Source of the DNA: Calditrichia bacterium
GTDB taxonomy: Bacteria; Calditrichota; Calditrichia; JAJRVZ01
Assembly (NCBI GenBank): GCA_963777955.1
Contig: CAVZSQ010000013.1
Span: 1-64,000 of the forward strand
Length of the DNA: 64,000 bases
Direction: 5' to 3'
In this document: piece by piece, positions 1 to 64,000 of the stretch
Numbering within the stretch: the first letter of the stretch is position 1
Layout of the letters: every line of letters begins with the position of its first letter
Notes under the pieces: model-generated
What the model saw: the letters and a program-made list of their open reading frames with translations, nothing else
Database searches by the model: none
Told to the model about the DNA's origin: nothing
Made by a program: the position numbers and the translations under genes

Positions 1-546
1 AAAAAATTAGTTGAGCAGGACAAATCACTCAAATTATCGTCCGCAGGGCATGAGACAGAATATCAGGGGCGGATGGAACATGCCCTGGAGGTGCAACTGC
101 CATTTTTGCAAAGGGTTTTAACTGACTTCAAACTGGTACCTATCATCATGGGGGATCAATCCTATGAGAGTTGCCGGGCTCTGGGCCGGGCCCTGGCCAG
201 TGTGATCACCGATGACCAGACCATTATGGTGGCCAGCTCCGATCTTTCCCATTATCACAGTTATGATGAAGCAAAAATATTGGACAATAAAGTGTTAAAA
301 TCGATTGAAGAGTGGGATTATTTCAATCTGTGCCGTAATCTGAGGATGAATACCTGGGAAGCATGTGGCGGCGGACCGATCACCGCGCTGATGATTGCCG
401 CGGAGCAACTGGGGGCCAATACAGCGAAAGTTATCAAATATGCCAGCTCCGGGGATGTGCCGGTCGGTGAAAAAGACCGGGTGGTCGGATATGCTGCAGT
501 GGTTCTGTACAAAGATCATCGAGCAGAAAAAATCAGCCGAACCTGA
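1..546 (+). CDS. amrB: AmmeMemoRadiSam system protein B (MEMO1 family), 5'-truncated by window edge; probably fused to the AMMECR1 domain that follows
   Basis: Frame open from base 1; MEMO motifs EHALEVQLPFLQ, VASSDLSHY, ACGGGPI, YASSGD...VVGYAA. Confidence 0.85.
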   Translation, partial: KKLVEQDKSLKLSSAGHETEYQGRMEHALEVQLPFLQRVLTDFKLVPIIMGDQSYESCRALGRALASVITDDQTIMVASSDLSHYHSYDEAKILDNKVLKSIEEWDYFNLCRNLRMNTWEACGGGPITALMIAAEQLGANTAKVIKYASSGDVPVGEKDRVVGYAAVVLYKDHRAEKISRT

Positions 547-1096
547 ATTCAATCTCACGGCGGAAGAAAAAAAATATCTGCTGGATCTGGCCAAAAAGGC
601 GGTGGACTCGGCCGTGCGCCGGAATAAAATAATCGATTGCTCGGATGGTGGTTTTAAAGATCTGTCGCTCGATCGCGGTGCTTTTGTCACGCTGACCATT
701 CAGGGACAACTCCGCGGTTGTATTGGCTATACTTCACCCGTCCAATCGCTTTACTCTACCGTGCGTGATATGGCTGGCCAGGCAGCGCTGCATGATCCGC
801 GTTTTCCCGCAGTCAGCGAGAAAGAACTATCAAAACTGAATTACGAGATATCGGTGTTGTCGCCGTTGAGAAGAGTCGTCGATATTAATAATATAGAGAT
901 CGGTAAACACGGATTATTGATCAAAAAAGGGCGATATGAAGGATTATTATTACCCCAGGTAGCTACTGATTATAACTGGGATCGCCTGACCTTTCTGCAG
1001 CAAACCTGCCATAAAGCCGGTTTACCGCCAGAAGCCTGGAAAGATAAAGATACAGATATTTTTTATTTTTCGGCTCTGGTTTTTGGAGAAGAATAA
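532..1096 (+). CDS. amrA: AmmeMemoRadiSam system protein A (AMMECR1 domain); likely C-terminal half of an AmrB-AmrA fusion split by a 1-nt indel
   Basis: Within ORF 395..1096: GAFVTL...[33 protein letters not shown]. Confidence 0.85.
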
Positions 1097-1113
1097 TTAA
1101 TCAGGAGTTTTCT

Positions 1114-3372
1114 ATGATTTTCGATTTTGATATGATCAAAGAGGTATACAAAAATATTAAAAATCGCCAGAGCCAGGCCAGGAAAAAGATTGGCCGGCCA
1201 CTGACTTTAACCGAAAAGATTCTGTTCAGCCACCTGGCCGAAAATATGGAAGGCGTTCCTGAGCGGAAAATAACATACACTTACCTGCACCCTGACCGCG
1301 TGGCCATGCAGGATGCCACTGCCCAGATGGTCGTGCTGCAGTTCATGTCTTCGGGACGCAAAAAAGTTTCCGTCCCGGCCACGATTCATTGTGATCATTT
1401 GATCCAGGCTGAGGTGGATGCCAGAAAAGATCTGTCGAAGGCGTTAAGCGATAACAAAGAAGTATACGATTTTATGGCCAGCGCTTCGAAAAAATATGGT
1501 ATCGGCTTCTGGAAACCGGGCGCGGGAATCATTCATCAGGTCGTTTTAGAAAATTATGCCTTTCCCGGCGGATTGATGATCGGAACCGATTCACATACCC
1601 CCAATGCCGGCGGACTGGGTATGCTGGCTATTGGTGTCGGCGGGGCTGACGCGGTGGACGTGATGGCCGGTCTGCCCTGGGAACTTAAATGGCCGGCCAT
1701 AACCGGGGTCATGTTAACCGGGAAAATGTCCGGTTGGACATCACCCAAGGATGTTATTTTAAAATTAGCCGGAATTTTGACGGTTAAAGGGGGCACCGGC
1801 AAAATAGTGGAGTATTTTGGTCCGGGAACCGCTTCGATCAGTTGCACCGGCAAAGGTACCATCTGTAATATGGGAGCCGAGATCGGCGCTACTACCTCGG
1901 TCTTTCCTTATGATGAACGGATGGCTAAATACCTTCGGTCCACCGGTCGTGGTCAATTAGCCGGATTGTGCGACAAATCGAGCAAAGAATTGACCGCAGA
2001 TCCGCAAGTGCTGAAAAATCCGGAAAAGTATTATGATGAAATCATAGAAATTGATTTGTCCGAACTGGAACCGCATATCAATGGACCGTTCAGTCCTGAC
2101 AAAGCCTGGCCGATTTCCCAGCTGGCCGGGGCCGTAAAAGATAATGGTTATCCCGAAGAGATAAAGGTCGCGCTGATCGGCAGTTGCACCAATTCATCCT
2201 ATGAAGATATCGATCGCTCGGCCAGCATCGCCAAACTGGCCGCAAAAAAGGGATTGACATCAAAATGCGAATTTGTTATTACTCCTGGATCGGAACAGAT
2301 CCGGGCTACTATTGCCCGCGATGGTCAATTAAAAGACCTGATCAAAATCGGCGGCAAAGTTTTAGCCAACGCCTGCGGTCCCTGCATCGGTCAATGGAAA
2401 CGGCATGATGTTCAGCCGGGAGAAAAGAATACGATACTTTCTTCTTATAACCGCAATTTTGCCAAGCGTAACGATGGCAACAGTGCCACCCACTCATTTG
2501 TAGCCGGACCTGAAATCGTAACTGCCCTGGCCCTGGCCGGAAAACTGACTTTCAATCCATTGACCGATTACCTGATCAATGAAAAAGGGGACAAAATAAA
2601 ACTGGAACCACCTAAAGGAAAAGAACTGCCGGCGAAAGGATTTGATCCTGGCGCACGTGGCTATGTTCCACCGGCCAAAGATGGTTCGAAGATTGAAGTT
2701 ATGATCCATCCCGGCAGCGAGCGGTTGGAAAAACTTGTACCATTCCCGGCCTGGGATGGAAACGATTACCTGGATATGGTGATGCTGGTCAAAGCCCAGG
2801 GAAAATGTACCACCGATCATATTTCTCCGGCCGGACCCTGGCTGCGTTATCGCGGACATTTAAATAAACTGTCCGATAATCTTTTCAGCGGCGCCGTAAA
2901 TGCTTTTGGACATGAGGCTGGTTGGGCCAAAAATGTGATTTCCGGCGAGGTCAAGAAGATCAGTCAGAATGCCCGGGATTACAAAACCAGTAAGATCGGC
3001 TGGATTGCCGTGGGTGATGAAAATTATGGTGAAGGATCCAGTCGCGAACATGCTGCCATGGAACCGCGGTTTTTAGGGGGCAAGGTGATCATTGCCAAAA
3101 GTTTTGCCCGCATTCATGAAACCAATCTGAAAAAACAGGGTATGCTGGCCCTGACCTTTAAAAATCCGGATGACTACAATAAAATCCGCGAAGATGACCG
3201 TTTATCCCTCACAGGTTTAAAAGATTTTAAAGCCGGAGTACCGTTAAAAATGGTTATCAAGCACAGTGATGGCAGCCGGGACGTGATTGAATTGAATCAT
3301 TCTTATAATGCTGCACAGATCGAGTGGTTTAAGGCCGGATCGGCGTTGAATTTGATTGGGAAAGGAAAATAA
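1114..3372 (+). CDS. acnA: Aconitate hydratase (mitochondrial-type)
   Basis: [69 protein letters not shown] upstream. Confidence 0.95.
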
Positions 3373-3444
3373 GGCACTTAGGCACTATGGCACTAAGGCA
3401 CTAAGAAAAAGTCCCTAAGTACCTGAGTACCTAAGCCCCTGAGG
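3373..3444. repeat. Imperfect 8-nt-period tandem repeat (GGCACTWW x4, then GYMCCTRA x4) forming an imperfect inverted pair
   Basis: ggcactta ggcactat ggcactaa ggcactaa gaaaaa gtccctaa gtacctga gtacctaa gcccctga, directly after the aconitase stop. Confidence 0.8.
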
Positions 3445-3460
3445 ATGCAAATGCTCGAGG

Positions 3461-3510
3461 GTCATTCCCGCAGAACGAATGTCTCGCTTGATCGCATGCT
3501 GGCGGGAATC
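3461..3510 (+). repeat. ~50-bp REP-like palindromic element, copy 1
   Basis: GTCATTCCCGC...GCGGGAATC with inverted ends; its reverse complement aligns with 8978..9028. Confidence 0.7.
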
Positions 3511-3595
3511 AAAAACAAGGTTAATGGATAAAGGAAAAAGGATAATGGATTGTAGAAGGTGCTTCCCAGCACCGAAATAATGGTGAATAATGGTG

Positions 3596-3663
3596 CCGCA
3601 AACTTTAGTTTGCGGGAATGCGCCATAGCGAAAGATCGGTAGCCGCAACTCTTGAGTTGCGGC
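3596..3663 (+). repeat. Pair of REP-like perfect hairpins
   Basis: CCGCAAACT-TT-AGTTTGCGG (3596-3615) and GTAG-CCGCAACTC-TT-GAGTTGCGG (3639-3662). Confidence 0.65.
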
Positions 3664-3668
3664 AAACT

Positions 3669-5034
3669 ATGAAAAAGTATTCATCGATCCTATTGATTTT
3701 TGTTATCTATTTCTACTGCTGTAAATCTGACCCTACAGGTACTGATTTAAACGACGATGCTCTGAATGATACGACAATAACCAGAATATCAATCAATATC
3801 AATAATGAATCCCAAGTCATTGAGGGATTTGGCGGCTATAATACGATTCAGAATGAAGGGAGTAACTGGGATGCATCCTTAGCAGAAAAATACGATATTC
3901 TAGCTCTATGATCTGGGTATTACTGTTTTAAGGCATGAAATAGATCCCAGGTTCTGGGAACAGGAAGAAGGACCCTATAGCATCAATGCCCCTGTGTTTG
4001 GAGGTCAGTCCATCTCCGGTAATTTTCAGGATTGCCGCGAGTTAAATCAAAGAGGAGTTGATAGATTTATTGCCTCGGTGTGGAGTCCACCGGCCTGGAT
4101 GAAAACAAATCAATCCACTTATAGCGGTGGAAAATTACGGGTAGAATGTTATGATAAATTTGCTGATTTCCTTATCGCTTACATTAATGCATTTAAAGTA
4201 GCCACGGGTATCGATCTGTATGCAATCAGTATTCAGAACGAACCCAATTTAAGTCTACCCTGGAATTCCTGTGTCTATACTCCTGAAGAATATGGAAATG
4301 TCCTGAAAATAGTTGATCAAAAATTCAAAAATAACGGGATTAATACACGGTTATTTGGTCCAGAAATATTTGCTTTACCACAGGAATTTGAGAACTGGGC
4401 TGGAAGTATCGTTAATCTTGATTCTTTACCCGGCAATCCTCTGGATATCCTGGGAATCCATATTTATAACTCCAATCTGGCCAAAAACTTTTTTGTTAGT
4501 TCAGGCTGGCAATCTCTGGCCGGAACATGTCAAAAATATAATTTGAAACTATGGCAGACCGAGACGTCGATGGTTTACAGTCAGGACTGGCCGGGAGCCA
4601 TGGACCTGGCTGCTGCAATATTAAACGGATTAAAATACGGGAAAATGTCCTTATGGTGCTGGTGGGCTCTGGCTGACGGCGAGGCGTCCAGAGAATATGC
4701 GCTGATTATTGATGGAGAACCGGGACACCGCTATTACGCCGCAAAACATTTTTATAAATATCTGCGACCAGGAGCGGTATGTATTGAAACTGAGGCAGAG
4801 GATGACAAAATCCAGGCAGTTGCTTTTAATTATAAGGCTGAAGAAAAAATTATCATTGTGATAATAAATAATTCTGAAAATGAAAGAAAAGTAAAAATAG
4901 AAATGAATCAATTTTATGACAATTCAAACATTTTCAGTTCTACGGAATTTGACAAATTTATCAGATTAAATATTTTGCCTAATAATATTCTTAAAATTAA
5001 AGCACGGAGTCTTACTACAATGGTATACGAATAA
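3669..5034 (+). CDS. Glycoside hydrolase family 30 lipoprotein (xylanase-like), frameshifted near 3905
   Basis: Signal peptide MKKYSSILLIFVIYFYCC; QVIEGFGG in the first fragment; ASVWSPPAWMKTN, ISIQNEP and LWQTE in ORF 3994..5034. Confidence 0.8.
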
Positions 5035-5046
5035 TCAACTTTAGAA

Positions 5047-5114
5047 GGCACTGAGGGTAGTACCTGAGTTCCTTAGTCCCTTTGTACCTTTGTCTCTCTG
5101 TCTCTTTGTCCCTT
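5047..5114. repeat. Imperfect 8-nt-period repeat tract between convergent genes
   Basis: ggcactga...gtacctga gttcctta gtcccttt gtaccttt gtctctct gtctcttt gtccctt. Confidence 0.75.
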
Positions 5115-8100
5115 CTACTTTACTAACACCATCTTCCCCGTAAAACTCAATCCTTTATCCGTACTGAGGCGATACAGATAAACTCCCGATGGCATGCTCG
5201 CCCCGGAATGATCCGTGCCCTGCCATACAAAGTAATGTATCCCTGCGGGAAGTGTTCCGTCATATAACGCCGAAATTTGCTGACCCAAAAGATTATAAAT
5301 TATGAGCGATATTCGGGTATCCCTGGGCAAGGAGACGGGAATGGTCGTAACCGGATTAAAGGGATTGGGGAAATTCTTACCTAATGCGTATTCATGCGGT
5401 ATAATAGTGTTTAACCGGTCGCGGATGGCAGATTCAGTTCCGACGATCACCTCAAATTCTGATTCTCTGGTAACTGCGATAAAATCATACTCTGACTGGC
5501 TGCGCAGATCAATACACCTGGAATATGCTTTATCGACGAGATACACAGCCAATGCGGCCGGAATCTGGTCAAGATCGGCAAAAGTACAGTTTAATAGTTT
5601 TTTGCGGAACTGCATTTACCTTAAAATCCCAGACCTCGCCGGTGGTAACTGGTTTTCTGATATCAGTGGCAAAAACAGGATAATCCCGATCCCAATCCGG
5701 CCGGTAGAAACAGGCACAAGCCAGATCTTCAATGGCCCGCGGTTTGCGGAAATCCAGTTCATCCAGGCCATTACTGGCAGATTCCGCCACGCCGAAACGG
5801 GTGAACTGATCTTCAATACCGTCCGCTGCTACTTTAATCGTGACCTGCCAATCGATAACCGGTCTGGCCACCGCAGGTTTACCTACTCTGGCTGAATAGG
5901 GAATACGTAGTTTAGTTAGACTGCTGCCAGTATAAAAATAATAACCGACAAATGGTTGCATCACCGTACGATCCTGCCACATACCGCCGGCACCAGTGAA
6001 TTCAATGATCGGATTACTAATCAAATTTTCGTTCTGTACCATAACCCAATCCACGTTAACAAGAAAAGGATTAGTTATTAAATTCCAGCCGGTATGCAGG
6101 TCTATCTCTGCCTCATGATCAGGCATTCAACGTTGCCGGTGTTACATGTATATCGATCACGATCGGGCCATTGTTGATCACCCAGAATGCCCGGCCGGTG
6201 ATCATTCTGAAGATATCGGTACCGGCATACTTGACCAGGTAATTATCCACCGCCCCATTATCCCAGTAAGCCTGCCAGTTCACTCCGGCTTTCCCGCCCA
6301 GAAACTCGCCCAGTAGCATATAGTCATTACCGGGCAGACCGAAAATCCGGTAATCGGTTGAGGCAAATTTATCGGGACTCGCATAACTGGGATAATTTAT
6401 GGTTGAGGATAGATACAAATCGGTCGGATATTGCTCGGTGACAAACGACCGTACCTCAGATTTTAGACTGGTCAATCCACCGCTGGTCACATCCAGCCGC
6501 CAATAATAGGTTGAATTAAAAGTAAGACCGGATCCTTCATAGGTATAAGATGTTGTGGTAATACTACCCATATTAAATATCATATTCGTGAATTCTGCGT
6601 CCGTAGCAATTTGCAGACGGTACGTACCGCTGACAGCAGTCCAGGTAAAAGTAGGCTGTACTTTCACAGCGCTGGCGCCATTGGATGGTGACACCAGAAC
6701 CGGTGCAGCCGGTAAATCAATCGTGGTAAATTGCCTGACCGCAGACCAATTGCTGCTGCCGGAACTGTTCAGGGCGCGCACGCGCCAGTAGTATGTGCTG
6801 TTACTGTTAAGAGTGCCCGGCAGTTATTTGATAAGAAGTGGTGCTGATCCCGGTTACATCTACTACTACACCTCCGATAAAAGTATTGTCCAGACAGACC
6901 TGCGCCTGATATTTGTCGGCAATGGCGACCGGATCCCATGTAAGTGCAGGAGTCAGGGTAACTGACGTTGCCCCTTCAGCAGGTAAAACTAAATTGGGAG
7001 TCGCAACAATGGTTGATTGTACAGATTTTAAAACACCTCTGTTATTTATTCCAGCGAACAGAAAACCGTCTGAATCAAAAGCCAATGCTTGAACGCTCGT
7101 CCATGTATCGCCGGGATTGAGTATTCTTTCAAAGTTCATACCATTATCAACAGAGCGGAAAGGACCGCTATTAGTACCCAAAAACAGCTGATCTGCGCTG
7201 TTGCAGGCAATTGTATAGATTGCTGTGAAATCGAAATTACTTATATCTATCTCTGACCAACTATTGCCGTTATTGTCCGAATATGACAAACAATAATTCC
7301 AATCAGCATCATGTGCCGCTGCCCACAGACGTCCATTTGGCGAAACATTTAAAGCGTTCATTTTTCGCTTGGTCAAGCCATTATTTACTGAACTCCAGTT
7401 GATTCCATTTAAGTCTGACCTGACAATTCCACTGTCATTTCCCAGGCTGGCAAAAAGGAATCCTGCATTTTCATTAGCTATTATTGAACTGACATAACTA
7501 TTATATGGGTAATTCAGAACTATACTCCAATTTGCACCGTCATCTGCACTCCGATTAATCAATCCATTCCCGCCGGCCAATATCACTCCATTGCTTACCA
7601 CCAGCATCTTATAAATTTGCTGTTGCCCCATACCATTAATACATTGCACCCAGTTATTTCCATAATCGGAAGATTTGAATACCCCGCTGAATTGCGTTCC
7701 GGCAAATAATAAATTCTGTTTGATTTTAACCACATTTACAGTTGCTTCAGTCAAGCCGTTATTAATAGAACTCCAGTCGAGTCCGCCATTTGCTGACTTG
7801 AAGATTCCGGCATCATAAGACCGGGGCATATATCTCCAGATCATTACTATGTACAGTTATGTCGGATACAGTCGTATGTATAAAGCCATTGTTCATCTTA
7901 TACCAGCTGCTGCCGTTATCGCTAGAACCGGAACATTCCACTGTTACGCATTCCAACATAGATGTCACTGTTGACAGTATTATAGGTCATATCCCATAAA
8001 TCTCGTCCAACTATCATACTGGCATGGGAAATCCAGGTATCACCCCCGTCAGTCGAACTGAAAAGACCCCGGTCGTAACTGCCAAGATAAATTGTACTTG

Positions 8101-8881
8101 ACGGACCCATTAACAGTTGAGTAAAATACAGATCACCATTTAAACCGTTAGTGGACGGATTCCAGGTTGTTCCGCCATCAAGCGTCTTATACACCCCTCC
8201 TCCGTATGTTGCTGCTAATATTTCATTAGTACTGACCTCCAGTACTGATTGTACATTAGTCGAAGCCAGGTTACCATTAATTTGTACCCAGCTATCGCCG
8301 CCATTAGTAGATCTATAGACGCCGCCACCACCACCATTTTTTGCACCTGCTGCATAGATCGCATCGCCGGATGAGCTAAACGTTATGTCCAAAATATTTA
8401 AAGTTGTATAATTTGCTATACCCGAATTCACATCTGTCCAACTATTCCCATTTTCTGTCGAACGGAATATCCCTCCTTGATATGTACCTGCAAAAAGATT
8501 CTGCGTTGTCCGGTGGCAGACAATCGATTCTATATTAAGATTAGTTAAACCATTATTTATCGGTTGCCAGGTCTGACCTTTATCCTGGGAACGATAGATC
8601 CCTGACCAGGTCCCGATAAACATATCCCTTGCCGCGTTTATACACATAGAATATAAGGCAGCCGGCAAATCAGGTAATCTTACCCAACTGCCGCCAAAAT
8701 CTGAAGATTTGTATATTATTCGTTCGTTCTCAAGTGCAGCAAAAATTTCATTATCCAGATTTACCTTTATACATTGGACACTACCACCCTCAGGTCCGTT
8801 GGTCTGCTGCCAGAAATTTTGTGCAGACAATGGGATGATCAGGCTGAATAGAATAAGTATTGCTCCACAGTGATTTTTCAT
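5115..8881 (-). CDS. Large secreted protein B: BNR/Asp-box beta-propellers + FN3 domains + C-terminal FlgD-Ig/T9SS-type sorting domain; split by about 4 frameshifts
   Basis: Fragments 7922..8920, 6807..7844, 6119..6781, 5569..6126, 5115..5615. Signal peptide after a GGAGG RBS (ATG 8881); repeated SxDxGxTW; YYWR FN3 motifs; terminal KNFPNPFNP...SGVYLYRL...KMVLVK. Confidence 0.8.
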
Positions 8882-8911
8882 TCTTAGATCCTCCATACTA
8901 CCCCCAGAATA

Positions 8912-8946
8912 AAATACCAAATTTCAAATACCAAATTCCAAATTAT
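8912..8946. repeat. Imperfect heptamer tandem repeat (AAATWHY x5)
   Basis: aaatacc aaatttc aaatacc aaattcc aaattat. Confidence 0.6.
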
Positions 8947-8977
8947 TAAATTAGTTCTTCCTGCTATTCGATTCGAA

Positions 8978-9028
8978 GATTCCCACCTATACTACAATCA
9001 AGCCAGACATGCGATCGGCGGGAATGAC
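8978..9028 (-). repeat. ~50-bp REP-like palindromic element, copy 2 (inverted relative to 3461..3510)
   Basis: GATTCCCACC...ATCAAGCCAGACATGCGATCGGCGGGAATGAC vs reverse complement of copy 1 GATTCCCGCC...ATCAAGCGAGACATTCGTTCTGCGGGAATGAC. Confidence 0.7.
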
Positions 9029-9055
9029 ATTCTGCCTCTTTGTCTCTTATTTTAC

Positions 9056-9122
9056 TCAGTGCCTCAGTGCCCTAGTGCCTCAGTGCCTTCTTTGTCCCTT
9101 TGTCCCTTTGTCCCTTTGTGCC
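9056..9122. repeat. Imperfect 8-nt-period tandem repeat directly 3' of the secreted protein A stop
   Basis: tcagtgcc tcagtgcc ctagtgcc tcagtgcc ttc tttgtccc tttgtccc tttgtccc tttgtgcc. Confidence 0.8.
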
Positions 9123-12100
9123 TCATTTAATCAAAGCCATCTTACCGGTTAATCTCTTACCACCGCTTATGACCAATTGATACAGATAAATTCCCGAGGC
9201 TATGACCTTCCCTGATTGATCTCGCCCGTCCCAGACTAAAATAATGTCTCCCCGCCGAGAGGTGTCCGCTAAAAAGAGTTTTAACTTTCTGCCCTAATGA
9301 ATTATAAACCACTATTCTTATATCTGAATTTTCAGGAAGCAATACCGGAATGGTTGTCACCGGATTAAACGGATTGGGATAATTTCTACCCAGGGCGAAG
9401 TCCTGTGGAATTATTTTCTGTAATTCCTGTTCAATTGCTGCTTTATCTCCAACCAGAATCTCAAACTCATTTTCCGGCCGCACTGCCGTAAATGAATAAC
9501 TATCCTGCTGGCCTAGGTCCACATAACTTAAATGCTCTTTATCCAGCAGATAAACTTCCATTGCGGGTTGAACACCTTCCAGCCCTTCAACAGTTAAAAC
9601 CACCTTTTGGCCTGCCGCTGCAGTCACCGTTAACGGCCATATCTCCATGCTTTCAAAGGGCGGACGGAAATCGGTGGCAAATATGCCATAAGTTTCATCC
9701 CATTGCGGACGACTGAAATACGCACCGGGAAAATCCGCAGATATAGCATGCGGTTTACGGTAATCGTATTGATCCCAACCCGCCAGGGCATCTTTGGCCA
9801 CACCTAATTGGCTGGATGATTCTTTTAATCCCGTTGATTCTATACTCACCGTTAACTGCCACAATTTCGCCGGAGCAGCCGTCGGTTTGCCCAGGGCAGA
9901 TTTATAAGGTATTTTCAGTTTAGCTAAATTGGTTACATTGTCAAAATAATAACCCACATACGGCTGCAAAAAATCGGACTGACTCCACAGTGCACCGGTT
10001 GTTCCGCTAAAACTCCACAGGGGCACCGTAATATTATTGATCTGTTTAACAAAATCCCAGCTGACCGGAAATGGAAAGGGAACGGTAGATCAGGTTCCAG
10101 CCGGAATGAACATCGAGCTCTGTTTGCTGATCCGCATTCAGCGGTACCGTGGAAACTGTCCTGGTTACATGTACCGCTCCGTTGTACACCAGCCAGAAAG
10201 CCCGGCCGGCAATACCATCGAAGGCAGAACTTTGATCAAATTTAATAAAATAATTTTCAGCCTGACCATTATCCCAGTATGCCTGCCAGTTTGTGCCTGA
10301 AACAGCCCCCCAACAGATCACCCAATGGTATATTGCCATTTCCGGGAATTCCGAAGATGCGGTAATCGCTTGATACAAAATCACCGGGACCTAATTTCGT
10401 CGGGAAAGTGGTGATATTCTGTAATTGAATATCAACCGGATAACTTTCAGTGGTAAAACCTCTTATCTCCGACCAGTCACTTGTATATCCGGTATAAGTT
10501 ACCTTCAACCGCCAATAGTACTGTTGATTAAAGCGAAGGCCCTGATCCCGAAGTCTAAACTGTTTTTGGGTCACAGTATCGACATCGACCAGTGGTGAAT
10601 CGAACAAAGTTTCATCATCTAACTGAACCTGATAGGTTCCCGCTGTGGCCGACCACTGCAAGGTTGGAAATACCGAGACATTGAGAGCATTATTATTAGG
10701 TGCGCTTAACAGCGGTGGAGCAGGAGCAGAACTCGCTTCTGTAGTAAAATTCCATACTTTCGACCACTCGCCATTTCCGATACTGTTCACAGCCCGCACC
10801 CGCCAGTAATACACCGTGTTGCCGGTTAAGCCATTTATCTGTATAGCCGTGCTGGTCAGACCGGTACGGACCTCAACTAAAGGTAAGGCAAAGGTATCGT
10901 TCTTGCAGATTTGTAATTGATAGGTTTCGGCACCTGCGGTGGTATTCCAGATCAGGGTCGGGTTTACCGGCAATCCTGTTGTACCACTCGCCGGTGCCTT
11001 CAGCAGCGTGATAGTTGGAACGACTCCGGCCACCACCACCATGATCGGCCTGCTGTATAAAGTGAGATCTGTGGCGACAGTGTTGGTTATGGTACAGATA
11101 TAAGTTCCTTGATCCGACACTCCGGCCGAGGTGATGTCGTACACGTTGGCTGTCGCTCCGTTCACAGCCCCGCCATTCTGATACCATTGATAGCGGTTAT
11201 TGCTGCCGCCGACCGTTACACTGATCGATAAATCCGAAGATTGGGCAATGGTAGTATCATAGGCGATACCCACGCTATCCTGCGTGTAATAAGTAAAATA
11301 TTCAATACCGATATTCGGTTCCAGGTCTTCGAAGGTGAATCGATTCAGTTCAGTATACAGATGATTCAGTTTGGTCAAAGAGGTCAAATCCGGCAATCCG
11401 CTGAATTGATTATTCTGCAGAAAAAGAAATTGCAAAGAATCATAATTAGTTATGGCCGGCGGAATCTCACCGGACAGCCTATTGTTGGACAAATCGAGTT
11501 GATTCATCGGTGTATGATTAAATGTCGAACCTACATTACCCGAGAACTGATTATTCGAACAATTAAAGTACGTCAATTTCGGTAACTGGAAAATACCCGG
11601 TGGTATCGGATTGGACAGTTGATTGAATGAACAATCAAAGAATATTAAATTTTCCAGATCGGATAGTGTCGCCGGTAAACCACCGGTCAGTTCATTATCA
11701 TAGAAGAACAGGTACCTTAAACCGGTCAGATTACCGATTTGCTCCGGAACATTTCCCGAAAAAGAATTATTATTTAAAGATAATGTATAAAGTTTCGACA
11801 GGTTTCCGATCTCGGAGGGAATGCTTCCCGATAAATTATTCTGGTTGACAAATAAATATTCCAGGTTTGTCAGGTTGCCTGTTTCCGCGGGCAGTGCACC
11901 CTGTAATTGATTCGCATTCAACATTAAGTAGACGAGATTAGGTAAACTGCCAACACTGACCGGAATCTCGCCGCTAAGTTGATTGCTGGTTAGTAGCAGG
12001 TGACCTAGATTTTTAAAATCTCCGATATTATCCGGTATGGATCCTGTCAATCCATTGGAACTCAGATCAAGAACTGTCAGATTGGGTTGGTTGGTCAGTG

Positions 12101-14640
12101 CGGGTATCGTGCCGCTAAGATCGTTGAGACTAAGGTTCAGGGTGACCAGGCTATCCAGCAAATTTATCTCAGCTGGTATAGTACCGCTCAGGTTATTATC
12201 GCCTATGTTCAGCGATCTGAGTTGTGACAGGTCGCCAATGGACGACGGGATAGTTCCACTTAAATTATTATAGAACAAATCAGCCAGGATCACCCGACCT
12301 TGCGGATCGGATGAGATACCATACCATTGTGAAAAGGGCCGGTCGGTCAGCCAGTTATTATGATTAGTCCAACCATCCCCTGCAGTGTTGTGATACAGAT
12401 CAGCCAGGGCGGTGGAATCCTGTAAATTTTTCACCGGTTCATTAAACCAGACTGCCGGCAGGTCCAGATCGGATAAATGATCCCAGGATAAGCTGCGGGG
12501 CGCAATGGTTGCCTCCCAGTAGTCTTCACCTGTATGCCTGAATACAAATTTATATCTGAGGGTATCGGCCGTGATCAGGTCCGCCAGGGTATCCGGGAAA
12601 AATGTATTATAAGATCCGGTAAACATGACATCCGGATCACTGCTGACCGGATCCAGTTTGACATCGCTGGTTGCCGATCCCCAGTTATTGAAATTTCCGC
12701 GTACTACCACCGCATCGGTGGATGGATTAAAATTGGATGCGTATAACATCTTGACTGCAAAGTGAACGCTAACCTGTGTGGTTGACCGGACGCTTTTATA
12801 TATGCCATTGGGTGTTCCGGCGAAAAGATCTCCGAGGGGATTTATCGTTAAAGTGTTCGCACTAATATCGAGCGTACCCTCGGGAATATTACTCCACTCC
12901 TCGCCATTATTTTCTGAGATATAGACACGGCCGCCACCCCCGGCAAAAACATGATCCAGTCTGTTGACCGCCAGGGTCGAAATATAATCACTTACCAACC
13001 CCTGATTGATAATTTCCCAGTTCGTCCCTCCATCGGTTGACCGGCATATGCCTGTATCGGCAGTAGCAACAAAAATATCTCCGTTGGAATCTGTAACCAT
13101 ATCATAGACATCTATTGTCGGCAGATCTCCACCACCAACTTTCTGCCAACTCACACCGGCATCAACAGATCGCCACAGACCATTACCATACGCACCGGCT
13201 AAAACAGTATCCGCTGACCGCACCATCAGACCGTATATGTTCGTATTACCGATTTCCGTACCCGTACTACCCCAGGAATCCCCATAGTTAGTCGATTTGA
13301 ATACCCCATGTGCATCCGTACCGGCATAGATTAATCCGGCCGGACCACTGCCCAGACCCATAATATAGGTAAATGATAATCCATTTATCATCTGAGTCCA
13401 ATGAAGTCCCTTATCTTCAGACTTAAAAACACCTGAACCATAGGTACCCATATAAATGACATCATCCGGACTTATAGTTAAAGCCCGGATCCTATAACTT
13501 GCACTGAAACCAGTTAATCCGGTATTAACAGACTCCCAGGTCGCCCCGCCATCTACTGACCGGAACATACCTGAACTGTACGACCCGGCCAGGATTATGC
13601 CGTCAGATGTCGTGGCCATTTTCCAAACCCGTACACCGCGCAAACCATCATTAACCGGAGTCCAATTATCACCATAATCAGATGAACGATAGATACCATT
13701 ATTGAATCCATCAGATGTCCCGGCCAGCAGCGTACCGGTTGTACTAAACGCGACCGACTTAATCAAGGTATTATTCAAACCGTTATTAACAGGAACCCAG
13801 GTCTGACCGTTATCTCCGCTCCGGTACATCCCATTATTGGTAGACTGCATAGAGTGTTCCGTTGGATAATATTACGAAATCATTTACCGTAGACAGATCG
13901 GATTGCACTTCTGTCCAGCTATCACCATTGTCAGCGGAACGGAATATACTGCGTGCTGTACCTGCCAAAAGGGTCGTACCTGAAACATGCTGAATAGCAG
14001 TGATAACTGTATCGGCCATACCAGAACCGGCCGGGTGTTCCCAGATATCGCCGTTATCATTCGAACGAAATACTTTTCCGCCCTGCGTTCCGATATAGAT
14101 ACGTGCACCATAAGTTGAAATTGTATTTATCTGTTTATAGGTAAGATTTGTATTTATTGAGTCCCAGGTCGCACCACCATCCCATGATCTGAACATGCCT
14201 TTATCATTAGTACCGGCGAAAAGTACATTTGCTGAGTTAATAGCCAGGGCAAAGACATGATTGGCAGGAATAATATTTGCATAGCGGGTCCAGGTCATTC
14301 CACCGTCTTCCGAGCGATTGATACTTGTGTTAAAAGGTTCATTCGTAATAATCACATCATTGGTATCAATTACGGCTTTAGTGGCAGCCCTGTCGCCACG
14401 TTTTATCCAGCTATCTCCCTGGTTACTAGAATAAAAAAGTCCGCCCCAATGTGTGAAAGCAAAGGCCTCATCTGTTGAATTATAAATCACAAAATCTATT
14501 GGTCCGCCATAAGGGCCTGCTGTTGACTGCCAGTACTCCTGACCGGACAGGGTGGTACTTATCAGGAACCACATCAGAATCGTTGCGAGTTTCATTGAAT
14601 TCATCATGCTCGTATATTGCCGCGCCATAACTTTTACCAT
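9123..14640 (-). CDS. Giant secreted protein A: BNR propellers + CBM20/48-like domain + receptor-type LRR array + Ig + FN3 x2 + C-terminal FlgD-Ig/T9SS-type domain; split by about 4 frameshifts; start uncertain
   Basis: Fragments 13834..14640, 10269..13850, 10046..10384, 9157..10026 plus a tail ASGIYLYQL...GKMALIK* ending at 9123; SxDxGxTW repeats; LxxLxLxxNxLSGxIP repeats; YYWRVRA. Confidence 0.8.
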
Positions 14641-14670
14641 TGTTATTTAAGCAAACGCACCTGTTACTTA

Positions 14671-15603
14671 TTATGGACGTCCCGGCGGTGCCGGAAACTC
14701 TGTCGACGTTGTAGCCGGCTCATCATTACCACCGCCTCCGGCCAGCAGGATTGCGGCAGTTCCACCCAGTAATACGGCTCCACCCCCGATGTACCACCAT
14801 TTCTTGCTGCTGCCTTTCTTTTCCGTATCGGCCTTGGTCGATTTTTCCCTGGCGCTCTGGGCTAGTCGCTGTTTGGCTTCTTCACTCAATTCCAGCGTGG
14901 CCATAATTCGTACATTATCCGTGATGGTGATCTTCTTCAAATAGTCTTTAAAATTAGCCTTTTTAATTCGAATTTCCAGTTCCACTCCCTCTTTGGCTTT
15001 GCTTTTGAAGGGCGTCGATCCAGCATCTTTCTCATTGAGAAACAATTGCGCGCCTTTGGGATCAGATTCTATGGAAATATTAAAAGTTTTTTTCTCCGGC
15101 ACAGGTTTCTGCGCAGCAGGTTTGGCAGTAACCAAACCCGCAATCTGATTGGCGATATCCTGCATGAAATTCAGCAGACCATCGATCTCGCCTTTATAAT
15201 CCTGGAAGAATGATTTTTCAATCTGGGCGGTTTGCACATCAACCAGAGAAAGATCGATGGTATAGGTACGTCCTACCTTCCCGAAAGACCCGCTGACCAT
15301 CTTCTGCACATTCAGCATTTTACCGACCTCCACGGCACATTCCGTGGTAGTACAACCGGACTGTTGAAATCCCTGCTCTCCCAGGATCTGTTCCATTTTA
15401 CCCCGCTCAAGCACGATGAAGGTGTTGGTTTTTACCAGCATGGAACTCAAACGGGTGCCAAGAGTTACCGTCTCCTGTTTTGATAAACCACCCGTGGTTG
15501 AAAAATCCATTACTGCTATGCGCAATTTCTCCTGGGCCGGACAAGAAGTGCTGAAGAAGACAATAATCATAATCAGCATGGAAACATTTAAAACTCGTTT
15601 CAT
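14671..15603 (-). CDS. Exported CsgG/HfaB-like domain + PEGA domain protein with C-terminal hydrophobic segment
   Basis: RIAVMDF...VLERGKMEQILGEQGFQQSGCTTTECAVEVGKMLNV; ISIESDPKGAQLFLN...GSTP (PEGA); WWYIGGGAVLLGG. Confidence 0.75.
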   Translation of the reverse strand: MKRVLNVSMLIMIIVFFSTSCPAQEKLRIAVMDFSTTGGLSKQETVTLGTRLSSMLVKTNTFIVLERGKMEQILGEQGFQQSGCTTTECAVEVGKMLNVQKMVSGSFGKVGRTYTIDLSLVDVQTAQIEKSFFQDYKGEIDGLLNFMQDIANQIAGLVTAKPAAQKPVPEKKTFNISIESDPKGAQLFLNEKDAGSTPFKSKAKEGVELEIRIKKANFKDYLKKITITDNVRIMATLELSEEAKQRLAQSAREKSTKADTEKKGSSKKWWYIGGGAVLLGGTAAILLAGGGGNDEPATTSTEFPAPPGRP

Positions 15604-15885
15604 GGCTTCCCCTTTTTATGATACTTAAATTAAATATTATATATAATTTATATTAATGACGACTTATGGTAGAAAAATATAATTGAATTTGAAATGTGTT
15701 GTTAAATAACAGTAAAATTATACCTAAATTTTTCCGTAAATTCAATGTTTTAAATACATTTAAAGGTATTTGAAACTGTAAAATTTATTGTGATGAATGC
15801 CATAAAAGGTTCTGTAATTTTTTATGGTGTGAAGTTGAAAAGTAGAATCCAAAATTGAAAACGACCGGTCAGTTTATTATTGCCG

Positions 15886-15914
15886 TTGACTAAAACAATT
15901 AAAATTAATAAGAT
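15886..15914 (+). promoter_or_regulatory. Sigma70-type promoter of the SDR operon
   Basis: TTGACT-N17-TAAGAT; GGAGG RBS before ATG 15996. Confidence 0.55.
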
Positions 15915-15995
15915 TTATTACTTTACATACAATTATTCCAGGAAATCATTATACAAACCTGATGCTGACAGTACTCAGGGGAGGTTGAATCCTTA

Positions 15996-16685
15996 ATGAA
16001 AGCAATAATCCTTACTGGGGTATCCGGAGGATTAGGTAAAGCATTTTTTGACATCTTGAAAGATACAGATTATTATCTGGTCTGTCTTTCGAGATCCTTT
16101 ACCGAAGATCAGATTAAACTTGCCGAATCGGGCAATCCCGAGTTAATCAGGATTGATTTAAATGAGACAGCTGAAGTAACACAAAAATTGAGCAGCGCAA
16201 GGTTGCTTAAAAATAGCATACTGACCGGGATAATTTTTATAAATAATGCGGGAACTGTTTCACCGATCGGCAGAATCGGTGCGATGGACGAACAGGACAT
16301 TAAGCGTTCGATAAATATTAATTTTGTAAGTCCTGTAATAATTACAAATTTTTTAGCTGCCGCATGCAGTAAGAATAATATGAAATTTAAAATACTCAAT
16401 ATTAGTACCGGGGCTGCCGATAAGCCTTTTGCCGGATGGTCGATGTACTGTTCGGTAAAATGTGCCACCAGAATGTTTTTTAATGTTGCAGAAAAAGAAC
16501 AGGGGCTGGTAGTAGAAAATGTCGACCCCGGAGTGTTGAATACACGGATGCAGAAAGAGATCAGGAATGCAGCTATATCCGATTTTCCCCTGGTAGATTA
16601 TTTTAAAAATTTAGCTGCAGAAGACAAGTTACAGGAACCTGCACAGGTAGCCTTTAATATATTGAAGAAAAGCGGTTTAATATGA
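15996..16685 (+). CDS. Short-chain dehydrogenase/reductase (YueD/benzil reductase-like)
   Basis: TGVSGGLG, NNAG, ISTGAA, YCSVK, DPGVLNTRMQ. Confidence 0.85.
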   Translation: MKAIILTGVSGGLGKAFFDILKDTDYYLVCLSRSFTEDQIKLAESGNPELIRIDLNETAEVTQKLSSARLLKNSILTGIIFINNAGTVSPIGRIGAMDEQDIKRSININFVSPVIITNFLAAACSKNNMKFKILNISTGAADKPFAGWSMYCSVKCATRMFFNVAEKEQGLVVENVDPGVLNTRMQKEIRNAAISDFPLVDYFKNLAAEDKLQEPAQVAFNILKKSGLI

Positions 16686-17386
16686 GGATAGGAATCCTTT
16701 CGGATATCCACGGTAATGATGTTGCCCTGAAAGGCGTACTGGAGGAAATACATAAATTAAACATTGAAAAATTACTGTTACTGGGCGATTACGTAGGATA
16801 CTATTACAACGTCCATACAGTTTTTGACTTACTTCAAACCTGCAGTAATGAAATGATCAAAGGAAACCATGAAATATTGCTGGAACAATCTGCCGGCAAT
16901 AGAAAAAAATTGGCAGCTATTCGTGAAAAATATGGATCCGGAATCGAAGTTGCACTTGATTTACTAACGACCGCACAAATTGACCATCTGGCGAATCTTC
17001 CAGAGCAAAAAGAATTGATACTTGACGGAGTCAAGATATTATTTTGTCACGGTGCACCATGGAATATCTGGGAATATATTTATCCCGATACTGCGGATGA
17101 AATTAAGAACAAATGCCTGGCCTCTGAAGCCGACTTCGTTTTTATCGGTCATAGTCATCATTCATTTATTTACGAGCATAAAAACAAAGTGTTAATGAAT
17201 GTCGGTTCGGTCGGTCAGAACCGTAAAGCCGGCGGAATCGCAAACTGGGGATTCATAGACACCAGTAATAATATTTTTGTAATTAAAGAAACTCCGTACG
17301 ATATAAAACCATTGATAAAGCAGGTAAAATATAAAGATCCTGAAAATAAATATTTAGTAAATGTATTGTGTCGAAAAGTGAAATAG
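16682..17386 (+). CDS. Calcineurin-like metallophosphoesterase
   Basis: SDIHGN, LGDYVGY, KGNHE, CHG, GHSH, NVGSVGQ; ATGA overlap with upstream stop. Confidence 0.9.
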   Translation: MRIGILSDIHGNDVALKGVLEEIHKLNIEKLLLLGDYVGYYYNVHTVFDLLQTCSNEMIKGNHEILLEQSAGNRKKLAAIREKYGSGIEVALDLLTTAQIDHLANLPEQKELILDGVKILFCHGAPWNIWEYIYPDTADEIKNKCLASEADFVFIGHSHHSFIYEHKNKVLMNVGSVGQNRKAGGIANWGFIDTSNNIFVIKETPYDIKPLIKQVKYKDPENKYLVNVLCRKVK

Positions 17387-17395
17387 GTATCTAAG

Positions 17396-18403
17396 ATGAA
17401 AAAATTAGAAAGCATTTTGGTAACCGGCTGCGGGGGGGATATCGGTCAATCGATAGGAAAGGTTATTAGAATGGAGTATAAAAATGTTAAACTTAGCGGT
17501 TGTGATATCCATGATAAACATGCTGCACACTTCATTTTCGATACCTGTGACCTGGTTCCCCGTGTCGATGCGCCAGATTATTTAAGCGCGGTCAAAAAGA
17601 TCATAGGCAAATATAAACCGGACCTGATTATACCAATGTCCGAAGCAGAATTAAGATATTGCTTTAAAAACAAGATCACTGAGATTGGCGGCACCCGTTT
17701 ATTAATGCCCTGTTACGAAGCGATGAGAATCGGGAATAATAAATTACTGACTCAAGAATTTCTGAAGCAAAATAATTTACCCTATGCCTGGACAATGAGA
17801 GTAAGCGACGGTAAACCCAGGGAGTTTCCATGCGTTTTGAAGGAGATCGCAGGTAGGGGAAGTAAAGGTTTAAAAATCGTACGAAAAGACAATTATGATC
17901 AATATAAAAATTACGGAGAACAATATATTTTTCAGGAATATCTTTTACCGGATGATGAAGAATACACCTGTGGTCTTTTCAGATCAAGAGCAGGTGAAAT
18001 ACGCACCATTATTTTTCAGCGGGTCCTGTTCCAGGGTTATACAAACTATGGGGAACTTGTTGCCAACAAAGGTTTAACCGAATTGCTAAAGTCCATCGCG
18101 GTTAAACTTGACCTGCTCGGCAGTATTAATGTACAATTACGATTGACAAATAAAAAGGGTCCGGTTGTTTTTGAAATTAATGCGCGTTTCAGCAGTACGG
18201 TACTGTTCAGGCATATTCTGAATTATAAAGATGTTGTATGGTGCATCAGGGATTATCTCGAGGAACCATTAGACGAGTATATTCCTGTTAAACCTGGCGC
18301 AAAGATATACAAGGGTTGGCAGGAGTATGTTCTTTATCAGGATGGAATAAAGGCAGCAATTGATAACAATGATTTTAAAATGAAATTTAAAAAAGTGACA
18401 TAA
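17396..18403 (+). CDS. ATP-grasp domain protein (carbamoyl-phosphate-synthase-like/PylC-like)
   Basis: ILVTGCGGDIGQSI N-terminus; GRGSKG, FQEYL, EYTCG, INVQ, FEINARFSS. Confidence 0.85.
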   Translation: MKKLESILVTGCGGDIGQSIGKVIRMEYKNVKLSGCDIHDKHAAHFIFDTCDLVPRVDAPDYLSAVKKIIGKYKPDLIIPMSEAELRYCFKNKITEIGGTRLLMPCYEAMRIGNNKLLTQEFLKQNNLPYAWTMRVSDGKPREFPCVLKEIAGRGSKGLKIVRKDNYDQYKNYGEQYIFQEYLLPDDEEYTCGLFRSRAGEIRTIIFQRVLFQGYTNYGELVANKGLTELLKSIAVKLDLLGSINVQLRLTNKKGPVVFEINARFSSTVLFRHILNYKDVVWCIRDYLEEPLDEYIPVKPGAKIYKGWQEYVLYQDGIKAAIDNNDFKMKFKKVT

Positions 18404-18520
18404 AATTGGCCTGACCTCAGACTGAAAGATATTCCCAGACTGCAAATTCAACTTTAAAATTAAATGAATTAATGAGAATTATCCGTAACAAATTAGAATG
18501 AACCGTTGACAGGAGAAAAT

Positions 18521-19744
18521 ATGCGCAGAAAGACCGTCACCGTCCGGATCGGCCAGGTTAATGTCGGTAGTACCTTTCCTGTCGTGGTGCAATCCATGAC
18601 CAACACCGACACAGCCGATACCGTCAAAACAGTTGAACAGATTATCGCCCTGCACCATGCCGGCAGCGAACTGGTCCGGGTTACGGTCAATAACGAAGAA
18701 GCGGCCCGGGCGATACCTGAAATAATTGCTGAACTCGACAAAAGAGATGTCCGGGTGCCGGTCATCGGTGATTTTCATTATAACGGCCATCTGTTATTAA
18801 CCCGTTTTCCCGAATGTGCCCGGGCTCTGGCTAAATACCGCATTAATCCGGGAAATGTGGGCACCAAAACCCGCGATAAAAATTTCACTATGATCATCGA
18901 GCAGGCAATCAAATTTGACAAACCGGTCCGTATCGGTGTTAACTGGGGATCGCTGGATCAGCAACTGTTGACGGAGATGATGGATGCAAATTCTAAAAGC
19001 CCTGACTCGCTTCCGGCTCAGCAGGTCATGATCAAGGCCATGGTGGAATCGGCCCTGCGTTCAGCCCGGCTGGCTGAAGAAGTGGGACTCGGGCATGACC
19101 GGATCATCGTCAGTGCTAAAGTATCGGGTGTGCAGGATTTGATCCGGGTCTATCAACAACTGGCTGCGGCCTGTGAATACCCCCTGCACCTGGGCTTGAC
19201 TGAAGCAGGTATGGGCGACAAAGGGATTATTGCCAGTACCGCCGGCCTGGCCATTCTGTTGCAACAGGGAATCGGCGATACCATTCGTGTTTCCCTGACG
19301 CCGCAACCCGGGGGGGACCGTACCCGGGAGGTGCTGGTCGCCCAGCAAATTCTGCAGTCACTGGAATTGCGCAACTTTAATCCCCAGGTAACCGCCTGTC
19401 CCGGCTGCGGCCGCACCACCAGTACCCTGTTTCAGAAACTGGCCGAAGATATTAATAGTTTTATTCGTGAACAGATGCCCCGCTGGCGGGTTGAATATCC
19501 GGGTGTTGAAGAATTGAAGGTGGCGGTGATGGGGTGCGTGGTCAATGGCCCCGGTGAATCAAAACATGCCAATATCGGAATCTCCTTACCCGGAACCGGT
19601 GAGGAACCCAAAGCACCTGTTTATATTGATGGAAAACACAGTATAACTTTAAAAGGTGCCAGGATTGCCGAGGAGTTTCAGCAGATATTGCTGGATTATG
19701 TGCAAAGAAAATACAACCGAAAATCTGATCAGGAAAGATTATAA
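18521..19744 (+). CDS. ispG: (E)-4-hydroxy-3-methylbut-2-enyl-diphosphate synthase
   Basis: [55 protein letters not shown]. Confidence 0.97.
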
Positions 19745-20719
19745 TCTTTTTTCTATCTCATTTAACAGGAGTTTAATCACTTCTTCTTTGCTGCCCTGGA
19801 TCCTGCAGCCGGCAGCCCGGGTATGTCCGCCGCCGTTAAAAACCTTGGCCACCTGATTGACATCAACTTTCCCTTTTGAGCGCAGACTGATCTTGTGCAA
19901 GCCTGATTCGGCCTCGCGGATGAACAGTCCGACCTGTCCGCCCCGGATGGCCACGCTGTAATTCGCCAGTTCGTCGATTTCACCCCGATTATTATTTTGC
20001 ATCGACCCATGATCAAGATAAATGATATTTACAGCGCCGTTTAAATGACTTTCCATACCGGCCAGACCTTTACCGATAGTGCGCAGAGCCGTAAACGAAT
20101 TTTCAAAAAAGATGCGGTTATTGATTTCGGCGCAGTCTACACCGATCTCGATCATTCTGCCGCAGATATACATGTCCCGGGCAGTAGTGTTGGAAAAAGA
20201 AAAACGGCCGGTATCATAAACAATACCGGTATAGATTGCACGGGCCAGATCCGGGTCAATTTCTACTTTGGCCAGTTCCACAATTTCATAGATCAGTTGT
20301 GTGGTTGAGGAAGCCCCTTCATCAACCATTTCCAGTCCGGCAAATTCATCTTCCGTGGGGTGATGATCGATGCGTACGATGCGGGATTTAGCCGGCAGAA
20401 GTTTCTGCACGTCGCCCATTCTCTTGATGCCGGGTACATCCAGGATGATGGCACAGGTGGAATTAATTTTCAGCCGGTCATGATAATGAATAATTTTTTC
20501 AAAATTTTTAAGATAATTAAAACGTACATCGGGTTCCTGGTCATGCAATACCATCTCGTATTTTTTATTCATCCGCTCCAGCAATAGACCCAGGGCCACT
20601 ACGGCGGCAATGGCATCCCCATCGGCATTGATATGGGCGGAAAGCAGAAAATCATCATGCCGGTTGATGAAATTCAAAATCTTACTGGCCAGTTTTTTAT
20701 GTTCAGGCTTGGTGCGCAA
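19739..20719 (-). CDS. nrnA: DHH/DHHA1 bifunctional oligoribonuclease / PAP phosphatase
   Basis: [30 protein letters not shown]. Confidence 0.9.
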
Positions 20720-20744
20720 TGATCATTCCTTTGAAAAGAGGTTA

Positions 20745-20772
20745 AATATAAAAAAGAAACAACTAATGTCAA
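20745..20772 (-). promoter_or_regulatory. Sigma70-type promoter of nrnA
   Basis: Minus strand TTGACA-N16-TATATT. Confidence 0.45.
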
Positions 20773-20828
20773 ATTATTTTATTTATATTATATTGAAACA
20801 TGTTGATAAAATCTTCGTCAGGCACTAT

Positions 20829-23353
20829 ATGAGGATATTTGAGCAAAAGAATTTAATCCGGATCTCTTTTATATTACTGGCCGCCCTTATCCTGCTCCTG
20901 TCACTGTATAATCTGAACCAGGTCGCCAGCAGGATGGACGATGAAAATCTTTATGCCAACCGCAAACAGGGCGTGGTTTTCATCCGGATTAATCCGGGCG
21001 GCGTTTCCGAGCAGGCGGGTTTACAGGTTGACGACCGGCTTATAAAAATAAATGGCGATTCCATCTTCACAGCTTTACAGGCCCAATCCTATCTGAACCG
21101 GGCCAGGCCGGGTGAAAGCCTGATCTATACAATCGAACGGGATGGACAGATATATGATCTGCGGGTGAATCTGGCCCTGGCCGGCTTGCGGATAAACCAG
21201 GTAGGATTTCTCACTGCCGGATTCATGTTATTTGTCATGGCACTTGGCTTTATCATGATAAAACCTGAATTGGGTCCGGCCCGCCTGTGGGCCCTGGCTA
21301 TGTTTATGCTGGCCCTTACCTTTATGAACATTCCGCTGATCCGTAATATCCAGCAAGGATCGCGTCTCTACCAGGGACGTTGCTCTTAATCTGTTTCACC
21401 ACCATGTACTTTTTAATACCTACCATGAGCCACGCTCTGTTGTATTTTCCCGAGCAAAAATATGCCGAGATAAAACGATTCTGGATGATCAGGGCAAATT
21501 ATATACTCAGCGGAATATTATACGCAGCAGCACTATTTCTGGTCATCAGATATAATGTTTTTTCTATGACCTTGCTCTGTATCCCGCTGGTTTATATTCT
21601 TCTGCTTGAGATCAATTTTCCGGAAAAAACGTCAAAAAAACTACCTGGCCCGGACCCGCTTAACCAAAATCTTTTTATTTACATTGTTTGGCTTTACTGT
21701 TCTGGCCTTTCTCTTTTTCTACTTTGGATTCACTTCCCCTCTGCTCGAATACATTACTTTCCTTTTTTGTGCTATTCCAGTAGTTTTTGCCATTACGACT
21801 CATACGCTATCGTGTATATGGTATCCATCTGCGCCTGCGTTTATCGGCATTTTATTTTTTAACTCAGATTTTTTTAACAACTGTTTTTATCTTTTTGCTG
21901 GTGATGGTCATCCGTATCTTACCAACGATAAAGATCGATTGGCCTGCCTTTTTTATAACCGGTACAACCCTGGAGATGAGAAAACTGAGTCAACTGCCTG
22001 CGGATTTACAACTGGTAATTCAGAAAGGGTACCTGTTGTTGATCGGTATCGCCCTGGCCTTCCTGTTCTACATCTTCATCCGTTATCTGCAGAAATTAAT
22101 GGACCGCATATTTTTCCAGCAAAAGTATGATTACCGCCAGGCCTTAAAAAATTTTGTAGAAATCTTATCGACCTATCTGACCAGGGAAAATATCAGTACA
22201 AAATCCGTTGAACAGATTCAAAACATCATGCGGATCAAGGGGACTTTAATGCTGGTGAAAGATGACGGACAATTCCGGCCAACCGCAGGTACAGGTGCAC
22301 TCAAAGCGCAGGAAATTAAACCGTTCTCAATTGCACCTGCTTTGCATCAGAAATGGAGTGCCGCCGCTACGCCGCTCAGTTTGGAGGATCTGGCTGCAAT
22401 ACCGGAGCTGACCGTTATTCGCCAGGAAATCTTTTGTGCTATTCCGGTTATATCGCGAGGTCAAAAACTCGAAGCGGTTTTATTTACCGGCGAAAAATCA
22501 TCCGAGAGCGCCTACAACAATGATGATCTCGAATTGCTCAGCCTGTTTGGAGAACACCTCGGTACCGCCTTTGAACGGGCCGAATTTTATGAAGAGATGA
22601 CCGATAAAGAACGCCTTAAACGGGAACTGGAGATCGCCCGGGAGATCCAGTTGAATTCATTGCCCAAACATATCCCGGACTATCCCGGTCTGCAGGTGCG
22701 GGCTTCACTTTCCCCGGCAATGGAGGTCGGTGGAGATTATTACGATTACTTCGAAATCGATCCGGTAAATCTGGGTATCATAGTTGGCGACGTGGTGGGC
22801 AAGGGCACTTCTGCTGCTTTGCAGATGTCCAAGATACAGGGATTTTTACGGACTCTGGCGCTGGAAAAAATACCTCCGGTCTTATTACTACAGCGCTTGA
22901 ATACCCTGATCCGTAATAATTTTGAATCTGAATTTTTCTTTACCGCCCTGCTCGGGATTTTTAATACAGCGGCGCGAAAACTGCAGTTGTTTCGCCTGGG
23001 ACACAATGGCTTGTTCTACTTTAATGCCCAAAAGCAAAAGACATCAATTCTGGAACCCGCCGGGATCGGGCTGGGTATGACCGAAAATGAGAAATTCACC
23101 GTAAACTTACAGGAGCAGATCCTGCCCTACCGGCTGGGTGATATCTTTCTGTTTCTCACCGATGGTTTTATCGAAGCTATGAATGAGAGACGGGAGACGT
23201 ATGGAGAAAAACGTCTGTCTGGAATTTTTACAGAAGCATTCTGCCCGGAGTGCCGAAGATATTCTGCAGCAATTAAATCAAAACATGCTGAACTTTAGCA
23301 GTTCCCGCCAATTTGATGATGCCACAGCCGTGGTGGTGAAAATTATTGACTGA
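20829..23353 (+). CDS. Membrane sensor phosphatase: PDZ + multi-TM + GAF-like + SpoIIE/PP2C (RsbU-like); about 4 frameshifts
   Basis: Fragments 20610..21389 (PDZ: GGVSEQAGLQVDDRLIKING), 21380..21862, 21606..22130, 21787..23298 (ELEIAREIQ, EVGGDYYD, GDVVGKG, TDG) and tail DDATAVVVKIID* at 23353. Confidence 0.8.
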
Positions 23354-23374
23354 TCTATCCCCCTGGGGGATGGC

Positions 23375-23929
23375 TCATTTCTCACGCCTCTCGTACCAAA
23401 TAATAACCGATTTGTGCGCCCAGATAATAACCAACGCGCAGAGTATCCCCAGTACCGCTCCGCCCAGCACATCCAGGGGATAGTGGGCCCCTACCGATAT
23501 CCGCGATAATCCAACCAGGGCAGCTGCATGAAAAAAACCACCATTTATACCGTGAATACAGATAACTGAAATAGGTCGCTAAACCAAAGAAATTGGAGGC
23601 ATGGGAAGATGGAAAAGAATACGAACTCATTTTCTTCCCCAACAGGTGAACATCGGGCAAGGTAATCGAGGGTCGCAGCCTGGCTATCAGCGGTTTCAGT
23701 ACACTGGCAGACATTTGATCGGTCATCAGAACCAGAGGAATCACCAGCAGAACCGCCAGTCGTCCTTTGCGCCCCCTTTCCATAATAACATTATAATGGC
23801 AATCAACCAGAGTGGAAACCAGCTCCGCTTGGCAGAGATAATCGGCATTATCCAGTCAAAAACCGGATTCTGCAGAGAAATGTTAATGAAGTAAAAAATG
23901 GCGGTGTCTATTTGAATAATAAGTTCCAT
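23375..23929 (-). CDS. PAP2-family phosphatase (undecaprenyl-PP/lipid phosphatase-like), 2 frameshifts
   Basis: LKPLIARLRP, SFPSSHA, and in a third frame HYPLDVLGGAVLG...REK*. Confidence 0.8.
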
Positions 23930-23955
23930 TTAGCTCTCTGACCTATCCCCTTTTC

Positions 23956-24360
23956 CTAAATCTTACCCATATCCCTGAATACCCAGAATTTACTGCCAAA
24001 AAAATTATAAAATATTACCACCGACATGGCAATGATCTGGGCAATCAACGGATCTGATTTATAATTCCTGACTAATATTATCATGATCAGGGTATTAATG
24101 GCTAATCCTGCAATATTCAATATCACAAACTTGATAAATTCCAGACGCCAGCCCGATCTGAAAATCCGGAAGGTCCAATATTTATTGCCAAAATAACTGA
24201 TCAATATCCCCAGAACATAAGAAATTGCCGATGCTACCAGATAATTAATCCGGACAAATTTCAGCAGTACAAAATACAGGAGATAACTACTGGCAGTATT
24301 AACAAAACCGACAATACTGAACTTTATAAACTTGGTTAAATTATCACTGATTTTGATCAT
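23956..24360 (-). CDS. gtrA: GtrA-family polyprenyl-sugar flippase
   Basis: FIKFSIVGFVNT, NKYWTF, NFFGSKFWVF; 4 TM segments. Confidence 0.85.
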   Translation of the reverse strand: MIKISDNLTKFIKFSIVGFVNTASSYLLYFVLLKFVRINYLVASAISYVLGILISYFGNKYWTFRIFRSGWRLEFIKFVILNIAGLAINTLIMIILVRNYKSDPLIAQIIAMSVVIFYNFFGSKFWVFRDMGKI

Positions 24361-24364
24361 GACT

Positions 24365-25309
24365 TTACAGGTTGATCTTATCCTGAACTATGTAGGCAGG
24401 ACGTTGTTTCACTTCTTCGCTGATCCGTCCGATATATTCGCCGATAATGCCCAGGGTGATCAATTGAATACCACCCAGAAAAAGCAAAGCGATCATCAAT
24501 GAAGTCCAGCCCGGAATAGTCTGCACGGTAAAGATCTTCAGGTAAATTGTGTACAAACCGGCTAAAAATGAAATTGCCGAAACAAGAAATCCGAAAAGAG
24601 AGGCCAGTTGCAAAGGAACCAGGGAAAAAGAGGTGAGTCCGGTGAGAGCGAAGCGAATCATTTTAAACAGCGGATATTTCGTTTCCCCGGATAATCTTTC
24701 CTCACGTACATATTGTACACTGGTCTGGCGTAATCCGATCCAGGAGACCATCCCGCGGATAAACCGGTTACGTTCCGGCATGGCCTTTAAATTATTAATC
24801 ACCTTGCGGTCGATTAATCTGAAATCTCCGGTGTCTAAGGGAATTTCTATATTGGCCAGTTTTTTTAGTAACCGGTAGAAAATCCTGGCAGTAAAAACTT
24901 TTAAAAAGTGTTCCCCTTTTCTTTTTATCCGCCGGGCATATACAACCTGGTATCCGGAATTCCATTTCACTATCAATTCCGTGATCAGTTCGGGCGGATC
25001 CTGCAGATCAGCATCAATTATCACTGCACAATCACCCTGACAATGATCCAGTCCGGCGGTGACTGCCAGTTGGTGACCGAAATTTCTTGACAAATCAATG
25101 ATTTTTATATGCGAATCCTGATCAGCATAGCTTTTCAACAACGCCAGTGATTGATCACGGCTGCCGTCGTTGACAAACAACAGTTCGTAATCCAGGGCCG
25201 GTATTTTAAGCACTGCTGACAGCCGTTCATATAATACCGGAAGATTTCCTTCCTCATTAAAAACTGGAATTACAATCGAAACCAATTTTTTAGCCATGAT
25301 TTCATTCAT
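24365..25309 (-). CDS. gtrB: GT2 polyprenyl-phosphate glycosyltransferase (GtrB/ArnC-like)
   Basis: IVIPVFNEE, VNDGSRD, LSRNFGHQ, DADLQDPPE, GDFRLIDR, C-terminal TM pair with GEYIGRI. Confidence 0.88.
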   Translation of the reverse strand: MNEIMAKKLVSIVIPVFNEEGNLPVLYERLSAVLKIPALDYELLFVNDGSRDQSLALLKSYADQDSHIKIIDLSRNFGHQLAVTAGLDHCQGDCAVIIDADLQDPPELITELIVKWNSGYQVVYARRIKRKGEHFLKVFTARIFYRLLKKLANIEIPLDTGDFRLIDRKVINNLKAMPERNRFIRGMVSWIGLRQTSVQYVREERLSGETKYPLFKMIRFALTGLTSFSLVPLQLASLFGFLVSAISFLAGLYTIYLKIFTVQTIPGWTSLMIALLFLGGIQLITLGIIGEYIGRISEEVKQRPAYIVQDKINL

Positions 25310-27035
25310 CCTTTAACTTATAGATAACAAAGGGTATGCCAAAAGGATAGCCCGCTGCATCAAATTTATTTATGATCCGCTGGGCAAATTCCGGAAAGCG
25401 GGTCAGATCATAACTGCTGACCACGTAGGCGATATTGTTCTTCCGGCCGTAGGCGTACAATTGTGCTTCTTTTTCCCGTAAAGGGTCCCTGATATTTTCC
25501 AAATCGTAAGTAGGTAATTTTGATTTTAAATAATCCGCATGTGCCTGCAGAAAATGATCTGTCAGAAATTTATTCTTCCAGCGGAAATACATGAAATATT
25601 CACCGAACTGCGCCTGTTTCTGCGGATTAGGATCAACCAGATGCGGTAAATTTACATAATAGCCATACAACAGGATTTTGCTGTTGAATGAAATGTTTTC
25701 TTCGATCCATTTTTTACCGGCCAGCGCTGTATGGCCGGAACGGTAATCCCCTGCCTTGTTTAGAGTCCAGGTTCTGCTCAACAGGGCTGTCAGCGGTTGC
25801 AATAAAATAAGTAACAACCCGGCCAGGATGATGATATGCTGCCGCCTGGACCCGGGTGCAGGCCTGAAAACATTTGTTGACATTTCAACCAGAAACTGAG
25901 CCATAAAGATCATTAATACCGGTATAACCGGTACATAGAAATATTCCCGCGCTGCTCCACGGGCAAAGGCCAACCAGAAAATAAGCGGATAACTCAACAA
26001 GGTTAATTGCAGATAATTTTTTTGCCTGATCGATTTATATAAATAATATAATATCACTATCACGGCCAGCAAGGTAAACACGTAACCCAGCAGAGTGAAG
26101 AATCTGCTGATATCCCAGCCGGCAATAAAATTACGCTCCCCCTCGGATTGAACCGCTCTGACCTGTTCCATTTTATATTCGTTAAAATTAATCAGCGAAT
26201 ATGGATTCGCCGCAAAACTGACAGCCAGGCCGCTTATCAGGAAAATATAAAATGACGGATTAATCAGGGCATTGATGAAATTATCCAGAGCCGATTTATT
26301 TTTAACCTTAACTGTTTTTTCTATACTTTTTCGTTTGCTCTTATTTTGCTGTTCAGAACCTGTGAGACGCGGCGCTGTGGCCAGCCAGTGCGCCAGGAAG
26401 GCTGTAGGTAATAACAGCAGCGCCGGCAGGGGTTTTGTGGCCAGACTCAGACCCCAGAAAACCGCGGCCAGCAGATAATTCTTAATTCCCTGTTCCTGCT
26501 GGACTTTAACCAGATAAAACAGAACTAATATAGTCCAGAGTGCCAGCAGGGTGTCTACGCGGACGGTATAATTCACCAGGATGTCTAAAAAGGGGAAAAT
26601 AGCCAGAGCCAGGGTCAGCAAAGCCACATGTTCGGTAAAGAATTTTTTAGTTAACCGGTAGGTATACAGGGCGATCAAAATATTGATCAGCGTATTAACC
26701 AGCCGGGCCGTATAATAGAAACGGGTCGGATTGAAGAATATATCTTCGACAAATTCCGCGAACGGTACAGCACTGAAAAGCGACTGCAGGGCATAAACCA
26801 ACGCCAGCAGGTATGCATAGAGGGGACCGTATTTATACCAGTGCGGATCCAGATCACCACCTAAAAAACCTGCGGCAAATTCAACTACATCATTCTCGTC
26901 GATTGAATAAACCGGTAAGAATTTCAGAATATCATAAAAACGCGGAACAATTGAAATTACAAACATAATGATGATGACAGACCAGTAGATTCTTTGCGGG
27001 AATGGAACCGGAGGTGTTTTCGTGATTTTATTCAT
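25302..27035 (-). CDS. GT-C fold membrane glycosyltransferase (ArnT/PMT-like)
   Basis: DE motif after the first TM (YSIDE), PHWYKYGPLY, ARL, GLSLATKP; many TM segments. Confidence 0.75.
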   Translation of the reverse strand: MNKITKTPPVPFPQRIYWSVIIIMFVISIVPRFYDILKFLPVYSIDENDVVEFAAGFLGGDLDPHWYKYGPLYAYLLALVYALQSLFSAVPFAEFVEDIFFNPTRFYYTARLVNTLINILIALYTYRLTKKFFTEHVALLTLALAIFPFLDILVNYTVRVDTLLALWTILVLFYLVKVQQEQGIKNYLLAAVFWGLSLATKPLPALLLLPTAFLAHWLATAPRLTGSEQQNKSKRKSIEKTVKVKNKSALDNFINALINPSFYIFLISGLAVSFAANPYSLINFNEYKMEQVRAVQSEGERNFIAGWDISRFFTLLGYVFTLLAVIVILYYLYKSIRQKNYLQLTLLSYPLIFWLAFARGAAREYFYVPVIPVLMIFMAQFLVEMSTNVFRPAPGSRRQHIIILAGLLLILLQPLTALLSRTWTLNKAGDYRSGHTALAGKKWIEENISFNSKILLYGYYVNLPHLVDPNPQKQAQFGEYFMYFRWKNKFLTDHFLQAHADYLKSKLPTYDLENIRDPLREKEAQLYAYGRKNNIAYVVSSYDLTRFPEFAQRIINKFDAAGYPFGIPFVIYKLKDE

Positions 27036-28078
27036 GTTTGATTTCCGATAAGTACTTTCCAAATCCTGTTGTTTGAAACTCTTTATATTTTCCATCCTGG
27101 AGCCGCACAATTAATAAAGCCTCTACTGCGGACATATTTTCTATCCAGGACAGTCCCTGCTCCGGCCCCATGGCCATTACCGCGGTAGCCAGGGCATCGG
27201 CCCTGGTGCAGTTAGCGGCGATGACAGTTACGCTGGCCAGTCCATGACGGACAGGATTACCCGTAAAGGGATCGATGGTATGCGAATATTTCCGGCCCTG
27301 GTATTCAAAATAACTGCGGTAATCCCCGGAGGTGGAAACTGCAACACTGCTTAAGGCCAGGATACCCAGCACCTGCTCGCCCGGCAGGGAGGAGAATTGC
27401 GGTTGTTCAACAGCAATTTTCCATAATTCACCTCTGGCATTCAATCCACGGGCCATAATTTCGCCCCCGATTTCCACCAGATAGTTTTTATATTTCAGCG
27501 AATCCAGCAGGCCGGCAACAATATCCACCCCGTAACCCTGGCCAATGGCACCCAAATCCAATTCGAGTCCGGGAACTGTTTTCCTTAAGTGTGTTTCGTC
27601 GGTGATCATCAGGTGACCTGAACCGACACGTTTAAGTACAGCGTTGACCTGCTGATCCGTGGGTGGTTCGCTGCGAGGGTCCTTTTTGCCGAAACCCCAT
27701 AGATCCACCAGCGGTGCAACCGTAATATCAAAATAACCCCGGGATTGTTTATGCACATCCAGGGCCACTTGCACTACATCATGCAGGGGAACGCGAGACT
27801 GTAAATGGCAATGTATCGTTAAAGGCATTAAATCTTGATATTTCACTCTGCGGATCAAAAGTGGACATTTGCCTGTTTACTTCAATCAGTACGGAATCTA
27901 CTTTATGCCGCAGAACCAATAAATCCCCGGCGGTCAGGAAATCCCGGGCAATTTTAACCTGATAGGTGGTGCCCATCGTCGTACCAGAGATTGTATTCTC
28001 CTGCAGGGGAGCAGACCTGTGACAGGCGCAAAAACAAAGGATCAGCAACAAGCCGTAGAACAATTCAAAGTGTCTCAT
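27028..28078 (-). CDS. apbE: FAD:protein FMN transferase (lipoprotein), frameshifted near 27790
   Basis: GTTMGTTY, MSTFDPQSEISRFN; FDITVAPLVDLWGFG, DLGAIGQGYGVD, EIGGE, STSGDYR, HTIDP, ADALATA. Confidence 0.9.
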
Positions 28079-28266
28079 GTAGACCATGCGATAATATCTG
28101 GACAATTTATCTGAATATCGGTATTATCCGTATTATACAGCATTTTAGTGAATGCTTCAAATATCAATTAGTATAGACTTTTTTTAAGATTATTTATAAC
28201 TTTACTTTTTACTTTGACTGTTTTAATTAATACCAAAAGTCTGATTAATACATGTTTTGAATAAAT

Positions 28267-28872
28267 ATGAAGTGGACACTTCCCAATCAACTTACGATTT
28301 TGCGCATTATTCTTACTCCCGTTTTTATTTACTTTATGAGCGGGGGTACGGCGCAGAGTACCCTGATTGGCACTATTATTTTCCTGGTGGCGGCGGCTAC
28401 GGATTGGTATGACGGATATATCGCCAGAAGGTTCAACTGGATCACCCGCTGGGGGCAATTCATGGATCCCCTGGCTGATAAAATCCTGATTGCCGCAGCG
28501 CTTTGCATTTTCGCCCATCTGCGGTACGTGTACTGGTGGATGATAGTCGTGATGATTGCCCGCGACTTTATCGTGACCTTCCTGAGAATCTTCGCTTTAC
28601 AACTTGGAAAATCCATCGTCACCAGCTTCCTGGCTAAGGTGAAGACCTTCATTGAAATGGCTGCCATTCTGATCCTGTTATGTTATCTGAATCTGCCGCC
28701 GGCCTATATCAACCCGCTTCAAGCTCACCCACCGGCATATACACACTGGATCTCCCTGCTCTTTCTGGCGGTGACCCTGTTGACCGTTTTTACCGGCATT
28801 CAGTATCTGATTGAAAATCGTTTCCATTTACAGGAATTATTTAACCGGACTTTACGCTTATTCGGCCGATAG
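28267..28872 (+). CDS. pgsA: CDP-diacylglycerol--glycerol-3-phosphate 3-phosphatidyltransferase
   Basis: LPNQLTILR, TDWYDGYIARR...GQFMDPLADK. Confidence 0.93.
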   Translation: MKWTLPNQLTILRIILTPVFIYFMSGGTAQSTLIGTIIFLVAAATDWYDGYIARRFNWITRWGQFMDPLADKILIAAALCIFAHLRYVYWWMIVVMIARDFIVTFLRIFALQLGKSIVTSFLAKVKTFIEMAAILILLCYLNLPPAYINPLQAHPPAYTHWISLLFLAVTLLTVFTGIQYLIENRFHLQELFNRTLRLFGR

Positions 28873-28891
28873 GATATTCGGATGACTTTTT

Positions 28892-29344
28892 ATGCTTAAG
28901 AAACTCGCATATATTCTTGGCACAGGATTAGGCAGCGGATATCTACCCTGGGCTCCGGGAACAGCCGGCAGTTTGAGTGCCTTGATAATTTTTTACCTGA
29001 TCCCTCTGGCCGACTCTTACTGGCTGATATTTACAGCAATTTTATTTGTCGCGGGCTTATGGAGTTCGACCCGGATCGAACGGGACCTGGGTGTACAGGA
29101 TCCTCCGCAGGTGGTGATCGATGAGTGGGTCGGCCAGTGGTTAGCCCTGTTATTTTTACCGCGCAGCGGTTTAATCCTGCTGCTGGGTTTTTTAATATTC
29201 AGAATTATGGATATCCTTAAGCCGTTCCCGGCCAGAAATTCACAGGCGCTTAAAGGGGGCTGGGGTATTATGATCGATGATGTTATCGCCGCCTTATATA
29301 CCAATATAACGATCAGGTTAATCATATTGATTAATTCCCGGTGA
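28892..29344 (+). CDS. pgpA: Phosphatidylglycerophosphatase A
   Basis: GSGYLPWAPGTAGS, DPPQVVIDEWVG, FRIMDILKPFP, GIMIDDVIA. Confidence 0.93.
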   Translation: MLKKLAYILGTGLGSGYLPWAPGTAGSLSALIIFYLIPLADSYWLIFTAILFVAGLWSSTRIERDLGVQDPPQVVIDEWVGQWLALLFLPRSGLILLLGFLIFRIMDILKPFPARNSQALKGGWGIMIDDVIAALYTNITIRLIILINSR

Positions 29345-29384
29345 TCATATTCGGACATGGATTCATTGGCAGGAATAATAGTTT

Positions 29385-30638
29385 ATGCAGACCCTGATTA
29401 AATCAGAACTCATCTCAATTGGCGACGAACTGCTCAGTGGAATTACAGTCAATACCAATGCTGCCTGGCTGGGCGAACAACTGGCCGGATTGGGACTGGA
29501 AGTAAATTGGGTTACCGTTATCCGCGATACTCCGGCCGAGATAGAAACTGCCTTGCAGAACGCTTCGAATCGGGCTGATCTGGTAATTATTACCGGCGGA
29601 TTGGGTCCGACTCCGGATGATTTGACCCGGCAGGCCGTCAGTCTTTTTTTTAAAACCGATCTGGTTCTCCATCAGGACACTATGGAAAAAATTAAAAAAA
29701 TATTTAGCGGGCGAAATCTGGTTATGCCGGAAGTAAACCGGAATCAGGCCATGATTCCGCAAACTGCTGCATTGATTGATAATCCTGCCGGTACGGCTCC
29801 GGGATTCGAAATGGAAAAACAGGGCAAAGTTTTTTACTTTTTACCGGGTGTACCGCTGGAAATGAAGATGATGACGGAGCGAACAGTCCTGAACAGGTTG
29901 AAAGACCGCTTTGCCGTGCAACCCATTCCGGAACATCTGTTCAGAACAACCGGCATACCAGAATCGAGAGTATATGAGAAAATAGCCAATATACTGGAGC
30001 GTTATCCTGAATTCCGGACTGCCTTCCTGCCCAAAACCAGCGGCATCGATATTCGGTTGAAAAACTATCTCTTCCAAGCGGAGGCAGAATTAAGATTCAC
30101 CAACTGTATAACAGAGATCAGATCCTGTCTGGAGAAATATATTTACAGCGAATCTGCAGAATCATTGCCCGAAGTCATCGGCAGAATATTAACCGGAAAA
30201 AAATTAAGCCTGGCCCTGGCCGAAAGTTTCAGCGGCGGCCTGGTTGCTGATTGGATCACCAATGTACCGGGCAGTTCCGCCTATTTTAAAGGTTCGGTTA
30301 TTACGTATTCTAATGAAAGTAAAATGGATTTGCTGAAAGTATCTGCCCAGACTTTAGAAAAATACGGCGCCGTAAGCAGCGAGGCTGCCCTGGAAATGGT
30401 GCATGGCGTACAACAATTATTTCAGGTCGACTGTGCCATAGCAACCACCGGAATAGCCGGACCCACTGGCGCCACAGAGACTAAACCGCTGGGATTATGT
30501 TTTCTGGCGGCCGTATCCGGCGATCAAGTCAGGGTACGGCAGTTTAATTTCGGCCGCGACCGCCGGGTCAACAAACAAAGGGGGGCTGCTGCTGCACTGG
30601 AATTACTGCGCAGGATGCTGTTGGGAATCTTTTACTAA
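29385..30638 (+). CDS. cinA: Competence/damage-inducible protein A (MocF + PncC NMN deamidase)
   Basis: IGDELLSG, TGGLGPTPDDLT, LPGVP, AESFSGG, GAVS, TGIAGP. Confidence 0.92.
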   Translation: MQTLIKSELISIGDELLSGITVNTNAAWLGEQLAGLGLEVNWVTVIRDTPAEIETALQNASNRADLVIITGGLGPTPDDLTRQAVSLFFKTDLVLHQDTMEKIKKIFSGRNLVMPEVNRNQAMIPQTAALIDNPAGTAPGFEMEKQGKVFYFLPGVPLEMKMMTERTVLNRLKDRFAVQPIPEHLFRTTGIPESRVYEKIANILERYPEFRTAFLPKTSGIDIRLKNYLFQAEAELRFTNCITEIRSCLEKYIYSESAESLPEVIGRILTGKKLSLALAESFSGGLVADWITNVPGSSAYFKGSVITYSNESKMDLLKVSAQTLEKYGAVSSEAALEMVHGVQQLFQVDCAIATTGIAGPTGATETKPLGLCFLAAVSGDQVRVRQFNFGRDRRVNKQRGAAAALELLRRMLLGIFY

Positions 30639-30711
30639 TCGTAGATCCCCACAAATTCAATTGCAGAATTTTTCGCTATTTCGTAAAATTGATTTTAAAG
30701 AATTTTTAAAT

Positions 30712-33700
30712 ATGAACCTCACTCCGGCCATATTAAAAGAATTGCGTTTCGACGATTTTGTAGTCCTGGATCTGGAAACAACCGGTTTGGATCCCACCAC
30801 GGACCGGATCATCGAGATTGGTGCTATCCGTTTTCAGAATGGCCGGGAAACCGAAGTATTCTCTTCGCTGATTAATCCCGGCGTGTCCATACCCGATTTT
30901 ATCACCAAGTTGACCGGCATCAGCGACAGCGACGTTCAGACGGCGCCCGATATCCAGGACAAACTTACACCATTGCTGGATTTTATCGGTGACTCCGTTT
31001 TGATCGGCCATCAGATTAATTTTGATGGTGCTTTTATTGAATATCTGCTGCGCCGGCAGCATAATGATTTTCATCTCTGGGAAGTGGAAACCCAACGGTT
31101 CAAATATTTCACCAACTCCCGTCTGGACACACTTTTTCTGGCCCGGATATTTCTGCCCTTCCTGCCCCGCTTTACTTTGAGCATGGTTGCGGCCTATTTT
31201 AAAATTGATCTGGAGAAAGCACACCGGGCTATCGAGGATGCCCGGGCCAGCGGCCACATTTTTCTGCAATTAATTGATCGAACCATAGCCTGTAATATAC
31301 AGACCCTGCGCCAGATCATTCGCCTGCTCTATCCTAACAGCGGCAGAGTTAAACATTTTTTTCAGCCTGTCCTGGAATATAAATTAAAAAACAATATCGA
31401 CACTACTGCGGCCGGTATAACCGAGGACATTACCTATGTACAAAACTATTTTAATGTCATAGGTGAAGCAGATTATCAGTTTAATCCTTCCGAATACGAA
31501 CTGAAAGCCCAGCCGGTCGACGAAGAATATATAGCTAAATATTTATCGCAGCAGGGCGCCTTAAGCCGTGCCCTGGATAGTTTTGAGGAACGCGAACAAC
31601 AAATCCAGATGGCCCGCGCCGTGGCCCAGACCTTCAATCAGCGCCAGTTTCTGATCGTGGAAGCCGGCACCGGTACCGGTAAATCAATGGCATATTTGCT
31701 GCCGGCAGTGGAATGGGCCGTCCAAAACCGCGACAGCGGGGAACGTATCCTGATCAGCACCAATACCAAGAATCTGCAGGAACAACTATTTTTCAAAGAC
31801 ATTCCGACTGTTCATTCAGTAACCGATCAAAAATTCAAAGCAGTGATATTAAAAGGTAAATCCAATTACCTGTGCCTGGATAAATGGAAAACCACCCTGA
31901 TCGATATGGATCAAAGGCTTTCGGCGCAGGAAAGAACACGCATTTTACCGCTGATGCTGTGGGCCGAGCAAACGCAATCCGGAGATATCGCCGAGAACGC
32001 CGGTTTTCAACTTAACCAGAACTGGGGATTGTGGGGAAAATTAATCGCCGAAAACAACTACTGTCCGGGCAAAGTATGCAAATTTTATGCAGACTGCTTT
32101 TTAATGAAAGCCCGTAACCATGCCCGTCATGCCGATCTGGTAGTGGTCAATCATTCCCTGTTGTTTTCCGACCTGATCACCGATAACACTATCCTGGGTG
32201 AATATCATAATCTCATTGTCGATGAAGCACATCATCTGGAGAAAACCGCCGGTGAATACCTGGGGGTACGCTTTAACTGGTGGACTTTCCGTAATATTTA
32301 TCACAAATTATATGAAGAGGAACCCCGTCAGGCCGGAACCCTGGTACAACTGGAATACCGCCTGAATCAGGCTAAATTGAACGGACCGGCCGATCGGCTA
32401 AACCGGCAAATCTCCCGGTTGAAGACATCTTGCAGCAGTATGAAAGCATCAACACAATTTTTTTTCTCGGAACTGCAGCAGAAACTGCGCGAGAAATTCA
32501 AAAAAGACCAGAATGGTTACGAGGAGAGCAAGATCCGTTATTATCATCAATTCCGGTACTTTAAAGAACTCTCAAGCCGTATCGATGATTTGAAATCAGA
32601 TTTAATCAATTGCCGCAAGGGTTTGCAGGAGCTGATCACTACCTTTACTGATCTAGCCCTGGACTCATTCCAGTTTCAGGATCAGATCCATCGTGAACTC
32701 GTTTCACTGGAAACCGACCTGGAAAACCTGATGACTTCATTTGATTTTGCCCTCGTTGCCGATCAGGAGAACTATGTTTACTGGTTTGAACTGCCGATTA
32801 ATAAAGAGAGCAACGATGTCAGTTTTAACGCTGTACCGTTGAACATAGCCGATCTGCTGAATAAAATATTATACGGCCGGTTACAGACAGCCGTTTTTAC
32901 TTCGGCAACCCTGGCCGTCAGCGAATCCTTTGAATACTATCAAAACAGGGTCGGATTGGATCTGGTCCGGGAGGCGCGCAAGGGAAGGCGCGCAGTGAGG
33001 CGCGGATTCAGACCCTGCTGCTCGGTTCTCCTTTCAATTATAAAGATCAACTATTACTGGGCATACCTGATTTTCTGGATGATCCGCGCCAGACTAATTT
33101 CACCGATCAACTGGCCGGTATTATCAAGGACATACATCAGCGCCATCCCACCGGTATGCTGGCCTTGTTTACGAATTATTCGATGCTAAATTATATCTAC
33201 AATCAGTTAAAAGTATATTTTGAAGGTGAAAATATTCTGTTGCTGGCCCAGGGTAAGAGCGGCAACCGCACCAGTATCATTAATCAATTCCGCGAATATA
33301 AAGATTCGGTGTTATTCGGCACTGATAGTTTCTGGGAAGGTATCGATGTTCCCGGGGAGGCTCTGGAAATTTTATTGATCACCAAACTTCCCTTCGATGT
33401 GCCCAGTGAACCACTGATCGCCGCAAAGATGGAGCAGATCAAGAAAAGGGGGGGTAATCCCTTCCTGGAATATGCGGTTCCGGAGGCGATCATTAAATTC
33501 CGGCAGGGATTCGGGCGATTGATCCGTCATAAGAATGATTTTGGTGCGGTGATCGTCTGCGATAACCGGTTGAACCGCATGAACTACGGAAAGGACTTTC
33601 TGAGTTCGCTGCCGGTTAATGCCGAAATATTTCGTGACAAGACTGAAATGTTCAGCAGTCTGAATGAATGGTTTAATCAAAAAAAGAATATTAAAGCAAG

Positions 33701-33716
33701 ATCACAAAATGAATAA
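30712..33716 (+). CDS. dinG: DnaQ-like exonuclease / DinG helicase fusion; frame broken by a 26-nt insert at 32971-32996
   Basis: LDLETTG, HRAIEDA, EAGTGTGKS, DEAH, TSAT; FWEGID, KLPF, QGFGRLIR in ORF 33156..33716. Confidence 0.9.
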
Positions 33717-35268
33717 AAAAAATCTGATCATCGGTTCCGGGCCATTAAACCTGGAGCAGATTGAGAATTTTCTGCTGCACACCCCGCCATTAACCTTAAA
33801 CGGACAGGCAAAACGGCGCATTAACGCTTCGTCGAAACTTGTACAGCAGCTGGCCCTGGGTTTAAAACCAGTGTACGGGATCAATACCGGTTTTGGTAAT
33901 TTCGCCGAAGTAAAAATTAAAGCAGAGACCGTCAATGAGTTGCAGCGCCGGTTGATCCTCAGCCATGCTGCCGGGATTGGTGAACCTGTTCCATGGCAGG
34001 TCGTAGGCCTGATGCTCTTGCTCAAAATACAGTCTCTGGCTCTGGGCTATTCCGGCTGCCGGTTGCAAGTCGTTCAACAACTGGTAGATCTGCTCAATAA
34101 TAGTATTCTGCCGGTGATTCCGCAGAAAGGCTCGGTGGGCGCCAGCGGGGATCTTGCTCCCCTGGCTCATCTGGCCATGGTAATGATGGGCGAAGGCGAA
34201 GCATTCGTCCGGAACAGGAAAGAGCATGGTCAGTGGTTGAGGGTTCCAGCCAGAAAGGCCCTGCAAAGTCATGACCTGCAACCCCTCAGCTTCGAAGCCA
34301 AAGAAGGACTGGCAATTTTAAATGGAACACAAGCAATGACTGCCTACGCCCTGCAGGCCCTGCTGCTGGTCACAAATCTGATCAAAGCAGCGGATATCAT
34401 CGGTGCCATGTCCCTGGAAGCATTGCTGGGCACCTTAACTCCCTTTGATGCCCGTATTCAGGATATTCGTAATCATCCCGGCCAGAAAGTGGTAGCTGCA
34501 AATTTCAGAAAAATTCTTAAGGATAGCCCGATAGTGGAATCCCACAAGTACAGCAGCCATAAGGTTCAGGATGCCTATAGTTTACGGTGTATACCTCAGG
34601 TGCATGGCGCGGTGCGGGATGCCCTGACCTTTATCGGCCAGGTAATACTGCGTGAAGTCAACGGTGTAAGCGATAATCCGGTGATTTTCGCCGGAACAGG
34701 CCAGATTTTATCCGGCGGTAATTTTCATGGTGCACCGGTAGCCTATGCTGCGGATTTTCTGTCGATTGTCTGTACGGATCTGGCTAGTATTTCCGAACGG
34801 CGAATCGAACATATGGTTGATCCTTCCGTCAGTCAGTTGCCCGCTTTTCTGGTAAAAGAAGGGGGCCTCAATTCCGGTTTCATGATGGCCCATGTCACGG
34901 CAGCGGCACTGGTAGCCGAATCCAAAATCCTGGCTCATCCTGCCAGCACTGATTCGATTCCCACTTCCGCCAACAAAGAAGACCACGTCAGCATGGGCCT
35001 GCATGCCGCCCGCAAAGCTTACGAGATTGTCCTTAACCTGGAAAATGTACTGGCGATTGAATTGCTCTGCGCCTGCCAGGCTCTGGAATTCAGAAAACCG
35101 CTAAAACCGGCGGCAGCATCCCGGCAGGTCCTGAAATATGTACGCAGGGTGATCCCCTGCTGGTCGGAAGACCGTTATATGCACCAGGATATCGTCCTCA
35201 GCCGCGAAATTATTCATTCCGGCAATCTGGTTAAGACCGTGGAAAAGATCAGCGGAACTTTACACTAA
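33709..35268 (+). CDS. hutH: Histidine ammonia-lyase
   Basis: YGINTGFG, SHAAG, MIO motif GASGDLAPL, KEGLA, QDAYSLRC, GGNFH, EDHVSMG. Confidence 0.93.
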   Translation: MNKKNLIIGSGPLNLEQIENFLLHTPPLTLNGQAKRRINASSKLVQQLALGLKPVYGINTGFGNFAEVKIKAETVNELQRRLILSHAAGIGEPVPWQVVGLMLLLKIQSLALGYSGCRLQVVQQLVDLLNNSILPVIPQKGSVGASGDLAPLAHLAMVMMGEGEAFVRNRKEHGQWLRVPARKALQSHDLQPLSFEAKEGLAILNGTQAMTAYALQALLLVTNLIKAADIIGAMSLEALLGTLTPFDARIQDIRNHPGQKVVAANFRKILKDSPIVESHKYSSHKVQDAYSLRCIPQVHGAVRDALTFIGQVILREVNGVSDNPVIFAGTGQILSGGNFHGAPVAYAADFLSIVCTDLASISERRIEHMVDPSVSQLPAFLVKEGGLNSGFMMAHVTAAALVAESKILAHPASTDSIPTSANKEDHVSMGLHAARKAYEIVLNLENVLAIELLCACQALEFRKPLKPAAASRQVLKYVRRVIPCWSEDRYMHQDIVLSREIIHSGNLVKTVEKISGTLH

Positions 35269-35385
35269 TAAATCCTGATAAAATAATTTATATACTTCAC
35301 ATAAATTTCTTATATTTATCCGAATAATAATCACTGCAATTAAACATTGCAGCAACTATTTTAACTTTATATGAAGCGAGAATAT

Positions 35386-36846
35386 ATGAAAAATAGAATC
35401 GTGGGCGAAGCTCTTACCTTTGATGATGTGCTGCTATTACCTGCCAAGACAGAAGTATTACCCACCGATGTCGACGTTCGCAGCAGGCTGACCAGACATA
35501 TTAAAGTGAATATACCGATTGTAAGCGCAGCGATGGATACCGTGACCGAGGCCGACCTGGCTATCGCTCTGGCCAGGGAGGGGGGTATCGGGATCATACA
35601 TAAGAATATGACTCTGGAGCAACAGGTTCACCAGGTCGACCGGGTCAAACGTTCGGAAAGCGGAATGATACTCAAACCCGAAACACTGGGTCCAAAGAAT
35701 AAATTGCACGAAGCACTGGACAAAATGGACCGTTACCGGATTTCCGGGATCCCGATCGTGGTTGGTGAAAAACTGGTTGGTATTCTGACCAATCGTGATA
35801 TCCGCTTTACCACTGATCTCGACCAACCGATTGAAAATCTGATGACCAAGGACCATCTGGTTACCACCCCTGTCGGCACTTCGCTGGAAGTTGCCGAGCA
35901 CCTGTTACAAAAGCACCGTATAGAAAAATTACTGGTGGTTGACGAGGCCGGACGTCTGAAAGGATTAATAACCGTTAAAGATATCCAGAAAAAACGAATG
36001 TATCCCATGGCCTGCAAGGACCAACACGGCCGGCTACGGGTAGGTGCTGCCATCGGCATTGGACAAAATGCCATAAAACGTGCTGCGGCCCTGATCGAAG
36101 CAGGGGTTGATGTCCTCACCATCGATACAGCTCATGGTCATTCCAAGAATGTTTTAAATACTTTGACTGAAGTGAAAAAACAATTCCCGGACATCGATAT
36201 CATCGCCGGCAATATCGCCACGGCAGCAGCAGCCAGAGATTTAATCGCGCGCGGGGCCGATGCCTTGAAGGTCGGAATTGGTCCGGGCTCAATCTGCACT
36301 ACCCGGGTGGTAACCGGGGTGGGTGTGCCACAGATCTATGCTATTTCAGAAGTCGCTGCCGAAGCGGCAAAAAAGAAAATTCCGGTGATTGCCGATGGGG
36401 GTATTAAATATTCCGGTGATATACCAAAAGCCATCGCAGCGGGCGCGGATAGCGTGATGATCGGTGGTTTATTCGCCGGTACTGACGAGAGTCCCGGCGA
36501 AGCGATTTTACTGGATGGCCGCAGTTATAAGTCCGTGCGTGGAATGGGTTCAATCGCCGCCATGCGCGGTGGCAGCAGTGATCGTTATTTCCAGGAGGGT
36601 TTGTCGGTTGATAAACTGGTCCCGGAAGGCATCGAAGGACGTGTACCCTATCGCGGACCGCTGCGCAACACTGTCTTTCAACTGGTTGGTGGATTGCGAT
36701 CGGCCATGGGTTACACCGGTTGCGTGACCATCGCCGAGTTGAAGAAAAAACCAAAATTCATCAAGATAACCAGTGCCGGGCTTAACGAAAGTCATCCGCA
36801 TGATGTGATCATTACCAAAGAGTCACCGAACTACCAGACCCGCTGA
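35386..36846 (+). CDS. guaB: IMP dehydrogenase
   Basis: [19 protein letters not shown] pair, [22 protein letters not shown]. Confidence 0.97.
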
Positions 36847-36911
36847 TTCCCAAAACGGATTCAAATATTTCCTTGTCCCAGCCCCTGCAGAGTTATAACT
36901 TCCAGCAGTCT

Positions 36912-38735
36912 ATGAATATCGAAGAAAAATTATCCAATTTGCCGGACAAACCGGGAGTTTACCTGTTTAAAAGTAAAGATGGCAAGGTGCTGTACATCGG
37001 CAAAGCAACGATACTGCGTAACCGCGTCCGTTCCTATTTTCAGAAATCACGGCCGCTTGATCCCCGCTTGCAGGTACTCGTTACCCGGGTCGGAGACCTG
37101 GAATGGATTGTCACCGATTCAGATGTGGAAGCTTTGATCCTGGAAGCCAATCTGATTAAAAAACATAAACCGCGTTATAATATTAATCTGAAGGACGATA
37201 AAAGTTACCCTTATATCCGTATTACGGCGGAAGATTTTCCGCAGGTATTCCCTACCCGCCGCATCATCCGTGACGGTTCTGCCTATTTCGGACCCTATAC
37301 TAATGTGCGCGATATGCGTGAAGCCTTGACCACCCTGAAACGTTTGTTTGCAATTCGTACCTGTAAATATGACCTTAGTGCCGAAGTGATCGCCAAAAAG
37401 AAGGTACAACTCTGCCTGCAATACTATATTAAGAGATGCCTGGGGCCCTGCCAGGGCCTGCAGGAAAAAGAAGATTATACCCGCATGATCGAAAAGGTCA
37501 GGCAGTTCCTGAAGGGCAAGACCAATCAGATTCTTTCTGAACTCCGGCAGGAGATGTCCGGCCTGGCTGAGCAGCAGAAATATGAAGAAGCAGCCCACCT
37601 TCGTGATAAAATTGAACTCCTGGAAAAGTACCGGAATGCCCAGAAAGTGGTATTGAGCGATCCCTGGGATCGTGATGTATTTGCCGTCATCCGGGAGGAC
37701 GACGATGCCTGTGCGGTCATTTTCAAGATCCGTGAAGGAAAAATTATCAGCCGGGCTCATTATTACCTGAACGGTGTTTTGCATAAAGAGTATGCTGAAG
37801 TCCTGGAACACTTTATCAACCAGTATTACAGTAATACCCAGGAGATCCCGCAGGAGATATTTGTGCCGAAGGATTTATCTGAACCTGAAGTTATTGCTGC
37901 CTGGCTAAGCAATCGCAGTAATCAGCCTGTGAAAATAATTGTACCCAGGTCGGGCGAAAAGAAAAAACTGATTGAAATGTGCGAAAAGAATGCCCATTAT
38001 TTGCTGGAAGAATTAAAACTGCAAAAATTGAAGGTTAAAGAGTCGGTACCGTATGTACTACAGGCGCTGCAACGGGATTTAAGTCTGACCAAATCCCCCC
38101 GGCGCATCGAATGCTTTGACATTTCCAATATCCAGGGCAGCGATCCTGTCGCCTCGATGGTCTGTTTTATTGATGGCAAGCCGCACAAAAGTGAATATCG
38201 AAAGTATAAAATTAATATACAGGAAACACCGGATGATTTTGCCATGATGCGCGAAGTGATTAAACGCCGTTACAGCAGGGTTTTGCAGGAAAAAAAGGAA
38301 TTACCGGATCTGATCATGGTTGATGGCGGCAAGGGACAGTTATCCAGCGCCCTGTCGGTATTGAATGAACTCAAATTACGGGAACAGCCGGTGATCGGTC
38401 TGGCCAAGAAACTGGAAGAGATATTCAGGCCGGGATGCAGCGAGGCCCAGATGCTGCCCAAAACATCGGCCAGTTTAAAATTATTGCAAAAGATCCGCGA
38501 TGAAGCACACCGTTTTGCCGTCACCTTTCACCGGCAGAGACGTAGTAGACGCACTCTGACCTCGGAGTTGGATCAGATCCCGGGAATCGGCCCAAAACGC
38601 CGCAATCAATTGCTGAAAATTTTTGGATCGGTGGTAGATTTAAAAGCAGCACCGCTGGAACTGATCAGGGTAAAAGGAAAAATATCAGCAGTACTGGCCA
38701 GAAAAATTCATAAATTTTTGCACCCTGAACGCTAG
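36912..38735 (+). CDS. uvrC: Excinuclease ABC subunit C
   Basis: GIY-YIG PGVYLF...YIGKA, LKDDKSYPY, IECFDISN, DGGKGQ, RDEAHRFA, HhH IPGIGPKR. Confidence 0.97.
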   Translation: MNIEEKLSNLPDKPGVYLFKSKDGKVLYIGKATILRNRVRSYFQKSRPLDPRLQVLVTRVGDLEWIVTDSDVEALILEANLIKKHKPRYNINLKDDKSYPYIRITAEDFPQVFPTRRIIRDGSAYFGPYTNVRDMREALTTLKRLFAIRTCKYDLSAEVIAKKKVQLCLQYYIKRCLGPCQGLQEKEDYTRMIEKVRQFLKGKTNQILSELRQEMSGLAEQQKYEEAAHLRDKIELLEKYRNAQKVVLSDPWDRDVFAVIREDDDACAVIFKIREGKIISRAHYYLNGVLHKEYAEVLEHFINQYYSNTQEIPQEIFVPKDLSEPEVIAAWLSNRSNQPVKIIVPRSGEKKKLIEMCEKNAHYLLEELKLQKLKVKESVPYVLQALQRDLSLTKSPRRIECFDISNIQGSDPVASMVCFIDGKPHKSEYRKYKINIQETPDDFAMMREVIKRRYSRVLQEKKELPDLIMVDGGKGQLSSALSVLNELKLREQPVIGLAKKLEEIFRPGCSEAQMLPKTSASLKLLQKIRDEAHRFAVTFHRQRRSRRTLTSELDQIPGIGPKRRNQLLKIFGSVVDLKAAPLELIRVKGKISAVLARKIHKFLHPER

Positions 38736-38784
38736 AGGCTTTTAACCTTACCGTTATCCCGCAGGAAAACAGTACAAAATTCGA

Positions 38785-38864
38785 TTGACTTTTCAATGAT
38801 TTAGTTTTATGTTTTGATGAAATTAAAAATGCATACCATGTTCAACATGTAATTTTTCTTGCAT
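38785..38864 (+). promoter_or_regulatory. Sigma70 promoter plus two imperfect palindromic boxes (candidate RpiR operators)
   Basis: TTGACT-N17-TATGTT (38785-38813); ATGAAATTAAAAATGCAT (38817-38834) and ATGTAATTTTTCTTGCAT (38847-38864). Confidence 0.55.
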
Positions 38865-38869
38865 TGGCT

Positions 38870-39733
38870 ATGCCCATCCAAAAAGAAATTGAAAAACGGA
38901 TCTATCAGAATTTACCCCGGCTGGCTCACAATCAGAAAAAGATCGCTGATTTCTTCCTGGAACACATCGATTGGGTAGCGCTGCTGCCCATTAAGGATAT
39001 TGCCCACAGAGTCGGGGTCAGTGAAGCTTCGATCGTCCGCTTCAGCCAGATCCTCGGTTATAAGGGTTACAAAGAACTAAAACAGGCATTATCAATTGCT
39101 TTAAAAAACCAGTTATCCCCCACCCAGCGCTATCATTATGCCATCAGCGAAAAGGAAAAAATCCACAATACCCTCAAACTGGCCAGCGATAATGTCATTA
39201 ACAATATCCACGATACGATCAAATCCCTGGACAAGGAAGTTTTTTCCCAGATCGTGGACAGGATCAGCGCTGCCCACCGCATCTATTGCTTTGGACTCGA
39301 AATATCGGCCCATCTTTCCCAACTGATGACCTTCTTATTACGACTTTACAGTTACGATGCACAATATTTATCCATGGATTTTTTCCGTTACCAGGAACAG
39401 ATTGGCTATTTAAATAAAAAAGACCTGGTGATCGCTTTCAGTTTTTCCCCTTATTCGCGGGAAACCATCGAAGCCCTGGCCCTGGCTAAAAAACGTGGTA
39501 TAAAAAGCATCGCATTTACGGATAAGAAAACAGCGCCGATACGTCAATTTGCCAGTTACTGCATCCAGATCAAAACCGATAATATCATGTTCAGTAATTC
39601 ACTGGGTGCCGTGGTTACCGTGATTAATGCCATCATCAACGAACTCAATTTTAAAGACCAGAAACGAACCCTGCATGCCCTGGAGGTGATTGAGGAAAGC
39701 ATCAAGGATGATCGCTATTTCATAAATGCGTGA
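38870..39733 (+). CDS. RpiR/MurR-family transcriptional regulator (HTH + SIS)
   Basis: KKIADFFL...VSEASIVRFSQILGYKGYKELK; SIS domain with FSFSPYSRET, AFTD. Confidence 0.92.
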   Translation: MPIQKEIEKRIYQNLPRLAHNQKKIADFFLEHIDWVALLPIKDIAHRVGVSEASIVRFSQILGYKGYKELKQALSIALKNQLSPTQRYHYAISEKEKIHNTLKLASDNVINNIHDTIKSLDKEVFSQIVDRISAAHRIYCFGLEISAHLSQLMTFLLRLYSYDAQYLSMDFFRYQEQIGYLNKKDLVIAFSFSPYSRETIEALALAKKRGIKSIAFTDKKTAPIRQFASYCIQIKTDNIMFSNSLGAVVTVINAIINELNFKDQKRTLHALEVIEESIKDDRYFINA

Positions 39734-39791
39734 GAATAAATCAAACCGGATCGCATTCCGAATCACATCAATCAAGGAATTGCTATAAAGA

Positions 39792-40907
39792 ATGAATCAA
39801 CAAAGGTTACAAGATCTGTTCCTGCAGTTGGCTAAAATAGACGGGGTATCTTTACATGAACGGGCGGTGGCCGATTTCATTATACAAAAACTAAGTCTGT
39901 TAAATCTGGAAGTGGCCGAAGACAATGCTGCCAAACGGTTGAAGGGTAACTGCGGCAACCTGATCGTCCGTATCGACGCTGATCGCGATCAACGGGAACC
40001 GTTGCTGCTTCTGGCTCATCTGGATACGGTTAAATCAACCGGGAACCTTACACCACGGATCAGCGATGGTGTGCTGCACTCGGATGGCTCCACCATCCTG
40101 GGTGCCGATAACCGGGCGGGCCTGACCCTGATTATGGGTCTGCTGGAGGAAATTTCACTACAAAAGTACAAGCACCGAAATCTTGAAATTATATTTACGG
40201 TCGCCGAAGAATTGGGTATGCTCGGCGCACTGGCCCTGGATTTTTCGCAGCTGCGCTCCAGAGAAGGTTTCGTCTTTGACTGCACGGCAGTACCGGGCGG
40301 GTATGTGACTGCAACCCCCACGGCTATCGATTTTAAAATCAACTTTACCGGCCGGGCCGCACATTCTGCTGTGGCACCGGAAAAAGGGATCAATGCCCTG
40401 TCGATGGCCTTGCAGGTCTGTAATAAATTTCCGGTGGGCCGGGTCAATGAACATACCGTGGCTAATATCGGTACCATTCATGGCGGTTCAGCGGATAACG
40501 TTGTTCCGGAGCAGGTTTCGGTCACGGGTGAATTCCGTTCGTTTCGGGCAGAAGAAATTAATACAATTGAAAAAACTCTGAAAGCGGATTGCCAGGACGC
40601 TGAAACTAAGTGGGGCGGCCGTTGCGAACTGTCATTTGCCACAAGTTTTTGCGGTTTTCACTTCGAACCGGAAATGTCAATCGTCAAACATTTAAATAAC
40701 GTATATAAAAAAACAGGGGTCACGGTCAATCCAATGATCTATTATGGCGGAAGCGATGCCAATGTTTTCAATGCCAATGGTATTAAAATCATTAACCTGG
40801 GAATCGGAGCGAACAATCCTCATTCCAATCAGGAACATATTGCCCTGGCCGATATGCTGAAAGGATATGAAATTATGATGCATTTGATCGAAGCGGAGAA
40901 ATTATGA
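39792..40907 (+). CDS. M20 metallopeptidase (peptidase T-like), no signal peptide
   Basis: AHLDTV, ILGADNRAG, AEELG, GRAAHS...PEKGINA, GGSDAN, HSNQE. Confidence 0.9.
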   Translation: MNQQRLQDLFLQLAKIDGVSLHERAVADFIIQKLSLLNLEVAEDNAAKRLKGNCGNLIVRIDADRDQREPLLLLAHLDTVKSTGNLTPRISDGVLHSDGSTILGADNRAGLTLIMGLLEEISLQKYKHRNLEIIFTVAEELGMLGALALDFSQLRSREGFVFDCTAVPGGYVTATPTAIDFKINFTGRAAHSAVAPEKGINALSMALQVCNKFPVGRVNEHTVANIGTIHGGSADNVVPEQVSVTGEFRSFRAEEINTIEKTLKADCQDAETKWGGRCELSFATSFCGFHFEPEMSIVKHLNNVYKKTGVTVNPMIYYGGSDANVFNANGIKIINLGIGANNPHSNQEHIALADMLKGYEIMMHLIEAEKL

Positions 40908-41755
40908 AGCGACTTATCGCTATGTATATTCTGGCTTTTTGCCTGACCTGGAGTTGTACTCCACCGGCAGGGACGGCGGGTAAAGGATATCTATTGATCA
41001 TCGGCGGTGGTGATAAACCGGCGCCGGCTTTGCGGGAATTTGTAACCTTGAGTGCTGACAAACCTATCCTGGTAATTACTTCCGCCAGTGAAGTTCCCCA
41101 GGAGAGCGGGCCGGAAACAGTACAGATGCTGCGTGATGCAGGTGCACGAATGATCAACTGGACCCATATCGATAGCCCGGCCATGGCCAATACGGATAGC
41201 GTGGTAGCCATGATTGCAGCAGCGGGCGGAATATTTTTTAGCGGGGGTGTTCAGGAACGGCTGATGAATCGATTAAACAATTCGCGTTCGGCGGCTGAAA
41301 TTTTAAATCTTTATTTCAAAAAAGGGGGCATTATCGGCGGGACCAGCGCAGGTGCTGCCGTGATGAGCCGGGTCATGATCACCGGTAATGAACTGATTAA
41401 CCGGGATACAACCAATATCTTCGTCACCATCCAGAAGAATAATGTCGAGACCAAACAAGGTTTTGGATTCCTGGATAAAGTGATCATCGATCAGCATTTT
41501 GTGGCCCGCAAACGCCACAACCGCTTGATCAGCCAGATTCTGGAACATCCGGAATTACTGGGTATCGGTATCGACGAAGATACCGCCATCCTGGTATATC
41601 CCGACGGTAAATCCCGTGTCTACGGCACGGGTCCTGTACTCATCTATAATGCCCGTAAAGCCAAAGCAATTCGAACCAATGATCAAGGAATGCTGGCAGC
41701 CCGGAATATTAAAATCGACATCCTGCTGGCTGGTGAAGAGTTTATTATAGAATAA
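40904..41755 (+). CDS. cphB: Cyanophycinase (peptidase S51), predicted lipoprotein
   Basis: LLIIGGG, FFSGGVQ, GGTSAGAA (Ser), IIDQHF..RKRHNRL (His), GIGIDEDTA (Glu); signal MKRLIAMYILAFCLTWS-C. Confidence 0.85.
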   Translation: MKRLIAMYILAFCLTWSCTPPAGTAGKGYLLIIGGGDKPAPALREFVTLSADKPILVITSASEVPQESGPETVQMLRDAGARMINWTHIDSPAMANTDSVVAMIAAAGGIFFSGGVQERLMNRLNNSRSAAEILNLYFKKGGIIGGTSAGAAVMSRVMITGNELINRDTTNIFVTIQKNNVETKQGFGFLDKVIIDQHFVARKRHNRLISQILEHPELLGIGIDEDTAILVYPDGKSRVYGTGPVLIYNARKAKAIRTNDQGMLAARNIKIDILLAGEEFIIE

Positions 41756-41792
41756 TGGTTTAAGGAATCCGGCAATCCAATAGTTAAAACTT

Positions 41793-43184
41793 ATGAAAAC
41801 TAAATTTTCCCTGAATACCCTGGTCATGATTTATGCAATCGTGGTCGTGGTCGCAGTATTAACCTGGCTTATTCCGGGCGGGGAATATCAGCGTGAAATG
41901 AAAGAAGGCCGCACCCTGGTCATCCCCGGCTCTTTTCAATACACCCAGAGTGAACCTCAGGGGCTGGGTGCTGTGCTGATGGCACCCATCAAAGGATTTA
42001 TCCAGGCTGCCCAGATCATAGCCTTTCTATTGATCATCGGCGGTGTCTTCAGCACCATGCAGAGAACCGGTGCGATCACCGCTGCCGTCAAAAAAATGGC
42101 AATTGTTTTCAGTAACCGGCAGCAGCTGCAAAAATATTTCATTCCGGTAACCATGTTCATCTTCTCTCTGGGGGGTACACTTTTCGGCATGTGCGAAGAA
42201 ACCATGCCGTTTATTCCGATATTCATACCGCTGGCGATTTCGCTTGGTTATGATTCGCTGGTCGGTACTGCCATACCATTTTTAGGGGCCGCGGCTGGAT
42301 TTGCCGGTGCAGTTTTCAATCCCTTTACCGTCGGTATTGCCCAGGGCATAGCCGAACTACCCCTTTATTCGGGCATGTCCTACCGCCTGCTGGTCTGGGT
42401 CCTCAGCACATTCTTCATGATTTATTTCGTAATGCGCTACGCAGCAAAAATCAAGGCGAATCCGACACTCAGTCCGGTTTATGAAATCGATCAGCAGCGT
42501 AAACATGATCTGCATTTAAATACGGCTAACCAGGAAGCATTCTCATTACGGCATAAATTGGTCTTAAGCGCCTTTGTGCTGGCAATTATTTTATTGATCT
42601 ATGGAGTTCTGAAATTCGAGTGGTATATTAATGAAATCGCCGCTTTATTCCTGGGTCTGGGAATTGTCAGCGGCCTGCTGGGGCGTTTATCCGTTACCGA
42701 GCTTACCGAAAGTTTTAAAAACGGCGCTAAAGACATGATCGGCGTGGCATTCATCATTGCCTGCGCCCGGGCTATCTTAGTAGTCGCCAGCGATGGCCAG
42801 ATTATGGATGTGATGTTATATAATCTGTCCAGCGTCATTTCACATTTTAATCCTATAATTTCTGCGCAGGCTATGTTTGTTACCCAGGGCATCATCAACT
42901 TTTTTGTGCATTCCGGTTCAGGGCAGGCGGCGCTGACCATGCCGGTGATGGCTCCCCTGGCTGATGTAATAGGCATCAGCCGCCAGACTGCCGTGCTGGC
43001 CTTTGTTTTTGGTGAAGGCTGGATCAATCCCATTCTGCCTACCTCGGGGGTCACTATGGGTGTACTGGGCCTGGCCGGGCTTTCCTGGGATAAATGGGCT
43101 AAATGGATGCTGCCCATACAAATTTTCTTTTTTATTCTGGCACTATTACTGTTGATACCGCCGGTAATTTTTAACTGGCAATAA
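41793..43184 (+). CDS. YfcC-family (DcuC-like) transporter, putative basic amino acid/dipeptide carrier
   Basis: LTWLIPGGEY, GMCEE, NPFTVGIAQGIAELPLYSG, SGSGQAALTMPVMAPLAD. Confidence 0.9.
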   Translation: MKTKFSLNTLVMIYAIVVVVAVLTWLIPGGEYQREMKEGRTLVIPGSFQYTQSEPQGLGAVLMAPIKGFIQAAQIIAFLLIIGGVFSTMQRTGAITAAVKKMAIVFSNRQQLQKYFIPVTMFIFSLGGTLFGMCEETMPFIPIFIPLAISLGYDSLVGTAIPFLGAAAGFAGAVFNPFTVGIAQGIAELPLYSGMSYRLLVWVLSTFFMIYFVMRYAAKIKANPTLSPVYEIDQQRKHDLHLNTANQEAFSLRHKLVLSAFVLAIILLIYGVLKFEWYINEIAALFLGLGIVSGLLGRLSVTELTESFKNGAKDMIGVAFIIACARAILVVASDGQIMDVMLYNLSSVISHFNPIISAQAMFVTQGIINFFVHSGSGQAALTMPVMAPLADVIGISRQTAVLAFVFGEGWINPILPTSGVTMGVLGLAGLSWDKWAKWMLPIQIFFFILALLLLIPPVIFNWQ

Positions 43185-43286
43185 GGCGAGATCTTGAAAT
43201 TATTTAAACCGGAAAATTCCAGGCAATTAATTGTTTTATGATTGCATATAATATTAACCAAGTACTATGCTTAAAAGGAGGTAGTC

Positions 43287-44456
43287 ATGAGTACCAGAGT
43301 TACCAAATTATTCATGTGTTTCATTTTATTGAGCATGTTCTTTTTTAGTGAAAGCCAGGCTCAGATTTTTTTTGAAACCGGAAAAATTGGCGTCCGGGTG
43401 AGCAACGCCGGTGCTGTCCGTATATATGCACCATCAACCAATGACAATCAGCAATTGTCCCGGGTGACAATTATCGCTGCCCTCTCCGAACAGGCTGTAT
43501 CTGATTATACTGATGATCATGATGCCGGCGATGTGGCCGCCGCTCTGGTTATTCCGCCGACCCTGGCTGATACAGAAGCTGTAGTAGAATTTAACAGCGA
43601 ATATTCCAGTTTACCACCAAAGGTATATTATCGCCTGCATGTCTATTCCTGGCTTAATGAATCGTACATCATTGCCCGCTTTACGGCAATCAACCAAACC
43701 GGACAGGAGGGTACCTTTTACATCGGCGCTACCACTGTACCACGTATTGCCGGAAGTTATGGCGGAGAAACCAACAGTTACAATATTACCCATAAAACAG
43801 ACTTTTAGTTATCGCGCTGTCGATACCTGCTATGCCGGTTACCGGCTGGTGTCAGCCGAACCCCACTCCTACCATGCTCTGGATTGGACGGTTTATTCTC
43901 CTTAGATCCCAGCAGTGACGTGGCGACCGATTCCACCCGTTATCACATGACTGCTGACGCCGGTTTTGATGCCGAGATGACCGCGGGTGGCGATGGTTCT
44001 ATTCTGAGTTTGAATGCCGGTGCTTTCACCCTGGCCGCCGGCGATTCCGCCGTGGTATATTACGCTATGGCCTTTGCTAAGAGCGAAACTGATCTGATGA
44101 CTGCTACCGATGCCGCACAGGCTAAATATAACGATCTGTTTACTGCGATTGACGACAATGCCGGTCCTGAAATCCTGTCTTCTTTTACACTGCAACAGAA
44201 TTATCCTAATCCATTCAATCCGAGCACTTCAATTCAGTTCAGTCTGAATAATAGCACAGATCTGCAGCTGAACGTTTATAATTTAAGTGGCCAGTTCGTG
44301 AATACAATTGCCGCGGGTACTTACAGTGCGGGATCGCATCTGGCTACCTGGAATGGCCGGGACAGCCGTGGAAATGAAGTAGCCTCGGGCATCTATTTAT
44401 ATCGCCTGATCAGCGCTAATACCAGTTTGACCAAAAAGATGATCCTGGTGCGATAA
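43287..44456 (+). CDS. Secreted protein with C-terminal FlgD-Ig/T9SS-type domain; 2 frameshifts near 43800 and 43900
   Basis: AAGGAGG RBS and signal peptide; fragments 43287..43808, 43639..43905 (3' part), 43884..44456; QNYPNPFNPST...ASGIYLYRL...KKMILVR. Confidence 0.75.
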
Positions 44457-44508
44457 CAGATAGTAACTAACCACCAGTTAATAACCGGTTAAAAATGAGG
44501 TTTACTCA

Positions 44509-46980
44509 ATGAAAACTTTCACCATCATGCTGCTGCTGCTTTTACCAGCGGGCAGCCTGATCGCAGGTGTCACAGGAAAATTAGCCGGAACGATCATAAA
44601 CTCCGAAACCGGTGAAGCGTTGCCCGGAGCAAATATTCAGATTGTAGGCAGCACCCTGGGTGCGGCCGCCGATCTGGATGGACAATTCACTGTGCTGAAT
44701 ATTCCGCCTGGGATTATCGCCGTGAAGGCATCCTATATTAGTTGCGAACCAGTGACTATTACCGACATCCGCATCATGGTTGATTTGACGACCACGCTGA
44801 CGATCAAACTGCAACCCGTTACCGTATCTCTGGGCAAAGAGATTGTGATCGTCGCCGATAAAGCCATGATTCAGAGGGATCTTACCAGCACCAGTGCCGT
44901 AATACGGCGGGATGAACTTGATGATTTGCCGGTTTCGAGTTTTATCGATGTGTTAGCCTTACAGGGCGGTGTAATCGAACAGGGTGGCCGTTTGCATATC
45001 CGGGGCGGTCGCTCGAATGAAATTGCTTTCATGATAGATGGCATGTATGTAAAAGATCCCCTGCTGGGCCGCATGATTACCGAAATCAATAATGATGCTA
45101 TTCAGGAAATGAGTTTGCTCAGCGGAACATTTAATGCAGAATACGGCAACGCCCTGAGTGGAATCGTTAACATAGTCACACGGGATGGCGGAGAGAGTCA
45201 AAATGCCAGCCTGGAGTACCGCAGCAGTTCCTTCGGGATAGACCGTTACTCAGAACTGGGAGAATATCGTCTCAACGGCAGCCTGGGCGGCCCTTTATTT
45301 ACCGAACGGCTGAAATACTTTTTATCCGGCGAGCTGAATAACCGTGATAGTTATCTATCTTTCGGCTATGACCGTAATCTGACCCTGTTTAATAAATTAT
45401 CCTTCGCTTTTTTCCCGGCAGTAAAGATCACCATGTCAAACCGCTATAATCAGATCAAGCACCAGAACTACAGCCATGCTTATAAATATATTCCCGATCA
45501 GTATTACCGCAGCCGGACTAAGAACTGGCAAAGCACCCTGATGCTCACCCACACACTCAATACCAATTTATTTTATGATCTGCGCGTGTCTTATGTTTAC
45601 CAGGATTATTATTCAGGTATTGACAAGGATACCTCAGAATATATCTCGTCAGCCATGTGGGATTATCTCAGTACGGCCGGAAACGGATATGAATTCTGGG
45701 CCCGCGCCGATCCGATGGAACTAATCGAGAGCAGAACTAAAACTGTTGATGCCAAGGGAGACCTGGTCTGGCAGGTCGGACCGATTAATGAAATTAAACT
45801 AGGCCTGCAGTACCGCCAGCACTGGTTGAAGTTATTCAGCGTGTATGATCCCAAAAGAAATTTTCCGTACATCAATGATTACCGGATTGAACCGTTTGAG
45901 GCGGCCGCCTACCTGCAGAATAAAATTGAGTTCCCCTATTTAATTATCAATGTCGGGCTGCGCTTCGACTATTTCAATGCCAACGCCACCTTCCGCAGGG
46001 ATCCGCTCAGTCACGATAAACTGGTAAAAGTGAAGGCGCGCAACCAACTAAGCCCGCGTCTGGGTATCGCTCATCCCGTTTCGGAAAAAACAAAACTGCA
46101 TTTCGCCTACGGTCATTTCTTCCAGAATCCGGAATATCAATATTTATTTGAGAACCAGCAATATGATCTTAATGTACGCGAGCCGCTGTTCGGTCAACCC
46201 AATCTCGATGCTGAACGTACCATTGCTTATGAAGTCGGGATATCCCATCAGTTTTCGGAGCGCATCGCTGCACATCTGACCGCTTATTATAAAGATGTCA
46301 CGGGATTGATCGGTACCAGTTATTACGAGGCTTTTATGGGTAATACCGGCCGCTATGTAGGTTACACCGTGTATATCAATGAAGATTATGCCAACATTAA
46401 GGGATTTGAAATCAATATTGATGTGCGGCCAAGTAAATATTTTTCCGGTGGTCTAAGTTATACCTTGGCCATAGCCAGGGGCAGTGCTTCTTCCGAGGCT
46501 GAACAATATCCCGGTACCGAAGAATCAACCAAGTTATATTACCTGGATTTTGACCAGCGGCACAATCTAAATATTGAAACCATCTTTAAAATTCCGGCTA
46601 ATGAGGGGCCTGTTTTATGGGGCACGAGATTCCTGGCTAATACAGATCTCAGCATGATACTGAGGGCCGGTACCGGATTTCCTTATACACCCAGCGGGCG
46701 TGATATCGGTTTTGTAGAAAAGAATTCCCTGCGCATGCCCGGTCAATATACCCTGGATATGGAGATTGGCAAGACCTTCCAGGCCGGCTCAGGGCTTAAA
46801 CTGAGAATTTTCGCGGAAGTGTTAAATCTGACCGATCACCGGAACGTGATTTATGTATATGGAGATACCGGTGACGCGGAATATACCCTGGTTGGTGGTT
46901 ATTCCCGGGAGTATATGAGAGACCCGTCTAATTTTGGACCGCCCAGATCTGTAAGACTGGGTCTGGGATTCCAATATTAA
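44509..46980 (+). CDS. TonB-dependent receptor with N-terminal carboxypeptidase-regulatory-like domain
   Basis: TGKLAGTI..ETGEALPGANI, plug HIRGGRSNE...IDG, FNAEYGNALSGIVNIVT, SPRLG, C-terminal PRSVRLGLGFQY. Confidence 0.92.
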   Translation: MKTFTIMLLLLLPAGSLIAGVTGKLAGTIINSETGEALPGANIQIVGSTLGAAADLDGQFTVLNIPPGIIAVKASYISCEPVTITDIRIMVDLTTTLTIKLQPVTVSLGKEIVIVADKAMIQRDLTSTSAVIRRDELDDLPVSSFIDVLALQGGVIEQGGRLHIRGGRSNEIAFMIDGMYVKDPLLGRMITEINNDAIQEMSLLSGTFNAEYGNALSGIVNIVTRDGGESQNASLEYRSSSFGIDRYSELGEYRLNGSLGGPLFTERLKYFLSGELNNRDSYLSFGYDRNLTLFNKLSFAFFPAVKITMSNRYNQIKHQNYSHAYKYIPDQYYRSRTKNWQSTLMLTHTLNTNLFYDLRVSYVYQDYYSGIDKDTSEYISSAMWDYLSTAGNGYEFWARADPMELIESRTKTVDAKGDLVWQVGPINEIKLGLQYRQHWLKLFSVYDPKRNFPYINDYRIEPFEAAAYLQNKIEFPYLIINVGLRFDYFNANATFRRDPLSHDKLVKVKARNQLSPRLGIAHPVSEKTKLHFAYGHFFQNPEYQYLFENQQYDLNVREPLFGQPNLDAERTIAYEVGISHQFSERIAAHLTAYYKDVTGLIGTSYYEAFMGNTGRYVGYTVYINEDYANIKGFEINIDVRPSKYFSGGLSYTLAIARGSASSEAEQYPGTEESTKLYYLDFDQRHNLNIETIFKIPANEGPVLWGTRFLANTDLSMILRAGTGFPYTPSGRDIGFVEKNSLRMPGQYTLDMEIGKTFQAGSGLKLRIFAEVLNLTDHRNVIYVYGDTGDAEYTLVGGYSREYMRDPSNFGPPRSVRLGLGFQY

Positions 46981-47035
46981 CAAACCAAGTGATATATCGG
47001 GTAAAGAGATTAATTATGCTGGATGGTGGACAACA

Positions 47036-49841
47036 ATGAGGAATATTTTAAAATTCGTAGCCATTTTGCTGATCCTGTCGAACATTGGATTTGCTCAGAA
47101 CTCATTAAAAGACAAAGAAATAGTCTCAGCAGAATACACCAAGGTTGCAAAACCGGCCGCGGTCGAAGACCGGGCCGGTGGTACACATAATGCCAGTAAT
47201 ATCGGCCTGTTCTTCGAGAACCGCGGTAAACTCTATCCGCGCCGGATTACCCAGGGTCCCTCCGGTGAATTTCCGATCGGCTCGGGAAAAAATTATATCT
47301 ACCGCATTAATCCTTATGTCGGTATCCCCGGTAATGTTATTCAGGGACGATTCACCACCAATGAGGAATGGGAAGCCGTCGGCGGTTTTCAGAACCGCGA
47401 ATATGCCAAGATTGCTTTCAGCGATAATCCCGTTTCATGGAATCCGGACCTCGGTTGGCCGCTCAAGGATGCCGCAGGTAATCCGGTGGTCAAGTCCGAT
47501 CAGGATAGTTATTGTGTATATGATGATGCGAATAATACCGTCACACCTGTCGGTATTACTATTCACCAGACCGGTTATGCCTACGGAGTTAAATTCGCCC
47601 AGAATCTGCTTTTTTATAAATTCGAACTTATTAACAGCAGCAGCACAATCCTGGACAGCCTATATTTCGCCATGTATTGTGATATTGATATCGGTGATGT
47701 GAGCGGAGGACTTCCGGAATACGGGGATGACCGTCTCGATTTCGATAAAGAAAATAATTTCGTTTATTTTTTCGACGACGGACTTTCAGGCGAATGGACC
47801 GGGGGGATTACCGGCTATTTCGGTGTCGCCGTACTTGAAACACCTGCGACGGATGACGGAACTTTCGGTATAACCGATATGCATTATAACCTGTACAATG
47901 ACGATCGTGATGATGACAGTTTACAATTTGCCGTGCTTTCCAGCAATCCCGGTTTAATCAATCCACCTTCGCTGGTACCGAAATATTTTCACACTACGGG
48001 TGATCTTCATTATGATGATCCGGCGACGATTCCAGCTTCCGGTCTGGATTTGACAGCAACGCTTAGTTCAGGTCCTTATCATCTTGAGCAGGGTGATACC
48101 CTTGTTTTCTATACGGTGATCGTGGCCGGTAATAATAAGGAAGACCTGTACAACTCGCTGCAAACCGCTCAAAAAATAAAACAGTATAATTTCGAAATCA
48201 GCAAGCCACCGGCTACACCGACCCTGAGCGCTTATGCCGGCGATGGGTCGTATAACCTTATTCTGGAACGATGTAGCGGAGCGTTCCAAGGATAATTATT
48301 CCGGAGAATATGATTTCGAAGGATACCGGCTATATCGCAGTACCGATAAAGGACTCCATTGGGATCAATGGGATCGCAATGTGGATCCTTCTGTCGGAAT
48401 CGATCCGGTACCGTTGGCCCAATTCGATATCCGCAACAACCTTGGTCTGGATGCCGGACTGCAATATAGTTTTACCGATACGAATGTTTATAATGGATTT
48501 GAATACTGGTATACCCTGACCGCATATGATCGTGGTGACGAATCTACCGGCAGCCTGGAAAGCCCGCGGGGTAAGTCGCCTGATGCACTCAATACCGTTT
48601 CGGTCACGCCGCAATCCAAAGCCACGGGCCGGACCCCTGTTTTATCCGACACCGTCCATCATACCGGGCGGGGGAAATCAAATTATGTACTGAATGTCCA
48701 GCCCATTGATCAGGATTCCCTGGAAGACCGGGAATACCGGGTTCTGTTTTCTTACCAGCAACGCACAATAAAAGGTACCCTGCAGACCAGAATTGTCCCG
48801 GTGATTATCGATTCCGCAAAAACTGCGGCAAAAAATTATGGTGTTGAATTTATCGCCGCCAATTCCTTTAACCTGATCGATCTGGACACAGGCGAGGATA
48901 TTGGCGAGAATCCCCGCAGTTATCGCTCCGGGCTTGCTTATTCAGTTAACGCAGGGATGCGCATCAGGATAGAAGATCCCGATCCCGCAGCCGAACCTCA
49001 GTTTTTACCCAGGGCTGGCGACCAACTTACTCTCAATTATGCCGTTTTTGTCATCCGTGATAATATAGATACGGTTATTGCAGCCCAGCCATTCTTGATC
49101 GAAAAATCCTGTGCTACCGGGGATGGTGTCATATTCAACCTTGAACCTCCGGACATTATACAAAGCGTTTCCCGCATCGGTGGTACCGATATTCTGGATA
49201 TCACTTTTACGGTTGCCGATCAGGCACTGGTCACTAATAATTCCTATTGGATTTCAGTGGTTGGCAATGGTACGGATAATGATGATAATAATTTTGCAAA
49301 ATTGTTCCTGACCAGTCAGAGCGGCGATACCATGGTGTTTGATACTCTTTACAATGCCGATACTTTTGAATTTGCCGGGATCCTGGCCAGGATATCATTT
49401 CCTGATGACTCTCCGCCGGCACCCGGAAATACTTTTATGCTCGATACGGTGGTCCCGGTTGCACCCAATATACTGGATGCTTATCAATTTAAAATCAAGG
49501 GAGCCGTGGTCAGAATAGTTCAATTGCAGGATGAACTGAACCGGATCCGGGTTGTACCCAATCCTTACCTGGTCGCATCGCTCTATGAGCCGGAGTTCGG
49601 GGAATTGCGCCGCGAACCGCTCCGTCAGATACAGTTCATTAATTTACCGCAGGAATGTACCATCTATATCTTCACCATTGCCGGTGACCTGGTTAAGACC
49701 ATTGAACACAATGCACCACTGGGCACCGAGAAATGGGATTTAAGGGCCGCAGGGGGCCGGGAAATAGCATCCGGAGTATATCTATACGTCGTAAAAACCG
49801 TTGATGCTCAATATAAGAACACATTTGCAGTGATTAAATAG
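47036..49841 (+). CDS. Large secreted protein with FN3-like domain and 'VVPNPY...IQFINLP...ASGVYLY' C-terminal domain; frameshift near 48250
   Basis: Fragments 47036..48295 and 48234..49841 join as PPATPTLSAYAGDG/RITLFW; DFEGYRLYRS, NGFEYWYTLTAYD. Confidence 0.75.
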
Positions 49842-49851
49842 GTGACAGGCT

Positions 49852-50851
49852 ATGAAACAAATCTGCATTTTAGTACTGCTCGTTCCGGGGTTGATGACAT
49901 TGCCTTTATGGGCGGAAAATCCCAATCTGGGAACCAGCGGCGCTCAATTTTTAAAGATTCCCATCAGTGCCCGCGCAGCAGCCATGGGGGGAGCCTATAT
50001 TGGTATCTGTCAGGATGCTACGGCGGTTTTTTGGAATCCGGCCGGAATCGTCGGGGTCAAGACAAATTCATTTCACTTCTCCCATTCCAGGTGGTTTGAT
50101 ACCTTCGATGTAAATGCTGCTGCCTATGTCTATAATGCCGGCAATTTTGGAACGTTAGCAGCCAGTGCCCTGGTGCTTAGTGTGGACCAGATGGAAATCA
50201 CCACCGAATACAGTCCGAATGGTACCGGTCAGTTTTTCGACGCCCAGGATCTGGCTTTTGGAGTAAGCTGATGCCAGAAGTCTGACCGACCAGTTTCGTG
50301 TTGGTTTAACCGTACGCTATATTCATCAACGAATCTGGAATGAGACAGCCAGCGGTATTGCTTTTGATATCGGCACACAGTATCAGCTTTCATTCAGGAA
50401 TCTTACCCTGGCTATGAGCATGTCTAATTTCGGCCAGGACATGAGATTTGACGGGCCCGACCTCAGCGTGAATTACGACGCCAATTCTTCATTCCCCAAC
50501 CGGCTGACTTCAACACGCCTGGAGACGGAATCGTATCCATTACCCCTGAACTTTGAATTCGGTATAGCCATAGATATTTTCAATACACCATTCTCCCGCG
50601 GGATTCTGGCTATTGATGCTGTCCATCCCAATGATAACCGTGAACGAATTCATTTTGGCAGTGAGATTTCTTTCTATGACCGGTTATTTCTGCGGGGCGG
50701 ATACCGTTTGAATCATGACGACGAGCAATACAACCTGGGTTGTGGTTTCACTGCTGCACTTGGAACAATACAATTGAGTATTGATTACGCTTATTCACTC
50801 TATAAAATATTACCGGATGTCAACCGCATCTCTTTGGGAGCAAATTTCTGA
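49852..50851 (+). CDS. PorV/PorQ-family (UPF0164) outer-membrane beta-barrel protein; 1-nt insertion near 50270
   Basis: GAQFLKIPISARAAAMG, FWNPAG; removing one G from agcTGATgcc restores GVSYARSLTDQF; C-terminal RISLGANF. Confidence 0.85.
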
Positions 50852-50867
50852 TCCGTGCATAATGAAG

Positions 50868-52570
50868 TTAATATATCGCCCAGGGTTGATAGACGATCAA
50901 ATGTAGATTTTGCCTGGCTGTGATCCGGTAGCAGGCAAAAATATTGCCCTGTTCGGGAACAAGCCGGAATTTCCAGTAACGGATCAGACCATAATCGGAC
51001 TGGGGTTCCAGCAGACAGGAAATCAGATTAGCGGCCGGTTGAGCGCAGTCGATATAAAAATCACCTTTCTTCAGCAACAACTTCATCTTTCTGCTGACCA
51101 GCTCGATTTTTTCCGGAGGCAGATAATCATATTTTGCAGGAATAACCGCACTTACTTCGTAAACTTCTGCCTCTGCTTCACAATCCTGGCTGATGAATGA
51201 AACTCCGATCCCCGATCGCTGTAAGGTCTCGATAACATCCTGATGAGCTGCCGGTATTATATAGCCCAGGGGCCGTGTAACACTTTGTTTCAGCTACAAC
51301 CCGCGGAAACCAGTTTTGAATCATGGTGATTACAATTTTTTGATCGGATGGATACGGGTACGGTGCAAAGTCGGAGTCTGACAGGGTTTCGCCGGCGTTG
51401 CGGTTAACCTTCATGATTCCAGTCAGCACAGAATCAGTGTGTTTAAATTCTTGAATGGTTAAAGCCGGTTGCTGTTCGTCACGGGCATATTCCATTTTCA
51501 AATGCACTCTGGTGGTTTCTGTATACGCTTTTGCCCCGCTAAGCAAATTTTTGCGCAGGGTCGAAACCAGATTTATAATTTCCGGATCATGAGCCGCAAC
51601 AACTTCGGCCATGGCTTTCAGACCTGAATATTGCCAGTGCGTACGTTCTGCCAGTGTGGCCAGGTCATGACGCGATGCACCTTCCTGGATAAAAGAAAGT
51701 GTCTGATAGATACCCATACTGTTACGGGTATCGTTAATATCGCTGGTGCTGTATCTCCGAATCATTTCCCGTCCCGCTGTGTCTTCAGGGCGCAGACCGG
51801 CGCCTGCAGCCGTATTTAAACCCATTTCTTCCTCGACCAGATATTCATGAAAGGTTATGCCTTCCTGTGCGAGTTTTTTACCCACTTCGGCCAGTATACA
51901 CTGCCGTGAAAACTCCTGAAGTTGCGGCTGGATATTGATATTGGATACGCAGCCCAGGGCAATCCGGTAGAAATTATCGCCGCGTTCATGGATATCGAGA
52001 GTGACCTCCGGCATCCAGCTCCTGAAAACCCGGTGAATAGCCTGAACTGCCTGGCTCTCCAGTTTTATATGGTCGCGGTTCAGGTCAAGTCCGAGTTCGT
52101 TTTCACGCCGGTCATAGAAGTTCCCATACGGATTGGCCTGGGGAATAATCAGGAAGTTGAGTTCCGCCAGCAAATATTTTAATTCTCCCAGAGCCAGATC
52201 GCGGATGAATTGCAGGGCCGCCTCTTTGGCCGATTGTTCATTGCCATGTTGCGAAGCGATCAGCAACAGGGTCGGTTTACTCCGGTTCAACTGGGCCGGG
52301 GTTCTGGCACCTTCCTGGCTTAGAATACACAGCAATAATTTCCCTGGCCGGGTAATTATCAACAGCGCTGGTGCGGCCGGCGACCTGTATAGAAATATTC
52401 GGGGCTAAGGCAGCAACCGTACTTAAAAATTGTAAAACATCCTCGTACTGGCTGAAACGGCTGTAGTTATTTTCTTCACCCGGAGTTTTTATAGTTCCGG
52501 TTGAACCGCAGCAGACTGTACAACTGACCAGAATCAACGTGAGTATAACTGTGGCAGATATTCTGTGCAT
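50868..52570 (-). CDS. M14 zinc carboxypeptidase-family protein, probable lipoprotein; 2 frameshifts
   Basis: Signal MHRISATVILTLILVS-C after GGAGG; SQHGNE, NPYG, RREN...DLNRDH, LDIHE; tail LLEPQSDYGL. Confidence 0.8.
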
Positions 52571-52622
52571 AGCGGACCTCCGTTTTAAATGTTTATCTGG
52601 ATTCCGACTGAGCAAGGAACTG

Positions 52623-53769
52623 TTATTTAATTCTTTCCTGATGAATGGTGTATTTTGCTAATAGCTTCGGCAAAATCTTTACACCGCTGCCGCTGCCGGC
52701 AGGAATATCGATGAAACCATTTGAATCAAGCACCACCGGGGGTTCAACAATATCCTCATGAAAATAACGGCTGGTTTCCGAAGTATCGCCGGGCAGGTTA
52801 AAGTTTTTATCGGCCTGCAGATGGATATTAACGGCCCGGCCGATTCCTGTCTCATCCATACCCCCGGACCAGACACCGATATGATGATCTGCGGCAAAGC
52901 GGGCCATGCGCCGTGATTCCAGCAAGCCGCCCACCCTGCCCTGCTTGATATTGAGAATACGACAACTGCCCAGGGCAATCGCCGCGGCAGCATCGTCCAG
53001 ACTATGTATGGATTCATCCAGACAGAGAGGAGTTTTCAGGGCACGCTGCAGGATACTGTGTTGATAAATATCAAAATAGGAAAGCGGCTGTTCGATCATC
53101 ATCAGGTTGAATTTATCCAACTGCTGCAGGCTATCGGCAGCATCGCTCAACTGATAATCACCATTGGCGTCAACCATCAGCATGATATCCGGAAATTTTT
53201 CCCGGACGGCACGCACCCAGGCTATGTCCTGCCCCCGCTTAATCTTCATTTTAATGCGGTGATATTTTTTTCCCCGGGCATCTTCCACTGCAGCGATCAG
53301 CTCGCCGATATTGTTCTGTAGTCCGATACTTACACCGGACATGATTTTCCGGGCCGGGAAACCAAGGAACTGGTGTAAAGGGACATTGTTCTGTTTGGCC
53401 AGCAGATCGATGAGCGCGTTCTCCACGGCAGCTCTTGGCCATACTATTGCCACGAACCTGTTGAAAACGTTTTTCTACTTCTGCCAGGGTAACACCCCCT
53501 TCGATGCCGGGAATTAAAAAATCCTTGATAATATGACGTGCACTGACCGTGGTCTCCGGGCTGTAAAAAGGATCCGGATCGGCCACACATTCACCCCACC
53601 CGGTGCAGTCGCCGGCAGAAATTTTCACTAACAGCGCTTCCTTGACATTCCAGGTGTAAGTGCTGGTGGCAAATGGTTTGACAAACGGTAATCTGACAAT
53701 AATCAAATCTATCCGGTCAGTATTTCCTATTACCGCTTCTGTCTCGGACAGGGTTTCCAATTTATTCAT
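52623..53769 (-). CDS. menC: Enolase-superfamily NSAR/OSBS (N-succinylamino acid racemase / o-succinylbenzoate synthase); frameshift near 53435
   Basis: GWGECVA.PDPFYSPET, SGVSIG, RIKMKIK, MVDAN, IEQPL, CLDESI, NIKQGRVGG, WSGGMDETGIG, PGDTS.TSRYFHEDI. Confidence 0.85.
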
Positions 53770-53940
53770 ACGGGTCTCTGACTTTCTTTAAATAAGTATC
53801 TCAATTTATATAATTATTTTAAATTCTAAAATATTTTGACGCCTGAATTTTTTGCGGGTTTCATCTGTCAGAAAGTATCTATATATTGCAGCGTGCAGTC
53901 AGCAGTTGTCGCAATTTCAGGACTATGAAAAGGTCGAGTA

Positions 53941-55332
53941 ATGCCCGGATGGTTTCTACCCTTTATTCTGTTGCTGTTCGGTGATAATCCGGATTCGTTA
54001 TCCTACCACCCGACTACACTTGTTTTTCCTACCTACCGGCACACTTATGGTATTCGAAAAGCAGGACCGACTGAACTTTTTTTATTCATGAGTTTTAAGG
54101 TAAAATTCCGGGATCCGCAGGGACTGGCTTGCGTCAGGCTCGATGCCTGGGAAGATCCTGAGAATTCCCATGATGATGATGAATTAACTGTGTACGGTGT
54201 AAATTCCGGCCAGAACAATATTATATATAATAAGTCCATGTGGGGTCTGGCGGTGTATGGACTGTCTGAAAAGGGTTTGCGCAGCCTGAAGGAGCCGCAC
54301 GGAATTTGCGCCAACAGCCGGGGTGATGTTTACGTGGCTGATTCCGGAAATAATCGACTGGTACGTTTGTTTAATCCGGCACATGAACTGCAATTCGTGG
54401 CAGCGATCGGCGCTCCGGGATCGGAACCGGGTTGTTTTAAGTATCCGCTGCAAGCCGCACTGGATTCGTACGGGAATGTTTATGTCAGCGATTCAGGAAA
54501 CAACCGTATACAGGTCTTCGATAAAGAGAACAGATTCCGTTACGCCTTTGATGCAGGCGGGTGGCTATTGAATCCCAATGGCATCGCGGTTACCGATCTG
54601 GCTGAAAAATATAAACAGTACAGCGGGGGTGAAAATTTTCTGGTAGTGATCGATTCGGCTGACCAGCGGATCAATAAATTTGATTTGCAGGGAAAATTAC
54701 TGCGTACGGTTCGCTGCCGCGATTTTGGTTATCCCCGGGCCAGGCTGGAATATGTCTGTCTGGATTATTATAACCAGATTTTAATTACCGACTCACAAAA
54801 TCATTGCGTCCATAAACTTGATCATGATCTCAATTACATTATCTCCTTCGGGCGGGCCGGCGACGATGATTTTGAATTCAACGAACCGCGGGGGATAACT
54901 ATTTATCGCCGGTTCGGCCAACTATTTGTAGCTGAAAAAAGCGGCGCCCAGTATTATTGGATCGGTACGGATTTGCAGGAGCTGATCGTGGAATCTCGAA
55001 AAGATGTAACTTCTTTATCTTTCAGGGTCTCTGAACCATCTTATGTATCTATAGATGTACTTGACCGGGACGGTAAGTTCGTCAAACGGATCCTTGATAA
55101 GAAACTCCTTTTCCCGGTAACTGAACATCATTTTAGCTGGGATGGCCGCATGGGTAAAGGACTGCCCCGCTTCTTTGAACAGATGAAATATACGCAGTCA
55201 ACCCTGGTTGGCTATGGTTTAAAGGTACCGGCAGGTAGTTATCGCTTGAGGCTGAATGCAGAACCGACTTACTCTTCACGGACTTATTTCAGCCGGCAGG
55301 AGGAACTTACTTTTAACCGTTCGGCTGAATAA
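53941..55332 (+). CDS. NHL-repeat beta-propeller protein with FlgD-Ig-like C-terminus
   Basis: PHGI...VYVADSGNNR, YVSDSGNNRIQVFD, ITDSQNHCV, FNEPRGI; C-terminal FSWDGR...VPAGSY. Confidence 0.8.
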   Translation: MPGWFLPFILLLFGDNPDSLSYHPTTLVFPTYRHTYGIRKAGPTELFLFMSFKVKFRDPQGLACVRLDAWEDPENSHDDDELTVYGVNSGQNNIIYNKSMWGLAVYGLSEKGLRSLKEPHGICANSRGDVYVADSGNNRLVRLFNPAHELQFVAAIGAPGSEPGCFKYPLQAALDSYGNVYVSDSGNNRIQVFDKENRFRYAFDAGGWLLNPNGIAVTDLAEKYKQYSGGENFLVVIDSADQRINKFDLQGKLLRTVRCRDFGYPRARLEYVCLDYYNQILITDSQNHCVHKLDHDLNYIISFGRAGDDDFEFNEPRGITIYRRFGQLFVAEKSGAQYYWIGTDLQELIVESRKDVTSLSFRVSEPSYVSIDVLDRDGKFVKRILDKKLLFPVTEHHFSWDGRMGKGLPRFFEQMKYTQSTLVGYGLKVPAGSYRLRLNAEPTYSSRTYFSRQEELTFNRSAE

Positions 55333-55777
55333 TACCGAGTAAAATCTTTTTAACCGTTGATTTATCCTTGGGATTAAAATATTGAAATTCCCGGCCATGT
55401 GTTTCGTTAAAGCCTTTGGCTTTGAGGATACTGGGTTCCAGACCGTGTACAGGCATGGCGCAGATATGCAGAGGTGTCTGATACCGCTGTTCAAGATACT
55501 GTATAACCTTCACATTTTTTTCGAATATTTCAGGATTACTCAAATCGCAGATAATAATGCAGCCGACTGCATGCGGTATGATCAAATCCCACAGATAATA
55601 ATATTCCTCATTTTCCTGATTTAAAAAATAAAAATAAACACCATAGTCGGGCGGCAACTGCAGATAGCCTACATCCAATCCTTCAAATTTACGTATAGCC
55701 CGGTCGGAAAGCAGGGTAAATAATTTCTCTTTATCGTTCTTACGACTGCTGATTACGGGTATTTCCAGAATATTCAT
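55313..55777 (-). CDS. Degenerate MglA/CvnD-like small GTPase-fold protein lacking an intact P-loop
   Basis: LDVGYLQL, YYYLWDLIIPHAVGCIIICDLSNP resemble the MglA/CvnD core; Walker A position reads SSRKNDKE. Confidence 0.5.
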   Translation of the reverse strand: MNILEIPVISSRKNDKEKLFTLLSDRAIRKFEGLDVGYLQLPPDYGVYFYFLNQENEEYYYLWDLIIPHAVGCIIICDLSNPEIFEKNVKVIQYLEQRYQTPLHICAMPVHGLEPSILKAKGFNETHGREFQYFNPKDKSTVKKILLGIIQPNG

Positions 55778-56961
55778 CAGATTTTCTCTATCTTTTCCTT
55801 AAAACGAGCCAGATCAGCATTCTCTGCTATGAACAGATAATCATAGCGCAGATCTTTATCAGCTGCTAAACTTTTTTCGCTTTCACCCGCGGCTGACGTC
55901 GAAGGCGTTTTTATCAGCCTGGCGTCCTGTTTCATCGGGATTTTATGTGTCCCGCCTTCTTTACCCCGGAATAATTTCTTGAAAACGCTTTTAAACCCTG
56001 TTTCCCCCACTTCGCGCTCCTGCTCGGTCCTATAACTGTCAAATACATCGCGGTTCATCAGGTGTTGTTTTTCGATAACTCCTTTTATAATTTCGAGAAG
56101 TTTCAATTCATCCTGATCGAAAGCCGACAGGAAACCGGAAATGGTCTGTCCTCCCTGAAAGAAACGTAAATAGTTGGCCTGTTCAGTTTCCATTTGCACG
56201 ATATCTGTTTCGGGCGAAATCAGCAGCGATTCATTCAAATCCGGCAGAGTGTCTATAAGTTTATTGCGATGGTCGATATATTGGATACACTCCAGTAGAA
56301 TCTGCTGATTATCCTGTTCAAGTTTTGGTTCGTATTCTTCCCCGACAAATGATATCGTGAAATCACCCTCCAACCAGGTGACCAGTTTAAAAATCGCAGC
56401 CAGATTTTTGAATGTACGGAATTCTGCCTCACAGAGCCGTCCGTTCATAAACCAGATCCGGCCTTCATCGCGGCCGTGATACATAGTCAGGATACCAGTT
56501 TTTTTATTTTGATCCAGGGTCTGGATTAAATCCAGCAGATTATAATCTTCCAGTTTTCCCTGCATACCGGTGATTTGCTGATCCTTCTCCACCACCGTGA
56601 TGCTGCGTAAAAAACTCTCCAGTTGCAGGCGGAACTCTTCCTTGGAAACAGGCAAGAAGATTATATCCTTAACCATCGTTTTCCACAGCAGCTCACGCCG
56701 GGTCAGGTCTGTATTTGCGGTACAACAGAGTACCGGTAATTTTTTAAATTCCGGTGACCGCTGCAGATTTTGCATGATCAATTGCACATCTTCAATTTTT
56801 TCTTCAATAATTAATAAATAATCGAACATTTCCCATTCCAGAGCTTCCTGGGCAGTATGCACAGATTGGGCATATTCGAAATTTGTCAATTCCGAAGAAA
56901 AATTCATATTGAATTCATCAAAAATAGTACGATTCGAAGATATAATCAGCCCATCAGACAC
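55777..56961 (-). CDS. Receiver-like domain + DUF4388 (PatA-N-like) protein
   Basis: MQGKLEDYNLLDLIQTLDQNKKTGILTM...GRIWFMNG...LVTWLEGDF; N-terminal REC-like alpha/beta domain. Confidence 0.8.
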   Translation of the reverse strand: MSDGLIISSNRTIFDEFNMNFSSELTNFEYAQSVHTAQEALEWEMFDYLLIIEEKIEDVQLIMQNLQRSPEFKKLPVLCCTANTDLTRRELLWKTMVKDIIFLPVSKEEFRLQLESFLRSITVVEKDQQITGMQGKLEDYNLLDLIQTLDQNKKTGILTMYHGRDEGRIWFMNGRLCEAEFRTFKNLAAIFKLVTWLEGDFTISFVGEEYEPKLEQDNQQILLECIQYIDHRNKLIDTLPDLNESLLISPETDIVQMETEQANYLRFFQGGQTISGFLSAFDQDELKLLEIIKGVIEKQHLMNRDVFDSYRTEQEREVGETGFKSVFKKLFRGKEGGTHKIPMKQDARLIKTPSTSAAGESEKSLAADKDLRYDYLFIAENADLARFKEKIEKI

Positions 56962-56975
56962 GAAATTTTCCTTCT

Positions 56976-58499
56976 TTATTCTTCTCCGCTGCCGCGCATG
57001 GACATTACGACATTCCGGACATTATCTTTATCGGTTACATCGCACACCAGCACGTCACGCTGAGGCGGGATAGTGAGACTGGTCCGGATCTTGCGGAGTT
57101 GATTTGAATTATTCTTATCAAGATTGGTTACCGCACAGGCCCAGGGTACACCATAGGTCTTGATCAGATAATTCATCAGGTAATTCGAATATTCCAGCGC
57201 ATCCGGTTGCTCGGCATCAATCAGGAAAATATAGCCTAGTAATCCTTCTGATAATTTTTTAATAATACCTGTCAATTTCTTATCCAGACCGATGCCGAAA
57301 ACCTGTAAGTAAAAATCTTTATCCAGTTCGACTTTAGTAAAATCAAGATCCTGGTTGGTACGAACCCCGCTGCGGCTACCCTGATTTAAAAGCCGGATAA
57401 AATCTGTTTTACCACAGTTCTTGGTACCCAGAATCAGAAGTTTCCCGCTGAATAACTCCTGCGCATTCAGTTTGGCGCGCAATTCATTCACTTCTTTGGA
57501 AGAAAGCAGGCGTTCGGCTAAACCGGTTCCTTCGTATGATTCATCGACATAAAGATCTACTATTTCCCCGGCCATTTCCCGGAATTCCAGATTATTGCTG
57601 TTCTTTAACTGGATCAATTGTCCAAGTGTATCGAGCATTTTATAAGGGCTGAAACCGATGATGGCATTAATGCTGCGGAATTCGTTCATTTTATCGATGA
57701 AATCCTTAAAGACAGGATCTTTTTCAATCTGATACAGATCCCCCTGATGCACCACCCGAATCTGTTTATTAAGTCCTCCCAATTCCTGCAGCCGGGAGAA
57801 AAATACAGTGCGTACCTGTTCGCTGTGCAGCAGCAGACAGATATTGCTTAACTGGATGCGATTCCTGACCGTTTTCACAGGTAAGGAGCGCATACTGAAC
57901 CACCCTTTATTCCAGGTCAGCATATAGAAGATCGCATCATCCCCCTTGCGATATCCGGATACGGCATGATAGATATGCCCCATATTGAAATATATTTTCC
58001 CTGAGCCGAGCGGAGTTTGAATCCGCAAAACGCCGCTGCGTTTTTCTTTACCAAAAATATTGATCAATCCGGCCAGATTAAAATCCTGTAAACTACCGCT
58101 GAAACTCGTCCCTTTCAGTTCTTCGTCGGTTTCAACTTCAGCCAGAACATTTCTGCAGAAATGAACAATATCCGCTGATTCATAGAGATCATCCAATACC
58201 CGGTAGGCACCCATGCGGTAAAAAGCCAGGCGACGGGTAGCATCAGCAGGGACTTTATACAGAACGAATTTAGTTTTTCGGGCATCCTTGAACAACGAGA
58301 TTAAAGTAGGGCGATCCGCTTTAAGAATAATATTGTAATTTATTAAGATCAGCGATATAGGAAAAGATGCAATTTTGACAGCAGCATCGGCCAGATTATC
58401 AGATACTTTTAGATCAACATCGCCAGTTTTTAACAGGCTGGTTACTTTATCTGTAAAAGTATCCTGGCTGCTAAGAATTAATATTGTTTTTAAAGCCAT
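56976..58499 (-). CDS. Receiver-like + DUF4388 + MglA-like small GTPase domain protein
   Basis: FSGSLQDFNLAGLINI...RSGVLRI...GKIYFNMG...LTWNKGWF; C-terminal LLILGTKNCGKT, LDF, GYIFLID, CDV. Confidence 0.8.
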   Translation of the reverse strand: MALKTILILSSQDTFTDKVTSLLKTGDVDLKVSDNLADAAVKIASFPISLILINYNIILKADRPTLISLFKDARKTKFVLYKVPADATRRLAFYRMGAYRVLDDLYESADIVHFCRNVLAEVETDEELKGTSFSGSLQDFNLAGLINIFGKEKRSGVLRIQTPLGSGKIYFNMGHIYHAVSGYRKGDDAIFYMLTWNKGWFSMRSLPVKTVRNRIQLSNICLLLHSEQVRTVFFSRLQELGGLNKQIRVVHQGDLYQIEKDPVFKDFIDKMNEFRSINAIIGFSPYKMLDTLGQLIQLKNSNNLEFREMAGEIVDLYVDESYEGTGLAERLLSSKEVNELRAKLNAQELFSGKLLILGTKNCGKTDFIRLLNQGSRSGVRTNQDLDFTKVELDKDFYLQVFGIGLDKKLTGIIKKLSEGLLGYIFLIDAEQPDALEYSNYLMNYLIKTYGVPWACAVTNLDKNNSNQLRKIRTSLTIPPQRDVLVCDVTDKDNVRNVVMSMRGSGEE

Positions 58500-58539
58500 C
58501 GCCCCTTATCAGCGTTTGTGCTTATATTTGATAATTTTA

Positions 58540-58568
58540 AATTTACCGTTCCACAAAAAATATGTCAA
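58540..58568 (-). promoter_or_regulatory. Sigma70-type promoter of the DUF4388/GTPase operon
   Basis: Minus strand TTGACA-N17-TAAATT. Confidence 0.55.
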
Positions 58569-58587
58569 GTTATTTAATTATTACTGT

Positions 58588-58710
58588 TTATCTCTTAGTT
58601 CCTTAGTACCTGAGTACCTGAGTTCCTTAGAAACTTTGTCTCTTTGTCCCTACCTAGCGGTAGGTCTCCGGCCAGGCTTTGCCAGGCCTCCGATCTCTGT
58701 CTCTGTCTCG
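58588..58710. repeat. Imperfect 8-nt-period repeat tract downstream of trmH
   Basis: gttcctta gtacctga gtacctga gttcctta ... gtctcttt gtccct; same family as 3373, 5047 and 9056. Confidence 0.7.
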
Positions 58711-59250
58711 CTATCTTTGTCGGTTCAAATACTGTCCAAGTGCATAATACATTATGATCCCATAAGCCACCGATACATTAAGGGATTGTTTAAGGCCATA
58801 CATGGGTATTTCGATGGCAGCATCCGCCGTGGCAATCAATTCTTCAGATAATCCATCCACTTCATTTCCCAGCAGCAGACAGAACGGAAAATTAAATTTA
58901 AAATCGTAATATATTTTGCTGGAAGAAGTATGTTCCAGAGCTACGACAGCGATTTTTTCTTTCTTCAACTCCGTGATAATCTGTACAGGATTTTTAGCAT
59001 AAATCCACTCCACGGTATCCGTGGCCCCTAGTGCTGTCTTTTCAATTTCCCTGCGGGGCGGTGATCCAGTGTAACCGGTTAAATATAATTTCCTTAACAT
59101 CACCGCATCGGAGGTGCGAAAGACACTGCCGACATTGTATAAACTGCGGACATTTTCCAGCAGACAGTACATGGGATTTCTGGGCAGGTCTTCCAGCTGA
59201 ACCAGAGTAGGCCTGCGGGCAAAAATCTCCTGGTAGGTCAATTTCCGCAT
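58711..59250 (-). CDS. SpoU/TrmH-family RNA 2'-O-methyltransferase
   Basis: ENVRSLYNVGSVFRT, LGNEVDG, IPMYGLKQSLNVSVAYGI. Confidence 0.92.
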   Translation of the reverse strand: MRKLTYQEIFARRPTLVQLEDLPRNPMYCLLENVRSLYNVGSVFRTSDAVMLRKLYLTGYTGSPPRREIEKTALGATDTVEWIYAKNPVQIITELKKEKIAVVALEHTSSSKIYYDFKFNFPFCLLLGNEVDGLSEELIATADAAIEIPMYGLKQSLNVSVAYGIIMYYALGQYLNRQR

Positions 59251-60654
59251 TTATCTGCTCACTAATTCAGATACAGTTTCAATATGGAAAGTATGGGGAA
59301 ACATATCTACCGGCTGAACACGTTTTAACCGGTAGTTTTGAGTCAACTGTTTAATATCCCTGGCCATGGTGGCGGGATTACAGGAAACATAAATGATTTT
59401 CTTGGCAGCGCAACCGTTTAAAAAATCACATATCCTGGAATGCATCCCTGAGCGGGGCGGATCGGTTATCACCACCTGCGGCAGTTCTCTGACCTGCTTC
59501 AGGCTTGACAGTATATCACCGCTGATAAAACTGGTATTGGTCAGGCCGTTTTGTGCACTGTTATAGATGGCATCCTGAACGGCACTTTGTATCAGTTCAA
59601 AACCGATCACCCGCTCCACGTGTCTGGCCAGCAGCGAGGCGATTGTACCGGTACCGGAATAAAGATCCCAGACCAGTCCGCGGTTATCTAAATCAGCAAA
59701 CTCTATTACTGTATTATATAACGCCCGGGCCTGGTAGGAATTAGTCTGAAAAAAAGAATGAGCCGAGATTTTGAAGATCAGACCGTTGATCTTCTCGACA
59801 AGATGATCTTTACCGGCAATGACTATAGTCTCTTCACCGTAAGCGATCTGGGCCGGACGCGTATTAATCGTGTTTACGACTGAAGTTATTTGCGGGATAT
59901 CAGCCATAAGTTCGCCAGCCAGGGATTTTAATCGTTCCGGCGATCTGGTACTGGTCACCACTACCACCATAATTTCGTTTGTAGATATACTATGCCGGAT
60001 AACCAAAAAACGCAGATATCCTTCATGGGATTTATCACTATAGGCCGGTAATTTTTCACGGACACAAAAATTATCGACAATTCTTAAAACCTTATTGGCA
60101 CAGTCATTTTGCAGCAGGCAATGATCCACTTTCAGAATTTTATCATATGTGCCGGTCACATGTAAGCCCAGAACATACTGATCGTCCTTATTCTCCAGGG
60201 TCTTTTCTGCAGCGGTAAACCAGCGCCGGTCCGAGAAAGAAAATTCCATTTTATTTCTGTAACCCCAGACCGGTTCTGCCGGTACAGGATCTTTAATTTC
60301 ATAATCTTCGATTCCGGCCAGTTGTTTCAGACTCTCCCGGACATGTTCTTTCTTAAATTTTAACTGATCAGTATAAGATAAATTCTGCCAGGTGCAACCG
60401 CCGCATTCGCCGAAATATGGACAGGGTGCTGCAATACGCAACGGCGAGGATTTTATAATTTCAAGTAATTTAGCCTCTGCGTAATTTGGCCGGCGTTTGA
60501 CAATCCTTGCTTTAACCCGGTCTCCGGGCAGCGTCCGCCCGACAAAAATCACATATTCATCCAAACGGGTCAAACCCTTGCCACCGAAAGCCAGTTTTTC
60601 GATCTCCAGTTCCATTTCCTGATTTTTGGAAACGGGATATTTATTTGTGTTCAA
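59251..60654 (-). CDS. rlmD: 23S rRNA (uracil-C5)-methyltransferase RlmD
   Basis: TRAM domain, CPYFGECGGC, YRNKMEF, SFFQTN, DLYSGTG, DPPRSG, YVSCNPAT, DMFPHTFHIE. Confidence 0.93.
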   Translation of the reverse strand: MNTNKYPVSKNQEMELEIEKLAFGGKGLTRLDEYVIFVGRTLPGDRVKARIVKRRPNYAEAKLLEIIKSSPLRIAAPCPYFGECGGCTWQNLSYTDQLKFKKEHVRESLKQLAGIEDYEIKDPVPAEPVWGYRNKMEFSFSDRRWFTAAEKTLENKDDQYVLGLHVTGTYDKILKVDHCLLQNDCANKVLRIVDNFCVREKLPAYSDKSHEGYLRFLVIRHSISTNEIMVVVVTSTRSPERLKSLAGELMADIPQITSVVNTINTRPAQIAYGEETIVIAGKDHLVEKINGLIFKISAHSFFQTNSYQARALYNTVIEFADLDNRGLVWDLYSGTGTIASLLARHVERVIGFELIQSAVQDAIYNSAQNGLTNTSFISGDILSSLKQVRELPQVVITDPPRSGMHSRICDFLNGCAAKKIIYVSCNPATMARDIKQLTQNYRLKRVQPVDMFPHTFHIETVSELVSR

Positions 60655-62072
60655 TTTAAATCCTTCAATACCTGTTTTAAACTCAAGCCAAAGTCCGAGT
60701 CAGCGAAAGGGGCTAAATGCCTGCGGCTGGCATCATTCAATAAATGAGAAAATGACCGTAATTTATTAAACATCTCGTAATCAGCTTCCGAGCGCTGCAG
60801 GGGAAAGATGGTTTTATTGGTCAGCAGCGGATCGATATCCTCCGTGATCAAGCCGGCCGAACAGGCCCGTTTAAAATCCAGAGTGTGGGGGATTGGTGAA
60901 TAAGAAGCCAGTCGCAACCTGATGCCCAGATTATTTACGAAGATCATGCTGGCTAATATTTCCGCCAGTGATTGGCCTGGCAAGCCCATGATCACATAGG
61001 CTTCCAGTTCATACCGTTGAAAACCTGCCCTGACCAGATTTTCTACTGCCCGGATCATACCCTGCCTGGAAATCTTATGAAACATATCCTGCTGCCGCTG
61101 TTCATTCACCGTCTCAAAACTGAGACATATAGTTTTAAATCCTGAACGGAACATCAATTCAGCTAATTCTGCATCCAGATCGTTGGCGAACAGGCCGTTG
61201 GGTGCATGAAAACGCAGAGGCAATCGTCTTTCAATTATTTTTTGCAATATGATCTTGATATGCTTATCCGGTTTAATGAAAAGTGCGTCATCGTAAAAAG
61301 CAAAGTCGCGGATATTGAACGTTTTTAAATGATAGGCCAGTTCTTCTACCACCTGTTCCGGCCGGCGCTGGGTAAACGGCATCGCTACTAATTTCTGGGC
61401 ACAGAAAGAACAGTTGTAGGGACAACCCCGGGCCGTCAGGATGACTAGATAATCAGGATGCGCGATTAAATCAAAAGCCGGATAAGGATAATCATCCAGA
61501 GCGGCCGGCAGAACAAATGATTCGAGATCAAGAGAAAATAAATCTGCCAGCAATTTCAGCACAGTGATTTCTCCCGGGCCGGTTAGAACGTAATCAGGTC
61601 GTACGACCTGCCGGGCATGATCGGGTAAAAGGGTTGCATATACCCCACCCAGAATGATCGGCACATCGGGATATATGCTGCGCAGAATTTCTACCACCCG
61701 CTTGGGTCCCAGGTACCAGTAAGTCATCATCGAGGTGATCAGTATTGCATCCGGTTTCGCACGATCCCTGATTGCTTGCATAAATGCCGCTTCACTTATT
61801 CCGTACCGGGCAAAATGCCGGGGAATTTTACTTAATACCGGCGGTTTATCGATTATTTCACGGTGGAAATGACCGCGGCCGAACTTCCTGATCCTGGGCT
61901 TTTTTTCCTGCTGATACTTGTCCAGGCAATCGATATAGGAAATTTTGAATCCCTGTTGACGCAGGAAAGCAGCCAGATAAAGCAAACCCAGAGGTTTACT
62001 CCACAGGTCATAGGCGGTAAAATCATAAATCCAGGGATTAATCAGCAGCAGGTGTTTATCTGAAGACGACAT
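60651..62072 (-). CDS. B12-binding radical SAM protein
   Basis: LLINPWIYDF...KPLGLLYLAA, ILGGVYAT, TARGCPYNCSFC. Confidence 0.88.
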   Translation of the reverse strand: MSSSDKHLLLINPWIYDFTAYDLWSKPLGLLYLAAFLRQQGFKISYIDCLDKYQQEKKPRIRKFGRGHFHREIIDKPPVLSKIPRHFARYGISEAAFMQAIRDRAKPDAILITSMMTYWYLGPKRVVEILRSIYPDVPIILGGVYATLLPDHARQVVRPDYVLTGPGEITVLKLLADLFSLDLESFVLPAALDDYPYPAFDLIAHPDYLVILTARGCPYNCSFCAQKLVAMPFTQRRPEQVVEELAYHLKTFNIRDFAFYDDALFIKPDKHIKIILQKIIERRLPLRFHAPNGLFANDLDAELAELMFRSGFKTICLSFETVNEQRQQDMFHKISRQGMIRAVENLVRAGFQRYELEAYVIMGLPGQSLAEILASMIFVNNLGIRLRLASYSPIPHTLDFKRACSAGLITEDIDPLLTNKTIFPLQRSEADYEMFNKLRSFSHLLNDASRRHLAPFADSDFGLSLKQVLKDLN

Positions 62073-62097
62073 ACTGTTGGCAGAACATTAGCAAGGA

Positions 62098-63297
62098 TTA
62101 TGGCAGATCAGATTTTTCATCCGGATTTTCAATATTTTCTTCGCTGGTATCGGTTTTTTTCTTGCTCGTTTTCTTCGGTTTTGCCGCTTTACCAATTTTG
62201 AGTTCCTGAGCCGTTAACCGCTCCGGATGCAGGACCGGATGGATTATATCAACATGATAACGATTGACGATATCCACCCAGTGGTCTATTTCCTCTTTAA
62301 CAAAACGAATGGTTCCTTTTTCGGGATCAAAATAGCAGGGGAGTTCCTCATTGAAAGCACGCTTGGTCAGATCGAAGGGGCGGTCGTAACCTAAATACCG
62401 CGAAGCAGTAGCGGCATTCCACATTTTTGATTCATCTTCCGCATAGCCGGGTAACTTGTACTCCCAGGTACGTTTTAAATACTCACGCAGCCATTCCTCG
62501 TCGGTTTCCCTGATAGTATCCAGAATGGGCAGATACTGTTTACCCTGCAAGTAAGCTATCTGTGCCTGGCCGATCTTTACCAGCAGGTCATTCTCATTCA
62601 TAGCCTTCATTTTTTGGAAGACGGCGGTCGCTTCGCTGTAGCGATGTAATTTTATGTAGGCATGAGCCAGTTCATTCAGCCCCTGCATCGATTGCTCGGT
62701 TTCGGCATAGCGTTCATAATACGGCAGTGCTTCTTCAGCCCGGTGGCTTTTCAGCAGTGCTTCCGCCATATATTTATTGGCCAGCGGATGAGCCGGAGAA
62801 AAATTCAGAGCCTGGGTTAAATCATCAATAGCCGCCTGCCATAAATCCCCGTTCATCTTGTTAACACCGCGATTCAGATGTACATAAAATTTGGACTGAT
62901 CATCCAATGACTCATATTCATAATCGTTGTAATAAAAATCCATACTGCGGCTGCTAATCATGCGCACACGGCCGCGGGAATGTTTATTAGTATTGAATTC
63001 CTTTAAAATCTTGTTTAAAAACACATTCAGTTTTCGCTGTACTTCAGCCTCATTGGTTATCCGTACCGCCGGTTCCGATCCGTCTTTTACACCGTTAGTG
63101 AAAATTTCCTTGGCTTTATATACAACCTTATTTAAAAAATCATTAACCATGTTTTGCGGTGCATTGATGCGCATGTCAACCATGTGCCGCCCATACCCCC
63201 GGTCGGTAAAAAAGGAATAAGAAAGCGTTAAGCGATTTTCCTGATAAGACCACTTTTTTAAATATGTTGACAATAGATGTAAATTACCAGATTCCAT
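62098..63297 (-). CDS. TPR-repeat protein with C-terminal excisionase/MerR-like HTH
   Basis: TPR-like helices (AAIDDLTQALNFSP, EEALPYYERY, YSEATAVFQK); WNAATASRYLG...ELPCY...IRFVKEEIDHWV. Confidence 0.6.
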   Translation of the reverse strand: MESGNLHLLSTYLKKWSYQENRLTLSYSFFTDRGYGRHMVDMRINAPQNMVNDFLNKVVYKAKEIFTNGVKDGSEPAVRITNEAEVQRKLNVFLNKILKEFNTNKHSRGRVRMISSRSMDFYYNDYEYESLDDQSKFYVHLNRGVNKMNGDLWQAAIDDLTQALNFSPAHPLANKYMAEALLKSHRAEEALPYYERYAETEQSMQGLNELAHAYIKLHRYSEATAVFQKMKAMNENDLLVKIGQAQIAYLQGKQYLPILDTIRETDEEWLREYLKRTWEYKLPGYAEDESKMWNAATASRYLGYDRPFDLTKRAFNEELPCYFDPEKGTIRFVKEEIDHWVDIVNRYHVDIIHPVLHPERLTAQELKIGKAAKPKKTSKKKTDTSEENIENPDEKSDLP

Positions 63298-63527
63298 GTA
63301 TACTAATCTCCAATTTCCTGAATTTATTTAACTTAGCACAAAACAAGATGTGTCACTAGTCACAATTGATAATGAGCATTCCATAATTAGACGCTGAATT
63401 ATACTTAAAAATTCTATCATCGATGAAAAATCAACACATTTTTTACATGAAAAAATTGATTGAATAAAAAATGAAGTCTTTAAACTGATTTTAGACGTTA
63501 CAATGACCTATCACCGTGAGACATAGG

Positions 63528-63556
63528 AATATAGCTATTTCAAACTTTTTTGTCAA
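63528..63556 (-). promoter_or_regulatory. Sigma70-type promoter upstream of the TPR-rSAM-rlmD-trmH operon
   Basis: Minus strand TTGACA-N17-TATATT. Confidence 0.6.
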
Positions 63557-63571
63557 GGTGATTTATCAAAT

Positions 63572-64000
63572 CTAGATCTTCATCAGCTCCGCTAAGGTAT
63601 TAAAATATAACGCAGATAAGTCAGCGATTGGGATCGTAAACCAATTATTAAACTGGAATACATTTCCGCCCACCTGACCAACTCGATGCAGCGGGATATT
63701 AAGTTCACCAAAATGTTTTTCCAGGGCATTTTTATGTTCAGCAGCCGCAGAAATAATAAAACGCGACTGGCTCTCGCTGAAACATAATACGTCGGGACGC
63801 AGCGCTGAAAACATATTCGCGCTTAAGCCAAACATTCGCTCCTGATTACCTATGCAACATTCGGCCAGCGCGATGATTAGACCGCCATCGGCTAGATCAT
63901 GGGCAGATTTCACCAAACCTTTGCGGATAGCGCTTAATACACTGTCCTGTGTCTGTTTTTCCAGTTGCAGATCAAGATTGGGGGGTAATCCGGCCACTTT
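63572..64000 (-). CDS. purL: Phosphoribosylformylglycinamidine synthase subunit PurL, C-terminal part (truncated by window edge)
   Basis: PNLDL..E, SAHDLADGGL...LAECC, FSESQSRFII, VGQVGG. Confidence 0.88.
   Translation of the reverse strand, partial: KVAGLPPNLDLQLEKQTQDSVLSAIRKGLVKSAHDLADGGLIIALAECCIGNQERMFGLSANMFSALRPDVLCFSESQSRFIISAAAEHKNALEKHFGELNIPLHRVGQVGGNVFQFNNWFTIPIADLSALYFNTLAELMKI

Follow-up and report, generated by a model that had tools for sequence, protein, structure and literature searches.

A likely variant of the cyanophycin utilization locus in a Calditrichia bacterium, with a TonB receptor-CTD protein-PorV module and a candidate M20 isoaspartyl dipeptidase

Organization and regulation of the locus

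We analysed a 64,000-nucleotide stretch of the genome of a Calditrichia bacterium (contig CAVZSQ010000013.1; hereafter the window), in which eight co-directional genes, running from an RpiR-family regulator to a PorV-like barrel, face an M14 peptidase gene and an NSAR/OSBS gene (Table 1). All ten genes lie at the positions and on the strands given by the initial annotation, and its statement that the locus holds no glycosidase, cyanophycin synthetase or IadA/IaaA agrees with our scan of 16 open reading frames there, none of which matched the glycosidase, cphA, iadA or iaaA families.

Table 1 Features of the locus (positions in the window)
Feature	Positions	Strand	Remarks
Sigma-70-like promoter candidate	38785..38813	+	TTGACT-17-TATGTT; 9/12 matches
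Candidate RpiR operator 1	38818..38833	+	TG(T/A)AA-N6-TT(A/T)CA-like palindrome
Candidate RpiR operator 2	38848..38863	+	30 bp after operator 1
RpiR/MurR-family regulator, HTH + SIS	38870..39733	+	PF01418 + PF01380; ATG 38870; ORF-finder start TTG 38864
M20 PepT-like metallopeptidase, cytoplasmic; candidate isoaspartyl dipeptidase	39792..40907	+	PF01546; group-specific Arg108
S51 cyanophycinase, exported, probably lipoprotein	40904..41755	+	TIGR02069; triad + pocket residues
YfcC/DcuC-family inner-membrane carrier	41793..43184	+	PF03606, E 1.7e-105
Small secreted CTD protein, ~390 aa	43287..44456	+	TIGR04183 CTD; split by two compensating indels
TonB-dependent receptor, not SusC type	44509..46980	+	plug + barrel matches; lineage of cyanophycinase loci
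Large secreted CTD protein	47036..49841	+	934 aa in G043; frameshift 48248; candidate SusD-like capture protein
PorV/PorQ-family barrel	49852..50851	+	NF033709; frameshift 50268
Exported M14 zinc carboxypeptidase	50868..52570	-	566 aa in G043; frameshifts 51295 + 52332
NSAR/OSBS enolase-superfamily enzyme	52623..53769	-	TIGR01928; frameshift 53434

Five of the genes (those for the small and large CTD proteins, the PorV-like barrel, the M14 peptidase and the NSAR/OSBS enzyme) are split by indels. The frameshifts whose positions appear in Table 1 are single-base insertions relative to the same-genus genome G043, and the indels of the small CTD gene fall near 43800-43890. Because locus coding DNA carries 5 indels per 10.0 kb and flanking coding DNA 9 per 18.9 kb, and because the large CTD, PorV and M14 genes are unbroken in G043, the frameshifts are probably assembly errors rather than signs of decay.

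The regulator gene is present as one copy in the host genome (tblastn). With an operator matrix made from 24 sites of other genomes, the pair at the locus was the sole tandem pair in the 4.24-Mb genome; tandem spacing of 29-30 bp also occurs in six other loci (L031, L066, L075, L100, L175 and L180). Moreover, 15 of 28 M20 gene starts have an operator within 100 bp, compared to 1 of 162 control starts. Note that promoter-like sites across the region occur at chance level (32 observed, 27.2 in shuffles), so it is solely its position beside the operators that singles out the promoter candidate. Taken from these candidate operators, the operon is likely controlled by RpiR. The neighbourhood comparison called for by the initial annotation revealed that the cluster, with its common palindromic operator, is conserved in Calditrichota, in Ignavibacteria-related genomes and in metagenomes.

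The S51 enzyme resembles cyanophycinases

The S51 protein scored 165.5 bits against the TIGR02069 cyanophycinase profile, above the cut-off of 126.6. The possibility that it is instead a PepE, with which grouping would have spoken against the initial annotation, was rejected (19 bits against NF003642, cut-off 156); it groups with the cyanophycinases. Consistent with the earlier description of a lipoprotein cyanophycinase with intact Ser-His-Glu motifs, the triad S148/H198/E225 is intact and the signal peptide ends in a Cys (LTWSC), the lipobox having been called by eye. The protein also has counterparts of the six pocket residues named for CphB, Gln101/Asp172/Gln173/Arg178/Arg180/Arg183 (PMC3235067), in Q117, D196, Q197, R202, R204 and R207, mapped through an alignment to 3en0; these are at least 90% conserved across 18 aligned homologues. 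It thus shares the triad and the whole pocket with the solved CphB and CphE enzymes (PDB 3EN0, 7UQV, 7UQW) and is CphB-sized, and it differs from them in its Cys-ending signal peptide and in a host genome without a match to cphA. Counting against a cyanophycinase role, a Val directly precedes the pocket Gln where the solved enzymes have Asp. S51 matches were found in 17 of 86 Calditrichota genomes and cphA in 1 of 86, a distribution that fits scavengers. We regard cyanophycin, with considerable confidence, as the substrate of the locus.

The TonB receptor-CTD protein-PorV module

A SusC/SusD-type locus was considered and rejected: the receptor reached 76.6 bits against TIGR04056 (SusC; cut-off 368), no gene of the locus matched a SusD family, and two SusD-type queries found no match in the host genome. 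In a tree of 43 sequences, 26 TonB receptors from cyanophycinase loci cluster together (0.999) and separately from 10 paralogues in the host genome. The small CTD protein scored above the TIGR04183 cut-off and matched no catalytic family in the profile search; for a homologue, the Atlas model matches, at TM 0.84-0.94, an accessory domain (unnamed) that occurs in secreted S8 proteases. The large CTD protein is predicted to comprise a beta-supersandwich, FN3, a beta-stalk and a C-terminal CTD, which matches TIGR04183 weakly (16 bits) and, as a predicted model, the PorZ CTD. Together with a SprA homologue in the host genome, these CTDs mark both proteins as predicted type IX secretion cargo. Whether the large protein captures the polymer is, in our estimate, an even bet. 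Wherever the source names it, among the 120 homologues listed, it is a hypothetical protein. The sole matches to its fold are non-catalytic domains from sugar enzymes, at ~10% identity, which does not indicate a function.

The TonB-CTD-PorV module is a generic cassette with 12 copies in the host genome, and the copy at the locus is a locus-specific lineage. The number of copies speaks for the idea that such a cassette just adjoins a small cyanophycinase operon; however, 11 of 86 genomes have a top-tier match to the large CTD domain (E<=3e-47; next best 4e-30) and every one of them is S51-positive, and the linkage has been kept through gene shuffling in three lineages. With the separate receptor group, these observations largely refute a mere adjacency, which we consider highly improbable.

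Carrier, M14 peptidase and NSAR/OSBS enzyme

The YfcC carrier scored 388 bits against NF008611, below the cut-off of 500. The M14 peptidase has four PDB matches at E<=0.1, none labelled CphZ, and reached 20 bits against the AstE/AspA Pfam family, below that family's cut-off; it differs from CphZ/AotO in being exported and ~566 aa long. Judged by its gene context, it is an accessory member of beta-aspartyl loci, presumably an accessory envelope peptidase.

The NSAR/OSBS enzyme scored 252 bits against TIGR01928 (cut-off 200.65), and its best PDB matches include N-acylamino acid racemases. It probably doubles as MenC in menaquinone synthesis, replacing a missing menC. The initial annotation had offered muropeptides or D-amino-acid peptides as an alternative substrate, and an RpiR/MurR-type regulator, an M14 peptidase (an amidase on this reading) and an enolase-family racemase are indeed all present. 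We found no support for this alternative, to which we give very little credence: the enzyme reached only 64 bits against the Ala-Glu epimerase profile, its gene occurs in 5 of 86 Calditrichota genomes, a dipeptide-epimerase-like gene (named by eye) sits elsewhere on C21, and amidase and amino-sugar genes are absent from the locus.

The M20 peptidase as a candidate isoaspartyl dipeptidase

The M20 protein finds its best NCBIfam match in TIGR01883 (PepT-like; 256.2 bits, cut-off 274.25). Its alignment to solved PepT-like chains begins at residue 1, so it appears to lack a signal peptide. It shares family and aligned metal-site motifs with PDB 3GB0 and 3RZA (E ~1e-61); unlike these, the locus group falls below the family cut-off, has GAD-N-R in place of GAD-D-K along with further fixed differences, and is tied to beta-aspartyl depolymerase loci. 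In particular, Arg108 is found in 40 of 40 S51-linked and 3 of 3 PahZ1-linked M20 proteins, whereas 12 of 12 generic members have Lys, and the locus M20 lies on the other side of the tree from those 12 TIGR01883-type sequences. Against a distinct group stand the support of 91, not starred, for the S51-linked M20 proteins alone in an unfinished IQ-TREE run, and unrelated Firmicutes PepT-like enzymes that reach E 1e-71.

We surveyed genes within 10 kb of the cyanophycinase in 123 loci (80 metagenome, 28 Bacteroidales, 15 Calditrichota). M20 was present in 26, IadA/IaaA in 19 and both in none, an exclusivity that largely tracks lineage in a sample with many short contigs and related, non-independent genomes. 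By source, M20 and IadA occur in 15 and 6 metagenome loci (neither in 59); 13 Bacteroidales loci have IadA and/or IaaA and none M20; and 11 Calditrichota loci have M20 and none IadA or IaaA. The exchange can be seen where SusC-SusD-M20-S51-YfcC-M14-NSAR (L136) parallels SusC-SusD-S51-YfcC-IadA-M14-NSAR (L050). Counting against the M20 assignment, M20 adjoins an Ntn hydrolase in L169. An M20-seeded search of the phylum of one Ignavibacteriales MAG (301 genomes) gave 17 matches in 14 genomes: 14 adjoin a cyanophycinase, two a PahZ1-like hydrolase and one YfcC plus an Ntn hydrolase.

The sole Calditrichota with a top-tier M20 and no S51 (G020 and G067) carry it in a locus for a homologue of poly(aspartic acid) hydrolase-1 (E 4.5e-78 to 6VE6), an enzyme that cuts beta-amide links (PMC13017698). 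Divergent PahZ1-like loci of G048 and G077 have IadA in place of M20. Because M20 and IadA exchange at cyanophycinase loci, and because sister PahZ1-like loci have either, the gene context tips the balance slightly towards M20 being a new isoaspartyl dipeptidase. Of the two peptidases named as possible isopeptide hydrolases at the outset, M20 is the better candidate and M14 drops to an accessory part. M20 would match IadA, IaaA and CphZ/AotO (PMC9974463, PMC10206079) in predicted reaction and cluster position, and would represent a fourth, unrelated family.

The main rival to M20 as the isopeptidase is the near-universal IaaA. A search of the rest of the genome (91.8% complete), as first suggested, matched neither cphA nor iadA (TIGR01975) and located iaaA on contig C17 (15392-16435). 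Because the encoded protein has a lipobox-like N-terminus and PF01112 occurs in 74 of 86 Calditrichota, the isopeptide could be cleaved in the periplasm without M20. An exported IaaA encoded elsewhere would then split the isopeptide bond, YfcC, whose family bears the name putative basic amino acid antiporter, would import arginine, and M20, whose closest solved relatives bear the labels peptidase T and tripeptidase, would be an ordinary alpha-peptidase or deacylase for side products. Streptococcal arcD-arcT, in which an M20 dipeptidase is paired with a YfcC-type carrier, counts for the same scheme. However, none of the 15 Calditrichota loci has IaaA within 10 kb of its cyanophycinase, IaaA lacks a tandem operator, and M20 accompanies two unrelated beta-aspartyl depolymerases, alternating with IadA in both settings; we consider this scheme unlikely.

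A further reading has cyanophycin as one member of a wider pool of beta-aspartyl or D-aspartyl peptides, such as those from aged detrital protein. PahZ1-like sister loci, which share the layout of RpiR, M20 or IadA, M14 and triad, are in keeping with it, as are NSAR genes in L050, L136 and L213, an Asp/Glu-racemase family gene in G007 and the small CTD fold common to secreted proteases. Yet S51 keeps the full cyanophycin pocket, the receptors of S51 and PahZ1 loci form separate groups, and PahZ1 has no match in the host genome, so that we judge a wider pool improbable.

A model for cyanophycin use and its relation to known systems

Judged from sequence and gene context, we favour, as a reasonably probable reading, a conserved and likely RpiR-controlled operon that scavenges cyanophycin, a nitrogen-storage polymer, produced by other microbes, with M20, a zinc peptidase, predicted to split beta-Asp-Arg; the PUL-like reading of the initial annotation gains support from the grouping of S51 and from co-conservation with the operator. 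A type IX-like system would export the CTD proteins, and the neighbouring PorV-like barrel would keep the large one at the surface, where it would bind the polymer in SusD-like fashion. Fragments imported by the TonB receptor would yield beta-Asp-Arg through the envelope cyanophycinase; YfcC would carry the dipeptide into the cytoplasm, where M20 would hydrolyse the isopeptide bond, yielding Asp and Arg, and a product might lift the repression that RpiR exerts at the tandem operator. M14 would serve as an accessory envelope peptidase, with which NSAR/OSBS, here likely MenC too, would travel. (Counting against this model, the second, CTD-bearing cyanophycinase and the NhaC carrier of many relatives are absent from the window.)

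A cyanophycin utilization locus has already been published (Ben Hania et al. 2017, as cited in PMC10206079), its organism being Salinivirga cyanobacteriivorans (PMC12590107). As there, a cyanophycinase is clustered with a transporter, here YfcC plus a TonB receptor. The Bacteroidales loci that we fetched combine a cyanophycinase with SusC/SusD, YfcC and IadA, whereas the present cluster has M20 and no iadA, a TonB receptor-CTD protein-PorV triad where those have SusC/SusD, and an RpiR regulator with a tandem operator. It is likely a variant of the published locus, the new parts being the uptake module and the M20 swap. External cyanophycin use has also been proposed from a TonB receptor beside a cyanophycinase in Citromicrobium (PMC3400609), secreted cyanophycinases without synthetase in Ca. 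Sulfomarinibacter (PMC8528874) and S51 with a Por domain in Balneolaeota (PMC6243061); M20, RpiR and the PorV-linked module are not described in the portions of these sources available. PahZ1 homologues anchor the sister loci with related M20 or IadA, whereas the PahZ1/PahZ2 system itself is absent from window and genome, and its substrate is described only as synthetic in the accessible text of PMC13017698.

We tentatively go further, with somewhat less than even confidence, and propose that the M20 group is a fourth isoaspartyl dipeptidase family providing the last step common to RpiR-controlled "beta-aspartyl polymer utilization loci" of Calditrichota, Ignavibacteria and relatives. These would interchange cyanophycinase and PahZ1 and rely on the TonB receptor-CTD-PorV triad as their counterpart of SusC/SusD, in which the PorV-like barrel presents a capture protein secreted by a type IX system. 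If so, PahZ1 loci would suggest that enzymes described on synthetic polyaspartate also have a substrate in nature. No known last-step enzyme is encoded by about a quarter of the genomes that make cyanophycin, and a search for such enzymes yielded CphZ (PMC9974463); M20 would be a further candidate family, with a clear candidate residue. Cyanophycin scavenging would also extend to Calditrichota as an additional route for recycling stored nitrogen, and the locus would offer a substrate handle on the multi-copy TonB-CTD-PorV cassette.

Conservation of the locus

The locus is real and conserved. Judged by its gene content, it most likely represents a variant of a published cyanophycin utilization locus with substitutes for two parts: the module at the outer membrane and the enzyme of the final step. 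The published locus, as PMC10206079 describes the 2017 work of Ben Hania et al., comprises cyanophycinases, iadA and a transporter; related variants may be found in that work. ORF calling and family scans confirmed all ten genes of the initial annotation. The window is the start of contig C13 of a 4.24-Mb genome (91.8% complete), and five of the locus genes are split. When compared with G043, a genome of the same genus, the coding DNA of the locus carries 5 single-base insertions in 10.0 kb and the flanking DNA 9 frame-breaking events in 18.9 kb, with indels at about 0.5 per kb over all DNA compared. Four sets of DNA contigs from sequencing runs covered only pieces. Because the indel rate in the locus is like that of its flanks, pseudogene decay was rejected; the splits are probably assembly errors. 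(Note that genes for a DinG-like helicase and for SprA on the same contig are also indel-split.)

Consistent with the genes forming one unit, as had been proposed, analysis of neighbourhoods found that the genes for a cytoplasmic PepT-like metallopeptidase (M20), the exported cyanophycinase (S51), the RpiR regulator, the inner-membrane carrier YfcC and a triad of TonB receptor, large protein with a type IX C-terminal sorting domain (CTD) and PorV-like barrel recur in the fetched Calditrichota loci in shuffled order (a search of genome contigs with one protein gave seven loci only). These loci often also hold a second, CTD-bearing cyanophycinase, the exported zinc carboxypeptidase M14 and an NhaC carrier. 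Within the phylum of an Ignavibacteriales MAG, an M20-seeded search returned 17 matches in 14 of 301 genomes, 14 of the 17 adjoining a cyanophycinase.

Of 28 M20 starts, 15 have the palindrome TG(T/A)AA-N6-TT(A/T)CA no more than 100 bp away, versus 1 of 162 control starts. This enrichment is no blind test, since the motif was initially spotted in the window and homologues were used afterwards to refine it. A matrix built solely from other genomes' sites found a single tandem pair when used to scan the whole genome. We infer that the palindrome is the RpiR binding site. Scans for promoters and terminators gave no more hits than expected by chance.

RpiR-M20 follows the gene uvrC here, and does so too in a locus of G067, a genome of another family, that carries a homologue of poly(aspartic acid) hydrolase-1 (PahZ1); the shared site may have been inherited from an ancestor or may be a hotspot. 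At an Ignavibacteriales locus (L048), the place of the triad is taken by a receptor of 1068 aa and a partner of 514 aa, neither of which has a Pfam or NCBIfam match, and the M20-S51-RpiR core is unchanged. Two metagenome loci (L090, L144) have comparable pairs in the neighbourhood of S51.

Positions of the features discussed
Feature	Sequence	Position	Remark
Proposed cyanophycin locus	window (C13)	38785-53769	
Palindrome pair	window (C13)	38818 and 38848	
uvrC	window (C13)	36873-38735	
DinG-like helicase gene	window (C13)	30661-33716	named by eye
SprA gene	C13	142070-148123	
Menaquinone cluster	C22	333397-341485	also L293
iaaA and two amidohydrolase genes	C17	11995-16435	
uvrC-RpiR-M20 site	L054 (G067)	9752-14035	PahZ1-type locus
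Ignavibacteriales locus	L048	12880-17627	

Cyanophycinase and probable scavenging

The S51 protein scores over the cyanophycinase cut-off and under that for PepE, which bears out its original assignment. It has a signal peptide, its three PDB matches are all cyanophycinases, and its catalytic triad and six pocket residues (as named in PMC3235067) are conserved over 18 homologues. The initial annotation had noted that the locus lacks genes for cyanophycin synthetase, IadA and IaaA; in a search of the whole genome, this held for cphA and iadA, each without a match, and not for iaaA, which was found on contig C17. Among 86 Calditrichota genomes, S51 matches occur in 17, cphA in 1 and IadA in 5, none of the 5 being S51-positive. 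This distribution is consistent with the scavenging of polymer from outside the cell. Proposals that external cyanophycin is used, drawn from gene context, appear in PMC3400609, PMC8528874, PMC6243061 and PMC12590107.

The sole cphA-bearing Calditrichota genome (G053; L043, L058) is without IadA and has, on another contig, an M20 of the S51-linked group beside YfcC. On C17, iaaA, whose product has a lipobox-like N-terminus, is followed by two amidohydrolase genes that are D-aminoacylase-like by eye (one is split), possibly forming an exported beta-aspartyl or D-amino-acid module.

The M20 as candidate isopeptidase

Within 10 kb of S51 in 123 S51-seeded loci, M20 is present in 26, IadA or IaaA in 19 and both in none, an exclusivity that largely follows lineage and comes from contigs many of which are short. 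In two SusC/SusD loci (L136, L139), M20 occupies the slot held by IadA in L050, the YfcC-M14 order being equal. Only two Calditrichota have a top-tier M20 without S51, and in both the M20 shares its locus with a PahZ1 homologue, as it does in two genomes of the phylum of the Ignavibacteriales MAG; in G048 and G077, PahZ1-like loci of a divergent kind have IadA instead. PahZ1 is described as cutting beta-amide links (PMC13017698). Since both settings of M20 involve beta-linkages, the enzyme appears to follow beta-aspartyl chemistry, not cyanophycin alone.

Since Firmicutes homologues scored equally, the M20 group was defined by trees and not by E-value tiers alone. In trees of 55 sequences, which left out ORFs of <300 aa (the partial G043 copy, the G020 copy split by a stop, and fragments), a branch sets 40 S51-type M20s apart from the rest (FastTree 0.994, IQ-TREE quick 91), 37 of the 40 lie within 6 kb of an S51, and 12 generic M20s are cut off at 99. 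Arg108 is present in 43 of 43 linked M20s versus Lys in 12 of 12 generic ones; the Asp two residues before it is presumably the bridging metal ligand. The M20 family includes desuccinylases according to the family scan, and beta-Asp-Arg closely resembles N-succinyl-Arg (PMC9974463), which makes cleavage of beta-Asp-Arg by the M20 chemically plausible. However, the IaaA family is found in 74 of the 86 Calditrichota genomes and its member here looks exported, and the M20 is thus not strictly needed. A literature search that covered few subscription papers turned up no account of an isoaspartyl dipeptidase from the M20 family, of cyanophycin loci in Calditrichota or of the triad.

The PahZ1-like sister loci (L054-L055 in G067, L056-L057 in G020, L170 in G302, L172 in G322, L164 in G048 and L166 in G077) hold NhaC with M20 or IadA, to which several add RpiR, M14 and a TonB triad of their own, and some PahZ1 homologues carry a CTD; poly(aspartate) hydrolases may have their natural setting in such loci. 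At L163 (G007) and L168 (G009), a cluster of M14, NhaC, IadA and a gene of the Asp/Glu-racemase family has no cyanophycinase and adjoins the gene for an 867-aa protein that has no NCBIfam match.

The outer-membrane module

In the type IX secretion of Bacteroidota, CTD cargo is known to pair with an adjacent barrel. Of the approximately 27 PorV-family genes in the genome, twelve come after genes for a TonB receptor and a CTD protein of the related kind; thus the triad is a general cassette, a common and uptake-like one in this genome. Two SusD-type queries had no match in it. Among Bacteroidales, 28 S51 loci were found in 28 of 401 genomes, with SusC in 15 and SusD in 13.

The copy in the locus belongs to a locus-specific lineage. 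A tree of 43 receptors places 26 in a single group; outside it lie 10 paralogues from this genome, 4 receptors from PahZ1-type loci and 3 further receptors found near an S51; note that the locus receptors were gathered near S51 or M20 and are a biased sample. A less biased test is the genome count for the large CTD protein, whose top-tier matches come from 11 genomes, all S51-positive. It has 871 homologues at E<=1e-20; the best 120 of these share at least 53% identity, and those with a taxon label are mostly from KSB1 or Ignavibacteria. Short versions of about 630 aa are without the middle part.

An AlphaFold model of the G043 homologue (pLDDT 81, pTM 0.66) contains a beta-supersandwich matching a glucodextranase N-domain (Z 18.1, rmsd 3.0, 230 aligned), followed by an FN3 domain and a beta-stalk, and a PorZ-like CTD (Z 11.9, rmsd 2.5, 89 aligned). 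Foldseek with the whole model returned only scattered FN3 and sugar-enzyme domains. By analogy, the protein might have a SusD-like capture role; a predicted complex of receptor residues 118-823 with N-domain residues 100-390 of the G043 homologue scored 0.00, which is uninformative either way.

M14 and the NSAR/OSBS enzyme

Close M14 homologues (E<=1e-36) occur in 14 of the 86 genomes: 7 S51-positive, 3 at IadA loci, 1 in the PahZ1 genome G020 and 3 other. M14, which had been offered alongside M20 as the isopeptide hydrolase, was set aside as the main one: it is exported, S51 is present in only 7 of its 14 genomes, and in several of these the M14 gene sits apart from the locus. M14 is better described as a probable accessory member.

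The enolase-superfamily enzyme NSAR/OSBS is found in 5 of 86 genomes versus 60 for menD. In this genome and G043, menA directly precedes menE; in four of five other fetched genomes, menA is followed by an enolase-family gene, and in the fifth by a 355-aa ORF. Given that no menC lies between menA and menE and that the genome has only three enolase-superfamily genes, NSAR/OSBS likely supplies MenC. The menaquinone cluster of this genus is without menC, which relatives keep at that place, and the NSAR/OSBS of the locus has probably replaced the missing gene. NSAR/OSBS adjoins M14 in three cyanophycinase loci (L050, L136, L213), and a second role in the pathway is possible.
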